64,000 bases of DNA, from NCBI GenBank assembly GCA_963777505.1, contig CAVZQN010000004.1:1760001-1824000 (forward strand), given 5' to 3'. The notes beneath the pieces were generated by a model, which had not been told where the DNA came from, searched no databases, and saw nothing but the letters and a program-made list of their open reading frames with translations. Made by a program: the position numbers and the translations under genes. Within the stretch, counting starts at the first letter, position 1; each line of letters starts with the position of its first letter. Shown piece by piece: positions 1 through 64,000 of the stretch. The DNA is from an uncultured bacterium (GTDB lineage Bacteria; Acidobacteriota; HRBIN11; JAKEFK01).

Positions 1-1
1 A

Positions 2-898
<897 letters not shown>

Positions 899-906
899 GT
901 TTATAC

Positions 907-981
907 GGAGCGCGGACATCCTGTCGGCATTGCGGACGCGGACATCCTCCGCATTACGGGCCGCAGGCATCCTTGCCTGCG
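907..981. repeat. REP-like palindrome cluster, family A (GGAGCGCGGACATCC...CCGC)
   Basis: Three imperfect GC hairpins; inverted near-copy at 1878-1985 and related copy at 50395-50502. Confidence 0.85.
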
Positions 982-1008
982 AGAGAATTTCACGAGTTTG
1001 TGGTTCGT

Positions 1009-1845
1009 TTATTCATCCAGCATCGGCCAAAGTCTCCGGGCCAGGGCAATCCTGCTGTAATCACGATCAATTTGAAAGCCATCTTCGATTGTCCAAATTG
1101 CGGAGAGAACTGCTTGGGTAAACGCCCAGGAAAGCACACGCATTGCATCGAGATTCAACTCAGATGCAAAGCGTTTGACTCGTTTCTGAATTGTTGAAGC
1201 ATTAGCAAACAACTCCGGCTTTTCAATCGGATTTCTCAGCGCGGCACCAATCTCGTATTCAAGTTCTCCGACAACGCCTTTTGGATCGATAGCGAGCCAT
1301 CCGCGCTCATCATCAAACAGTACGTTGCCGTGATGTAAATCGCCGTGTAAAAGCCGTACCCGCTTTTGTGAACGACATAAATTCAGGTACAACTCGTGCG
1401 CCTCCGAAAGCAGATCCTTTGGAATTTGTTTGTCACTACTCGCTGTATAGTGCTCGAATCCTTTACCCCAAACTTTCACAGTTGGTACAAAGTGCATTGG
1501 TTCTTGCGGTGACATTTTCTTAATCGTCGCAGCTAATGCGGTTGTCGCTTCATCATCATCTGTCATGCTCACGAGCGATTGGGCCGGACTTAAGCGTTCC
1601 AGTAACATCGCACCTTCGATGTATTTGTAGACTCTTACCATTCCGCGTCCATCAAATGCATCAAGTATTTCGCCTGCTCGCCATTCATCTCCGTAATTCT
1701 TGATAACCTTTAGCACAACCGGCTGTTTATCACGTTTGCCAAAAGCAATAATCGAAGTATCGGTTTCAGTAACGTGATCAACATCAACTCTCCATGTACG
1801 GACCCGCTCCTCAAATCGTTTCCGTAATTCAATCGATAAGTTCAT
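1009..1845 (-). CDS. APH(6)/StrB-like aminoglycoside-hydroxyurea resistance kinase family protein
   Basis: VVLK, LLERL, LLHGDLHHGNVL and WLAIDPKG motifs; 278 aa. Confidence 0.85.
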   Translation of the reverse strand: MNLSIELRKRFEERVRTWRVDVDHVTETDTSIIAFGKRDKQPVVLKVIKNYGDEWRAGEILDAFDGRGMVRVYKYIEGAMLLERLSPAQSLVSMTDDDEATTALAATIKKMSPQEPMHFVPTVKVWGKGFEHYTASSDKQIPKDLLSEAHELYLNLCRSQKRVRLLHGDLHHGNVLFDDERGWLAIDPKGVVGELEYEIGAALRNPIEKPELFANASTIQKRVKRFASELNLDAMRVLSWAFTQAVLSAIWTIEDGFQIDRDYSRIALARRLWPMLDE

Positions 1846-1877
1846 TGTGTGTACTCATGGCGTCTTTGCGGTTGAGC

Positions 1878-1985
1878 TTGCGGACTGGAAGTCCGCGGCC
1901 CGTAATGCGGACAAGGATGTCCGCGCTCCGTAATGCGGACGAGACGTCCGCGGTCCCTAATGCAGGCGGGACGCCTGCGGTCCCT
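1878..1985. repeat. REP-like cluster, family A (four hairpins)
   Basis: Units of TGCGGAC-n-GTCCGCG or TGCAGGC-n-GCCTGCG joined by similar short spacers (CCCGTAA, CTCCGTAA, TCCCTAA). Confidence 0.85.
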
Positions 1986-1987
1986 TA

Positions 1988-3238
1988 CTATTCGTAGTGG
2001 AGTGCAAGGATCGGATCTTGTTTCGCAGCACGGCGGGCGGGGTAGAGGCCAAAGAACAATCCGACAGAAGATGAAACTGTAATTGCCGCAATCACCGCTC
2101 CTGGGCTGACTTTTGCAGGCAACGGTGTTACGGAATTTACCAATAAAGCGACAAGGGCTCCGGCACCGATTCCCAATGCGCCTCCAATCAAGCACAGTGT
2201 CACTGCTTCAATTAAGAATTGCCATAAAATATCACGGCTGCGTGCGCCTAAAGCTTTACGTAATCCGATTTCACGAGTTCGTTCTTTAACAGAAACAAGC
2301 ATGATGTTCATGACTCCAACGCCACCCACCATTAACCCGATTGAAGAAATGACAATCATCACCAGATAAATCGCGCCTGTAATTTGCTTATATGTATCGA
2401 TTAAATTATCCGGTGTTAGTACGCCAAAATTATTCGGTTGATCCGATCTGAGTCTTCGCTGTTTTCTTAATGCTGCAGTGCCTTGATCGATCGCTGCATT
2501 CATTAACTCTGGAGATTGAGGAATGCTCGCGATGTTGATTCCATTCTCACGATAAACATCTGGAAAGATTTTGATGAAAGTCGAAAAGGGGATGACGACA
2601 TACGTATCCCCGGACCCACCCATAAAACTTCCACCCTTTTTTTCAAAAACTCCAATGACTCTAAATTTGTAACTGTTTGCTGTGATGGTTTTGCCTACCG
2701 GATCCACGCCTCCTGGGAAAAGAGCCTCAACGATTGCTTGTCCGATAACAATTACAGAAGTTGCATGTTGTATGTCCGAATCGGTGAGGAATCTTCCCGA
2801 TGCAACGAACGTGTTGTTGCATTCATCGAATGTAGGTTCAACGCCGGCAAAGTTAACTCCTGTTGTTTTTTCATTTCCATATTTTAGAGTCATGTCCCAG
2901 TAATACGCTTCAGGTGAAACTGATTTTATGGCTGGAGAAAATGCGCGGATTGCTTGCGCATCTTCATGCCGCAATGGCGGACGTGCACGTTGTTCGCGTG
3001 TTGGGCGATGGAACGTGACTGGATCTCGTTTCTGAAACTGAATGAGATGTGGACCCATCGATTGCATCGTTTCCATCATGCTGGAATTCAATCCTTCAAT
3101 GACTGCAACCATACCGATGACAGCCATGACACCAATGACAATTCCAAGAATTGTAAGGAATGCGCGAAGCTTATTACTTCGTATTGATGTGAAAGCCTGC
3201 ACGAAGGCTTCGTTGACTGCGTATAAGTGTTTTTTCAT
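1988..3238 (-). CDS. MacB/FtsX-family ABC permease (no ATPase domain)
   Basis: [50 protein letters not shown]; start MKKH overlaps the upstream stop (ATGA). Confidence 0.93.
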   Translation of the reverse strand: MKKHLYAVNEAFVQAFTSIRSNKLRAFLTILGIVIGVMAVIGMVAVIEGLNSSMMETMQSMGPHLIQFQKRDPVTFHRPTREQRARPPLRHEDAQAIRAFSPAIKSVSPEAYYWDMTLKYGNEKTTGVNFAGVEPTFDECNNTFVASGRFLTDSDIQHATSVIVIGQAIVEALFPGGVDPVGKTITANSYKFRVIGVFEKKGGSFMGGSGDTYVVIPFSTFIKIFPDVYRENGINIASIPQSPELMNAAIDQGTAALRKQRRLRSDQPNNFGVLTPDNLIDTYKQITGAIYLVMIVISSIGLMVGGVGVMNIMLVSVKERTREIGLRKALGARSRDILWQFLIEAVTLCLIGGALGIGAGALVALLVNSVTPLPAKVSPGAVIAAITVSSSVGLFFGLYPARRAAKQDPILALHYE

Positions 3239-4473
3239 TCCGATCTCAATGCAACAATCGGATCCAGTTTCGATGCTTTCATTGCAGGCCATAATCCTGA
3301 AACAAGGCCCACAGATGACGCGAGAAGCAGTCCTGCGATGACTGGTGCTGGTTCGAGCCGTGAAGGCAGAGAGCTGATAAGTGACACAAGTTTTGCAGCG
3401 CCCGCACCCAATGCCACACCGATCAAGCCACCGCTTGCGGCGAGTAAAATCGATTCAAGCAAAAACTGTCTGCGGATGTCGCGGCTGCGTGCTCCCATTG
3501 CTTTCCGAAGTCCAATCTCAGATGTGCGTTCTACAACTGAAACAAGCATGATGTTCATGATTACAATGCCACCTACAATAAGCGCGATAGAAGAAATACC
3601 CATCATTGCGGCAAATGCACCAGCAGTAAAAGTACGCCATAAATCGACAAGAGTATCTGTTGTTAAGATTTCAAAACCATCATCGTCATGGTATCTGCGA
3701 TGATGCCGTGCTCTTAATGCAACGCGCGCCTGATCTTGAGCTTGAGCCATTTGAGCGACATCTTCTGTGCGGACCATGATGAACAAGTAATTCTGTTTGC
3801 CGAAAATTTTGTGAAACGTGCTGATTGGAATTTCTACAACTTTGTCACGGCTTTCATGCAGAAATGTCCCGTATTTTTTAAGTACTCCAATCACTTGAAA
3901 ACGACGGTTGTTGATGTGTACTACTTTCCCGATCGGATCAAGATTCGGGAAAAGTCCATTCGCGATTTCGTGTCCCAACACAGTTGTATATGCGCTGTGT
4001 TCCTGCTCCCAATCCGTAAAATATCTTCCTTGAACGATTGTTCGTTTGGCGACATCTGACATATTCGCCGTTGCGCCATAGACTTCAGGATCTTCAATTG
4101 TTTCGCGTCCGGCAGCAACATCGACAGTGATGTTATTAAAAAAAGAAGGGACTACAGACAATGCGCCAACTTCCTCGCACAGCGAGCAATTCTCTTCTAC
4201 GATTTTCATATCTTCGAGTGTCATGTCCTTCCGTCGTTGTGCCTCTTCCCACTCTTCGTTATTTGTAATTAAGCCGAAACGATCGATGCGAAACGTATTG
4301 CTGCCGGCTTCTGTAATTGTGCTGATCACATAACGATTCATTCCTTGAATAATGGAAACAACCGTAATGACAGTTGTAACTCCAATGATGACTCCAAGAA
4401 GAGTCAGGAAGGTTCGAAGTTTATTTGCGCGAAAGGTACCTAAGACAAGCCGGAGAATTTCAAAGAAGCTCAT
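3235..4473 (-). CDS. MacB/FtsX-family ABC permease (second paralog)
   Basis: [51 protein letters not shown]; start taken at MSFFE. Confidence 0.93.
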
Positions 4474-5188
4474 GAGTTGCGGCGGGCAGGGACGCCCGCC
4501 CTCCAACGTTTTCTGACGGATGATCTGATTCAACAACACCATCGCGCAACCGTATCACGCGATTTGCGTGGACTGCTACTTCAGGATCATGGGTGACCAG
4601 AATGATTGTATTTCCGCCTGAGTGAAGGCGGTCAAATAGATTCAAAATGTCGCGTCCTGTATTGGAATCGAGATTTCCGGTTGGTTCATCAGCAAGCAAG
4701 ATGGAAGGACGATTGATTAAGGCACGCGCGATGGCAACACGCTGACGCTGTCCACCTGAAAGTTCGTTTGGACGATGATGCATACGATCAGCTAAATCAA
4801 CTTCTTCCAGAGTTTTTTTCGCGCGCTCCAATCTTTCTTCTCTTGGGACATTGCTATACACAAGCGGCAATTGAATATTTTCAAGCGCGCTGTAGCGTGG
4901 CAGTAAATGGAACGATTGAAAAACGAATCCCACTTCTTTATTGCGGACTTTTGCAAGCTCATCATCGGTTAACGCGCTGACTGCTTGTCCGTTTAACCAG
5001 TATTCGCCTTCAGATGGTGTATCCAAACATCCAAGCAAATTCATGAGTGTCGATTTGCCGGAACCTGATGGTCCCATGATTGCAACGTATTCCCCTTTGT
5101 TCAATTCAATATCTACACCATTGAGAGCTTTCACTAGCTCTTCGCCCATCTGGTAGATTTTTTTTAGACCTTCAGTCTTAATGATCAT
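4460..5188 (-). CDS. ABC ATP-binding protein (MacB/LolD type)
   Basis: Walker [33 protein letters not shown]. Confidence 0.95.
4479..4504. repeat. Single REP-like hairpin inside the ATPase 3' end
   Basis: GGCGGGC-AGGGAC-GCCCGCC-CTCC, resembling family A. Confidence 0.65.
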
Positions 5189-6441
5189 TCTTTTGAATCT
5201 TTTTTATCTTTTTTGTCTTCTTCTTTCTTGACTTCGATTAAATCGCCTTCGTTGAGTTCTCGCAACGTCTGATATGTGCCGGTAACGATTTGTTCGCCGC
5301 CATTCAGGCCTTCCTTTATTTCGATATCCATATCGCCCATCACTCCAGTTTTTACCTGGCGGAATTGAGCTTTTCCCTGACTCATCAGAAAGACACCTTC
5401 TTTTTCACGTTCTTCTTTCGGTTTATTTTTTAAAGCTGAATCTTTTTCCCCAAGATCGCGGACGACGAGTGCCTGAATTGGGACTGTGACACACTTCTCG
5501 CGAACTGCAGTAATGATTTCACCATCGGCAGTTAATCCGGGACGCAAGTTCACATCCGGTTTTTGAAGAGTAATCGTTACTTTAAAATCCGTGGCTTCTT
5601 GACTGCCTGTGCCTTTTACAATTGGACTATTTCCGATTTCCGTGACTTCACCATAAAATTTTTTTCCAAGGAAAGCATCAACTGTGACAGTTGCTTTCTG
5701 GCCAAGCTCAAGCAAACCAATATCTGTTTCATCAACTTCGAGTTCAGCTTCCATAACTGAAAGATCCGCAACAGTAAGCAGAACAGTTCCAGGATTGTTC
5801 ATCGTTCCGATGACTGCGACTTCACCTTCTTCTACTGCTTTGCGAACAACAACTCCACTCATCGGTGAAACAACACGTGTTTTATTCAAGTCATCTTGAG
5901 AACGCTCCAGCCTTGCTTCGGCTTGCTCAACAGCATGACGAGCCGAACTTACGCGCGCTTGTTGGACTTCGAAATCGGTCTTACTTCTTTCATATTCATC
6001 TTCGGAGATCACACCCGATTTTTGATCCCACATTCTAGCTTTTCGTTTGTACGATTGTTCGGCTTGTTTGAAACTGGCAATTGAGGAATCGAGTTCGGAT
6101 CGTGCTCCGCTCAGCGAGGCTCTTGCGTTTGATACTTCTGCTTGAAATGGAATAGGATCAATCTGAAGTAAGAAAGCATCTTTACGAACGACGTCACCTT
6201 CTTCCAGATCGAGCTGAATTATTTTTCCAGGAATGCTGGCGCTAATATCGACTTTACGCTTTGGTTCTATTTTTCCAGATGCAGAAACCTGGGAAACAAG
6301 TCTTTGAGTCTTAACAAAGTCGGTTTGGACTTCAATGGTTTTGGTTCGATTTTTAGAGACATAAAAGGCTGCAGAAGCGCCGCCTAGCAGGAGGATCGCA
6401 AGTACAATCCAGAGTTTTCGTCGTTTTTTCAATGCAGCCAT
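5185..6441 (-). CDS. MacA/HlyD-type periplasmic adaptor
   Basis: N-terminal TM anchor, VSASGKIEP, lipoyl-like halves around a coiled coil, [14 protein letters not shown]. Confidence 0.92.
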
Positions 6442-6479
6442 TTCAAGATCAAAAATGAAAAATCAAAATAAAAATGAAT

Positions 6480-6722
6480 TTATTTTTTATCTTTTATTTT
6501 TAAATCTTTGTGAAATTCTACTTTGATTTCGCCAACGCCATTTACTTTTGCCCATTCTGAATAGCGCTGTTGAATCAATGTTTCTACAGCATGAGGTTCT
6601 GTTGTGTGAAGTTTCCCGAGAAAAAAACTCAGCTCTTTTACAACTTCATCGCCTTTTAAGATTTGTCCGGTGCAGCGGCCGGTTGACTCATGAAAAATCA
6701 CAACACACGTTCGTTCAGTCAT
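6480..6722 (-). CDS. Hypothetical 80 aa protein
   Basis: ATGA overlap with the DUF1684 gene inside the operon; no family recognised. Confidence 0.55.
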   Translation of the reverse strand: MTERTCVVIFHESTGRCTGQILKGDEVVKELSFFLGKLHTTEPHAVETLIQQRYSEWAKVNGVGEIKVEFHKDLKIKDKK

Positions 6723-7402
6723 AAGTTTGAATTGAATCTATCTTTCACCGATTTAGCAGCCAGTGAAAGGATTTTTTCGCCTGCAGGAACCGCGACAGTA
6801 ATTCGGTTTTCGTCGGGCGTTACAGGACAAGGAAACGTCCCACCATACGCACATGCAGGATTGTACGCCATGTTGAAATCAATCACATAAAGACCATTAT
6901 CTTTCTCGATCAAATCGATATAACGTCCGGCCGGATAGGTTTCTTTTCCGACATTTGCATCAATGAACGGAACAAATAACATATTTTGTTCCGCCAGATC
7001 CAGCAATCGATACACTTCAAGTCTGAATTCTTTTCCAGTTAGGAAAAATCTGATATATCCGTATTTTACTGCATCCCGTTGCACACCGGAGGTGGTGATC
7101 ATGCTGAATTTTTTCGGATCGGGATAACGATGAACTGGACCTTCAAATCGGAATTTCCAATCGATTGGATAATATTCAAGTCCTGAAAAAACGACTTTGA
7201 TCTCAGCAGGCAATGGAGAGTCAGCAGACTTTTTGAATTCGTCATCTTTTTTCTTGCGGAAATCGATAATCTCCGTTTCCATCCGCTTTGCCATGAAGCT
7301 ATCAGTGTGTACCGGATGAGCGATCGCATTGATGTCAGAAGAAGACTGTTGCCTGCATGCAAAGATGCTGATAACCGCTAAGACGCAAAGAATTTGTTTC
7401 AT
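6719..7402 (-). CDS. DUF1684 family lipoprotein
   Basis: Lipobox IFAC; PFIDA, ETYPAGRYID, IDFNMAYNPACAY, CPVTP; ATGA overlap with pepP. Confidence 0.88.
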   Translation of the reverse strand: MKQILCVLAVISIFACRQQSSSDINAIAHPVHTDSFMAKRMETEIIDFRKKKDDEFKKSADSPLPAEIKVVFSGLEYYPIDWKFRFEGPVHRYPDPKKFSMITTSGVQRDAVKYGYIRFFLTGKEFRLEVYRLLDLAEQNMLFVPFIDANVGKETYPAGRYIDLIEKDNGLYVIDFNMAYNPACAYGGTFPCPVTPDENRITVAVPAGEKILSLAAKSVKDRFNSNL

Positions 7403-8703
7403 GGTTGCCAGCCCGAGCCCACGAGTTCTTCTAAATGCGAAATTTCTTTCGGACATTGTGTTGATAAAACTTTCGGCTCATTTGATGTAATGAGAACATC
7501 ATCTTCGATTCGGATTCCTATATTTCGGAACCGGCCGTCCTCATTATCATCTCCTACATAAATTCCAGGCTCAACAGTGATTATCATGCCTGGCTGCAAA
7601 ATTCGCCACTCGCCATTTTTTCGATACTTTCCAGCATCATGAACATCCATCCCCAACCAGTGGCTGGTTTTGTGCATGAAATATTTTTTGTATGTTTCCG
7701 TTTCAATGTTTTCCTGAACGCTTCCTTTCAACAAACCTGTTGAAATGAGCCCTTCGGTTAAAACCTGAACAGCCGCTTCATGGACTGTGAGTAGAGAATT
7801 TCCAGGCAATGCTTTTGAAATTGCATTTTTTTGTGCTTCTAAAACAATTTCATAAATCGCTTTTTGTTCAGGCGAAAATTTTCCACTTACTGGATACGTG
7901 CGTGTAATGTCCCCTGTGTAATATCCAAATTCTGCGCCTGCATCGACTAACAAAAGATCTCCATCGTTCATTTTTCTGTTATTACTGTGGTAATGCAGAA
8001 TGCATGTAAGCGGTCCTGAACCGACAATCGAAGTATAACCATTTCTCGGCGAACCGCTTGTGCGGAATATGTATTCCAGAACTGCCTGGATTTCATATTC
8101 AAATTTGCCAGCAGCTGCCGCTTTCATTGCACCAATGTGGCCCTTAACGGATATATCGATCGCTTTTTGAATGGACTCTAAATCCTCCGGCGTTTTGATC
8201 AGCCTCATTTCAGAAAGAATTTCAGAGGGATCCACAATTTCAGCCGGCGCTTCAACCCCGGAACGCTGCATCGATTTCATTTTCTCAAGAACAGCAAAAA
8301 TAATCCGGTCTGTTTCAGAATCATTGTTAAATGCGTAATAAAGTTTTTTGGCATTTTGAAGCAATTGTGGAAGAACATCTTGAAGTTCGTTCGTGGTATA
8401 AGCCCGGTTTGCATTGTAATTTCCAACAGCACCCTCTACGCCATTCCTTATGCCAGTCCAGGTTTCCTTTTCTTTATCGCGCGGTAAAACAAACAACGTG
8501 TATTGCTGAACTGGATTTGTAGGCGAAAGCACACAAACGGATTCAGGCTCTTCAAAGCCGGTTAGATAATAAAAATCGGAATCTTGTCTGTATTCATAAT
8601 CAACATCATGATTCCTTCTGCGCACCGGCGCTGCAAAAAAAACAGCCACACCGCCATCCATTTCAGCCATGAAGCGTTTTCGGCGTTCTTCGAAAATATT
8701 CAT
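7399..8703 (-). CDS. pepP: Xaa-Pro aminopeptidase (M24B)
   Basis: YRQDSDFYYLTGF, LHY, DAGAE, DITRT, HWLGMDVHD, EPGIY, GIRIEDD. Confidence 0.95.
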   Translation of the reverse strand: MNIFEERRKRFMAEMDGGVAVFFAAPVRRRNHDVDYEYRQDSDFYYLTGFEEPESVCVLSPTNPVQQYTLFVLPRDKEKETWTGIRNGVEGAVGNYNANRAYTTNELQDVLPQLLQNAKKLYYAFNNDSETDRIIFAVLEKMKSMQRSGVEAPAEIVDPSEILSEMRLIKTPEDLESIQKAIDISVKGHIGAMKAAAAGKFEYEIQAVLEYIFRTSGSPRNGYTSIVGSGPLTCILHYHSNNRKMNDGDLLLVDAGAEFGYYTGDITRTYPVSGKFSPEQKAIYEIVLEAQKNAISKALPGNSLLTVHEAAVQVLTEGLISTGLLKGSVQENIETETYKKYFMHKTSHWLGMDVHDAGKYRKNGEWRILQPGMIITVEPGIYVGDDNEDGRFRNIGIRIEDDVLITSNEPKVLSTQCPKEISHLEELVGSGWQP

Positions 8704-8729
8704 AATTTGGAGTGCGGAATGCGGGCCGC

Positions 8730-8769
8730 AATTTCAGATTTCAGATTTTTGATTTCAGATTGAAATTGA
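8730..8769. repeat. Heptamer (AGATTTC) tandem array, left arm
   Basis: ATTTCAG ATTTCAG ATTTTTG ATTTCAG ATTGAAA; inverted copy at 9177-9231. Confidence 0.75.
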
Positions 8770-8787
8770 ATGATTGTTGGATTGAAA

Positions 8788-9127
8788 TTCATGTGATTGG
8801 CTTGGAGGCTACTTCGTAACTTTTGTTGATTGCCCAATCAACCGACTCCTTAAGTGATTTAAATTTTGAGGCGTAACTGTCAATAATCTCGAATAAGGTC
8901 TTCATCAGTCATATTGACCTTCGCCGAGTCTCACACCCCAGATTTTGGCGATGACACGGATGCAAGATTTCATTAACTTCGCGAAGTTGATCTACTTTTT
9001 CAGCATTGGTCAATCGCTCGTCTGACCAAATTTCACGAACGACCACCGTGAGGTTATGCGCCAGGACTTCATAAAAATGAATTCGATTTGAATGAGCTAG
9101 AGCTTCTACTTGTTTGCTTGTAATCAT
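8788..9127 (-). pseudogene. Small helical hypothetical protein (~110 aa) with about three indels; cassette-like
   Basis: ORF 8909-9127 continues in shifted frames to LFEIIDSYASKFKSLKESVDWAINKSYEVASKPIT*; GTTAGGT lies just upstream of the ATG. Confidence 0.5.
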
Positions 9128-9176
9128 GACCGCTGTCTTACCTAACAGATGTTGTGCTTGTAGCTCGTTATTTCTA

Positions 9177-9231
9177 TCAATCTAAAATCAAAAATTTCAA
9201 TCTGAAATCTGAAATCTCGAATCTAAAATTC
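9177..9231. repeat. Heptamer array, right arm (inverted)
   Basis: TTTCAATCTGAAATCTGAAATCTCGAATCTAAAATTC closely matches the reverse complement of the left arm. Confidence 0.75.
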
Positions 9232-10730
9232 TTTGCATAACCGCAGAGGCTCAGAGCCCAGAGGTTGATATCGACCCAGACGCTTTTAACCTGGGTGTAG
9301 TTTTCAAGCGCATGCATTCCAAGCTCACGGCCGAATCCACTTTGTTTGTATCCACCGAAAGGCGAGGCGGGGTCGTAAATATTGTAAGTGTTAATCCACA
9401 CAGTACCGGCTTTCAGTTTGCGGGCAATGTAATGTGCTTTCTTGATATCGCGAGTCCAGATTCCTGCGGCAAGACCATAAATGGAATCATTTGCTTGAGT
9501 GATCAGATCGTCGATTGTGCTGAACTGAATTGTAGAAAGTACAGGTCCAAAAATTTCCTCGCGTGCGATGCGCATCTGATTTGTGACATTGTCAAAAATT
9601 GTTGGCTGAACGAAGTAGCCTTTACCATCTCCAACTTTTGCTTTCTCGCCTCCGAGGACTAACTTTGCGCCTTCTTCTTTGCCGGAGGCAATGTAAGTCA
9701 GGATTTTGTCCAATTGATCTTTTGAACAAAGCGGACCGAACCGTGTTTTAGGATCCAGCGGGTCGCCTACCTGCATTTTCTTTCCGCGTTCCAATAATTT
9801 TTCGATAAATGCATCGTGGGCCGATTCCTGAACGAAGAGCCGCGAACCCGCAGCACAGACTTCACCCTTGTTGTAAAAAATTCCGGTTAACGCACCACGT
9901 GCGGCTGCATCAAGGTCTGCATCATCCAGAACAATATTCGGAGATTTCCCTCCGAGTTCCAGAGTTACCTTCTTTATGGTTTTTGCAGCTTCTTGCATGA
10001 TCGTAACACCGGTTGATGTGCCACCTGTAAATGCGATCTTGTCAATTCCGGGATGCCGAACCAATGACATACCTGTTGTGCGCCCTGAACCTGTCACAAC
10101 GTTGTATGCGCCTTCAGGCAATCCGACTTCTTTGCAGATCTCAGCAAATTTCAGTGCAGACAATGGACTTTGCTCCGATGGTTTATGAACAACTGTATTT
10201 CCCATTGCTAGTGCAGGAGCAATTTTCCATGACGCCAGCAGGAAAGGAAAATTCCATGGCGTGATTGCACCAACAACACCAAGCGGTTCTCGCAATGTGT
10301 AATTCAAGAAATTGCCACGCACAGGAATCGTCTCACCGTGATATTTGTTCGCCCATCCTGCGTAATACATAAAAAGATCAGCTACAAAAGGAACATCTAT
10401 ATTCCTGCTTTCGGAAATCGGTTTTCCGATGTCGATTGTTTCGCAATATGCAAGTTCATCTGCGCGTGCAAGAATTGCTTCACCTAATTTGTAAAGCACC
10501 TTGCCACGATCCGTTGCACTCAACTTGCTCCATGCGCCTTTTTCATAAGCATCACGCGCCGCAGAAACTGCAGCGTTTACATCCTCATCATCTGCAAGTG
10601 CGATTTCCATGATCGATTCCTCAGATGCAGGATTCGTAGTTACGAAATTTTTTCCGGAATGAGGGTCCACCCATTCATTGTTGATGAAAAGTTTTTTTGA
10701 GGGTGGCAGAGGATGTTTATGTTCAGCCAT
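9177..10730 (-). CDS. NAD(P)-dependent aldehyde dehydrogenase (true stop probably near 9258)
   Basis: [23 protein letters not shown], catalytic [22 protein letters not shown]; start MAEHK has an AGGAG RBS. Confidence 0.95.
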
Positions 10731-10794
10731 GATTATTTCTCCTGACGTTTGTAGATAGGCACGCAGCCGAGCGAATGCGAGGCAGTGCCGTTCT

Positions 10795-11583
10795 TCATTT
10801 TCCTTTAAATTGCGGTGGACGTTTTTCCAGATATGCTTTGAGCCCTTCTGCGGCATCATCACTTTCAAAAAGCTGCTGTTGTAACTCACGTTCAAGCGCT
10901 AGCGCATCTTGAAATGGAAGCTCAAGCCCTGTTTGAACTGCCCGTTTTATTCTGCCTGCAGCTTTACTTGCTTTTGATGGGGGTAAAAACTGGCGGGCAT
11001 ACTTCAGCATTTCTTCAGTAAAGTTTTCGGATTCAAAAATCTGATTAATAAGACCGATCTTGAATGCTTCATCGAAGTCGAAAGTTTTTCCAAGTGTCAT
11101 CATTTCAATCGCTTTCGATTTTCCAATCAGGCGTGGAAGACGTTGCGTACCGCCGGTTCCCGGCAGAACTCCAAGATTGATTTCGGGAAGCCCGATTTTG
11201 CCTGCGCCGCGCCGGGCGATTCGAATATCTGCAGCAAGTGCCACTTCCAGGCCTCCGCCAACGCAATGTCCATTTAATGCAGCAATGACTAATTTTGGAG
11301 TCTGTTCCAATCGGTTCAAAGTTTCATTCGCATGAAGACAAAAATAATACTTAAATTCGGGAGTAACGCTTGTGAGCATCGCAATATTTGCTCCCGCGCA
11401 AAAGAATTTTTCACCTTTGCCTGTAAGAACTAAGACATGAACTTGTTCGTTCATTCTTGTTTGAAGGATTAAGTCATCGAGTTGTCGCATCATTTCATAC
11501 GAGTATGTATTGGCGGGAGGATCATTGAGTGTTAAGACTGCAATTCCATCAACGAAAGAATATTCGACAAGTTGGTTATTCAT
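10795..11583 (-). CDS. Enoyl-CoA hydratase/isomerase (crotonase)
   Basis: FFCAGAN, NGHCVGGGLE, PEINLGVLPGTGGTQRL. Confidence 0.93.
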   Translation of the reverse strand: MNNQLVEYSFVDGIAVLTLNDPPANTYSYEMMRQLDDLILQTRMNEQVHVLVLTGKGEKFFCAGANIAMLTSVTPEFKYYFCLHANETLNRLEQTPKLVIAALNGHCVGGGLEVALAADIRIARRGAGKIGLPEINLGVLPGTGGTQRLPRLIGKSKAIEMMTLGKTFDFDEAFKIGLINQIFESENFTEEMLKYARQFLPPSKASKAAGRIKRAVQTGLELPFQDALALERELQQQLFESDDAAEGLKAYLEKRPPQFKGK

Positions 11584-11686
11584 ATACGACCTAAGTGTAA
11601 AGTTTTCAGGCTGTAGCGGAAAGGAACGCTATCAAAAGAACGTACATTCTAGCATAGAGGCTGGAGTCAATTACTGCCCAAAATCT

Positions 11687-11716
11687 TTGCTAATCAAAAT
11701 TGCCTTATAGTATAAT
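11687..11716 (+). promoter_or_regulatory. Sigma70-type promoter for the TPR gene
   Basis: TTGCTA-N18-TATAAT, 38 nt upstream of ATG 11755. Confidence 0.5.
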
Positions 11717-11754
11717 ACGACGTCTGTAAAACGTATTGAAAACATTGGACTAAC

Positions 11755-13815
11755 ATGCCTTCACAGAACCCTGAAAATCTGATTGCTGAGCTTCTTTCCA
11801 AGTGCGAGCAAGCCGTCGAAACTGGAAATTTTGAAGAAGCAATTACCGGGTGTAGAGCCATTTTGCAAGTTACCCCGGATCATATTCGAGCAAAACAATT
11901 GCTCGATGATGCTCAGAGCAAAATGGAAGCTGACTTATTTGTTCGGGATAACCTTCGAAAAGCTCAAGAATATTTCAACGCTCGCGACTATCAAAAATGC
12001 CTGAACGAATGCCAGAAGATCCTCCTTCTGGATAGTAACAATCCTTCCGTTGCTGTTTTAATGAAACAGGCTAACGACAAATTGGAAGCTGAGCCGTTCG
12101 TTCAAAATTTTATTACGTCCGGACAATCACTTTTTGATAGCGGACTTTATAACGAAGCAATTTCGCAATGGGAAAAAGTGAGGTCAATCGATCCCTCATA
12201 TCCCGGATTGGATGGTTTGATTCAAGGAGCCCGCGCACAGTTAGGAAATAACGAAAGTTTGATCGATACGGTCGTTGGTGATGCGTTGCCTGGAATTGAC
12301 CTTAACCTTGATATCAGCAGCGAGCAGGGTCCTGATGGTTTTTCCTTCGATGCATTTGGAATTCAAGAACCTGATCCACAAACGGAAAAGATTGAATTTC
12401 AATCAGATGAAGATCGGATTAATTATTTATTGCGTGAAGGGGATGAGCTCTCCGGTAGTGGTCATTATCAACGAGCAATCGAAGTCTGGTCAGAAATTTT
12501 TATGCTGGATGTAAACCATCCGGAAGCACTTCAAAAAATAGAAGTAGCGCGTCAGGCTGCAGCACAACAAAGAACGGCGAGTCAAGAAGTTGTAAAAAAG
12601 GCGATTGCAGCGTATGAAGGCGGAGAAATTGAACAAGCACGAGATCTTTTTGAAGAAGTTCGGTCGGCCGATCCTGATAATTCGGAAGCCGCACGATATC
12701 TTGAAATGCTTCCTTCTTCCGGAGCCGCTCCGGCAAGTCTTGACGATTTGATTTCTCAAGCGAAAGGCGCCGAAGACCGCGGCCAATATCGAGATGCGGC
12801 AATGCTGTATTCCCAGGCACTTGCAATTGATGCCGATAATGCGGATCTGGCCGATCGCGTTAAGAATTTGAACTTAATGGCGAAGCGCCAGGAGCAAGGC
12901 CGAACTGTATTAGGGAATGCGCGAGCATTTTTAGCTGAAGGAAAATTAGAGAGTGCAAGGCATGCAGTTACCAAAATATTAGAAGCCGATCCTTCAAATC
13001 CAGAAGCGCTTGAAATCATGAAAGAGATCAAAGCGCAAGCTGGAGCGGGTGGAATCACAGATGCCAGACCATCTGTTTCAGCGCCCTCAACAGCGCGTTC
13101 AGGGAAAAAATCTCTTCCAATGATGCCGCTTATGTTTGTGGGTGGAGCTCTTCTTTTATTAGGGTCGGGATTCCTTTTGTGGAATTCTTTAGGTGGAAAG
13201 TCTGAGAAAGATACGGCACAGGCAAGACCCATTAAGAGGCCGATTAATAAAGCGCCGGTTAATTCACAAAAGCCTCTTACCACTCCAACAGTGATTGTGA
13301 GTCCTCAAGACAAGCAAAAAGCTGGCGAAATTGTCCAGGAAGCGCAATTCTATTTCATGGAAAAACGTTACGATGAAGCGTTGCAAAAAGCTGGCGATGC
13401 ATTAAAAATCGATCCCACTAATAAAGAAGCAGCAGGAATTAAAACAGAATCAGAAAAATTAATTAAAGAAGCGGTTGCGGCTGAGCAAAAAATACTGGAT
13501 GATGCAAATGCTTACTTTGGGTATTCGGAATTTGCCGGCGCTGTTAGACTGTATGAAAAATATTTAACAAGACATCCTGAGAGTGTACAAGCGATTCAGC
13601 CACAAATTATCAAGTGCTATTACAATCTTGGGGTTATTGCGATACGGCAATGGAGATGTGACACCGCGGCTGATTATTTCCGCCAGGTTCTTTTTATTGA
13701 TGAAACAGATAGATTGAGTAAGGACGCTCTCGCACTTAGCAGAAAGTGCCAACAAATGGGAACTTCCGATTTAGAAGTTCGAAAAGCGGTAGCGTTCATG
13801 GAAATGCGGAAATAA
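11755..13815 (+). CDS. Bitopic membrane TPR protein
   Basis: Repeated TPR helices on both sides of one TM segment (LMFVGGALLLLGSGFLLW); acidic and Pro-rich linkers. Confidence 0.85.
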   Translation: MPSQNPENLIAELLSKCEQAVETGNFEEAITGCRAILQVTPDHIRAKQLLDDAQSKMEADLFVRDNLRKAQEYFNARDYQKCLNECQKILLLDSNNPSVAVLMKQANDKLEAEPFVQNFITSGQSLFDSGLYNEAISQWEKVRSIDPSYPGLDGLIQGARAQLGNNESLIDTVVGDALPGIDLNLDISSEQGPDGFSFDAFGIQEPDPQTEKIEFQSDEDRINYLLREGDELSGSGHYQRAIEVWSEIFMLDVNHPEALQKIEVARQAAAQQRTASQEVVKKAIAAYEGGEIEQARDLFEEVRSADPDNSEAARYLEMLPSSGAAPASLDDLISQAKGAEDRGQYRDAAMLYSQALAIDADNADLADRVKNLNLMAKRQEQGRTVLGNARAFLAEGKLESARHAVTKILEADPSNPEALEIMKEIKAQAGAGGITDARPSVSAPSTARSGKKSLPMMPLMFVGGALLLLGSGFLLWNSLGGKSEKDTAQARPIKRPINKAPVNSQKPLTTPTVIVSPQDKQKAGEIVQEAQFYFMEKRYDEALQKAGDALKIDPTNKEAAGIKTESEKLIKEAVAAEQKILDDANAYFGYSEFAGAVRLYEKYLTRHPESVQAIQPQIIKCYYNLGVIAIRQWRCDTAADYFRQVLFIDETDRLSKDALALSRKCQQMGTSDLEVRKAVAFMEMRK

Positions 13816-13872
13816 GAAAGCTGTCTTCCTGTTTATTATTCGTCTGACAAAAAAGACGAGCGAAGCTTGATC

Positions 13873-14751
13873 ATGCCTAAAATGAAGTGTCCTAACTGTG
13901 GATCAACGAACGAACGTACTGATACCCATTGCTTGAGGTGCGGCGCCGAATTGGTTGAGCATGTAACAGCAGCCGATCAGGAAACTGTTTCTGTTGGTAA
14001 GCAAGCTGTTCCGGACTGGCGTAAAGAGGTAACACGGAAAGCTCGTGAATTCGGTGAACGTAAGAAATTTCTTACGACCCCGCCACGGCCATTGAAAGAG
14101 CATGCTTCCGATTCTCAATCTGAAGAATCTACCGTAGCGCCTGTTCAGTTTCGTGAGATTGAAAAGCACGCGCCAGCTTTTATTGAGCCTCCGCATGAAA
14201 TTCAGCACCCGAAAGAAGAATTGTCGGTGCATACTCCACCTCAAATTCAAGATCCAGTGATTCCTGTAATGATTCAGCCCCAACCGGCTCACCAGCGCTT
14301 CGAATTAGATCAGCAGGGGATGTTACAAATACAAAGCGAGAGTGAACCGGACGCGCCACTTCATCTTGGTAGGAGAGCGGCTTCACTCATTGTTGATCAC
14401 GCAATTCTTGGAATCGCAATCTATGTTGTGGTTTTTATTTTTCGCGAATTTTTCAGCTATGATATTCAATCGCTGATTCAATCCTCTCCTTTTGCTTTGT
14501 TTTCAGCGTTACTTTTGTTTCACTTCACTTACTATTTTTATTTTCTGAAAACAGCCCGCCAGACTCCCGGTCAGGTTTTCTTTTCGCTTGAGGTACGCAA
14601 GCCATTAAGCGCAGGAAAAATATTCTCGCGATGGCTTTCGCTTGTATTTTTGAATGTTCTGAATGTCTTGCCCTTATTTTTCGGAAAAAAATTTCTGCTA
14701 ATGGATCGCCTTTCCGATACTGAAGTCCGCTCCATGAAACCCGAGGATTAA
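13873..14751 (+). CDS. Zinc-ribbon + RDD family membrane protein
   Basis: CPNC...CLRC; RRAASLIVD, QTPG, MDRLSDT RDD motifs. Confidence 0.82.
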   Translation: MPKMKCPNCGSTNERTDTHCLRCGAELVEHVTAADQETVSVGKQAVPDWRKEVTRKAREFGERKKFLTTPPRPLKEHASDSQSEESTVAPVQFREIEKHAPAFIEPPHEIQHPKEELSVHTPPQIQDPVIPVMIQPQPAHQRFELDQQGMLQIQSESEPDAPLHLGRRAASLIVDHAILGIAIYVVVFIFREFFSYDIQSLIQSSPFALFSALLLFHFTYYFYFLKTARQTPGQVFFSLEVRKPLSAGKIFSRWLSLVFLNVLNVLPLFFGKKFLLMDRLSDTEVRSMKPED

Positions 14752-14773
14752 TTCGGCAGCAACTTGCCTTCGT

Positions 14774-15512
14774 TCAGTCGTCAATTGGCTCAACACCAAG
14801 TCGCTCAAGTCGCTCAAGGCCGTCCTTCATGGCTTTGAGCGCTTCAGGGGAGTGCCCCTGCCAATCCGTGACCTCGCCCGTGACCCGTAGCGGCTCCCGG
14901 GAGCGGTATGACTTCGTCGGATTACCCCGAAACTTCTTGTCCGTCAGATTGGGGTCATCTTCAATCGGGCCAGTCGGTTCCACGATGTAGATTCTGCCGG
15001 GACCTTCGCCGACGGCCAGCTCCGCTCCCCACGTGGCTGCATCCAAAGTGCGGGTCAGATAGACGTAGGTTGTTGTCCTATCCTCTTACCGTAAGTTAGA
15101 GTTATGGCCGGGCTCGATCAGGTCTCCTGGCTTCAGGTCCGCCCGAGTGCCATGGTAGAGAGGCCACTCCGTGACCTCGCCTGTGACCCGCAACGGCTCG
15201 CGGGAGCGCCATGACATCGTCGGATGACCCGGAGACTTCTGGTTCGTTAGTTCGGAGGCATCTTCAATCTGGCCGATCGGCTCCACTATGTAGACTTTGC
15301 CGGGACCTTCGCCGACCGCGAGCTCTGCCTCCCAGATGGCCGCATCCAGATTAGGGGTCAGGTAGACATAGGTTGTCATCCTGTCCCGCTCACCGACGTC
15401 CGGGGGATTGCCGGGCTCGATCAGGTCTCCTGGCTTCAGGTCAGCCCGTGTGCCATGGTAGAACCGCTGCGATCTGCAGGTCGTCGGTGGTGCCGCGAAT
15501 GCCATTGTTCAT
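14774..15512 (-). CDS. arr: Tandem two-domain NAD+-rifampin ADP-ribosyltransferase (Arr), interrupted
   Basis: Two copies of YHGTRADLKPGDLI...VYLT..LDAA.W.AELA.GEG...YIVEP. Both ORFs are in the same frame, split by TAA at 15086-15088. AAGGAG RBS precedes ATG 15512 (an indel follows it). Visibly GC-richer than the flanks. Confidence 0.88.
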
Positions 15513-15679
15513 GATTGTCTCCTTCTAATCTGCGATGTGCGTCTCGTTTTGACAACCACAGACCAACAATCAGGAGTGCCCTCTATATATCCGTTACCAG
15601 GAGTCAGCAACGCCCTGATAAGAAATCCTCTCTTTGTTTTGAACATGAGCGCTCTACGAAGCACATTTATCAAGTATCG

Positions 15680-16167
15680 TTATTTCCACAATATCAGGCC
15701 GTCCGTGGATAAGCCGGCAAATATCTTGGCAGGAATCAAGTTAACAATTAGCATTAGGAAATTCAGGAATGTAAACACTAACAGAAAGCAATTCATGAGG
15801 ACTCGACTCGATTCGTAACCGAAGACCGCAATGTAAATCATCGCTATAAGGAATAGGATAACCTGCGCAAAGATACCCGCCGATGTTACCAAAAGTGCCT
15901 TTAATATTGTGGGCGGCTGCTCATAGCGGCAGTGCCCACCTGTAACATTTATTTGTACTTCAAAAACCTTCAGCCCGAATAGCTTTGCTGCGAGTGCGTG
16001 ACCAAACTCGATGAACGCCGACCAAGAGAATGAATGCAACAATAAAAAAGGGGATATCAGTTATGTTGAATTCAACATATGCGCAAGGCAGAAATCCACC
16101 AAGAAGTACAGACCAATGCAAATGAACTGGCACGCCAAAAGGACCGCGAATTCGTTAATGTCATCAT
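15680..16167 (-). pseudogene. M50/site-2 zinc peptidase family protein, frameshifted
   Basis: Joining frames gives FGVPVHLHWS...VHEFGH...NLIP...DG. Confidence 0.75.
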
Positions 16168-16191
16168 GATGACTTTATAGATGCCACCGAA

Positions 16192-16218
16192 GGTGTCGGC
16201 TCCAACGATTTGTTGGGC
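16192..16218 (-). mobile_element. attC-like half site
   Basis: GCCCAAC (RYYYAAC) on the minus strand after the bla-like stop; 23/27 identical to 17955-17981. Confidence 0.6.
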
Positions 16219-16235
16219 GGTACCGATGAGAGACC

Positions 16236-17355
16236 TTAGTGTTTCCCTTCAAAATAGTCCACAATCAGCCGCCCGATCCGGCCGATCTTATCTTCCTCTT
16301 CCTTGTAGCTTCCTCCCAGATCGTTGGTGAATACCGCAACAATGATTGGGCCCGAAGGCGCATAGATAATACCTACGTCGTTAGCGTCCCAAGGGGAGCT
16401 ATCTCCCGTTTTGTGTCCTACGGGATAATCGATGAAGTGTGGCAGGCGCCGCGCTCCCGCTTGTTGTCGCGCAGCATCTGTTTCATTTCCGCACTGGCTT
16501 CTTTTGACGCGAACGTGGCCCGTTCTATTCCTTGTAGCAGCCGGCCAGCTTCGCGTGGTGTCATCCTACCAAAGTAAAACGGCAGACCACGTTGTTCTAG
16601 CGAGCGTACGAACTTCAGCGAGTGGTCGGGCCTCAAGCGCCGAAACCTCATGACGAATGGAATCTAACCATTCCTGAGTCAGACCGGCCCACGACGGATT
16701 GTTAGTTCGAAGAGCATAAACCTGCGCAACGGTCAGCGACTGGTGGGCTGGATTTGCAATCTCGTATGTAAAGCGAAAGCTCTCGAAAACATTTGTCGCC
16801 ATACGTGCTTCGGTGTAACCCGAGGACAAGAGCCATGAATTGAGTGCAGCGGTCCCCCCGATTCTGGCGAGCATAATGTCCGTGGCAGTGTTATCGCTCG
16901 TGATGATCATCTCCGTAAGCAAATCCCTCAGCGTCGGGTTCGATCCCTCTTGGTGGAATTGCAGGACACCGGAACCAATGTTGAAATCGGACTTTGTAAG
17001 GCGGACGCGTTCGTCGAAGTCCAATTTCTTTTCATCGGCAAGCTGGTAAGCGCGAACCAGTATGGGGATCTTGATCACGCTCTGGGTCTCGAAGACAACA
17101 TCAGGCTGAACCATGGCTTCCTCGCCTGTGGCCAGGTGCTTCACGTAGATGCCAACGCCAAGAGGCTTTCGGTCTCTAAATGATTCCAACTCAATGACAC
17201 CGGTCGGCGCGTTTTCATCGGGCGATCGCAACGTGAACTTCGCCGCTTCGGCTTCGAGAAGATTGGTCAGCCCGCTCTTGCGAGAGGTCTGGGCCCAAAG
17301 GGTCTCCGTCGTGACCAGAAAACAACAACAAAATGATCGGTGTGACTTTCTTCAT
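16236..17355 (-). pseudogene. Class A beta-lactamase-related serine hydrolase, multiply frameshifted
   Basis: Signal peptide MKKVTPIILLLF with GGAGG RBS; SVIK (SxxK), SDN and HKTG across frames; ends ...VDYFEGKH*. Confidence 0.8.
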
Positions 17356-17372
17356 GCCAGATCCTCCAGTCC

Positions 17373-17399
17373 GCCCAACGCTCAAGCGAGTTGTTAGGC
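17373..17399 (-). mobile_element. Collapsed attC-like site
   Basis: Minus strand GCCTAAC (containing the upstream gene's stop)...GTTGGGC, then RBS and ATG of the next gene; only 27 bp. Confidence 0.6.
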
Positions 17400-17787
17400 G
17401 GCGCGGGACCGACCAAGTAGGGCGCCTGCGATTGCTAAAGTTAATGAGCATAACACGGCGATTGCAGTGGCAGAGCTAATAACCAACCAAGCAGTGCCAC
17501 GTACACCGGAGAAGTTTAACTCGAGGTTGCCTGCCAGTGCAATGGAGATAGGAAGCCAGAGCATTGAGACCAGCAAGACTGCTTGAGAGATGTGACGCCG
17601 AACTGAGCCCACCGGACTTAGTGTAAAGGCTGAGCCGGCCAAGGAACAAAAGCAAATAGCCGCCAAGGCGTTGCCCAAAGGCAAACCCCCAGGCAAAAGC
17701 CATTCTAAGTAGCTGGTGCCTGAAACAAGAACGCCAATGGAGAGTACAGATCAGCACAATGAGAATCGGGACAGTCAGTTTTTGCAT
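17394..17787 (-). pseudogene. Small multi-TM membrane protein cassette, one frameshift
   Basis: ORFs 17476-17787 and 17394-17696 join into ~130 hydrophobic aa; the ATG follows GTTAGGC and the stop lies in GCCTAAC. Confidence 0.6.
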
Positions 17788-17806
17788 ATGATTACCTGTG
17801 TGCGCC

Positions 17807-17981
17807 GCCTAACGCACGGAGCTCAGCCGCACGACCTGCGCCGAAACGAAGGCAGCCGGTTGTGCTGGCTTCAGCACAACATCATAGCTGTAAACTTTTC
17901 GTTGTACAAATGGATTATAGCGGCATGCAACCGGCATGACTGAGAGAGGCAAGAGGTGTCGGCTGCAGCGATTTGTTCGAC
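17807..17981 (-). mobile_element. attC-like recombination site (175 bp)
   Basis: Minus strand GTCGAAC...GTTAGGC ends; inner arms GCTGCAGCCG / CGGCTGAGC pair with one extrahelical base. Confidence 0.65.
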
Positions 17982-18149
17982 GGGTCTTAAATCATTGAAT
18001 ATGTTAGAGTGGCTGAAATTAATAATGACGCCTGAGTTGAAAAACTGGACATGACTCGTACTGCGCTAGAAGGGTCGATTACGATTCTTGTATTGACTAA
18101 GATCTAGGACATTGGATCTTATTCCGAATGACATATTCTTGCGAAGCCA

Positions 18150-18211
18150 GCCGAACTACGTATTATACGGCAACATGGCGTATAACACGCTTTTGGAGCG
18201 TATTAGATGCC
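18150..18211. repeat. Imperfect palindrome, possible degenerate attC
   Basis: GCCGAAC start; CGTATTATACG / CGTATAACACG arms. Confidence 0.35.
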
Positions 18212-18419
18212 AAATTAGCGTCTAATTCCATTATGGCGGGCAATGAAAAAAGTCTGATAGCTGCTATCTATTTTTCTGCCTCCAACGGTGAACGATCCGG
18301 GGCCTCTTCAGAAAATCCAAAGATACGTATGACGCTCTAGGTAGAGTTTCAAATTTCGAGTACAATTTCGAGCGCACCTGACTTAAAAAATTGATCTTAT
18401 AAGCAATGGGAAATAACTG

Positions 18420-19226
18420 ATGCGGTGGTATGGCTATCTGGCAGCGATCTCAATGATCATCTGTCAGTATCTGATGTTCAAGAAGGTTGAGCCTGTTTTT
18501 ACTTTTTTTACGCCAATTCAATGGTGGAACTACATTTTTCTTGCGGATGCAATTGTCTCTGCAAGACAGAAACGAAGTTTAATCACGGATCGTCCCGCCG
18601 AATTTTTAATCATGCTCGTCCTTTCAAATGTTTGCTGGTTAATGTTTGAGGGCTATAACTTTCTTTTAAAGAATTGGTATTACATCAATTTGACTCCGGT
18701 GTTCTGGCATAGAATGCTTGGGTATAGCTTGAGCTTCGCAACTATTTTCCCTGGAATTTTTATTACCGCGGACTTGCTCGAGAGTTTCGGTTTGTTCAAA
18801 GACCGTAATCCAAAACCACGCAAACTCAGCGATGGTTTTCTGATAGGGTCACTGGCTGCAGGTCTTGCGTGTGTTGGGTTTCCACTAATTTTTCCGTCCC
18901 CGTATGTTTTTGGCCTTGTTTGGATCGGATTCTTTTTCTTGTTGGAGCCGATCAATTACTGGTTAAAGGGAAGTTCTATCTACGAGGATTTTGAGAAAGG
19001 GAAAAAGCAACGATTCTGGCTGCTTCTTGCTGCAGGAGCTGTCTGCGGTGGATTGTGGGAATTCTGGAACTTTTGGGCCAACTCAAAATGGATTTATACG
19101 GTTCCGTTTACGAAAAACATTAAGTATTTCGAAATGCCGCTTCTCGGGTTTTTAGGATTTCCGCCGTTTGCCCTGGAATGCTTCAGCCTTTATCACTTCA
19201 CGCGGCGTTTGTTGCAGCGAGACTAA
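18420..19226 (+). CDS. Hypothetical integral membrane protein
   Basis: About seven Trp/Phe-rich TM segments; WEFWNFW and EMPLLGFLGFPPF motifs. Confidence 0.75.
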   Translation: MRWYGYLAAISMIICQYLMFKKVEPVFTFFTPIQWWNYIFLADAIVSARQKRSLITDRPAEFLIMLVLSNVCWLMFEGYNFLLKNWYYINLTPVFWHRMLGYSLSFATIFPGIFITADLLESFGLFKDRNPKPRKLSDGFLIGSLAAGLACVGFPLIFPSPYVFGLVWIGFFFLLEPINYWLKGSSIYEDFEKGKKQRFWLLLAAGAVCGGLWEFWNFWANSKWIYTVPFTKNIKYFEMPLLGFLGFPPFALECFSLYHFTRRLLQRD

Positions 19227-20017
19227 GGTTTTTGCAGAAGGTAACTAACATACACAGCTCTTCCGTGTTTGAGTCCTTCGTAGATCTCTGAACCCTTTGC
19301 GCCCATAAATTCACGAAGTGGTGTCTTTAAATCTTCAGGTACGGTTGTAAGATAACTTTCTTTTTCTTCTTCTTGCGATCTCATCGCTTCAATTACATTT
19401 GCAGTGATAGGTTGATCTTCCAATACAGTTAACCCGGAATTTGCAATGGCGCGTTGAAGTGTATCGAGAGTATGCACACTTCTAAAATCGACTAAAACAA
19501 AATGTCCTCCCGGTGCAAGAATCCGGCGAATATGATCCATAAAGATTCCCAGCGAGATATAGCCATGACAGGATTCAACATTGATCACAACATCAAAACG
19601 TTCATTGCGAAACGGAAGGTCTTCTGCATCTCCTGCAACAAACGTGAGATTTTCACAAAGTTGATTTCGGCGGCACGAACGAACAGCTTCTACTGAAAAA
19701 TCGAGCGCTGTATACAATTTTGGCTTGAATCGGCGGACAATGTAGCCCGCGCCAGCGCCACCGCCACAACCAACTTCCAACACTTTTTTCCCTTCAACAT
19801 TGATCCGCGTTGCAACATAATGGTAGAGCTGAAACTGAAAGCGAGTTGCTTCTTCGGAGGAATTTAGAATGAGTGGTGTCGATGGCTCAGAAGAGTAGTT
19901 GTATCCATAGTTCATGAAATACGCACTTGCCTTACCATATTCTTGTGCTGCAAATTGATACCACTTTTGGCGAAGTTGTTTTAATTCCGGACTTGAAGGA
20001 AAGGTATCTTTTACCAT
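19223..20017 (-). CDS. Class I SAM methyltransferase (lipid/fatty-acid O-methyltransferase-like)
   Basis: FMNYGY, VLEVGCGGGAG, GDAEDLPF, NVESCHGY. Confidence 0.87.
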   Translation of the reverse strand: MVKDTFPSSPELKQLRQKWYQFAAQEYGKASAYFMNYGYNYSSEPSTPLILNSSEEATRFQFQLYHYVATRINVEGKKVLEVGCGGGAGAGYIVRRFKPKLYTALDFSVEAVRSCRRNQLCENLTFVAGDAEDLPFRNERFDVVINVESCHGYISLGIFMDHIRRILAPGGHFVLVDFRSVHTLDTLQRAIANSGLTVLEDQPITANVIEAMRSQEEEKESYLTTVPEDLKTPLREFMGAKGSEIYEGLKHGRAVYVSYLLQKP

Positions 20018-20065
20018 CTGCTGATCCCTTCATTAGTATAATGGTTTTACAAAAGAGGACGGATC

Positions 20066-20785
20066 ATGATCAATAACATTTCAGGAAAAGTCGCTCTCGT
20101 CACTGGCGCAAGCAGGGGAATTGGCCGATCAATCGCAGTGATGCTCGCGCAAGAAGGATGTAATGTTGCGCTTGTCGCACGGAATGAAAAGTCCTTGGAA
20201 GAAACCGCAACGGAGTGTAAGAAGCATGGGGTAAACACTTTCTGCTTTCGGCAGGACCTGACAGATACAGCAGAACTTCCAGGCATGGTTGATCAGGTCG
20301 CTTCCAAAATGGGAGGAATCGACATTCTGATTAACAACGCTGGTATTGCCAGCATGGTTTCTGTTCAGGACTCAGATCCCGGTGATTGGAAACGTCTGTT
20401 AGACATAAATCTGTATGCGACGATGGAGATGACGCGCGTTACATTGCCTTATATCATGCGTAGAAAAGGCGGGTGCATCATTTTTATTTCATCAATCTCG
20501 GCCAAGATTACTTACGCAGGAGGCGCTGCATATTGCGCATCGAAGCACGCAATCAACGGATTTGCTGGATCCGTTTTCGAAGATGTGCGCCATCATAACA
20601 TCAAGGTGTGCTCAATCTGTCCTGGCTACGTCAACACTGACATGGTATCGGAGCTTGGAATCGACCGGTCAACAATGACGCAGCCGGAAGATGTTGCGGA
20701 GGCGGTGCGCTTTGTAGTTCGCTTTCCAAGCACTGCTTGTCCAACCGAAATCATCATCAAGTCTCAGAAATCCCTCTACGTTTAA
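20066..20785 (+). CDS. SDR oxidoreductase
   Basis: TGASRGIG, NNAG, YCASK. Confidence 0.93.
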   Translation: MINNISGKVALVTGASRGIGRSIAVMLAQEGCNVALVARNEKSLEETATECKKHGVNTFCFRQDLTDTAELPGMVDQVASKMGGIDILINNAGIASMVSVQDSDPGDWKRLLDINLYATMEMTRVTLPYIMRRKGGCIIFISSISAKITYAGGAAYCASKHAINGFAGSVFEDVRHHNIKVCSICPGYVNTDMVSELGIDRSTMTQPEDVAEAVRFVVRFPSTACPTEIIIKSQKSLYV

Positions 20786-20796
20786 TCCACTTGAGT

Positions 20797-21546
20797 ATGA
20801 AAAGATTTGAAGGAAAAGTGGTTCTGGTTACCGGTGGTAGTTCCGGTATCGGCCGGTCAACTGCACTTCTGTTTGGCGAAGAAGGAGCAAGCGTAGTCAT
20901 CGGAGATATTGATGAACAATTGGGGCAAGCGGCTGTTGAAGAAATAAAAAAGCTTGGTGCATCGGCTCATTTTGTTCGAACGGATGTTTCCAGGTCTGAT
21001 GATGTGGCGAGTCTTGTTGCGGAAACCGTTCGAAGGTTTGGAAGATTGGATTGTGCGGTTAACAACGCCGGAACTTTGGGTAAGCTTGCAGGTATCGCTG
21101 AACAGACTGAAAGTGATTTCGATCACACAATCGCTGTGAATTTAAAAGGTGTTTGGCTCTGCATGAAGTACGAAATTCCCGTCTTACTTAAACAAGAGCA
21201 AAGTGCGATTGTGAATGTTTCTTCTATCAACGGAATTAGTGGTGCTGCAGGTGCTCCAGTTTATTCCGCAGCAAAACACGGAATTTTGGGACTGACGAAG
21301 TCGGCTGCTCTTGAATATGGAGCAAAAGGAATTCGGATCAATGCAATCTGTCCCGGTTCCGTCACAACTCAAATGCTTCATCAATCGTATGGAAAATCAA
21401 TACCTGACCTCGCAATGCAAGTTCCATTAAAAAGGATTGCTGATTCGCATGAAATTGCTCAGGCAATCCTGTGGCTTTGTTCTGATTCGTCTTCCTATGT
21501 AAATGGCCATGCGTTGATTTGTGATGGCGGAGTCCTTGCGCAATGA
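20797..21546 (+). CDS. SDR oxidoreductase
   Basis: TGGSSGIG, NNAG, YSAAK, DGG; start MKRFEGK. Confidence 0.93.
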   Translation: MKRFEGKVVLVTGGSSGIGRSTALLFGEEGASVVIGDIDEQLGQAAVEEIKKLGASAHFVRTDVSRSDDVASLVAETVRRFGRLDCAVNNAGTLGKLAGIAEQTESDFDHTIAVNLKGVWLCMKYEIPVLLKQEQSAIVNVSSINGISGAAGAPVYSAAKHGILGLTKSAALEYGAKGIRINAICPGSVTTQMLHQSYGKSIPDLAMQVPLKRIADSHEIAQAILWLCSDSSSYVNGHALICDGGVLAQ

Positions 21547-22373
21547 TTGTGTCGCCTGAATTTCAAAACAGAGTCGTACTGGTTGCGGGATTAAGCAGCA
21601 ATCTTGGCCGCGCAACAGCTCAGACGTTCGGCCGTGAAGGCGCCAAGTTGATACTGGCTGACAATAACGAAACAAATGTGATTCCAGTTATCGAATCAAT
21701 TCAAAAAAACGGCGGGGAAGCGACCTTCGAACAAACGGATCTAAAGTCAGAGAAAGACGTTGCAGCACTTTTGGATAAAATCATAAAGAATTACGGAAGA
21801 TTGGATGCAGCTTATAACGATGCTTCTGCCATTGAAGAAACGGATCCAGTGAAAATGCTTGCCGATGTTGAAGAAAACGATTGGGATCGGTTGATCGAAA
21901 CACACTTGAAGACAATTTGGATTTGTATGAAGTATGAATTGATGAACATGCGGCCCCGACCAGGATGTACGATTGTGAATTCATCTTCTGTGCTGGGCCG
22001 TTCCGGGCATGCAGGACATTCGGTATACAGTGCAGCTCAACATGGTGTAATTGGTTTGACCCAGGCGGCCGCGCGTCAATATGGGCCGTTAGGAATTCGG
22101 ATCAATGCAGTGTGTCCTGCATTACAAGCACCGGTGGAGTCAGTTGTAGATGCAATCGTCTGGCTAAGTTCGAGCAGGTCTTCATTCGTAAGCGGCCAGG
22201 CGATTGTGATTACAGGCGGAGTCTTGATTTACCGCAAAGTCTTACAAGAATTGGCCGCGGCGAACTCTCGCAACTTCTTTTCTGGCTTCACTGATTTCTT
22301 TAATACTATGCAACAGTTTTTCGTAAAGTCGCGCATTATTAATTGCCAGCGCCGCATGCTGCCCAACTCGTGA
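21543..22373 (+). CDS. Degenerate SDR paralog (true end probably near 22231)
   Basis: AGLSSNLG, YNDA, YSAAQ; ATGA overlap with the previous SDR; homology ends at GGVLI. Confidence 0.75.
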   Translation: MIVSPEFQNRVVLVAGLSSNLGRATAQTFGREGAKLILADNNETNVIPVIESIQKNGGEATFEQTDLKSEKDVAALLDKIIKNYGRLDAAYNDASAIEETDPVKMLADVEENDWDRLIETHLKTIWICMKYELMNMRPRPGCTIVNSSSVLGRSGHAGHSVYSAAQHGVIGLTQAAARQYGPLGIRINAVCPALQAPVESVVDAIVWLSSSRSSFVSGQAIVITGGVLIYRKVLQELAAANSRNFFSGFTDFFNTMQQFFVKSRIINCQRRMLPNS

Positions 22374-23718
22374 CAACGACTGCTTATCAGCCTCCCGGAA
22401 TCGTTTTGGATCAGAAGCTGCAAGTTCAAGCGAGCCTACCATTTTGTCCTGGATGACAAGCGGTACCGAAATCCAGCAGCGTATTTCTTGACCTGTGATT
22501 CCTGTTAATAGCTGAAACTCGGGCTGTGATGGCTCTCCGGTCATCAACACGGGTTCATGACGGCGTGATGTCCATTGACGGAGTAACGCATGGGAGAGTG
22601 TTGATTCCGTAAAAATGTTTCCCGAATAACAAAAGCCGTTCAATGTAGATGCTTTTTCATCTAACAAAAACAAAAACGCAGAGTCAGCTTCGAACGTCGA
22701 ACAACATTCATCCAGAGTTGTATGAAACATCGTTTTCGGTTCGAGCGTAGCGGTAATTTTACGGTGCATCTGACTCAACCTGGTCTCGCGCATGTAAACC
22801 CGCTCGCGATCAAAATGAAGCTGTGCATTCATGATTGTGAGCAGCAAAATGTGAGCAAAAATTGTAACGAGATAAAGCTCATGTTCTTCGAAGGGCTCAC
22901 CGTTCCATTTGTTGTTTGCGTTCAATACTCCGATCACTCGACTCCCTGCTTTTACTGGAACACAAACGAGAGACTTGCTGGAGTACTGTTCGAAGTAAGG
23001 TGATTCTGCAAAGTTTTCATCTTTTTGTACATTCTTGACATAGAGGGGTTTACCTTCTCTGGCAACCCAACCTGATATTCCTTCGCCAAGACGCTTCACA
23101 GTGTTGCGAATTATTGATTCACTTAACCCTTTGGCTGCTTTAATTCTCAACTCACCTGTCCGCGAATCGAGCAGCATCAGGGATACGGTTTCCACTTGAA
23201 GGACATCTGCAAGCAAGTCCACAATACTTTGAAGTAAATCATCCTGATCAAACGTAAACTGAGCCGGAAGATTTTCTTGAAGCGGAACAGAGATCCGGGC
23301 AATGCCATCTTCAAGATGTTCGAAGTCGCGGCGAGTATCCACAACTCTCTGCCTGTACTCCTGCATCTGAATCGCAATATCCATAATGTGCTCTAGATCA
23401 GTTGTATTCAGTGGAGTTGTCAGATTCCAGAATGCGCCACGCTTCACCATATCTCTGCCAATCTTTACCATGTTCGCTGGCGTATAAACGACGACGGGCA
23501 CATCTGGAGCGCCTTCACGAATGGCTAAGAAATGTAGCCTCACCTGCGGTGCGTCGCAATGTACCATTCAAAAGGATCAAGGCAGGCGGATCTTTTGCGC
23601 ATTGATCTAAAATTCGTTCAATGGTGGTTTCATTAATGATTCGCCAATCCTTACGGAATAAATCTTCAAGAAGCTTCAAACTAAATGGATCATCATCAAC
23701 TAACAATAGTTTCTTCAT
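22242..23718 (-). CDS. Pseudo-receiver-GAF-GAF signalling protein (frameshift near 23527)
   Basis: LLLVDDD receiver start; GEGISGWVAREG and SLVCVP (GAF1); ISVPL...AINNARLY (GAF2); no output domain. Confidence 0.8.
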
Positions 23719-24503
23719 AGAAACGTATCCTTTGTTAGACCATTCTCAAGGTAAAGGCCGGAAATTGACTCAGGGGGAGTTAAGTCAAAATAGAAGTTAT
23801 TAATGCTGATACCTTCCTTACCAGCGTAGATTTGATCCCCCAATCCCTGGCGAAGCAATAAAATATCTTCCCAATTCTCAGCAAATTTTTCGGAAGTGGC
23901 GATAAAATCCGTCTTCTTGCCGATAGTTCTAGCGGCAAACGCCAAAGCCGATGTTCCTATCTTGTTCACAATTCCTTTTTTTGTCAATGCATCACATCCA
24001 AAGGCTAACGCATCTACGTGTCTTATCAGTGAGAATGCTCCCATGTCAGTTGTCAGAGTTACCCGATGGCCTGCTCGAGAAATCTGTTCAGCAAGCAGAA
24101 CCCCTTCAAAAGAAGGGCGGCTTTCAGTGCAAATCACCTCAATATGTTTATTCATTTGTTGAAAAGACTTAAGCAGAAGCCCACTATTTGAATGAACCAG
24201 TACCCGGTTATATCCTTGCAGATGAGCCGCAAACATTCGGCAAGCTGAGCTTTCATGTTCCCTGTAGCTATCGAACCAGGAATCAAGGGTGTTTTCAGAG
24301 ATTCCTTTAGATTCAAGATGCTTTTTTAGATTGAGAAGGGCTGCCATGGACGAATGCGTGTGGCAGAGTAAATTGAATTCAGCCATGATTTCATCCGGTT
24401 TGTGTCCTGCTTTTAGGGATTGGCGTAAAACTTCTGCTGTTTGAAGAAGAATTTCTGAGGAGCCCGAAGTTACGTCGGCAATCAAATTCTGGATAGAAAT
24501 CAT
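23715..24503 (-). CDS. eIF-2B alpha/beta/delta family (R15P isomerase-like) protein
   Basis: SGSSE, VLVHSNS, ESRPSFEG, GCDAL, VNKIGT, YFDLTP. Confidence 0.85.
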   Translation of the reverse strand: MISIQNLIADVTSGSSEILLQTAEVLRQSLKAGHKPDEIMAEFNLLCHTHSSMAALLNLKKHLESKGISENTLDSWFDSYREHESSACRMFAAHLQGYNRVLVHSNSGLLLKSFQQMNKHIEVICTESRPSFEGVLLAEQISRAGHRVTLTTDMGAFSLIRHVDALAFGCDALTKKGIVNKIGTSALAFAARTIGKKTDFIATSEKFAENWEDILLLRQGLGDQIYAGKEGISINNFYFDLTPPESISGLYLENGLTKDTFL

Positions 24504-24621
24504 AGGAAAGGCTAAAGTATAACAAACCTCAGCTTGTATAAATGGGCCTAACTGGACTACAATGACGCACTTTACTACAATAAGAAGACACTAACTGGGT
24601 GATTTTGAGGAATACAAAAGA

Positions 24622-26144
24622 ATGAAAGTAATCTTATTCGTCCCGCCGGGAGGCTATTTCGCTGAGCGCTGGAGTCAGGGCTCAACGATGCCGAACCTGG
24701 GTATTTTATATATTGCCGCTGTTCTTGAACAGGATGGTGTTGAAGTTCAGGTCATACCTGCAGACGTGTTAGGGATGACTTTTGAGCAGATAACAAAAAT
24801 TATCCTGGATGAGAGACCGGATGTCGTTGGTATCACCGTTACGACAGAAAACAGGTTTGACGCATTCGAACTAGCAAAAGTTTCGAAACAAGTTCTCCCT
24901 TCAGCGATGACAGTCATTGGTGGTCCGCATTGCACGCATACCGCCGATGACACTTTAAAACATTTACCCTACGTCGATGTTGTTGTTCGAAATGAGGGCG
25001 AAGAAACGATGTCTGAATTGGTAAAAGCAATTCAGGCGGGTGGCGATCTCAGCAAAGTTACTGGAATTTCTTATCATGATTCGGAAGGAAATACGGTTCA
25101 TAATCCTACACGCATTTACATTAAGGATCTGAATGATCTTCCGTATCCCGCGCGTCATCTTGTACCTTTGGATAAATACAATTTCCAGATGGATGTTCCA
25201 GGCCATGGATTCCTTCCAGCTGCGTCCGTAATAACAAGCCGCGGCTGTCCCTTCTCATGCACATTCTGCGCTACTCCTGGAAATTGGGGAAGAAAAGTAC
25301 GCGCACATACACCTGAATATGTGCTTGGATGAAATTCAGTATTGCATGGATACATATGATGCAAAGGCAATCTGGTTTTACGATGACATCTTTAATTTCA
25401 ATCCAAAAAGGGTGAATGAGATTTGCGATATGATCCTGAAACGCAAGATGAACTTCAAGTGGTTCTGCGAAATTCGCGTGGATGTTATGACGAAACCGTT
25501 GCTTGCAAAAATGGCAGAGGCTGGTCTTGTTCCATCTTGGATTTGGTGTTGAAGCGGGTTCGGAACGCGTTCGAAAGCAGATCATCGATAAGAAGCTTGA
25601 TTTGGATCAAGCACGTAATGTTGTGGATTGGAGCAATGAACTTGGTGTTGTACCAAATCCATTCTTTATTTTCAGTCATCCAACTGAAACGTGGGAAGAA
25701 GCGCAGGAAACAATCCAGATCATGGAAGAGTTCAGGGATAAGACGGAACAGAGTATTGCGATTATGCACGTTTATCCAGGAACGCCGCTTGAAAAAACAG
25801 CCCGCGAAATGGGACTTCTACCACCAGATTTTACGTGGACGCGCAAATATGATCGTCGCATTATTACATTGCCGGCGGCGCAGGGAGATGTCCCGCTGTT
25901 TATCGACAAACTGACTTGGTGGCAAATCAGTGAATTGTTGTTCCGGTGGTCCGATTTCCGAAGAAAGAAATACCGTATCTGGAACAAAATTCCTAAAGCG
26001 CTGCAGAGCATTCATAGCTATGGAGATTTCAAGCGATACTTCATCATGTTCCTTGTATATATGAAGGTGAAGGTGCTTGGTCAATTCGCTACAAGTCCCA
26101 AGGTGAGCTCAATTCCAAACGGTCCTACCGCTTTTAACGCATAA
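24622..26144 (+). CDS. B12-binding radical SAM protein (frameshifts near 25328 and 25530)
   Basis: PNLGILYIAA, GGPH, EGE, TSRGCPFSCTFC, YDDIF, GVEAGS and YPGTP across three ORFs. Confidence 0.9.
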
Positions 26145-26156
26145 ATCTGTGCCTTT

Positions 26157-26564
26157 GTGGTAAAGAAAATACGCGAGTCAACAAATATTTGTTTTGCTTG
26201 CGGTCCTGCAAATTCACAAGGGTTGCGTTTGAAATTCTCTTACAGTCCGGAACGCCATTCCGTTATCTGCCATCTCAGTCTCGAACCACAATTTACGGGA
26301 GCCACTGGTTTTGCACATGGCGGAATCATCGCTACTTTGCTTGATGAGGCGATGGCAAAATCGAATGGTTTAGGCGGCACACGCGCCGTCACTTTGCGGC
26401 TTGAAGCAAATTATCGCAAAATGGTTCCCATTCAAAAGCAACTTGTGTTAACCGGGTGGCGGACTGCGAAAAAAGGCCGCAAACTTTTCCTGCGCTCCCA
26501 ATTGAAGGATGCAAAAGGAACCATTCTCGCGGAAGGGAAAGGACTATTCCTGAAGATGGAATGA
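26157..26564 (+). CDS. PaaI family thioesterase
   Basis: CFACGPANSQGL, HGGIIATLLDE. Confidence 0.9.
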   Translation: MVKKIRESTNICFACGPANSQGLRLKFSYSPERHSVICHLSLEPQFTGATGFAHGGIIATLLDEAMAKSNGLGGTRAVTLRLEANYRKMVPIQKQLVLTGWRTAKKGRKLFLRSQLKDAKGTILAEGKGLFLKME

Positions 26565-26614
26565 AGTACGAATGTTCCGAATAGCGATTTACGAATCGTA
26601 CGAATTATGAGCTC
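26564..26614. repeat. TACGAAT-type heptamer array, left arm
   Basis: AAGTACGAAT...CGAATAGCGA...CGAATTATGAGCTC; inverted counterpart at 28194-28234. Confidence 0.65.
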
Positions 26615-26645
26615 CTGACAAAATAGCAATGCAATGGAATCGAAC

Positions 26646-28175
26646 ATGAAAAATAGAATCGTTTTGCTTGCTCTGATCTTAATTTGTTTTACGCAGTTGA
26701 TTGCTGCGCAAGAATCACAAACTCAAGAAACCAGGAAAGAGAATTCAGGTCCGAAAGAGTTTGTTACACATCATAAAGTTCAGATCGAGAATCAATCTGT
26801 TAGCTATTCAGCAGTTTCAGGCGAAATTATTCTCAAAGATGAAGATGGCGCACCGAAAGCAAGCGTCTTTACGATTTCTTATCTAAAGGATGGAACCCGG
26901 GATCTATCAACTCGTCCAATTACATTCTTTTTTAATGGTGGACCCGGCTCCAGCGCTGTATGGCTGCATTTAGGAGCTTTTGGGCCCAAACGTCTTAATC
27001 TATCCAGTGATCCTGTAAATCCAGGAGCTCCTCCATATCAACTGATCGATAATACTCACACTCTGCTTCCGTATTCTGATCTTGTTTTTGTTGATCCGAT
27101 TGGAACTGGATTTAGCAAAGCGCTTGGCAAAAGCAAAGATAAGGATTATTGGGGAGTTGATGAAGATTCTAAATCGTTGGCGGAGTTTATTCGCGCTTAT
27201 ATATCCAAAAACAAACGTTGGAACTCTCCAAAATTTTTGGCAGGGGAAAGTTACGGAACAATTCGGGTCAGTGCACTTGTCAGAGATCTTCAACTCAAAT
27301 TGCTGGATAGCGTCACCTTGAATGGTGTCATCCTGATTTCCACCGCAGTTGATGTAAGGACTTTCCTGGATGCAGGCCCCGGAAATGAGCTTCCATATAT
27401 TACAAATCTCCCAACATATGCCGCAACAGCTTACTTTCACAATGTGCTGCCGCAGCGTCCAGACAATCTGGAAAAATTTCTTGATGATGCACGCGCATTT
27501 GCAAGCACGGAATATCTTGAAGCATTGTTTATGGGCGATTCATTGCCGGAAGATCGAGCGCGCGAAATCATAAACAAGCTGCATTTCTTTACAGGCTTAA
27601 AAAAAGATTTTTTACAACGTTCACATTTTCGCGTTGAAACCAGTAGATTTTTGAAAGAGCTCCTTCGCGATCGCGGACAAACTCTCGCCGTTCATGACAC
27701 ACGATTTCTAGGCAAAGATGAAGACGACGCCGGAGAGACTGTTGCTCTGGATCCATTTTTGTTTGGAATTGCAGGGCCTTTTGTGTCTGCTATGAACAAC
27801 TATCTTTCCACCGATCTTGGTGTGAAGATCGAAGAACCATACAAGACATTTTCAATAGAAGCAGCTCAAAGTTGGAAAAGAGCAGGGGACAGCAATGGAG
27901 TGTTTGATGGATTTCTCCATAATGGATCGAACCTTTCCGCTGCTGCATCGACAAATAAAGACTTTCGATTGTTCGTTGCAAGCGGACTTCATGATCTCAC
28001 CACCACATTTTATGGCAGTGAATACATTTTTAATCACACAGGAATCGATAAAAGCCGCATCACATTAAAGAATTATTACGGCGGACATATGATGTATCTT
28101 TATGGTCCATCGCTTGAACAGCTTGTGAATGATATTGGTAAATTTATCAGCGATGGAGCGAAAGCAGAGAAGTAG
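26646..28175 (+). CDS. Secreted S10 serine carboxypeptidase
   Basis: Signal peptide; FNGGPGSS, DPIGTGFS, GESYG, GHMMY. Confidence 0.93.
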   Translation: MKNRIVLLALILICFTQLIAAQESQTQETRKENSGPKEFVTHHKVQIENQSVSYSAVSGEIILKDEDGAPKASVFTISYLKDGTRDLSTRPITFFFNGGPGSSAVWLHLGAFGPKRLNLSSDPVNPGAPPYQLIDNTHTLLPYSDLVFVDPIGTGFSKALGKSKDKDYWGVDEDSKSLAEFIRAYISKNKRWNSPKFLAGESYGTIRVSALVRDLQLKLLDSVTLNGVILISTAVDVRTFLDAGPGNELPYITNLPTYAATAYFHNVLPQRPDNLEKFLDDARAFASTEYLEALFMGDSLPEDRAREIINKLHFFTGLKKDFLQRSHFRVETSRFLKELLRDRGQTLAVHDTRFLGKDEDDAGETVALDPFLFGIAGPFVSAMNNYLSTDLGVKIEEPYKTFSIEAAQSWKRAGDSNGVFDGFLHNGSNLSAAASTNKDFRLFVASGLHDLTTTFYGSEYIFNHTGIDKSRITLKNYYGGHMMYLYGPSLEQLVNDIGKFISDGAKAEK

Positions 28176-28193
28176 TGCTGAGAAATGAGTGCT

Positions 28194-28234
28194 GAGCTTC
28201 GTAATTCGGAGTTCGCTATTCGTTAATCGTACTT
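28194..28234. repeat. Heptamer array, right arm (inverted)
   Basis: Reverse complement AAGTACGATTAACGAATAGCGAACTCCGAATTACGAAGCTC resembles the left arm. Confidence 0.65.
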
Positions 28235-28244
28235 CTCTTCTTTA

Positions 28245-28320
28245 GGAGCCGGCGAGATGCGAGCGTTACAAATCTTGCAGCGCCGGTGGGACAAATCTGT
28301 TGCAAGATGCCGGCGTTACA
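28245..28320. repeat. Degenerate REP-like remnants
   Basis: AGATGCGAGCGTTACA and AGATGCCGGCGTTACA, plus TGCAGCGCCGG, between convergent genes. Confidence 0.45.
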
Positions 28321-29551
28321 AATCCTTTTTTTCTTTTTCAAGTTTAATCTGATCTTCTTCCAGGCTTTTGGCTCCCATTAATAGAATCAGTCCACCGGCA
28401 AAAATTGCTACAGGTCCGATAAGCACGCCGAAAGTTAGGGAGCCTGTCATATCTGAGACTTTTCCAATCACCCATGTTGAGATTGCATCACCAAGCACAT
28501 GAATAAACAAAATGTTCAACGCCATTGCAGTTGCCCGCATTTTTGAATGAACTACGCTGATGATTGCAGCATTCAGCGGGCTCATATTAAAAAACAAAAA
28601 GAATTCTGCGAGAAATACGATAGGAAAAACCCATGCACGATCTTGAATTACAATCGCCGCGATAGCGAGAGGTGCAGCAATCAACATTCCCAAAGACGCA
28701 ACATAAAAGTAGGATCTTCGACTTTTGTGTTGCCATAAATCAGCAATAAACCCGCCGAAAAGAGTTCCAGTCACGCCTGCAATTACAGTAATCGCTCCAA
28801 AAAATTGCGTCGCTGAAGTGATCTCCCATCCACGCATGCGAGATAAAAAGGTTGGAAACCAATACGCTAACCCTCCTGTTGCGAAGGTCAGTGCTGCGGT
28901 TCCAAACAGATTGTAACGATACGACGGTGTGCGCTTCAGAAATCTTAGAGTTTCGGCCGCAGAAGGGTTTTCAATATGTTGAGCCGGACGCGAAGGCTCT
29001 TTCATGAATAGAGCAAGTACTGAAAGAATCAGCCCTGGAATTGCTGCAACAAGAAATGCAGTGCGCCATCCATAGTGATGTCCTAATACACCTCCGGCCA
29101 TTAATCCGATTGCGCTGCCAAGCGGTGTGCCAATAAAGTAAACGGAGAGCATTCGCGATCGTACATTTTCTGAGTAGTAATCATTGATGATTGTCGGCGC
29201 AACAGGCCCATATCCCGCTTCTCCAATTCCAACCATTCCCCGAATTCCCAGAAGCTGGCCATAACTTCGCGCAACGCCTGATAAAGCTGTTGCGATGCTC
29301 CAGACAAAAACTGCAGCGCTTGCAAGCCACTTCCGAACCGTACGATCACCAAGAAATCCGAGAAATGGCGCAGCCAGTACGTAGCTGAATGTAAAAGCAG
29401 TATGAAGCAATCCAAGTTGCTCGTCACTGAGGTTAAGATCGGCCTGAATCAGAGGCAGCAAAGCTGAGATGATGAAACGGTCAAGATAATTGACAAGGTT
29501 CATGGACGTTAGAATCACAAGACCATAAACCTTCATCTTGTTTGAGATCAT
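28316..29551 (-). CDS. MFS transporter, spinster-like
   Basis: NLVNYLDR, GFLGDR, RGMVGIGEA, HVLGDA; about 12 TM segments. Confidence 0.92.
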   Translation of the reverse strand: MISNKMKVYGLVILTSMNLVNYLDRFIISALLPLIQADLNLSDEQLGLLHTAFTFSYVLAAPFLGFLGDRTVRKWLASAAVFVWSIATALSGVARSYGQLLGIRGMVGIGEAGYGPVAPTIINDYYSENVRSRMLSVYFIGTPLGSAIGLMAGGVLGHHYGWRTAFLVAAIPGLILSVLALFMKEPSRPAQHIENPSAAETLRFLKRTPSYRYNLFGTAALTFATGGLAYWFPTFLSRMRGWEITSATQFFGAITVIAGVTGTLFGGFIADLWQHKSRRSYFYVASLGMLIAAPLAIAAIVIQDRAWVFPIVFLAEFFLFFNMSPLNAAIISVVHSKMRATAMALNILFIHVLGDAISTWVIGKVSDMTGSLTFGVLIGPVAIFAGGLILLMGAKSLEEDQIKLEKEKKDL

Positions 29552-29641
29552 CGAAAGAATCTAACATAAAAATTATGAGGAATAGAACAATCTTTACTCG
29601 CCATTGAATCCGTATAAACTAAGGAATGAGGAGGAATCCCA

Positions 29642-30088
29642 GTGAAAAAACAGCATGTGGTTACGGTAACAGCCTGTTTTATCATGATTGTATTGAGCGC
29701 AGGGTTTGTACTGGCGCAAGCAGCAGACAGTCTTTACAAACGTCTTGGTGGTTATGATGCGATTGCAGCGGTAACGGATGACTTTATCGGCCGTCTTGCA
29801 ACCGATCCCCAACAGAGCCGGTTTTTTGTTGGACACAGTGATGACTCAAAGCAACGGATCCGCCAACACATTATTGATCAGCTCTGCCAGGTTACAGGTG
29901 GTCCTTGTATATATAAAGGCAGGGATATGAAGACCACACACAAAGGACTCGGTATTACGCAGGCAGATTGGGATAGTTCAGTCAAACATCTGGTTGCAAC
30001 GCTGGATAAATTCAAAGTTCCAGAGAAAGAAAAGAACGAAGTTCTGGCGGCGGTCTCAAGTCTAAAAGCCGATATCGTGGAAAAATAA
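29642..30088 (+). CDS. Group I truncated haemoglobin with signal peptide
   Basis: SLYKRLGG, TGGP..YKGRDM...H (proximal His); GAGGAGG RBS before GTG. Confidence 0.92.
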   Translation: MKKQHVVTVTACFIMIVLSAGFVLAQAADSLYKRLGGYDAIAAVTDDFIGRLATDPQQSRFFVGHSDDSKQRIRQHIIDQLCQVTGGPCIYKGRDMKTTHKGLGITQADWDSSVKHLVATLDKFKVPEKEKNEVLAAVSSLKADIVEK

Positions 30089-30104
30089 GCTTCAACCGTA
30101 TCAT

Positions 30105-30139
30105 GGGGCGCTCGTTTAAAGGGGCGCCTCTTTGTGTTT
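30105..30139 (+). terminator. Intrinsic terminator
   Basis: GGGGCGCTC / GGGCGCCTC stem followed by TTTGTGTTT. Confidence 0.65.
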
Positions 30140-30144
30140 AGCTC

Positions 30145-30215
30145 AACCGCCAAGACGCCAAAGCGCCAAGAAAATTCTTATTTATCTTAACTTAGCGTCA
30201 TGGCGGCTTGGCGGC
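30145..30215. repeat. Inverted CGCCAAG 8/9-mer repeats at a convergent junction
   Basis: ACCGCCAAGACGCCAAAGCGCCAAG and CTTAGCGTCATGGCGGCTTGGCGG. Confidence 0.65.
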
Positions 30216-31307
30216 TGAGTTCGGATTTCAGATCCCGGAAAGTAATGTGAAAGAATTTCCGTAAATGAAAAACCCTTCGCAGCTAAAATGTCTGCTCCAG
30301 TTTGACAAAAACCAACTCCATGGCCTTGTCCTCTTCCATGAAAAACATAACCATCTGAGGTTTGTGTCATCTCATAACTGTTGCCTGGTAGTTTGTTCCA
30401 TCCATAAGCTTGGCCAAGTCTTGTGCGAAAAACTTCCATTGGGAATTGCTTTTCTGTACTTTGAGTTGAAACGACAATCTTGTTAGCAACGCGATGCAGT
30501 TTTGCATTTGGAAATCCGCTGATCGCAGTCAACTCTTCAAAACTTAGAAATGTCTGCCACGGCGGCAATGCCTTAATACAAGGACAAGATACGGCTGTAA
30601 ATTCGTATGGCTGCGATTGTTCACCCCATGCATCTTTGAATGTAGCCGTTTGTCCACCGCAAGATCGCGAATAATAAGGCTTGAACAATTGATCGTGGTA
30701 CGTTAAAACGAGCGATGCGCTTTTTTGAACCGCACGTTGTATTTCAGGTGAGGGCTGGAGATTCTGAAATACCTGACAATGTGTTGTATCGCAAAAATCT
30801 GCATGTTTTTCGGGATGACGTCCACCTTCACTTAAGAATGACCTGCTTACAATTGCAAATGCCTCGATCGCTTCCGGCTCTTGAACCCCTCTTAACTCTG
30901 AAGAAATAACAGAACCTACAAAATCTTCGCTCGACAGTCGTAGTACTATACTTATAGTACTATTATAGAAGTGAAATTCAAACTGGCCGGAATAAGCGCG
31001 ATCCATTTTGTCGTCGATTTGAATCTGAACTTTGCAGACCTCGGGACAATCTAGCGAAAGGCGTTCTCCTGAAATCATGGAGGACTGCAGCGTTCGATTA
31101 GCTGCGCGAAGCTCGAATGTTTTGCCTGAAAGGATCGGCATCTCTGCGATCAGAATTGCGCAGCATTCCCGTGGCAGGCGACAGCAACGTCAAGCGAATT
31201 TGACGCGGTTGCAGGAGCGATAAGATTGAAACACGAACGTTCCGTTGATCAGAGTAAGCGATCACAGGGAAAAAAATGACGAACAAAAGAAAGCTTATTC
31301 TAAGCAT
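30182..31307 (-). CDS. SpoIID/LytB-domain secreted protein (frameshift near 31145)
   Basis: Signal peptide MLRISFLL; VISSE, CDTTHCQVF, SCGGQT, GRGQGHGVGFCQ, ILSHYFPG. Confidence 0.88.
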
Positions 31308-31315
31308 AAAAAGAA

Positions 31316-32257
31316 TTATCGGAGCGCGACTGTTTTCGCTTTGAATAACTCCAACCATGCAGCCAGGGCTCGTCCGCCATTTGGCGCCGCATCACTCGCG
31401 CCGCGTCCGTTTTGGACAAAAGTCATAATTGCAATATCCGGATCATCTGCAGGATAGAGCCCGATCCACCAACCCTGAGTGCGCGAGTAATCGGTTTTGC
31501 CATTCACGATCATCAATGATGTTCCCGTTTTACCAAGCATTTCGACACCTGAGGCACTTCTGGCAAGGCTTGACGTTCCATACATGGATCCTTCCAACAA
31601 TCCTTTCTGGATTAAAGTGCGAATCTCAACAGGAGGTACATATGATTTTCTGGATTGTGTTGCATCAGCTAACTTCCAGAGTGTTCCGCCATTAAAGATT
31701 GAGGAATACGCCCGCAGTAGTCGGAGCGGAGAGACTTTCCATTCCATCGTTGTTCCGGTCATGGCTTTGCGAATGAGTTGTGGGTTGTTCAAGCCTTCAC
31801 TTTGTTCGGATATTCCGAACTCTCGCAATACATCGATAAAAGTTTCTGTTGAGGTTTGTGCAGCCAGTTGCCGAAAATAAACATTGCACGAAAATGCCAC
31901 GGCTTTTTGGGCATCGACTGTCCCATGACCATTTCGATCCCAGCATCCCATTGAATCTCTTGCAGCAGAAGGCGGGCAATGGAATTCCGGAAATTTGCCT
32001 TCATGATTTTGTGCATACGCGATGAGTGTAAAAATTTTCATTAACGATCCAGGTGGATGCTTTTCTTTCAGGATGGGATTGGAGTTCAAAGAAGCTAAGA
32101 GAGTTCCATGATTTGGATCGATCATCACTGCAGAGCAGTTGCAGTTCTGTAATCGCTTCTCCAGGAGTTTTTGCAGCGCGGGGTTTTCTTGCGCACTTAA
32201 GGGAGTTAGAAAGAAAATGATCATGAATACAATCAGAAATTGGTTAGCGTACTTCAT
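31316..32257 (-). CDS. Stand-alone penicillin-binding transpeptidase-domain protein
   Basis: Signal peptide; PGSLMK (SxxK), SCN (SxN), KTG; ~313 aa with no transglycosylase domain. Confidence 0.88.
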   Translation of the reverse strand: MKYANQFLIVFMIIFFLTPLSAQENPALQKLLEKRLQNCNCSAVMIDPNHGTLLASLNSNPILKEKHPPGSLMKIFTLIAYAQNHEGKFPEFHCPPSAARDSMGCWDRNGHGTVDAQKAVAFSCNVYFRQLAAQTSTETFIDVLREFGISEQSEGLNNPQLIRKAMTGTTMEWKVSPLRLLRAYSSIFNGGTLWKLADATQSRKSYVPPVEIRTLIQKGLLEGSMYGTSSLARSASGVEMLGKTGTSLMIVNGKTDYSRTQGWWIGLYPADDPDIAIMTFVQNGRGASDAAPNGGRALAAWLELFKAKTVALR

Positions 32258-33920
32258 AATGAACAACTTCCTCATTTTCAGACTTTTCGATGGTTGATTT
32301 CTTAATTGAGTACAGAGCCTTGAAAAGACTATCCAGATTTCCGGAGAAGAATAATGGTTCTTCGCCGCTGTAGGAGCCATGATCCAGGCGCCGCATCAAT
32401 CGTGAATATTTCCATCTGCCTTTTTCCCAATCAATTTCAACGAACGAAGATTGCGGTGTTGATAACTGCGCAGGAAGAATAGCGGCGCTTTTGTTCAGGT
32501 CCGTTTCATTGTTCGAAATAATGACCCATGGTTTTTGAAATTTAACGTAAATCGGATTAAGGGAATGAAGTGTGTGGGTGCCATTATTATTGCGACTCCA
32601 TACGGCTCCGTTTTCTCCGGCTGATGTCAGAAGGAGAAAGTAGGATTGGAGTTGATCAAGCAAATCCTGCTGCTGAAGTGAATCAAAATTTTCCAACAGA
32701 AGAATTTGAGTTTCCTGGAAGTGTAAAAAGAGCCCATCCTTATCCCAAATCGGAGTTCTAAGTGTGATTGATGCTGTTGGCTTGGAAGAAGTCAGAAGGG
32801 AAGTAAGAACCTTCGGTTGCTCGGCTTGCAAAATCTGAACATCCGCAGGCTGCAATACAGGCGCATCAATGTGCACCAAATAAGGGCTCTTGAGTTCGGC
32901 CTGGCTCGCGCGCTCAAAAGATGCTGAAAATGCAGGCGGATAGGAAATTTCCTTTTGATCTTCCGGAAAACGGTTCAGCATTTTCAAAATTGATTCTGAA
33001 ACGCTGTCTGGATCAGGCAACGGTTGGATGGAGAGGTAGTCGGCTGTTAGATTTCGAAAAGGCTTAGCCCAGTCACTCGCCTGTAAATTTCCTGGAGTTC
33101 CATTTTCTGAAAGAGCAAAATATCGATGCTCAATCAGTCCATTTCGTTCGGCCAGGAAATCAATCCACGCAGAACGGATCTTAGAAAACTCTTTTGCATT
33201 TTGATGAATCCAATATTTCTTAAAATACCTGTTGCTGTTCAATGTTTCCTGATCCAGATAAATTGAAAATAATGAAGGTGCTGTTTTTTCCGGATGGCAT
33301 GCCTTCCATTTTTCAGTTCCGGCAAGTGTCGGCGCTCCATTTTGCTTTGTGGCATTCGTCAGGAATTCTTCAAGCAGTGCTGATTCGGTGCTGATTACCA
33401 GGAAAGGTTTTGAATATGCGAATGATAATTTCCCTTCATCAGGGTCGATGTAATATGTCTGTCCGCCGAAATTTCTTTCCTTGAATTTTGCTCGTGCAAT
33501 CCAGAGTTCGGTTAACGAGGCATCTGCCTGAGAGATTTCTGTTGCAGCCAGTACCTTCAATTCTCCGATGTCGTAAACAGCAAGCGCAGAACGTTTTCCT
33601 GAAAGTTTAATAAGATTGTCCAGTGAAAACTGAACTTTCTCTCCAGCAAAATCGTTGATACGTTCTTGCAGCCGCAGATATAAACGTGAATTTTGAAAAA
33701 TTTTGTAGTTGTCTGTCTTTTGCCAATCCGACTTCATTGAAGAATTCTTCCACCAGATAAAGAATTCTTTCAGGTTTGGTGATTCCCAATAAACGATCGC
33801 GTTTGCTGGAAAAAACTCTGCAGGCGAAGGAGTGCCTGGATCCATCAGTTGAGCCGCAACGATTCCAGAAATTACAAGCAATCCTAAGATAACCGCAGCG
33901 CGCAGCTTCTTGTTTTTCAT
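32244..33920 (-). CDS. Hypothetical exported or membrane-anchored protein (~558 aa)
   Basis: Basic-hydrophobic N-terminus MKNKKLRAAVILGLL; overlaps both neighbours. Confidence 0.75.
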   Translation of the reverse strand: MKNKKLRAAVILGLLVISGIVAAQLMDPGTPSPAEFFPANAIVYWESPNLKEFFIWWKNSSMKSDWQKTDNYKIFQNSRLYLRLQERINDFAGEKVQFSLDNLIKLSGKRSALAVYDIGELKVLAATEISQADASLTELWIARAKFKERNFGGQTYYIDPDEGKLSFAYSKPFLVISTESALLEEFLTNATKQNGAPTLAGTEKWKACHPEKTAPSLFSIYLDQETLNSNRYFKKYWIHQNAKEFSKIRSAWIDFLAERNGLIEHRYFALSENGTPGNLQASDWAKPFRNLTADYLSIQPLPDPDSVSESILKMLNRFPEDQKEISYPPAFSASFERASQAELKSPYLVHIDAPVLQPADVQILQAEQPKVLTSLLTSSKPTASITLRTPIWDKDGLFLHFQETQILLLENFDSLQQQDLLDQLQSYFLLLTSAGENGAVWSRNNNGTHTLHSLNPIYVKFQKPWVIISNNETDLNKSAAILPAQLSTPQSSFVEIDWEKGRWKYSRLMRRLDHGSYSGEEPLFFSGNLDSLFKALYSIKKSTIEKSENEEVVHYEVR

Positions 33921-36900
33921 GATTCTCTCCCCAGATTTGGGCCGACCTTCCATCGTCCGGTTTCTTCGAGAGCTGCTTCGGCTGCAGTTTTTTCAACCTG
34001 TGTAATCTTTTCTTGAATCCTTTGTTTTTTATTCATATCAGTTTCAATATTCATCGCAAGATGCAGGAAAAAAATCTGCCTTGTATAATTGCGAATTTTT
34101 TCTGCGCAGTCGGAAGCTTCTAACGCAAGCTGCAGGCTTTCCTGGTCTGAAAGATTTAGGTTTTTGATAGGATAATTTTGGGTGCGATCGTAACGATCAT
34201 ATTCGCCATAGTATTCGTCTCCATATCCCCCTGAATCTTCTTCGGTTTCCACATAATTTTCTTCGGACACATTTTCCGGATCCAGCGCGATTAGAGCATT
34301 CTCACAAAGTCCAGCATTTTTGTAAGCACGGAAAAGAGGCACTTTCAGCATTGTGCTCGCAGGATTTACATAGAGCTCGCTCAGCAGTAATTTTAGATTC
34401 TGATTCTGATTCTGCTCGAGTAATACTTCGCGCAAAGCTGTGTAATGTATATTTGTGTACGACGTTACCTTTTGATTCCGAACAACTTTTTCAATCTCTT
34501 GCATTTCAGGAGATCCCGCAAGAAGCTTGCTCGCTTTTCCGTAAACTTTTGCTGCCCGAATTTTATCCTCAAGCGTTGCTATATTCAGTTCAAGAATGCG
34601 TTTCGCTTCTAATGCCGCTTCTTTGTTTTTCTTTAATTCAACGTAATCTTCAGACAGCGCAGCTTGATTCGTTGAATCCCACGGTTTGCGCTTGAGGAGT
34701 TCTTCTCTGAACTGAATTGCATCCTCCAGGCGGTCATGCTTTTCCAAAACATTCGCTGCGAGATTAAAGCGCTCAGGATCTTCACTTAGTCCATAAATCA
34801 TCCGCTTTAATAAATGCAGTGCATCGTCGACTTTGTTTTGATCCAGGCGAATTTCTGCAAGGCCGATATAAAGCGATGAATCTGTTGAGCCGGAAGTTAA
34901 TTGTTGCTCATACAGTTCTTCCAGGATCAAATTCGCTTCCGTTTTCTTTTGTTCTTCCTGTAATAGTTCTGCTGCCTGTCGATATTTTTCTTCGTTCAAG
35001 CTGACGTTTTCATCGTCCTGTTGTTTGCTATAGCTACCTCGTGCAAACTTCTGCAGCAACTCAACTGCCTCTGAAGTTTTGTTCAATCGAAGGAGAGTCT
35101 TTGCATGAAGTAGTATGAATTCGTCAAAATATTGATTTTCGCTTTCAGTCGTCTTTAATTCTTCAAGCACTTCTGACGTGATGCTTTCGGCAAGATTCAC
35201 TTCGGTCATTTCCAAATATTCTTTTGCAGCTTTCAGATTCCATGAAGCCCATTGATTGCGTGCAAGTTCAATTTCCTGCCCTGAAGAAGAACGCATCCAC
35301 GTCTTCAAGTACGCTGCGGTCTGTTTCAAAATTGCAATACGATCTGCCGGTTCCAGCTTTCGAATGCGAAGTATTGCTGCAGAAAACTCTTTCGGTGCTG
35401 GAGCTGATGAAATCCATTTCGAGATCACTGCCTGTCGTTTTTCGTTTGGAAGTTCAGGTAGATATTCGGTGATTAATGCAATTTGAAGCGCACCATTCTT
35501 TTGAATGTCACCAGACAGAAAAGATTCAATATCGCCATGGACGCTATCCAGAAAAGTATGCTTCGATGCGGCTCGCAAAATAAGCAGGTAACGTTCGCTT
35601 GATGGAGGTGTGATCAAACTCTTCCAGATTGCAATTGCTTCTTCTTTTTTGCCAAGTGCAACGAGAGCTTCTGCGCGATGATCGGCATAGTAAATATTCC
35701 CAGGTTCAAGTTCAGTAGCAAGATTGAAGTGGTGCAGCGCTGATTCAGGCATATCTGTCAGATAGTACGTTCCAAGTTCGTCCTGATATTCGCCACGAAC
35801 CGGAGCGCCTTCAATATCGGAAAGAAGATAATAAGTCGCCTCACTCCTGTTTCCCGTGTTCCACAAATATTCACCATAACGTGTGCCATAGAAAAACCAA
35901 TCATCACCGGAAACTGCTAGTGCTGAATCAGCTCGGGTTTCGAGTTGATCCGCTATTGAACGAAGATCCAGTCCATTTGAAAATAATTCACGAACAAAGG
36001 GTTCGTTAATGTTGAGTTCTTTTGCCAGCATTGCAGACTGAATCGTTTTCCACACAGGTTCTTTGGTTTTTGCGAGAGACTCGATTGCAATGAGTGCACA
36101 TTCTTGATCTTTCTTTTTCACAAAGAAGTTTGCGACTGTGAAGTTCGCTTTGGTCGCTGCGCTTCTTAATTCATTTCGCAGGTTTCGTTCATAAAGCAAA
36201 GTCAGATAGCGCTCAATCGCTTCGGGTGTGGGATTCTGATGATTCACAACAGCAATGTTGAAGTATTCCCTTAATACGACAAGTTCTTTGTCAGTCATTT
36301 GAGCAAGTCTGTATGCATAAGCGGCTTCAACAAGATCATAGTCATGGTAATAGTTTGATTTTCTTCTTTTCCATTCTGTTTCAAGGAATTTCCCGCAGGC
36401 AGCGTAAGCATGACGATCGAGGTAGAATCGCTGTAGTTGTTGCCGATCAGAACGATAGTTCCCCAGTGTTCTGTCATATGAATTCGCTAGTAACCCTTGC
36501 AATAATTGTTCTTCTGCGCGAGCCATTCCTGCGGCATGTGCTAAAGGTAAGAGTCTTTCTCTTTTTAGCTGGGTCTTATAAGTCGCAGCATGAGTTAACA
36601 AGGCAGTTTCCAGTTTTTCGATTTCGGTACCCGTTAAATATTTTCTTACGCTGAGAGGGAAGGTTCGGATCAGAGTATCCTGAATCATGTATTGATTGGA
36701 ACGGAGCGCTTCATCCGCAAATGTTGCCTTGACTCGCGCTTTATCCAATCGATTCAGAGTTTGCACCATTATCTCAAGTGCAGCCGGCGCAGAATTCGTT
36801 TGAATCATCGCTTCCATATATGCTGCAAAACCTTCAGATGGTATCGATTGAGTTAGATCTGCCCGAAATTCCTTCATGCCTGCGTTGCCGTATGCAACTG

Positions 36901-39900
36901 CGCTGGCTGGCATTCCCCAACTCAACGCTTTCGCTGACATCATGAACTGGCGCTGTAGTAGAGAACGTGGCTCAATATATCTTTCGTACAACTCAAGAGC
37001 TTTCTTCTGGTTTCCTAAACGCGCTTCTAATTCCGCCATTGAGCCAAGCCAGTTCGTATCTTTGTACGTTAATGCATACAGTTGCTCATACGTTTGAATG
37101 GCTTCTTTATATTGCCCGGCTCTTCTGTGTGCATCCGCCAGGCTCTCATTTAAATCAACGCGTTCCGGACGAATCGCAATTGCAGCACGAAAACTTGTAA
37201 TGGCATCGGCAGGATTTCCTGAATCCAGATAAATTCTGCCAAGCATCATTGGCCAGCGATGATCTTTCGGTGAGGCCGCCGCAGTCTTCTGGTAATACTC
37301 GATCAGGCGCGGTGTCAGTGCATAGCGCGCCGCAAATTCTGCGCTTTCCCGGACAAGACTTTCATTTTCAGCATCACGATTGAGAAGTTCAATATATTGA
37401 TCGAGCGCTGCAGTGTAATCTTTTAATATGAGATTTGCTTGAATGATGCCTCTTCGCATCGAAGCGATCTGTTGCTTTTTCTGATCTTCAGAAAGCTTTG
37501 AATCACGAACAAGCTGAAGGCCTGCGCGATAATGTTCGACCATTGATTTGTAATTGCCTTGTTCCGCGTAAATCTCAGAAACGAATTGAAACAAATCTGC
37601 ATTCAGTGGATCATCCTTACGCAACTCTGCGACAGATGTGAGTGCACGGTCGTACAGTTTTCTTTCGCGATAACGTCCGGCGACTTCACGCAAAAAGCGT
37701 TTTCTGAATTGAGAATTTGCGATTGAAAGAGCCGAGTCGTAAATTGCAAAGGCTTTATCGTAGTGTCCATTTCGCCAGTAGAACAAAATCAGGTCCTGGA
37801 TCAATCCATGGCTTGAGGGTTGCTTCTTATAAAGAGCAACGAGAATCGATTCTGCTGCTTGTTTTTCTCCACGCGAATCATAGAACCTGGCAAGTTCAAG
37901 ATTCAATGTAATCCGTTCAAGATCGGATGAAGCATATTGAATTTGCTTTTGAATGATCATCACGTTCGCGGAATTAAATCCGAATCTGCGAGCCGTGTTT
38001 GCTAGTGAACTGGAAATTTCTGCAAATGATTTAGGCTGTAACGTTTCTATGGCGCGTGTGAGATATTGCATCACAGTATGTTTTTCCTGCTGTGTGGAAT
38101 AAAACTCAATCACGCCGGCCCACCATGTTGAATCCTGCGGGTTTTGTTTGAGTTGTGTGTCGAGATGCGTGCGGATCAATGCGGCGAGACGCGGCCGCTT
38201 ATAAAGTTCAGTCAGCCTGTTTCTCGCTTCTTCTGATTGCGCGATCAGGCTTTTACTATATTCAGCAACAGCCGCTTCGTAGTTCCTTTTCGATTCGTAA
38301 ATCGCGCCTGCTTCGTAAGCATAGAGTGACTCCGAGGCCTGAATTGAACGCGCTCTCTGAATTAAGTTCAGAGCATCATCAAACAGGTAGTAATCCCAGA
38401 GAATTGTGGCGACTTCCAGATATCGTTCGGGATTTTGCGGATCCGAACGGATAATGTTCTCCCAGTTTTCTTTTGCTTCTGTGTATTCTTCGATTTCTGC
38501 AAGTGTTTCGCCCGCGGTAGTCCATAGCGCAATGTCAGAAGGCGAAATTCGCGCGAGATGTTCCCGAATGCTAGCTGATTCAGCGTAGAAAGATGGATTC
38601 TGCCACGCGAGTGATCGTTTCAAATCAGCAACACGTACATTCAACCATCGGTCTGAAGAATATTTCGCAGCGAGATCTTCATATAGTGGGACGGCTTCCG
38701 AATAGTGTGAATTCCAGACAAGAATGTCGGCTGCAAACAGTTTTTCAGGATTGGTGGTTGGGTTTGCAATATCTCTGGAGGTTCCGTTAGCACGATAATT
38801 GAAGAAGTTATATTGCTGCCGGATCGATTCATCCAGAAAATAATATTTCCGACAAAGTTCGTGCCAGACCGGGGGCCTTTCTGACCCGTTCGTTACATAG
38901 GCTTCCAGTAAATTGTTTACAAATGTAAGGTTGTACGGAAAGCGGCTTAAGGCGTACTCGTTGATTGCAATCTGAAGCGATCGATAGGGTTGCGGATAAT
39001 GAACACTGTTGATGTATTCGGCCACTTCAGTCCCGGCAAATAGATCCACAATTTCACGGGAGATTTTTTCAAATTCACCTTGCTGTTCGCGCCTGATATA
39101 CCATCGTGCAAGTTTTTCGTACCAACTTCGGGTCTTGAATTGTTTGATCGCTTCTTTGTAAACACCCGATTCTTCGTCAAACAAATTATTTTGAGCAAGA
39201 TAAGCGGCGAAATCGATATACAGCATTTCTTCAGAAGGATGTTGCTGAAGCTGATCGCGATAGAGTCTTAGAACTCCCATGAAATTCTTTTCACGAGTTA
39301 AGCTTGCAATGTAACGCTTTAGCAAGGATTCATATTCGAGTGACTGTACAGGCTGCGGCGTAGATTCGTTCTCGTATTCTTCTTCCTCTTCTTCTTCATA
39401 ACTCTCCGAAGGTTGCTGCGGCGGTGCGAAGAGTTGCTGAGCGTTCCTTTTCGAAGCTACGCCCAACAAATAATCATACGTGCGCCATTCATTGCTGTTG
39501 TCTTTCTTTCGCGCGTATGCCTCAACAACTTCAGTTCCAACATGAATGAGCTGTCCTGAATTTGGAAAGTTGCGGAAAAAATCTTCGCCAGTCTTAATGA
39601 TCAAATCATCCATGCCGTACTTCTTATAGATTTTCAAAACATCGTAATACATGGCAGGCAGATGTTTTGAAGATGGATATTCTCGCTGCGTAAGTCTTAC
39701 GATTGCGCCGGCTTGAGCGCGATTAAAATATCCGATCGCTTTTGTTTCCTGCAAAGAAAACTCGGATTGTGGATCCGTGCCATTTAAAATTAAAGAAAGA
39801 ATTCCATTGAACACACCAGGTGAAGCGTCGGCCTTTGCGATATCTTTGTAAAAATCCAAATTTCCAGAGCCAATCTGAATGGGACGTTCTTCCGCTGTTA

Positions 39901-41051
39901 TCAAAATTTGAAATAAGCCATACAAAGCATCATCACTTGCAAGCGTGGTATATCGCTTTGCCTTCACGTTTTGATGCAGCGCTCCGTACAGGGCAAAGTA
40001 AAAACGCGCAGACTCATTGAGATTTAGAGCTCTTTGATGCAGCTGCGCCATCACCCACAGCTCATCGGCATTCCATTGTGATTTATTTTCTCGAACGCTT
40101 TTTTCTTTCAGCAGCCGAAAATCATTTAAAACGGCAGCGGATTCAGCGGTATTTCCTGCAAAGTAATATGAATGGAATAAACGGGTGGCAGCATCAAAAT
40201 CTAAAGGATCCTTTTTGAGTTTTTGGCTGAGTGAAGCAAGATATTCACCTTTTTTTTCCGCCCGGATCGCAGCCGCATCAAGCGCTCTTGCCAGTTCAGT
40301 ATCCCAGAGGGGTTCGTAACTCTTGTTCAACAACTCAAATGCGATTGCGGGTTCAACAAGCCGTACTTTATTCAATAGATACGTTGTTTTTTGCTCAGGA
40401 AATTTCTGCTGGTAGAGTTCTACCAATTCAAGTGCATTTGCATTTGAATCGTTAGCAGATGCGCCAATCGATCCAATCCTGTAGTGCTTTTAAAGACTGC
40501 GGATATTTTTCCGTAATGATCTTGTAAATGGCTTGTGGATCTTCGGGGAGTTTGTAATTTGCACGATGAGCTAGCGCACGATGGTAGTGAGTATAGGGTC
40601 CACGGTTGTTTTCAGGATCCATGGGATCGGCAGGTTGTACGTTTGCATGGTTCAGTATTTCTTTGTACTCGTCATGGAATCGCAGCCGTTTATGATAGAA
40701 GTTTTCCAGAGCGTAATAAGCAGAATCTTTATCCGTTGATTTTTCCACGAACTGTTTTATATGGATTTCAGCCTGCGCGAAATCAAGCAGTTCAACTTCA
40801 ATATCTGAAAGCGCTTTAAGCAAAGAAATATTTTCGGGCTGAGTTTGAATCAATGACGTAAGTTTTTCCCGCACTTCCTGGGGAGTATTGGGAACAATTG
40901 CTTGCTCACCTTGAAACGATTCCTTGTGATAAAAGGCCTGTGCGATTGGATCGCTTTCGCGCAAGTCGGATGGCACAATCGCGAAAACAATGGACACAAG
41001 CAATGTAAGCGGTATTACAGAAATAGATTTCAGTAAACGAATGGCGTTCAT
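33917..41051 (-). CDS. Giant exported TPR protein (~2380 aa; frameshift near 40460)
   Basis: 208 aa ORF with signal peptide joins the 2169 aa ORF via SANDSNANALELVEL; many TPR-like helices; acidic tracts; TGATG coupling. Confidence 0.85.
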
Positions 41052-43411
41052 CAATACACTTCCACTTTTCGCGACCATCGGCTGATGTTGTGTGCGAAAT
41101 CTTCACCAATCACTTGAAGTTCATAGACGCCGGCAGGCAAATCGTCGGGCACAATGATGTATCCAACGGAAGCTTTCTCACGGTTGTCCCATTGAATTTT
41201 TACAGGACGTGTTCCTTCTAATTTTGCATAAATATGGCGCGTATCTTGATCAGAATGGACCAGAAGTTTTACAGTGCCTCCGCGCTGAATTGTTCCCTGC
41301 CAGCGAGCTGTAATGACTGGAGGTCTGCTATCTACAATGAATGATTTCTTTTCGTCATATTGATTGCCCATGCGATCGCGCAAAATTAAACGGCAAAAGT
41401 ATGTGCCATCTGAAACTTCTTTAGGAACAAGAAAGCGTGTTTGCCAGATTTCTTCTGAAGGCAGATAGACAAGATTTTTCACAAGGCCAAACGGGAAAAT
41501 GGCTCTTACTGAAACGATATCGGGATCTGTTTTCACCCGAAGTAATGGATCGCCAGGCCGGATCGCGCGCGGCCGCAGCAAAGATCGAGGGGCAGCAAGA
41601 AATGAAGTGTACGGCGTTACAAATTTATACTTTTTTGCAAGCCTGATGATTTCATCGATGCTTGCTGCATCTTCACCTTCCAATTCAATTTTGCGTAGGA
41701 GCGCATCCACACGCATTCTGGCCCATCCGCGTGGAATAAAGGTGTGCTCTGTTGCAGATTCTGGAAAATCGACTGTGCGTTCCAGTTTAAGGTCTTTGCC
41801 TGCAAGTGTGCCGGTGGCAGAAATTCTAACGGCCGAAGCAGGAGATCGATATCTGCCGAACCAATCTTTTGATGAGCCATCGTAAACGCGGCCTGGTTCT
41901 GAAGGGTACACGTTATAAAGCAGATCGGGGGTGGAGGAACTCAGCAATAAATTATGCGCAGGCTCTTGTCCAATTTTTGAGAAGAATGCGTGAAGCTTGA
42001 AAGTTAAATCCTCCGTTTCGCGGACCCAATCAAAAGTGCCGTTGCTCCGTTCAGCAATTTCGGAAAGTAAAGTACGGTTCGTATCGGATCCGATTCCAAA
42101 GCAAAAGGCCCTCAGCGATGCGTTTTGATTTCCTGATGTGAAGTGTTCCAAAAGCTTTTTCGTTTGTATTTGAGTGAGGGTCGGATTTCCATCAGTCAGC
42201 AAAATCAGAAAGCGGTTCTTATGTTTGAGTTTGTTTGCGCTTTCAAATGCAGTATCCAATGCTTTCCGGAAGTCCGTGCCGCCCATCAAGTATTGTGACC
42301 GCACAAATTGCAGGGCTTGCGCTATGTTTTCACGCGTGGCAGGAAGGGGAGCTTCACTTGATGTTTTTGTTTCCTGGTGAAACAAAATCAATTGGAATTC
42401 ATCTTGTTCACGCAAGTTTTGTAAGAAATATTCCAGTGCTGCAAATGATTGTTCCAATTTCTCCCAGCGCATTGAAGAAGATGCGTCCAGCAGGATTAAT
42501 AAAGAACGCGGATTTTTTTCATCGACAACTCCGCCTTCGTTCAGCACCGCGGAAGTCCAAAAATAACCATCCTCTACTTTGCCGGTCGAAGGTTTTTCAA
42601 AAGCTGTGATTGTTTGACCTTCGGTTCGTAATGCAGAATCGGCTCCGCGAAATGCAAGAAAAGATAATTCGCTTTTTTTCGTATCCAGTCTGTATTGGAA
42701 GGCAAAATCTTCATTCAATGTAAGTTCACGCGCTTCAAACGTTCCTTTCCATGCGCCGCTTCCTTCAGGATTCATTTTCAATGGATAAAAACTGGAAATT
42801 AATTTAAGGTCGGCGATCGGGATGGTGCTCAGCAGTTCAAGATCCAGTGAGAAGTAGCCTGTTTTTTGTTCCCGGAATAGATCAGGTTTCAACGGCAGTG
42901 AGAAATACGATTGTGTTCCTTGTAAATCGATGCGCTGAGTGTATTCAATTTCAAGACGCTTGGTTCCATAGGCAGGGATTGGAACAATTCGCGCTGAAAA
43001 TGCACTTGCCATGCGTGCGCCTTCTTCACCTTCATCCTGTTGAAGTAAACCTGGATCGATGACCTGCATTTTCAACGATTCGTAAATTTCTGACGCTCTT
43101 TTCCGTTCCAGAATTACGCCCGGGATCCGAACCACACCGTCCCATACAGCAAAATCGGAGATGGCTGCATCACCCGGAATCGCGAAAACATATTTGCCTT
43201 CCTGCACCCGATTCGTATGATTGCCAAAAATCTGAGTGATACGGACACGCGCATGCTGATGATCTGCGCGAATATGGACCATGACTTCATCGAGCGTAAG
43301 AATCGATGGATCGGGTTCCTCGCGATCTCCCGGAATTACGACTCCGACGTCAGCAAAGACAACCGCTGAGACGAGGCTAGCGAAGATCAGGAATAGTACT
43401 AATTTTGTCAT
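41051..43411 (-). CDS. Exported VIT + vWA domain protein
   Basis: Signal peptide; VIT (QIFGN...EGKY...GLLQQ), MIDAS DASSS, LLTDG, FGIG, VTPYTSFL, beta-rich C-terminus. Confidence 0.9.
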   Translation of the reverse strand: MTKLVLFLIFASLVSAVVFADVGVVIPGDREEPDPSILTLDEVMVHIRADHQHARVRITQIFGNHTNRVQEGKYVFAIPGDAAISDFAVWDGVVRIPGVILERKRASEIYESLKMQVIDPGLLQQDEGEEGARMASAFSARIVPIPAYGTKRLEIEYTQRIDLQGTQSYFSLPLKPDLFREQKTGYFSLDLELLSTIPIADLKLISSFYPLKMNPEGSGAWKGTFEARELTLNEDFAFQYRLDTKKSELSFLAFRGADSALRTEGQTITAFEKPSTGKVEDGYFWTSAVLNEGGVVDEKNPRSLLILLDASSSMRWEKLEQSFAALEYFLQNLREQDEFQLILFHQETKTSSEAPLPATRENIAQALQFVRSQYLMGGTDFRKALDTAFESANKLKHKNRFLILLTDGNPTLTQIQTKKLLEHFTSGNQNASLRAFCFGIGSDTNRTLLSEIAERSNGTFDWVRETEDLTFKLHAFFSKIGQEPAHNLLLSSSTPDLLYNVYPSEPGRVYDGSSKDWFGRYRSPASAVRISATGTLAGKDLKLERTVDFPESATEHTFIPRGWARMRVDALLRKIELEGEDAASIDEIIRLAKKYKFVTPYTSFLAAPRSLLRPRAIRPGDPLLRVKTDPDIVSVRAIFPFGLVKNLVYLPSEEIWQTRFLVPKEVSDGTYFCRLILRDRMGNQYDEKKSFIVDSRPPVITARWQGTIQRGGTVKLLVHSDQDTRHIYAKLEGTRPVKIQWDNREKASVGYIIVPDDLPAGVYELQVIGEDFAHNISRWSRKVEVY

Positions 43412-45305
43412 ATGATATCTGTAATATGCCATGATCTGTTCCTACTATCACCGAATCCTCGCCTTGTGTGAAAGCCGTCACATTTTTGGAAGGAAGTCCT
43501 TTTTCAAAATGCTTCCATGCGTTTTTCGAAGGATCATATGTATAGAATCCACGATCCAAAGTTCCGCAAAAGACCTGACTTCCGTTTGAAAACAATGCAT
43601 TTGGATTCACTTCAAAATCTTGTGGCAGGGCTTCAAATTGAATCCAATCTCCTGATTCGGTCCGGGCCTGAACTCCGCTTCCATAGGTGCCAACGAGCAA
43701 TGTACGATCCACATTCAAAAGCGCATTCACCCAGTTCCGTTTCAATCCGGAATCTACCTGTGTCCAGCTTTCCTGAACGCTGAGATCTCGCAAACGTGAA
43801 ATCCCTCCCAGAGTTCCCAGGTAAATTTGGTCGCTTTTAGCTGCAATAGCGTAGACATGATTGTTTACGAGTCCATGAAAGGCAAAAATCGATTTCATCG
43901 CTTCGCCTTCTTTTAATGTGAAACCTTGAGTTGTAGCGATGGCAATCCGTTTGCCATCAGGATCCAGGGGGATCGCTTGCATAACACGATCGCTAAGAAG
44001 ACCATCACGTTCCCGAAAGACACGCCGATTTCCTTCCGGACCGATGATCACAAGACCATTTGCTGTAGACACATAAATGTTGCCGGATTGATCAGCAGAA
44101 ATGTGATTGATAAAGGAGAGCGTTTCGTCATGCAGGTGTGAAGAAAAATTCAGCGATGCATCCAAAATATCGATGCCATGATCAAAATATCCAACCCACA
44201 ATTCACCATTCGGAGCAGCAAGCAAGCTCGAAACATTGGAGTCGGTTAGTGTAGAAACAAAAGCGTTTCCCCATGGCTGCCATCTTCCTGATGACATGCT
44301 CCAAAATTGTGTGCGGCCAAAAGCGATGAGCGTATCGCCAATTCGTTTGATCAAAACTCCATTTTCTTCCTGAGCTGGCAGTGAAGCGGCTAAGATGGGA
44401 CGTCCCGGACGCACAGTTGATTTCGTTTTTAGAAGGATCAGGCCGCGATCTTGTGATGATGCCCAAATTGAATCACGATCCGGCTCAAAAGAGGATACAA
44501 ATAAATTTTCTGCAATGCTTTGGAAGCTTTGTCCGGAATAGGATTGCAACCCGCGAGGTGTAGAGACATAACAGCCTGCAGGATTCGAATGAATATCTGT
44601 GATCATTGGATCGAGCAGGCCATCGCCGCGATCAATATGATTCAGAGTCCCGCTTTCGTAAGCAAAAATTCCTGAGTTAAATGTTCCGATATAAAGCCTA
44701 TGACTTTCTCCTGCGATGCGCGCAATCTGAATTCCTTCGAGTTGAGATGGATAAAATGGTTCGAATCTGGTTCCGTTGTATCGGATCACTCCAGATGCAG
44801 TGCCAATATAAAGCTCACCATTTGATGTCGAAAGCAGGGAAGCGATTTGGCGATGTTTTCGTCCGCGTGGAATGAATTGCTGCCAGATGCCATGAGCATA
44901 TCGAATTAATCCATTGTTTCGCGTTCCAATCCATAGTTCGCCGTTCAAAGAAGCAAGAGAAGTTAATTCAGGTTCTGGAAGGCCATCGGCTGCTGTAAAT
45001 TTTTGGAGAACTTTCCCTTTAGGATCAAGAATTAACAATCCATCTGAACCAACAACAAAGATCTTGCCTTCGAATTCGAGAGCATCATTTGCATGAAACG
45101 GACCCGATATAAGCCGGACTCCGGGGTTTGGAGCGAATTGAAGAGTACGGAGTTCAACTGACAAGACTCTGGATTCGTTAAATCTTTGTTTCTCTGCTTG
45201 TAAAACGGTTTGAGCGCGGCGAATTGAAAAGAAAGTTGCAGTAGCAATTGCAATCAAGACAAGCAAGATTGCTGCTGTTAGGATTCGGATTTGTTTCCCC
45301 TTCAC
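43377..45305 (-). CDS. Membrane-anchored beta-propeller protein (two-component regulator propeller type)
   Basis: N-terminal TM; repeats such as DGLP, LWIGT..GL, LYIGT, VGTDHG; no kinase domain. Confidence 0.85.
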   Translation of the reverse strand: MKGKQIRILTAAILLVLIAIATATFFSIRRAQTVLQAEKQRFNESRVLSVELRTLQFAPNPGVRLISGPFHANDALEFEGKIFVVGSDGLLILDPKGKVLQKFTAADGLPEPELTSLASLNGELWIGTRNNGLIRYAHGIWQQFIPRGRKHRQIASLLSTSNGELYIGTASGVIRYNGTRFEPFYPSQLEGIQIARIAGESHRLYIGTFNSGIFAYESGTLNHIDRGDGLLDPMITDIHSNPAGCYVSTPRGLQSYSGQSFQSIAENLFVSSFEPDRDSIWASSQDRGLILLKTKSTVRPGRPILAASLPAQEENGVLIKRIGDTLIAFGRTQFWSMSSGRWQPWGNAFVSTLTDSNVSSLLAAPNGELWVGYFDHGIDILDASLNFSSHLHDETLSFINHISADQSGNIYVSTANGLVIIGPEGNRRVFRERDGLLSDRVMQAIPLDPDGKRIAIATTQGFTLKEGEAMKSIFAFHGLVNNHVYAIAAKSDQIYLGTLGGISRLRDLSVQESWTQVDSGLKRNWVNALLNVDRTLLVGTYGSGVQARTESGDWIQFEALPQDFEVNPNALFSNGSQVFCGTLDRGFYTYDPSKNAWKHFEKGLPSKNVTAFTQGEDSVIVGTDHGILQISYDKISTIPDLR

Positions 45306-45489
45306 GCCTTATTGACCTTCATTTGCAAACTAAAGCAACCGTCATGCCAGTTAAGACTTTTTGCGTGGAGGTAGAATTCGACAATCGATCTATGAGTCCC
45401 CCCAAAAACTTGTGTCTATTCGGCACAAACTCGCGTCTAAATTACTACGCTATGCAGCGTGTAGCAAGCATTTTGTAGTAAGGCACGCA

Positions 45490-45580
45490 GTAGGGGCGGG
45501 TCTATAGACGCAGCGCCGCAGAGCTTATTGATTGCGACACTGCCTCGCAATCGCTGGCGGGTCTTAGACCCGCCCCTTAC
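45490..45580. repeat. GTAG-type REP doublet (REPIN-like)
   Basis: GTAGGGGCGGGTCTA...TAGACCCGCCCCTTAC inverted ends. Confidence 0.8.
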
Positions 45581-45609
45581 TACGAACAATGTGCTACAAT
45601 CTGAACCTT

Positions 45610-46374
45610 ATGAACGGTATCATCCTCGAGGTAAACAATCTCTACAAGAAGTATGGTGACCTTGTTGCCGTTGATCACATTTCTTTTGGAGTTGCGCGCG
45701 AAGAAATTTTTGGAATTCTTGGCCCGAATGGCGCAGGCAAAACCACAACCCTGGAAATCATTGAAACACTTCGTCCCATGGATGGCGGCGAGATCCATAT
45801 TGATGGGCTGAATGTTGCGAAGCAGCCCCGTGAAGTAAAGCGTAAGATCGGCGTGCAGCTTCAATCATCGTCCTTCTTCGATCAACTGAATCTGACCGAA
45901 TTGCTGCTACTTTTTGGGGAAATGTATGGAAGGAGAGTGGATCCAGCTCAATTGTTAAAGGATGTTGAGCTTGAAGATAAAGCTCGCGCAAAGATCAAAG
46001 TATTGTCCGGTGGACAAAAACAGCGTTTCTCAATTGCGGCTGCTCTGGTTAACGATCCGATCGTTCTTTTTCTTGATGAACCGACAACAGGTCTGGATCC
46101 TCAAGCGCGCCGCCATCTTTGGGGAGTCATCCGTCGCATTCGTTCTGAAGGAAAAACAATCGTTATCACCACACATTACATGGATGAAGCAGAAGAATTG
46201 TGCGATCGTGTTGCAATTATGGATCGTGGAAAAATCATTGCGCTAGAACAGCCATCGGAATTGATCAACTCTTTGTTGGCAACGGGCTTTACAAAACCAA
46301 GAACTGAACGGCTTGCGACGTTGGAAGACGTCTTTCTAAATATGACAGGTCATTCACTGAGGGAAGAGGAATAA
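45610..46374 (+). CDS. ABC-2 type exporter ATP-binding protein
   Basis: GPNGAGKTT, LSGGQKQR, LDEPTTGLDP, TTHYMDEAE. Confidence 0.95.
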   Translation: MNGIILEVNNLYKKYGDLVAVDHISFGVAREEIFGILGPNGAGKTTTLEIIETLRPMDGGEIHIDGLNVAKQPREVKRKIGVQLQSSSFFDQLNLTELLLLFGEMYGRRVDPAQLLKDVELEDKARAKIKVLSGGQKQRFSIAAALVNDPIVLFLDEPTTGLDPQARRHLWGVIRRIRSEGKTIVITTHYMDEAEELCDRVAIMDRGKIIALEQPSELINSLLATGFTKPRTERLATLEDVFLNMTGHSLREEE

Positions 46375-46378
46375 AGAG

Positions 46379-47443
46379 TTGAGGTTGAAATTCAAGTTAC
46401 TCATTGCCAGCCTGAAGATGTTTTTCCGCGAAAAGGAAGCCGTATTCTGGACCTTCTTTTTTCCGATCTTCATGATTGTTCTTTTCGGATTTGTACGCTT
46501 TGATTCTTTTGGCCGTATTGAAGCTGGGATTGTGAATCTTGCCGGGCCTCAAGGAAAGGAAATTATTCAGCCACTAGGCAAGATTGAAACGATCCGTCTG
46601 CATGAAGGTTCGAAGGAATCGGAAATGGTTTCACTTTCCAAAGGCGAACGTGATCTCGTGATCGTTATTCCCCAGACATACAGCTCTGGTTCAAACGGAA
46701 AAGTTGAAGCGTATCTGAATGATGCAAAGCCTCAGGAATCGCAGCTAGGCCGGCTTTTAGTTCAGCAAACTCTCGATCAGTATGCATTAAATAAAACAGA
46801 TACGGCACGAACAACTCTTGAGGCGCGATCCGTTCGCGGGAGAAAGTTGACTTACATGGATTTTCTGGTTCCAGGAGTGCTGGCGATGTCGATTATGCAG
46901 ACTGGCGTATTCAGTGTCGCTTTTGTATTCGTCGATCTCAAAAAGCGCGGGATTTTAAGACGGCTTCGCGTTACTCCAATTAATCCAAATGATTTTATTG
47001 CGGCCCACGTAGTGACACGGTTGATTGTCTTGATGATGCAAATCGTTTTGATGGTGGTAATCGGAATGCTGTTTTTTAAGTTGCAATTTTCAGGCAATCT
47101 GTTGAATTTATTTGCGGTTGGAACTTTAGGTGCAGTTGTTTTTCTCGCGCTGGGATTTGCGGTTGCAGGAGTTTCCAAATCAGAGGATCAGGTTGCGCCG
47201 CTTGCAAATATGCTTGTGTTTCCGATGATGGTGCTTTCAGGAATTTTTTTCAGCCGCAGCAATCTTCCAGGTTTCGTTTATTCAATCACAAATTATTTCC
47301 CACTGACATATTTGGCTGATGCAATGCGCAGTATTGCTATCGATGGCGCCAATTTAATCTCTGTTGGTCCACAAATTATCGGCCTTACAGTGTGGGCTAT
47401 TATTTCTTGCATCATAGCAGTCAAAATGTTTCGCTGGGAATAG
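46379..47443 (+). CDS. ABC-2 type permease
   Basis: FWTFFFP, YMDFLVPG, LSGIFF, PLTYLADAMR; about six TM segments. Confidence 0.92.
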   Translation: MRLKFKLLIASLKMFFREKEAVFWTFFFPIFMIVLFGFVRFDSFGRIEAGIVNLAGPQGKEIIQPLGKIETIRLHEGSKESEMVSLSKGERDLVIVIPQTYSSGSNGKVEAYLNDAKPQESQLGRLLVQQTLDQYALNKTDTARTTLEARSVRGRKLTYMDFLVPGVLAMSIMQTGVFSVAFVFVDLKKRGILRRLRVTPINPNDFIAAHVVTRLIVLMMQIVLMVVIGMLFFKLQFSGNLLNLFAVGTLGAVVFLALGFAVAGVSKSEDQVAPLANMLVFPMMVLSGIFFSRSNLPGFVYSITNYFPLTYLADAMRSIAIDGANLISVGPQIIGLTVWAIISCIIAVKMFRWE

Positions 47444-47465
47444 TTTTGTTGTCGACTCAAGCCTG

Positions 47466-47631
47466 AAATAGCCGCCAGCGTGAGCTGGGGGGTGAGAAAC
47501 TGTGAAAAATCTAGCCCGCCTCAGGCGGGCGTAAGAGGAATATTCTTCAATGGCCGGTCTTTCACCCGCCTTCGGCGGGTTGGGTTGCGTCAGGGACATT
47601 AGATACCCCCGGCTTACGCCGGGGGCTATTT
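47466..47631. repeat. Nested palindromic element (REPIN/MITE-like)
   Basis: Outer AAATAGCCGCCAGCGTGAGCTGGGGG / CCCCCGGCTTACGCCGGGGGCTATTT; inner CCCGCCTCAGGCGGG / CCCGCCTTCGGCGGG. Confidence 0.8.
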
Positions 47632-49067
47632 GCATTCTGTTTGCGGTCTAAAAGGCTTTGAATCGCTGCTGCAAATAAAATCGCAATCAGTGGATCTATT
47701 TCAAATCGGATGCGATTATTTTCGCCAAACTCAATTAAGTTTGTAATCAATGACACCCATACAATTGTCCAGGTCATAAAAACGTAAACTCCCCGATCCT
47801 TGCCGGCGCTTAACGATTTTCTTAATCCATAGAAAATCAAAACAGGAAAAACAACGTAAAAAGTGTTCCATGGGATATAAGCCTTAGAGAGTTCGATCAG
47901 TCCACCTTGAAAGAGTAGAAGTGTCATCCACCGGCGGTATTGTTCTACACCCATGTAGTCATAGCTTTGCACCAAAAACCAGCTTGGTCCTGTTGAAGGC
48001 TGGAGGAACAACTGAAAGTTCAATAACACACGGCCCAAATATTTCTTTGGATATTCATTAATGATTGCACGATCCGCCTCAAGCATTTTCTTTGAGATTT
48101 TTGCATAATCTTCGTGATTAAAATTTTGAAATCCGTTCGATTTTTTCGCGTTGTCGATAGCCGGATGCCTGTGCTGCTGATTGCTGAAGTAGCCGAGACG
48201 CCTGTATGCATCAGGATGCATGAAAGGTCCTGTTAACCATTCGAAATTAATTTGCTTTTGCTGTGCTAAATTTCGGATCTCGGACGGCTCTAAAAAAGCA
48301 TCAAATTTTTTCAGTGCTTCATTCGGAAGAATCCAACCTCTTGCAAGGTTCATTCCCAGCCATGAACTCGGACCCGCAGATTCAACAAGCATCCAATTTT
48401 TTGCATACAAGGAAATAACTATTAGCACAGGCAGAATCGAGGCTTGAATCAAAATACGCTTGTTTTGCATTTGCATGAAAAACACAAGCGCTGCAACGCA
48501 AATCACGAACCATCCCAGGTGGTAAATCGAACGTGTAAGCATGATGGATGCAACTGTCCATGCAAAGAGATGAGCATATTTGGCTTTGCCGTCTGTGGTG
48601 AATTTCTGAAGAAAGACGATCGAGACTAAAAGAAGGAAAGCGACTGGCAATGTATAAAAGAGCAAATTTGTGTAAACCAGGAAATTTGGGAAAATTGCGA
48701 AAATGGTACAGACGAATAGGATCAAGTAAGTTCGAATCGATAAATTGCGCATGATGATTGCCATCAGGAGCAGGTTTCCCCAGCCTATCAGCCGAAGGAT
48801 CAATGAAAAAACGAACTCATAATGATTTGGAAAAAGTTGCATAACAACGCCAAGAAACCAGTTGAACAGCGGCGGTTGAGAATGAAGGTAGTAAAGACCT
48901 CGCAGAAGATCCGTCTTCAAGATTTGAGGATCAAGATATTGCCAGAAAGGTTCAATGATGATTCGCAGGCTGCCTGCAAAACGGATTCCTAATAAATAGG
49001 CAAGCAACTGACTGACAATGAAAATTACAGAAATCCAAACGTAAAGTGAGAGTTCCCTGGGCCTCAT
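47562..49067 (-). CDS. Polytopic membrane protein, GT-C glycosyltransferase-like
   Basis: WQYLD..L, LHSQPPLFN, about ten TM segments, large loop, ENNRIRF. Confidence 0.65.
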   Translation of the reverse strand: MRPRELSLYVWISVIFIVSQLLAYLLGIRFAGSLRIIIEPFWQYLDPQILKTDLLRGLYYLHSQPPLFNWFLGVVMQLFPNHYEFVFSLILRLIGWGNLLLMAIIMRNLSIRTYLILFVCTIFAIFPNFLVYTNLLFYTLPVAFLLLVSIVFLQKFTTDGKAKYAHLFAWTVASIMLTRSIYHLGWFVICVAALVFFMQMQNKRILIQASILPVLIVISLYAKNWMLVESAGPSSWLGMNLARGWILPNEALKKFDAFLEPSEIRNLAQQKQINFEWLTGPFMHPDAYRRLGYFSNQQHRHPAIDNAKKSNGFQNFNHEDYAKISKKMLEADRAIINEYPKKYLGRVLLNFQLFLQPSTGPSWFLVQSYDYMGVEQYRRWMTLLLFQGGLIELSKAYIPWNTFYVVFPVLIFYGLRKSLSAGKDRGVYVFMTWTIVWVSLITNLIEFGENNRIRFEIDPLIAILFAAAIQSLLDRKQNANSPRRKPGVSNVPDATQPAEGG

Positions 49068-49088
49068 TTTACCGCGGAGACACAAAGG

Positions 49089-50384
49089 TCATTTTAGGTT
49101 TGACTGGATTGCATCAAGGTGGAGGGTCAGTGCAGCCAATGAACGAAGATCGACAAGCCATTTGCGCGATGCGTCTGTAATTTCCCATAGAGAAGGAGAC
49201 TGTACAACAATATCTGAATCAAAAATAAGATTCATAATCGAAAGGATTGCTGGATCTAGTTTTTGTTCTGCATCATTTTTGAAGCGTTTCTCATATTCCA
49301 GAGCAGCATTGGAAAGTTGATTCACAATTTGATTCATTTGGGCAGAACCAATCCCTTCTTCTGCAATGCGAGTTGCCATGGTTTGGCTCCATTCATCCAG
49401 GAACTCTGGCTTCAAGTCGCCCTTTGCAGAAAAGAAACCGCCGGTAAGGTAATCTCTCGGGTGAATGTGATGTTCAACTTTTTTAATTGGTTCTTCAAAC
49501 GATAGAGTGATCGGTTTATTTCCGAAATCGATTAAATCTCTCGCTGGTATTCCACGAATTCGAGATGCAAACAATTCGATTTCGCGCATCGCTTCATTTG
49601 GCAGTCCGGCAAGTAAACGGAGCTTGTTCAAAGGATCGGGATTTTGAAAAAGGTTGCACCGAAGCACAGTCGATTTCAAGATTAAAGCGCGTTCCGCTTC
49701 AGGATCAGCCTCTCGAACTTTTTGTCCTGATCTGATTGCTGCATCTTTTAGCAATTTGCAGAGTTGATCGAATTCATGATCAGTGATTTGAGGAATCAAA
49801 AGTGCCGCTTCAATTGCGTCTTGATGTCGTAAGATTGCCGTCGGAATTTTCTGTTTCCCGCTCGGACGTTCAATCAATCCTGAAACAATGGACAGAATTA
49901 TCTGTGATGGAAGCCGTTCAGGATATCGTCCGTATAATGCGGTAATTTCAGAGTATGTCCGCAAAGTCTGGGCCCAGTTTCGTGCAGGCAAAACTCTTTC
50001 TTGAAGGAAGCGAAGTTCCTGAGTCCGTTCCTGAGCACGAAGCTTTTTAAATCGGAATTGAATGTGAGTGATTTGGTCTTCATGAAGCCCTGCATCTTTC
50101 GCCTTGTGAAATAAATCGGTGATCGAAAGTGCAGGCAAAACGGATGGATCATGCGGTCTGATAACTGCTTCTCGCGCAGCGCCTTCAACAACCACTCGTT
50201 CTGCTTTTCTTTGTGCTTGTTCTTCAGGTGAGGGTGGTTCCGGCGGCGGTTGTTGCTGCTGTTGTTGTCGATCTTCAAGTTCAGCACGTTGCCGCATTTG
50301 TTCTTTGATGAATGCCATCTCTTGCTCAGGCACTCTGGCAATTGCCATCGGCGGCCTTATTGCGCTAATGCGATTAACTTTCAT
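49089..50384 (-). CDS. Hypothetical helical protein with Gln/Pro tract and C-terminal Csm2-like domain
   Basis: 431 aa with AAGGA RBS; confidence refers to the CDS, while the domain call is pattern-based (see findings). Confidence 0.7.
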   Translation of the reverse strand: MKVNRISAIRPPMAIARVPEQEMAFIKEQMRQRAELEDRQQQQQQPPPEPPSPEEQAQRKAERVVVEGAAREAVIRPHDPSVLPALSITDLFHKAKDAGLHEDQITHIQFRFKKLRAQERTQELRFLQERVLPARNWAQTLRTYSEITALYGRYPERLPSQIILSIVSGLIERPSGKQKIPTAILRHQDAIEAALLIPQITDHEFDQLCKLLKDAAIRSGQKVREADPEAERALILKSTVLRCNLFQNPDPLNKLRLLAGLPNEAMREIELFASRIRGIPARDLIDFGNKPITLSFEEPIKKVEHHIHPRDYLTGGFFSAKGDLKPEFLDEWSQTMATRIAEEGIGSAQMNQIVNQLSNAALEYEKRFKNDAEQKLDPAILSIMNLIFDSDIVVQSPSLWEITDASRKWLVDLRSLAALTLHLDAIQSNLK

Positions 50385-50394
50385 AATTCCTTTC

Positions 50395-50502
50395 GGAGCG
50401 CGGGCATCTTGCCCGCATTACGGGCCGCAGGCATCCTGCCTGCTATAGAATTGCGGACTAGAAGTCCGCGGCCCGAAATGCAGGCTGGAAGCCTGCGCTC
50501 CG
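50395..50502. repeat. REP-like cluster, family A (inverted doublets)
   Basis: GGAGCGCGGGCATCTTGCCCGCATTACGGGCCGCAGGCATCCTGCCTGC...GCAGGCTGGAAGCCTGCGCTCC. Confidence 0.88.
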
Positions 50503-50507
50503 TATTT

Positions 50508-51903
50508 TTATTTCGAATATAAATCAATAATTTGAGACAGTGTCTCTTCACATACTTTGCAGAATGGAACATCATTTCTGCTAAACATAATACAGTCTGC
50601 TTGCGGACGAAAATAACCGCGAGCTTCATAATTGGCTCCTTCGAACGCACCTACATTCTTAGCATACTTCTCTTTTGCTAATTCTGCAGTTTCGTGGTCT
50701 TTTTGAGTCTGAAACAACGCATCCATTTCTGATTCTGGTTTATTTTGAGCGCGAATCTCTCGTCGTTTCTTTTGAATCTCACGTGAGTAATTCTCAAATT
50801 CTTGCTTATTCCATGGTGTTGGAATCGGAGTTGCTTGCGTTACGTGTTCATTCCACTTGAGGCTCTTCGGATCGAGTAACGCAGTCACATTCGGTTCCCA
50901 TGGTTCCACACGATCTGTAGACGATTCATATGCAACATCGGAGGTGTAGTATTCATCAGCAAGAGCCGCGAAATGGTGACCGAATTCATGTACGAAAATG
51001 TAAGGTGCCCAAAGGCTATCTGCAGAAACTGTTCCGTACAGACCAAAAATTCCGCCGCCTCCATATGTCTTTTGATTCACAAGGATTTCGACAAATTCAT
51101 AAGGCGCATGTGATGAGATGTCTCTAAACGATCGGTTGTCAAATGTTAGAACATATCGCTCGGATCCGAATGCATCGTAGGTTGTTCCAACTGGTGAACG
51201 GCGATGCGTTCCTGTGGAAGGCCGTCGAGACACCGCTTTCAGAAGATTCAGGACATAAGCCCCAAACATTGAAATCGGCGCGGCGTTCTTTAAAAGGCGA
51301 AACACTGAATAGAATTTCAATCAATTTCCGTGCATCTTTTTCAAACTTGTTTCTTTCTGCAGCCGTGTAACCATCGCCAAGAATCAAAAAATCTACCTTA
51401 TTAGAAGGATCGCCTTTTTTCTCAAGCTCAATCAGTGGGCCTGGTGCGGGACTCTTTGATCGGTCGATGAAGATGTCGGTTGGATCAACAATCGTTGACC
51501 AGACTTCACGGAATGCATTATTTCGGTCACGCTTTTTCAAAACGATTTGAGCTTTTGAAGATGGAGCAGGGAAGCGCAGCGATTCATGAAACGTTTTATG
51601 CATCTGTCTGGCTTCAGAGGTTGTTTCCCATTCTCCATAAATTGAGGCAAAACCGCGTGAATAAAGGACACGATTGTTCGTTCGATCAATGACTTCAAAA
51701 ATATATTTACCGAGGTTTGTATCATCGATGGGATGATCGGGATTCCCTGGCCAGGGTAATGGCTCGACAACGATGCTATCAAGGCTGAAAAATTCCTCTT
51801 CAGCATTTCCTGTATGGTAATAGTTCAATCGCATGGTCTCAGGAGCTGCTGAAACAATCGCTGCAGCAAGGAGAAAAATGACAGCAAAGGACGTAATTTT
51901 CAT
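50508..51903 (-). CDS. Secreted M64 (IgA peptidase family) metallopeptidase (frameshift near 51220)
   Basis: Signal peptide; LGDGYT, YGGGGI, HEFGH...LADEY, CIM...FCKVC. Confidence 0.92.
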
Positions 51904-51925
51904 AGGCAACATTAAACCATAAGTC

Positions 51926-52005
51926 TGAGGCCCGCCCTTGCGGAAGCGGGAAGTGAAGGGATCGAGGCCCGGCTTTGCGGTGATGGGGTGCGAAAGCCGG
52001 GCCTC
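51926..52005. repeat. GAGGCCCGGC...GCCGGGCCTC hairpin family
   Basis: One truncated and one complete hairpin; related to 60768-60870. Confidence 0.75.
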
Positions 52006-52102
52006 TATGGTCGAACATTGCTGATCTCATCGTCTATTACTATTATTTCCATCGTGAACGTATTTTGTGTGAAGAGTGAATAACATCAATGTGGAGACTC
52101 AG

Positions 52103-52582
52103 ATGACGAAAAAAATTATTGTTTATGTTTTCCTGATCAGTATGTTTTCGCTCGTTTCGGAAGCCACGCTCATTCGTGGCTCTGTACCTAATGGACAAGA
52201 AAGACGGTTTACATTTGTTCCTGACTTTAGTGGAACCGTTCTCCTGCATTTAATCTTTGACAACAACAATAGCGATCTTGATTTGGAGTTAGGTTATACA
52301 AATGAAGATGGTGATATTCAGCTTGTTGCTGTTAGTGAATCAACATTAAGAAATTTTGAACAGTTAGAGATCGGAGTGCTGGGTGAGCTTGAGTACAACA
52401 TTTTTGTTGTCTCGGCGCGAGGACCCAGTCCTTTCCGGCTGAATTTTGATGGGACATTTACAACGAATTCAGGTGCGCGAGTTTCTGCCGCTTCACTCGG
52501 TTTGAAAGAAGCTCCGATCGATGAAAAGTCGCGGAAATTTCTAGATGAAATGAAAAAGCGTCGCGACGCTTTAAAGAATTAA
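52103..52582 (+). CDS. Hypothetical secreted protein, PPC-like beta-sandwich
   Basis: GGAG RBS, signal peptide, SDLDLEL, EQLEI, YNIFV. Confidence 0.65.
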   Translation: MTKKIIVYVFLISMFSLVSEATLIRGSVPNGQERRFTFVPDFSGTVLLHLIFDNNNSDLDLELGYTNEDGDIQLVAVSESTLRNFEQLEIGVLGELEYNIFVVSARGPSPFRLNFDGTFTTNSGARVSAASLGLKEAPIDEKSRKFLDEMKKRRDALKN

Positions 52583-52600
52583 CCGCAAAGACGCAGAGTC

Positions 52601-52630
52601 AAAAAAGGGCGCCCCGAATGGGCGCCCTTA
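52601..52630. terminator. Intrinsic terminator (U-tract on the minus strand)
   Basis: AAAAAAGGGCGCCCC-GAAT-GGGGCGCCCTT between convergent genes. Confidence 0.85.
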
Positions 52631-52652
52631 GCTATGTGCTGATGCGGTTAGA

Positions 52653-55600
52653 TTAGTCCCCGGCTGCCGCTTCGGCAGGCAAGTCTGCAACCATTTTTGA
52701 TTCTGAACTTAGCCAGACTCTTCGTGCCCATGAAGCAGCATCATCAAATAATGTATAAACGAACGGCAAAATAACTAATGTAAGAACTGTTGAAGCAGCA
52801 AGTCCGCCAATAACTGCGCGTGCCAGGGGATAATAGCTCAGACCTAACAACGCACTGCTCCCGATTGCCAAAGGAACTAAACCCAGAATTGTTGTCGCTG
52901 CTGTCATCAAGATGGGTCGCAAACGATCATTGCCAGCTTGTAATAGCGCATCCATTCGTGAGACTCCCGATTCACGCAATTGATGGACTCGATCAATTAA
53001 AACAATTCCGTTTCTGACAACAACTCCGATTAAGATTAGCAACCCAATTTGTGCCATCAAGTTGAACGGAGTATTTGTGGCCCAAAGCAGCCAGAACACA
53101 CCGACAAGTGCAAATGGAATAGAAATAATAATGGACAAAGGATGAATCAGCGATTCAAAAAGTGAAGCCATTACGATATAGACAAGTGCAAGCGCAAGCA
53201 GGAAGTTAATCATCATTACTTTGCCATCTTCATCCGATTGCATAACACGCCTATCAAAGCTCCATGAATATCCTGCTGGAAGTTTCATCGTATTCATTTG
53301 AGAGGTGATGTTGTCTTTCATCTTCTCCCAGTCTTTGCCACTGCCTTCAAATAACGCTTTCAACGAAACGAAATTTTTGCGATTCTGGCGTTCAAGCTGA
53401 TTTTGACCTTCGACTGTATAGAAATCCACAAATGTGCGAAGAGCAGCGGGACCATTTGGTGTTCCAATCTGCAAATTTTTCAAGTCCTCAATGTTGGCGC
53501 GGTCTTCAATACGAAGTCCAAGAACCATGTCGATTTCTTTTTCGGCAGTCGTGTATCTTGGAAGGCGTTGTCCACCCAGCGTAAACATTTGAATCTGAGA
53601 AAGATCTTGCGGAGTGACTCCAGCTTTAATCGCTTTCTCACGATTCAATACCATTTGAACTTCTCCGCGTCCTGATTCGCTATCGAGACGGAGGTCCTCA
53701 ATTCCTTTAAGCTTTGCAAGACGTGACTCGGCATCACGCGCCAGAACTTTCAGTTCATCGATATCTTCACCGTATAAATACACGGAAAAGAATCTTGTAT
53801 CTCCGCCGGCTTCTTCGTCTTCATCTTCAAAATAGATTTTGACACCGCCGAATTTCGGCAATTCTTCGCGAAGCTTTTCCCGGAACGCCTTTGCTTCTTC
53901 GGCAGTCATATCATCCCGTTTAAACGTCACAACGGTCATCGCATTGCTATCAGAGAAGAAGGAATAAATGGATTCCATCGGATAGTCTTTCTTTTTTGTG
54001 TCCAGGAATTTTTCAACTTTCGTAACGATGTCTTCAACATCTGATTTGTAAGTAAAATCTGAGAACTCATATTCCACTTGCTGTCGTTTGTTTTTTCCAC
54101 CCGCAAAGGTACCTTTTTGGAGATGCTGTAAAGGCAAATAGACACTTCCCATTAGCACGATTGCAATGACAGCTGTTAGCCATCGATGGCGAAATGTCCA
54201 TCCGAGAGAAGCAACGTACTTATGCCGCATCCATGTAATGATGCGAGCCTCAGGTGCTTCCTTTTCTCGCAGGTAACGAGAGGTGACAAGGGGTATTAAC
54301 GTCAAAGAAAGGAAGAGTGAACATAACAGTGAAACAGTGATTGCGATTCCGATTTCAGAAAGGAATGTCGTGATGTTTGTTTTCTTTCCCACGATTAATG
54401 GAAGGAATACGATGATCGTTGTGATTGTAGACATCGTCACCGCGAGTGCTACCGAATTTGATCCTTTTTCCGAAGCTTCCAGTTTGTGCATTCCTTCTTG
54501 ACGGCACTTATAAATGGATTCAAGAACGACAATTGCATCATCAACAAGCATCCCGACTGCAAGCATCAAGCCCATCATCGACATTACATTGAATGTCATG
54601 CCGAGGTAATAAAGTGCTGCAGTGCCGCATAAGAGTGAGATTGGAATAGCAAGGCTAACTACGAGAGTCATATCCAGCCGTCGCAAGAAAACGTAAAGGA
54701 TTACAAGCGCGAAGAGTCCGCCCCAAAGTCCGCCTTCGGTAATTCCCGCAAGTCCATTTGTAATTTCGGCAGCTTGATCTTCCCAAACAAACAAACTAAT
54801 TCCTTTCAAATCCGGATCTTTAGGAAAGTCCTCTTTGATGAGTTTTGTTACCTGCGATGCAACGTCAACGGTATTTGCTGTTGGTTCTTTAAAAACCTGC
54901 ACCGCAACTGCATAGGAATGATTTAAATGTCTTCCGAACTCTAACGCCGGTTCCTGGTAACTAATTTCAGCAACATCTTTCAGCCGCAGGCCATGATCGT
55001 TTACAGGTAAATTTTCCAGCGCTCCGAAGTCCGGATAGTTTCCAAGAGAACGAACTGTTATCACATTACTTTCGCTCCGGATTTTTCCGACGCTTACATT
55101 GGCTCCATTTTTCTGCAGTAATTCCGCAAGCCGGCCTATATCGATATTGTGTTCGCGGATCTTGTTCAGGATTAAATCTACATAAATGACTTTTGGGTTG
55201 ACGCCTTCAAGATCAACGCGCGCAACTCCTGCAATCCGCTGAATCGGAACCTTAATTTTCTTTTCCAGCAAATCGTAGTTCGAAGCCAAATCGATTCCGG
55301 GAGCTGACAAACGAGCCTGAACTACAGGAATATCATTTGAGCTGAAGTTGAAAATGTTGATGTGTTCTACGTCAGCAGGAAGCTCCGGCCGTACCATTTC
55401 AACCTTTTCTCCGATTTCAGTGCGGATTAGATCCAGCTTCAATCCCCAATCGAATTCGCAGCTCAATTTCGGCGCCATCAGCCGTTGCACTCGAATTCAT
55501 GTTCTTGACTCCACTCATTGTGGAAAGTGCTTCTTCGATCGGCTTTACAATGTTCTTTTCAATTTGGGTAGGACTCGAATTTGGATAATCAACTCGAATC

Positions 55601-55737
55601 ATGACGACTGGAAAATCTACGCTTGGCAGATAGGCCAACTTCATGCGCGTAGCAGCGATCGCACCAAGCACAACGATGCTGGCTAAAATAACAACTGTTG
55701 TAATCGGTTTCTTGATCGCGAAGCTGGCGAGATTCAT
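52653..55737 (-). CDS. RND efflux permease 2 (frameshift near 55455)
   Basis: MNLASFAIKKP, GMLVDDAIVVLE, NGIVLID, RLRPILMT. Confidence 0.92.
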
Positions 55738-58700
55738 GCTTCGGCCTCCTTTGCAGGCATTGCAGCAGGAACATCGGCTGCAACTTTCTCACGTTCAGTG
55801 ATGCTGTAAAGGATTGGGATGATGATCATCGTTAAAATTGTCGAAACTGTAAGTCCGCCGATTACGGTGATCGCCAGAGGAGCACGGATTTCCGAACCTT
55901 CGCCGGTGCTGAAAGCCATCGGAATCAATCCAAGCAATGTTGTAAGCGTGGTCATGATAATGGGACGAATACGAACATTACCGGCTTCGATAATTGCATC
56001 AACCATGTTGAGTCCATTTTTGCGGCCATGATTGATGTAATCCACCAGAATAATTCCGTTCTTTACAACAATTCCTGCAAGGATAATGAAGCCCATAAAT
56101 ACAATTACGCTTATTTCCTGCTGAGTAATCCACAGAATCCATGCAATACCAATCACCGAAAGCGGCACGGTAAACATGAGTACGAAAGGTTGTTTCAAGG
56201 ATTCAAATTGTGCGGCCATTACGAAGTAGACAAGGAAGATTGAAAGTCCAGCTACGAGATACAATGAACGGAACGAGCGCTGCAGTTCTTCATTTTGACC
56301 GCCAAGAATCGCATTTACCTTCGCAGGCATTTGAGTTTCACTGATTACACGATTAATCTCTTGCGATACTTGACCAAGACTTGCACCACTCAAGTTTGCT
56401 GAAATGACGATTGACCGTTTTTGATTAATGCGACGAATTTCATTCGGACCGCGTCCGCTGACTACCTGTGCAACTGCCTTCAGCGGCACGGCAATATTTT
56501 CAACACGAGCGATCGTCATGTTTTGTAAATCTTCAATCGAATCGCGATCAATGTCTTCGTTCCAAACTCGAATGTCGATTTCTTCATCACCTTCGCGGAA
56601 CTCTGTCGCGATGTCGCCTCGAACTTTGCTTCTCAAAATATTCGCAACGTCCTGAAGATTCAGATTAAAGCGTGCTAGCTGTTCGCGATTAAAAAGAATG
56701 TGAGCTTCAGGCGATCCTTCTTCCCAGCTTGATTTGATATCGGTTAGACCAGTGAGCCCTTTCATCCGTGTTTCGAGCTCTTGAGCTGTTTTGCTGGTCA
56801 TTTCAAGATCATCACCATATACCTCAACTTCAACCGGAGTGCGGAAGCTGAATAGACTTGGACGTTGCATCTTGTAAAGCAAATCGGGATGACGATCCAG
56901 GATGCCGCGGATTTTTTCTGCAGTTTGTTCTTCTGCGAGTTGAAGGTCTTTTCCATCAACTTTTATGTTCAACACTGCGGAATTCTCATAACTCTCTGCA
57001 GCGGTCCAGCTAACGTTTGCATTTCGCCCTAGCAGAAGCATGCAGGTTTTAACTTCCGGAATTGTGCGCACTTTATCTTCTACATTTCTCAGTACTTTTT
57101 CAGTTTGCGAAAGAGGTGTACCTTGTGGCAACTCTATTTGGAAACTGAATTCACCTTGACTGACTGGAGGAATCAGCTCAACGCCAAGACTTCCGAGCAT
57201 TAATACTGACAAGAATACAAGCGCGGCAGTGGCTGCAAGCACAGTCCAGCGAAAACGCAGCGCACCCCTCAGAATGCCAGGATACGATTTGTAAAAAACA
57301 TTGAGAAGGGCATCCGTCAGTTTAACAAAGGGTGCAATCAACTTTGATAGGATCATGCCGATAATACGGAACAGCTTTCGGAGGAACACTAGAATCAGTG
57401 TCGGTCCTTTATGGAAAACTGCGCGCGAAACACGATTTTTATATTGTGGAATTTCAGAAGGATCCTTTTTAAGTCCGCGTGAAAAAAGCATCGGAATTAA
57501 AGCAAATGCAGAAATCATCGAAACCAGAAGGGAAACGGTGACTGTGATTGCCAGGTCTTTGAACATCTGACCGGCAATTCCTTCAATAAAAGAAATAGGA
57601 AGGAATACAACGACTGTAGTAAGCGTACTTGCAGTAACGGCGAGGCCAACTTCTTTTGTGCCTTCATATGCAGCTTTGGCCAATGGCGCTCCAGCTTTGT
57701 AATGCCGGACGATCGACTCAAGTACAACGATTGCATCATCCACAAGCATTCCAACGCCGAGCGCGAGTCCGCCAAGTGACATGATGTTCAGCTTGAGTCC
57801 CAAGTTGATACATGACGAAAAATGTTGTGATGATTGAAATCGGAATTGATAGACCGATGATGACCGTAGACCGGAATTCTTTTAAGAAGAAGAACAGTAT
57901 AAAGATTGCAAGCAGACCGCCGATAATTGCATTGTCGCGAACTTCATTGATCGAATCCTGAATGAACTTCGACTGATCGAACATAATGTCCATTCCGATA
58001 TTGGTTTTGGATGATGAACCAAGAGATGATTTCTGGATTGATTCCAGTCTTTGCTTTGCGGCACGTGCAACCTGGACTGTGTTTGCATCGCCTTCTTTGA
58101 ATATTGCAAGTTCAACGCCTTCTTTGCCGTTGATGCGTGTAATGACTTCACGTTCCTTGGTTCCTCTTTCAACTCGCGCAACATCACGCAATAAAATTTT
58201 GCGTTGATTGTCTTCCTTCACGATCAGTTCCGAAAGATCGTTCACTCGCTGAAATTCATTTAAAGTACGAACAAGATATCGGGCTTCATTTTCATACAGA
58301 CTTCCGCCAGCGATGTTTACGTTGTTTCTTGATAGCGTATTGTTGACATCTTCAACAGTTAAGCCGAGTCCAGCGAGTTTTGTTTCATCAAGATAAACAT
58401 GGATTTCTTCTTCCAATCCACCGTTAATTTTTACTGCTGCAATGCCATCCAATGATTCGAGATCTTTTTTGATTGTCTTTTCCGCGAACATACGCAGTTC
58501 AACCAGATTGGAACCACCGCTCAGAATCACGCGCAAGATAGGATCGTTGGAAGGATCAAAACGCAGAACATTTGGTTTTTCTGCATCCCGGGGAAGTTGA
58601 ATCAGATCAATTTTTTCGCGGACATCCAGTGCTGCGAAATTCATGTTGGTATCCCAACCGAATTCCATCGTTACTTCAGATACACCGGCACGGCTGCGGC

Positions 58701-58944
58701 TTGTGATCCGTTGTACACCAGATACAACAGCGACCGCTTCTTCAATCGGTTTCGAAATTAAGTTCTCAACTTCGTTCGGCGCTGCTTGTGCATATTTTGT
58801 TTCAACCGTAAGACTTGGATATGAAATATCCGGCAGGAGGTTGATCGGAAGACGGTTGAATGCCACCAGGCCGAACATGATCACTGCAACAGTGACCATG
58901 CCGACTGTAATAGGACGCCTGATTGAGATATCCGCGATTTTCAT
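55734..58944 (-). CDS. RND efflux permease 1 (frameshift near 57798)
   Basis: MKIADISIRRP, GMLVDDAIVVLE, KNGIILVD, RIRPIIMT. Confidence 0.92.
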
Positions 58945-58954
58945 GACTCGACCC

Positions 58955-60050
58955 TCAGCGACTCGCTACAACTTCAGCGCGCGAGCCATCACGTAATGAA
59001 CCCTGGCCGGCTGTAACAACCGTATTGCCATCGCCAATTCCCTTTAGAATTTCAGCATTCATATCATCGGTAAAACCAACCTGAACACTGCGGCGTACAA
59101 CAAGATCTTTGTTGAGCAAGAAAACATATTTTTCGCCAGCTTCTTCAACGAGTGCTTTCTTTGGAATTAATAGTGCATTGTCATGCCGTTGTGTAACCAA
59201 TTTTACATCCACGAAAGATCCGGGACGTACTGAATCGGGCGCACTATTAATAAGGATAGTGATTTTTACTGTACCTGTCTTTGCATCGACTGCAGGATTG
59301 ATTTGATCGATTTTTCCTGAGAAGCGAACATCCTTTTGTGCATTCAACGTCAGATTTACTTGCTGATTCTTTTCAATTCCAAATACTTCTTTTTCCGGAA
59401 GGAATATGCGGGCTTTTAACGGATCTCTGTCCAACAAGGTAAATAATTGGTTACCTAAGGAAATGTTTTGTCCCTTTTCAATATAACGTTCGGTAATGAT
59501 CCCTGAAAATGGAGCCCGAATTGTTAACCGTTCGTGCGCCACTCTGGCCGCCTTTAGTTGAGACTCGGCAACATCCTTTTCAAATTTCGCCTTATCATAG
59601 TCAGCTAGACTGATGATTTTCTGCTGGTAGGAAGCTTCCTTACGATTTAGCTCTGTATTTGCGTTTTGCAAACGCATTTCTGCTGTTTGAACATCAACGA
59701 CTTTTTGGCTATCAGAAAAAGAAGCTAAGACCTGTCCTTCGCTAACAAAGGTACCTTCCTCAACATTCAGACGTGAAACTGTGCCTGTAGTTTCAGAAAG
59801 TATCGTAACTTGCTTGTCTGCTTCCAGAGTTGCAGTCGTTACGATCCAGCTGCTGATAGACCCTTTTTTAGCAACAGCGATTTCAACTGGAAGTTTCTTT
59901 TCTCCTTTCCTTTTCCTTCTTTTCATTTTTTGCTTTGTCTTTTGTGGCGCTGCTTGTAGCTAACGATGGCATCAACAGGAAAACCGTTGCAAGCCCTCCA
60001 ATCGCTAGTACAACCACCAGAACGCTAACAAACGGATGACGCTTTATCAT
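58955..60050 (-). CDS. RND periplasmic adaptor (frameshift near 59935)
   Basis: AGGAGG RBS, TM anchor, IRAPFSG, VRPGSF, VVTAGQ. Confidence 0.9.
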
Positions 60051-60183
60051 GTTCATACCCTCCTGCCATGCAGATCGTTTCTGTGGATGTCGTTCATTTT
60101 CAATCATCTATACGTGACCCTTTCTTATTTAGTTCCGTCAAAATTTGGAAAAGTTTACGCCAAACTTGCATCATAAAATCTCA

Positions 60184-60212
60184 TTGCCGCTGAGCATCGC
60201 ACACGCTATCAT
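60184..60212 (+). promoter_or_regulatory. Sigma70-type promoter, probably leaderless
   Basis: TTGCCG-N17-TATCAT, 6 nt before ATG 60219; no SD. Confidence 0.55.
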
Positions 60213-60218
60213 GTTGCG

Positions 60219-60716
60219 ATGACGATCAAGCTCGACCTTGGGGCTGGCCGGATAAAACGGGACGGTTTCTACAGTGTAGACCGCCAGTTAACCGATAATG
60301 TGGACCTGGTATGCGATGTTGAAACGAAATTGCCTTTTCGGGACAATTCCGTGGACGAAGTATTCAGCCGTCACTTGTTTGAACATGTAACTAATCTCAT
60401 TCAGCTTTTTGAAGAAGTTCACCGCATCTGCAAGCCCGGTGCCCGGGTCATTATAAATGTTCCTTATTACACCTCTGTTAAGGCGTACAAGGATCCTACT
60501 CACGTTAATTTCTTTACAGAAAAAACGTTTGAATATTTTGAGGGAAAAAACTGGGAGAATTTTGAATTCCCTTTTAAAGGGGCTTTTCGTATTTCCAAGA
60601 TCGAGTATTTGTATCAAAGACCCTTTCATAAGTATTTTCCCTTGATTAACTTCTGGCGCCGTATCTTATTGAACACTGTCACATCTATGATCACGGAGCT
60701 GGAAGTGATCAAATAA
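60219..60716 (+). CDS. Methyltransferase type 11 domain protein
   Basis: LDLGAG, LPFRDNSVD, RICKPG, DPTH. Confidence 0.88.
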   Translation: MTIKLDLGAGRIKRDGFYSVDRQLTDNVDLVCDVETKLPFRDNSVDEVFSRHLFEHVTNLIQLFEEVHRICKPGARVIINVPYYTSVKAYKDPTHVNFFTEKTFEYFEGKNWENFEFPFKGAFRISKIEYLYQRPFHKYFPLINFWRRILLNTVTSMITELEVIK

Positions 60717-60767
60717 CATAACTAAAGACGGAAAAAATGTCCAAAAGTTCGGATATGGGACTATATT

Positions 60768-60870
60768 TGAGGCCCGGCCTTGCGGTAGTGGGAATCGAAG
60801 GCCGGGCCTCAGAAATGTGCGCGACTCTGAGGCCCGGGTCTCGCACCTCACCACCGCCGACCCGGGCCTC
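60768..60870. repeat. GAGGCCCGG hairpin doublet
   Basis: TGAGGCCCGGCCTT...AAGGCCGGGCCTCA and GAGGCCCGGGTC...GACCCGGGCCTC. Confidence 0.8.
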
Positions 60871-60886
60871 GTCATAGGAGGGAGAT

Positions 60887-61778
60887 ATGAAATGTCAAAA
60901 TTGTGAAGGTTCTCTTAAGGAAGGGGCAGTTTTTTGTACTCAATGCGGATTTCGAGTACCGCCATTGGCGGTACCTGTAGAGCTTCCTGAACCGCCCCCG
61001 GCGCCGGCTCCGCCAAAGATTCCAGCTGCATTTATGGCTACACCTTCGGGCAGTCTAAGTTCCGGAGATGGTTATCGTATTGCGGAAGGTCCTGCATTTG
61101 CTGTTTTGACGGTGTATCTTCAGGACAATCAGTCAATGACCGCCGAATCAGGCGCTATGGTCGCAATGTCTTCAAATATTGAGTTGCAAAGTGAAATGAA
61201 AGGCGGCCTGATGGGCGCATTGAAAAGGAAAATTACAGGGGAATCAATATTTCAATCGACATTTACTGCACGCGGGAGGACCAGGAGAAGTTCTACTCGC
61301 GCCAGCAAGTTTAGGGGATATTGCAGCCTTGCAATTGGCCGGTCATACATATCTTGTGCAAAGCAGTTCGTTTCTTGCTGCAGATTTAACTCTTACGATG
61401 GACACAAAATTCGCAGGAGCCAAAGGATTTTTTGCGCGCGAAGGCTTGTTCATGATTCACATTAGTGGCACGGGACGTTTATTTATTTCAAGTTTTGGAT
61501 CGATCGTTCGGAAATCTTTAGCGCCTGGGGAACGCTATGTTGTGGATACAGGTCATATCGTTGCATTCGAAAATACAATTCAATATTCCTTGCGCAAAGC
61601 TTCTCAACAAGGCTGGATCCGCTCTGCAATGAGTGGGGAAGGGATGGTTGCAGAATATGTAGGGCCCGGAACGTTGTACTTACAAACTCGTGATATTACC
61701 GCATTTGCAGGATGGCTTGCGCCGTTTTTTCCAACACAAGGAAAAGGTGGTGGCTTATCATTTAATATTGGAGATTAA
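60887..61778 (+). CDS. Zinc-ribbon + AIM24/TIGR00266 family protein (frameshift near 61277)
   Basis: CQNC...CTQC, Pro linker, AESGAMVAMS, GESIF, VVDTGHIVAF, SGEG, GPG.LYLQTR. Confidence 0.9.
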
Positions 61779-61796
61779 CTTTGTGTCTTTGCGGTT

Positions 61797-63086
61797 TTAA
61801 TTCTTCACCTGTTCTGTTGCTCTCACATTCGAAACAGAGAGTTGAGATCCGACTCCCGGTGAACGTACGGCTTTTTCTAACGCAGTTTTAACTTGAGCAA
61901 CTGATGCATATCGCGCGGCGGGTTCTTTCTCCAAACATTTTAGAATGACTGTCTCAATTTCTTCGGGCAGCTGCGGATTGATTTCGCGCGGTGGACGTGG
62001 CGGATCTTTCATTTGCATAAAGCCGACAGCAATAGCAGAATCTCCACTGAATGGAACTCTTCCAGTGAATAATTCATACAAAATAATTCCAAGCGCATAA
62101 ATGTCTGCTCGTTCATCAACCCGTTTTCCTGCGACCTGCTCTGGCGCCATGTATTCGGGAGTCCCCATGATTAACCCTGTCGCTGTCATCCCTTGAAGAT
62201 GTGCACTGTGAGCCAGTCCGAAATCAATAATCTTCAAATGTCCGGAAGGGGCTATGATGATGTTTTGCGATTTTAGATCTCTGTGAATCACACCTTGCTT
62301 GTGTGCTTCTTCAAGGCCATCGCAAATTTGTGACGCGATGTTGTATGACTCCATCATCGAAAGCGAACCGCCATGACGGATATGCTCCTTCAATGTTGTT
62401 CCGTAGAAATATTCCATCGAAACATAATGAAGGCCTTTTGTTTCTGCGATGTCATGAATGCGAATTACATTTGGATGCGTAATGCGGCGTGCAGCCGAGA
62501 CTTCACGCTTCATCCGATCAAGGGCATCTGTATCATTACTAAGCAGCGGTGAAAGAATTTTGATTGCAACCTGTTCATTCAGTTGTTTATCGTGCGCTTG
62601 AAAAACGATCCCCATACCGCCTCGTCCCAGCTCTTGTAATATTTGATAGCGTCCTTCCAGCGCAGATGCAATGTTCATGAAAGCCGTCGGCATCTGGCTG
62701 ACACCTGCAGGATTTCCCACACCGGAGCTCAACATTCTGGCCATGCTCAAGGATTTTTCCATTTGTAAATTAATTTCGCGATCCATATTGCATAGCATGG
62801 ATTCCAGATTTTCTACACGTTCTTGCATCCTCTTGAGTTGAGCTTCGGTTTGTGGATTTGAGGCGGAAGTTATTTGACGCACTTCCATTTCCTGTTTCGC
62901 TAACTTCCTTTTATGCCAGAGCCAAAACGGAACAGTAATCATTGCAGTTCCAGAAAGGATTGCAATCATCGGCACCATGATTTCTACGCGATGTCCGAAG
63001 GCACCGAAAGCCGCCATACCGAGCACGGCATAAATGACTGCATTCCAATTTAAACGGTTCGATTTTTCTTTCTTTTCTTCAGCCAT
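61797..63086 (-). CDS. Hanks-type Ser/Thr kinase with N-terminal TM and coiled coil
   Basis: LGRGGMG, VAIK, HRDLKSQN, DFG, GTPEYMAPE. Confidence 0.95.
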   Translation of the reverse strand: MAEEKKEKSNRLNWNAVIYAVLGMAAFGAFGHRVEIMVPMIAILSGTAMITVPFWLWHKRKLAKQEMEVRQITSASNPQTEAQLKRMQERVENLESMLCNMDREINLQMEKSLSMARMLSSGVGNPAGVSQMPTAFMNIASALEGRYQILQELGRGGMGIVFQAHDKQLNEQVAIKILSPLLSNDTDALDRMKREVSAARRITHPNVIRIHDIAETKGLHYVSMEYFYGTTLKEHIRHGGSLSMMESYNIASQICDGLEEAHKQGVIHRDLKSQNIIIAPSGHLKIIDFGLAHSAHLQGMTATGLIMGTPEYMAPEQVAGKRVDERADIYALGIILYELFTGRVPFSGDSAIAVGFMQMKDPPRPPREINPQLPEEIETVILKCLEKEPAARYASVAQVKTALEKAVRSPGVGSQLSVSNVRATEQVKN

Positions 63087-63087
63087 G

Positions 63088-64000
63088 TTAGTTCCGAATT
63101 GTTTCTAAGCCTTTTTTGGAAGTTTTGACATCAACTGCACCAGGAAAACGTTCAGCAGAACTTGAGAGATCCAATTTCAATTCTGAAACAGAGGAATACC
63201 GGCGGGAAGGTTCCTTTTCTAATGCTTTCAAGATCACCTGTTCAATATGAGCCGGAATTTGTGGATTGATTTCGCGTGGCTTCACTGGCTCTTCTTTCAT
63301 TTGCATAAATCCAACACCGATCGCTGATTCTCCTTTAAAAGGAACTCTTCCAGTAAACAACTCATACAAGATAATTCCTAACGAATAAATGTCCGCTCTT
63401 TCGTCTACTCGTTTTCCGGCTACTTGTTCCGGGGCCATATATTCTGGCGTTCCCATGATCAAGCCTGTTGCTGTCATTCCTTCCATGTGGGTCGTATGAG
63501 CAAGACCAAAATCGATAATCTTGAGGTGTCCGTTTGCATTGATAATAATATTCTGAGACTTTAAGTCGCGATGAATGATCCCACCACGATGGGCTGCATC
63601 AAGTCCATCACAAATTTGACTTGCAATTTGCCACGCTTGAATTCCTGAAAGAGCACCTTGTTGTTTAATATATTCCTTCAAGCTCTGGCCATGAAAATAT
63701 TCCATTGAAACAAAGTGTAGTCCATTCATTTCTGCAATATCATGAATCCGAATCACATTTTGATGCGTGACACGCCGCGCTGCAGATACTTCACGTTTCA
63801 GGCGTTCCAATGCATCGACGTTTGTGCTTAATATCGGCGATAAAATCTTGATAGCTACCTGTTCGCGTAATTCCTTGTCATGGGCCTGAAATACGATTCC
63901 CATTCCGCCACGACCCAACTCCTTTAGAATTTGGAATCTCGCTTCCAGGGCAGAAGCTACATTCATAAAGGTAGTCGGCATCTGGCTTACACCAGCATCA
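63088..64000 (-). CDS. Hanks-type Ser/Thr kinase paralog (5' end outside window)
   Basis: Same kinase motifs; frame is open to the window edge (DAGVSQMPT). Confidence 0.95.
   Translation of the reverse strand, partial: DAGVSQMPTTFMNVASALEARFQILKELGRGGMGIVFQAHDKELREQVAIKILSPILSTNVDALERLKREVSAARRVTHQNVIRIHDIAEMNGLHFVSMEYFHGQSLKEYIKQQGALSGIQAWQIASQICDGLDAAHRGGIIHRDLKSQNIIINANGHLKIIDFGLAHTTHMEGMTATGLIMGTPEYMAPEQVAGKRVDERADIYSLGIILYELFTGRVPFKGESAIGVGFMQMKEEPVKPREINPQIPAHIEQVILKALEKEPSRRYSSVSELKLDLSSSAERFPGAVDVKTSKKGLETIRN

Follow-up and report, generated by a model that had tools for sequence, protein, structure and literature searches.

The minus strand of the window analysed here, which is a 64-kb stretch of DNA, carried what we regard as a conserved and apparently undescribed envelope operon of Acidobacteriota. 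We read it as a periplasm-guarding and wall-repair unit built from two modules, a reading to which we give a little less than an even chance. Module A would consist of a propeller of the sugar-sensor type, a VIT-vWA protein resembling the inter-alpha-trypsin-inhibitor heavy chains (ITIH), a TPR scaffold some 2,380 aa long and an anchored protein akin to DUF3352. Module B would consist of a PBP-type transpeptidase domain lacking the pedestal and a SpoIID protein, and the catalytic residues are kept in both. The literature searched, with bioRxiv supplements and subscription journals outside the search, describes neither this operon nor an alpha-2-macroglobulin (A2M) associated with SpoIID.

Gene content and reading frames

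In the ORF listing of the window, all ORFs of the operon were on the minus strand:

43377-45305, minus strand: ORF 1, propeller, 642 aa (Reg_prop, E 2.9e-14)
41051-43432, minus strand: ORF 2, VIT-vWA protein, 793 aa (VIT and VWA_3)
40452-41078, minus strand: ORF 3, N-terminal TPR fragment, 208 aa (membrane anchor and first helices)
33917-40426, minus strand: ORF 4, giant TPR body, 2169 aa (TPR families)
32244-33953, minus strand: ORF 5, membrane-anchored or exported protein matching no named family, 569 aa
31316-32380, minus strand: ORF 6, transpeptidase, 354 aa (PF00905)
30182-31307, minus strand: SpoIID gene, whose ORF at 30182-31141 encodes 319 aa and whose start is in another frame

The genes overlapped, except for a spacing of 8 nt between transpeptidase and SpoIID, and a hydrophobic N-terminus could be read in the translation of each product. 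The initial annotation had described six co-oriented, abutting genes, each product with a signal peptide or transmembrane anchor, and no A2M in the locus. Its strand, spacing, domains, motifs and anchors all held, and the seven operon ORFs gave zero matches to A2M families, but it missed two frameshifts. We placed the ends of the operon at the propeller and SpoIID genes because the flanking genes were not conserved outside the family. A divergent ABC-2 transporter (45589-47443) was rejected as a member of the system, since its conservation does not reach beyond the family (G003) and it is missing in G024 and G028.

The giant TPR gene was broken by a one-base frame change within 40446-40478, and the 208 aa ORF bears its anchor. 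Four orthologues showed the gene to be continuous. In L002, L017 and L016 no stop interrupted the corresponding stretch between the junction and the TPR body, and the gene was a single ORF in L002 (2420 aa), in L017 (2359 aa) and in L013, the locus of G028 (2426 aa). The second frame change was located within 31132-31157 of the SpoIID gene; the real start, the ATG at 31307, and the signal peptide do not share the frame of the 319 aa ORF. In L002 the orthologue was one ORF of 392 aa. Three genes of the same window unrelated to the operon (M64 peptidase, B12/radical-SAM gene and AcrB) were likewise split. Because the orthologues are unbroken and these unrelated genes are also split, both frameshifts are probably indel errors of the assembly. 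If instead they were genuine, the operon would be decaying in this organism and the TPR and SpoIID genes would be pseudogenes, which we consider most improbable. The two frame changes are present, and no long homopolymer was found at either site, which favours decay, but the unrelated genes are split just as assembly indels would give, no further stops or deletions were seen, every catalytic motif is intact, and orthologues from the same genus are unbroken.

Proteins of the two modules

The 642 aa protein was a membrane-anchored beta-propeller of the "two-component regulator propeller" type that lacks a signalling domain and has the hydrophobic N-terminus ILTAAILLVLIAIATATFF. Its phmmer matches (3v9f, 1.4e-14; 4a2l, 2.2e-12; 3va6/3ott, 5.8e-11) were sugar-sensor domains that hybrid two-component systems of Bacteroides carry in the periplasm.

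The 793 aa protein, predicted to be secreted, matched the Pfam families VIT (1e-17, 64.7 bits vs cut-off 26.5), VWA_3 (2.1e-20, 73.8 vs 27) and VWA (2.2e-15), and its C-terminal part was Ig-like. At least 680 relatives were present in one-genome-per-species contigs. The MIDAS residues D316/S318/S320, T386 and D414 were invariant in 5/5 orthologues. Residues 51-613 matched ITIH4 (9c4f, E 8e-25) and ITIH1 was matched at 2e-17; a VIT domain and a vWA domain with MIDAS are common to this protein and the vertebrate ITIH heavy chains. The protein also matched the "marine proteobacterial sortase target" family TIGR03788 with E 6e-59, yet at 200.1 bits, under the cut-off of 551.65. No sortase family was found in the operon or its flanks and no C-terminal sorting signal was visible in the protein, and a sortase-target system was rejected. 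In Bat operons, genes for a MoxR ATPase and a DUF58 protein accompany those for membrane-anchored vWA proteins; the AAA/MoxR and DUF58 families were missing from the operon ORFs and their neighbours, and a Bat (aerotolerance-type) vWA/TPR operon was rejected as well.

The body of the giant TPR protein matched 16 Pfam families of the TPR type, TPR_14 most strongly (2.2e-20), and rejoining the N-terminal fragment gave a protein of about 2,380 aa. The NCBIfam matches of the body were generic TPR models alone, each under its cut-off, and the 208 aa fragment had zero family matches in Pfam and NCBIfam.

The 569 aa protein had no Pfam match at E<=10 and none in NCBIfam. Its family comprised 1080 cluster representatives, and DUF3352 (PF11832) was absent from the five families listed over 12 of its members. 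Profile-profile comparison of the family with DUF3352 (hhalign 70.7%, E 3.8e-5) points to a distant relative of DUF3352, at the level of remote homology only; the Pfam model does not score the protein itself, and a true DUF3352 gene lies elsewhere in the genome. Comparison with DUF2138 was not significant (2.1%, or 39% with the secondary structure of the model), the global mode of hhalign gave zero matches between the two, and DUF2138 compared with DUF3352 gave 2%. The DUF2138 model (PF09909) matched nothing in the source genome or among 301 sampled Acidobacteriota genomes. In language-model features, two members of the family were near the DUF3352 and DUF2138 clusters.

The initial annotation had suggested comparing this protein with YfaA/DUF2138. 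The lengths (569 and 562 aa), the N-terminal helix in each and the order of strands and helices agreed, and the predicted models of the protein and of E. coli YfaA shared TP0453 as best solved match and nine further VIA-align matches (4esq, 6e8a, 5zxa, 3lyd, 4tmd, 7cu8, 6e5d, 1vr8 and Mog1); sequence homology, however, was detectable to DUF3352 alone. This likeness was judged through shared solved-structure matches and element order. In its predicted model the protein therefore resembles a YfaA (DUF2138)/TP0453-like fold. TP0453 is a membrane-inserting lipoprotein and is half as long, and a fold of this kind is no sure guide to function.

PF00905 was the sole family on the transpeptidase ORF (8.9e-32, 110.9 bits vs cut-off 22.1). 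The gene likely starts at 32275 or 32257, and its product has a signal peptide and neither pedestal nor glycosyltransferase domain. The motifs SxxK (SLMK), SCN and KTG were present. S75/K78, S126-C127-N128 and K234-T235 were invariant in 11/11 orthologues, with KTG reading KTS in one, and a C..CWxxxGHG motif was conserved among them. The nearest solved structures were transpeptidase domains of class B proteins (PBP2/MrdA/SpoVD). Class B PBPs are defined by an N-terminal pedestal (PBP dimerisation) domain coupling them to a SEDS polymerase; assignment to this class (PBP2/FtsI) was rejected, with PF00905 alone on 354 aa and pbp2_mrdA scoring 96.5 vs a cut-off of 455. The transpeptidase gene was the only short one among the seven PF00905 loci of the genome, which has six longer PF00905 reading frames and also a SPOR-SpoIID paralogue.

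The SpoIID protein scored above the cut-off of TIGR02669 (3.6e-42, 145.2 bits vs 83.3) and of PF08486 (1.6e-15, 57.9 bits vs 23), and matched the structures 4rwr (6.9e-36), 5i1t and 5txu. With its catalytic Glu invariant in 9/9 orthologues, it is a predicted lytic transglycosylase of the SpoIID/LytB type. The orthologue alignments bear out the motifs that had been read from the single sequence, namely the MIDAS of the vWA domain, SxxK/SxN/KTG of the transpeptidase and the catalytic Glu of SpoIID, and the ITIH matches bear out the architecture of the VIT-vWA protein.

On domain content we treat transpeptidase and SpoIID as one module, because they are fused in divergent operons and in Blastocatellia-type proteins. 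The fusion was in-frame with motifs kept in 3/3 divergent operons and in G220, and 119 of the 120 best-listed Blastocatellia-type relatives carried both Pfam domains.

Conservation and relation to macroglobulin operons

Synteny was counted over 79 VIT-vWA loci of Acidobacteriota, each denominator being the loci with enough flank. The propeller gene stood upstream of VIT-vWA in 55/60 loci (flank >=2.5 kb); downstream were the TPR gene in 62/65 (flank >=4 kb), the gene of the 569 aa protein in 48/52, and the transpeptidase in 20 of the 22 with room to show it. G024, G028 and G082, with identities of 20-40%, kept the order, as did the more divergent G118, G161, G378 and G394. The neighbourhood survey therefore left the proposed synteny standing over distant Acidobacteriota genomes. 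The distribution was patchy, with 35 of 401 sampled genomes and 23 of 227 genera. As an exception, in G160 there was no TPR match within 20 kb upstream of the gene for the 569 aa family. A subtilase gene lay after the gene of the 569 aa protein, beyond a gap, in four loci scanned.

When loci were anchored on the gene of the 569 aa protein, module B was not found after it in 8 of 15; most of these eight were labelled Blastocatellia, and two had less than 4.2 kb of downstream flank. By its distribution module B is then an optional module, and module A therefore appears able to work without it in cis. The same counts might suggest two independent systems merely sharing a transcript, with module A serving a function of its own and the transpeptidase-SpoIID pair, as a wall enzyme complete in itself, hitch-hiking behind differing large envelope operons. 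The fusion of G220 on another contig behind an A2M, and the subtilase following with a gap in four scanned loci, point the same way. We find this distinctly improbable, since modules A and B were adjacent in 20 of the 22 loci with room, the adjacency persists in operons so divergent that the 569 aa protein is only weakly detectable, and the genes here overlap or are 8 nt apart.

As for known systems, the operon was not equal gene for gene to Mag/yfa or to yfhM-pbpC. Like Mag/yfa, it is a compact set of periplasmic genes centred on a single very large exported protein, and both have a SpoIID-domain protein and an anchored protein that measures about 560-590 aa and carries an N-terminal helix. 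The SpoIID-like nature attributed to E. coli YfaQ was recovered with PF08486 (27 bits vs cut-off 23), and the operon corresponds to YfaQ in this SpoIID part alone. Judging by protein size, order of the genes and COG names, MagB would be the equivalent of YfaA and MagE that of YfaQ. In contrast to Mag/yfa, the operon ORFs lacked A2M, DUF1175 (YfaT/MagC), DUF2135 (YfaP/MagA,F) and DUF2300 (YfaQ/MagE), and Mag has nothing that corresponds to the propeller, the VIT-vWA protein, the giant TPR protein or the true transpeptidase domain; membership in the type II A2M (Mag/yfa) operons was rejected on the absence of these families from the seven ORFs. In E. coli, yfhM (ECAM)-pbpC is described as a very large periplasmic protein co-transcribed with a penicillin-binding-type enzyme (PMC5764988). 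Our operon has VIT-vWA and a TPR scaffold as its large proteins instead of A2M, and its transpeptidase lacks the glycosyltransferase domain of PBP1c; the type I A2M-PBP1c pair was rejected (TIGR02073 PBP_1c 16.9 vs cut-off 494; PF00905 alone). With the SpoIID-SpoIIM-SpoIIP (DMP) system of sporulation the operon has in common the SpoIID family, its catalytic Glu and the coupling with a peptide-acting partner, but its host is a non-sporulating diderm and its SpoIID is paired with a PBP-type transpeptidase rather than with the SpoIIP amidase/endopeptidase; SpoIIM was not detected on the operon ORFs with Pfam.

A link to macroglobulins came from Blastocatellia, where a variant operon runs A2M, membrane ORF and transpeptidase::SpoIID::HExxH fusion. 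A thioester A2M was upstream of the transpeptidase::SpoIID fusion in 46 of 47 Blastocatellia-type loci, and in G220 the fusion lay on a separate contig, behind A2M. The lone transpeptidase domain and SpoIID match our operon at the domain level. Since the enzyme fusion stands behind A2M elsewhere, the operon seems to carry macroglobulin-type partners. The HExxH domain, conserved in 12/12 fusions, and the polytopic 285 aa membrane ORF of the Blastocatellia operon had no counterpart in the window. Against the A2M-linked fusion the window transpeptidase scored 70.9 bits, compared with 64.3 bits against the PBP2-like gene of its own genome, and the conserved Cys motif differed between it and the fusion. 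Their orthology is not established from these scores, which counts against the guard reading. The only A2M of the genome (sole PF00207 match; thioester CTEQ, 1944 aa) was on the same contig, at a distance of about 1.57 Mb. Its neighbours were DAO and rhomboid, with no cell-wall enzyme beside it, and DUF1175 (PF06672) had no match anywhere in the genome.

Possible function of the operon

If the operon guards the periplasm and repairs the wall, its products would gather at the inner membrane, on the side facing the periplasm, where the DUF3352-like protein and the TPR scaffold would hold the large soluble VIT-vWA protein. The analogy is with Pseudomonas aeruginosa, in which the macroglobulin MagD is described as anchored in the membrane and stabilised by MagB (PMC5764988; PMC3735191), whose transmembrane helix is placed at residues 26-48 (PMC3735191). 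The ligand to be captured or sensed by the VIT-vWA/propeller part would be a protein that intrudes or else glycan that lies exposed, and transpeptidase and SpoIID would then cut and re-crosslink peptidoglycan at the capture site. VIT-vWA, TPR and propeller would so occupy the place of the macroglobulin in A2M operons. The initial annotation had likewise proposed a putative complex for breach-sensing and for peptidoglycan repair or defence on a TPR scaffold. Module A showed no resemblance to a protease bait or thioester, which counts against the guard reading.

The same lack of a bait or thioester-like element would suit a machine for cell-wall morphogenesis or matrix anchoring with no defence role. 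In such a machine the TPR and propeller would position transpeptidase and SpoIID for local remodelling, for example for inserting or tethering a large envelope structure, and VIT-vWA would be structural or adhesive cargo. SpoIID family members are reported in developmental or septal wall remodelling (chlamydial SpoIID, PMC6635528), the propeller is akin to glycan-binding sensor domains, and the related VIT-vWA family TIGR03788 (200 bits, under cut-off) is annotated as a sortase target, which would make it wall-attached. We nevertheless hold this to be somewhat unlikely: the patchy spread (35/401 genomes, 23/227 genera) fits an accessory better than a core function, six longer PF00905 frames and a SPOR-SpoIID paralogue are already in the genome, and these two enzymes are associated with A2M at 46 of 47 Blastocatellia-type loci.

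Returning to the guarding and repair unit, a more specific form of it can be considered. ITIH heavy chains become fixed to hyaluronan. Module A with its DUF3352-like anchor might be a second, macroglobulin-independent device of periplasmic surveillance which recruited the A2M-type anchor and the transpeptidase/SpoIID repair module. VIT-vWA would be its capture element, possibly fixed to peptidoglycan by the lone transpeptidase. If it were true, A2M systems would belong to a broader class of modular complexes that guard the envelope. As a whole this proposal is quite unlikely.

To our knowledge, bacterial macroglobulin operons are the only described systems of "periplasmic innate immunity". The operon reported here would retain macroglobulin-type partners (YfaA-like/DUF3352-like anchor, SpoIID, penicillin-binding domain) with three other large proteins in place of the macroglobulin, and being common in a major soil phylum, it may serve as a natural swap experiment on the role of the partner module. 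It also attaches a testable context to DUF3352 and to a large unnamed protein family, and presents the lone transpeptidase with SpoIID as a recurrent two-enzyme wall module, often fused.

Gene content and reading frames of the operon

The minus strand of the window from 45305 to 30182 carries seven head-to-tail ORFs of 208 to 2169 aa by ORF calling. They overlap or lie 8 nt apart, and a hydrophobic signal or anchor is visible at the N-terminus of every product, which agrees with the tight spacing of co-oriented genes and the exported products described in the initial annotation. Family scans identified a Reg_prop beta-propeller (E 2.9e-14), a VIT-vWA protein (VIT, 1e-17; vWA, 2.1e-20), a very long TPR protein, a transpeptidase with PF00905 alone (8.9e-32) and a SpoIID/LytB protein (TIGR02669, 145 bits vs a cut-off of 83); the 569 aa and 208 aa ORFs had no family matches in these scans. 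The propeller was similar to sugar-sensor domains in sequence searches, and the VIT-vWA protein matched ITIH4 (E 8e-25). The motifs pointed out earlier were also conserved in orthologues: SxxK, SCN and KT(G) of the transpeptidase across 11 (KTS in one), the SpoIID Glu in 9/9 and the VIT-vWA MIDAS residues in 5/5.

The initial annotation counted six genes. Its parts were right, but the frames are not intact, and the TPR and SpoIID genes are each split by frame. The 208 aa ORF is the membrane-anchored N-terminal part of the giant TPR protein, whose frame changes within 40446-40478. The gene is uninterrupted across this junction in three loci (L002 from the same genus, L017 and L016), and single long ORFs encode 2420 aa (L002), 2359 aa (L017) and 2426 aa (L013, genome G028). 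The SpoIID gene has an ATG at 31307, 8 nt past the transpeptidase stop, and its signal peptide is out of frame with the 319 aa ORF, the shift lying within 31132-31157. Other genes in the window are also split or truncated into adjacent ORFs:

50508-51912, M64 peptidase
24622-26144, B12-binding/radical-SAM gene
52653-57803, AcrB-type pumps

Because these genes are split too, a sign that indel errors are frequent in this assembly, we read all these frameshifts as errors of that kind and not as biology.

Conservation of the gene order

By their labels, loci related to the cluster belong to Acidobacteriota (Blastocatellia, Bryobacterales, Terriglobia and Chloracidobacterium). Synteny in other genomes had been set as a test, and the full set from propeller to SpoIID was found in unchanged order in genomes of other families (G024, G028 and G082) at 22-40% identity, while the more divergent operons of G118, G161, G378 and G394 retained TPR, the 569 aa family, transpeptidase and SpoIID. 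Among 79 loci anchored on VIT-vWA, counting those with enough flank, the propeller was upstream in 55/60, TPR downstream in 62/65, the 569 aa family after TPR in 48/52 and the transpeptidase after that in 20/22. With the 569 aa family as anchor (15 loci), TPR was upstream in 15/15 and the transpeptidase downstream in only seven; the other eight were mostly Blastocatellia-labelled, two of them with <4.2 kb of downstream flank. The wall module (transpeptidase and SpoIID) is thus optional for the module of propeller, VIT-vWA, TPR and 569 aa protein.

The flanking genes of the operon were not conserved outside the family. Next to the operon lies an ABC-2 transporter pair (ATPase and permease, 45589-47443), transcribed divergently; it is also present in the family relative G003 and absent from G024 and G028.

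In the closed 3.7 Mb genome G160 a gene of the 569 aa family has no TPR neighbour, with no TPR or VIT-vWA match within 20 kb upstream, and is preceded by a GAF-SpoIIE phosphatase gene (L044/L045, G160:C1:1968000-2003000). Four Blastocatellia-type operons carry an S8 subtilase of 1025-1205 aa after the 569 aa family gene, at a gap of about 0.5-2 kb, with a weak MAM-like match at its C-terminus in 3/4 loci:

L022 13138-16677, same strand, S8 subtilase
L028 12380-15997, same strand, S8 subtilase
L030 13657-17097, same strand, S8 subtilase
L027 12818-15895, same strand, S8 subtilase

Relation of the 569 aa protein to DUF3352 and YfaA

The family of this protein occurred in 35/401 sampled genomes of the phylum (23/227 genera), and 1080 of 1.84 billion cluster representatives matched it at E<=1e-3; the ten checked were all unnamed or "hypothetical". 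Language-model features placed two members with DUF3352 and DUF2138 (YfaA) clusters. Its profile (151 sequences) was aligned with one for DUF3352, made from relatives of the true DUF3352 gene that the same genome carries; the match spanned 387 colinear columns at 70.7% probability (E 3.8e-5). We conclude from these profiles that the protein is a remote DUF3352 relative. The true DUF3352 paralogue lies elsewhere:

C3:450442-452280 (L035 907-2745), DUF3352 (PF11832) gene

The comparison with YfaA/DUF2138 proposed earlier gave a low profile match: the DUF2138 profile (99 sequences) reached only 2.1%, or 39% with model-derived secondary structure added, and the DUF2138 Pfam model matched nothing in this genome, nor in any of the 301 genomes sampled from the phylum. 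We conclude that a fold type in common with YfaA is suggested by the two models, which were compared through the order of their elements and their nearest solved structures. Pseudomonas MagB is a 64 kDa protein with a single transmembrane helix (residues 26-48), and is the inner-membrane anchor and stabiliser of the macroglobulin MagD (PMC5764988, PMC3735191). From size, helix, gene order and Pseudomonas DUF2138 matches, we infer that MagB is YfaA/DUF2138.

The wall module and macroglobulins

Transpeptidase and SpoIID form one in-frame ORF in the divergent operons of G161, G378 and G394, which keeps SxxK, SCN, KTG and the SpoIID Glu. In genome G220, no transpeptidase or SpoIID match was present in the 13 kb after the 569 aa family gene of the operon copy, and a fused gene sits on another contig. 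Fusions of this kind are common: relatives numbered 1018 proteins at E<=1e-10, with both Pfam domains in 119 of the 120 best-listed; an additional C-terminal HExxH domain was kept in 12/12. Upstream sequence of 6 kb or more was available in 47 of 80 related loci, where the fusion was directly preceded, on the same strand, by an alpha-2-macroglobulin (A2M) gene in 46/47 and by a polytopic membrane ORF of 285 aa in 47/47. The A2M of G220 carries the thioester motif CTEQ.

L140 (G220:C3:255000-270000) and L141-L220, conserved Blastocatellia/Pyrinomonadaceae operon: A2M (CTEQ), ~285 aa membrane ORF without family, ~890 aa transpeptidase-SpoIID-HExxH fusion

By bit score, the transpeptidase of the window is barely nearer to this A2M-linked fusion than to its own PBP2-like paralogue (70.9 vs 64.3 bits), and the SpoIID of the window is clearly nearer to the fusion (122 vs 58.5 bits).

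The suggested search for A2M in the same genome did find one, with no PBP, SpoIID or other wall enzyme beside it, and with a DAO-type oxidoreductase and a rhomboid protease downstream. PF00905 further occurs in six longer reading frames (571-836 aa) of this genome, which has a second SpoIID gene too, probably a housekeeping septal enzyme:

C4:185551-191385 (L221 9552-15386), minus strand, 1944 aa thioester (CTEQ) A2M
C4:1846847-1848598 (L222 6848-8599), ~23 kb past the window end, 583 aa SpoIID with N-terminal SPOR domain

The operon lacks the macroglobulin that defines Mag/yfa and yfhM-pbpC, and most of their partner families, so membership in either system was rejected. The initial annotation had allowed for a gene-for-gene mapping onto a characterised system, and none was found; a literature search, judged by titles, found no published description of the operon. 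The four-gene core of propeller, VIT-vWA, TPR and DUF3352-like anchor is without described counterpart, and with the two-enzyme wall module, which in our reading serves a macroglobulin in a sister lineage, the operon fits best as a new form of the macroglobulin-type envelope operons, one that lacks the macroglobulin.

What is observed comprises the operon's components, how well these are conserved and what they are associated with; assembly, ligand and activity are our inference. In the most economical mechanism, the products would assemble as an inner-membrane-anchored periplasmic complex, in which the anchored proteins would hold the soluble ITIH-like VIT-vWA protein. The propeller and the MIDAS site may bind a ligand, and transpeptidase and SpoIID would remodel the peptidoglycan nearby. 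Such a unit would be analogous to the A2M operons for defence and repair, with the macroglobulin missing.
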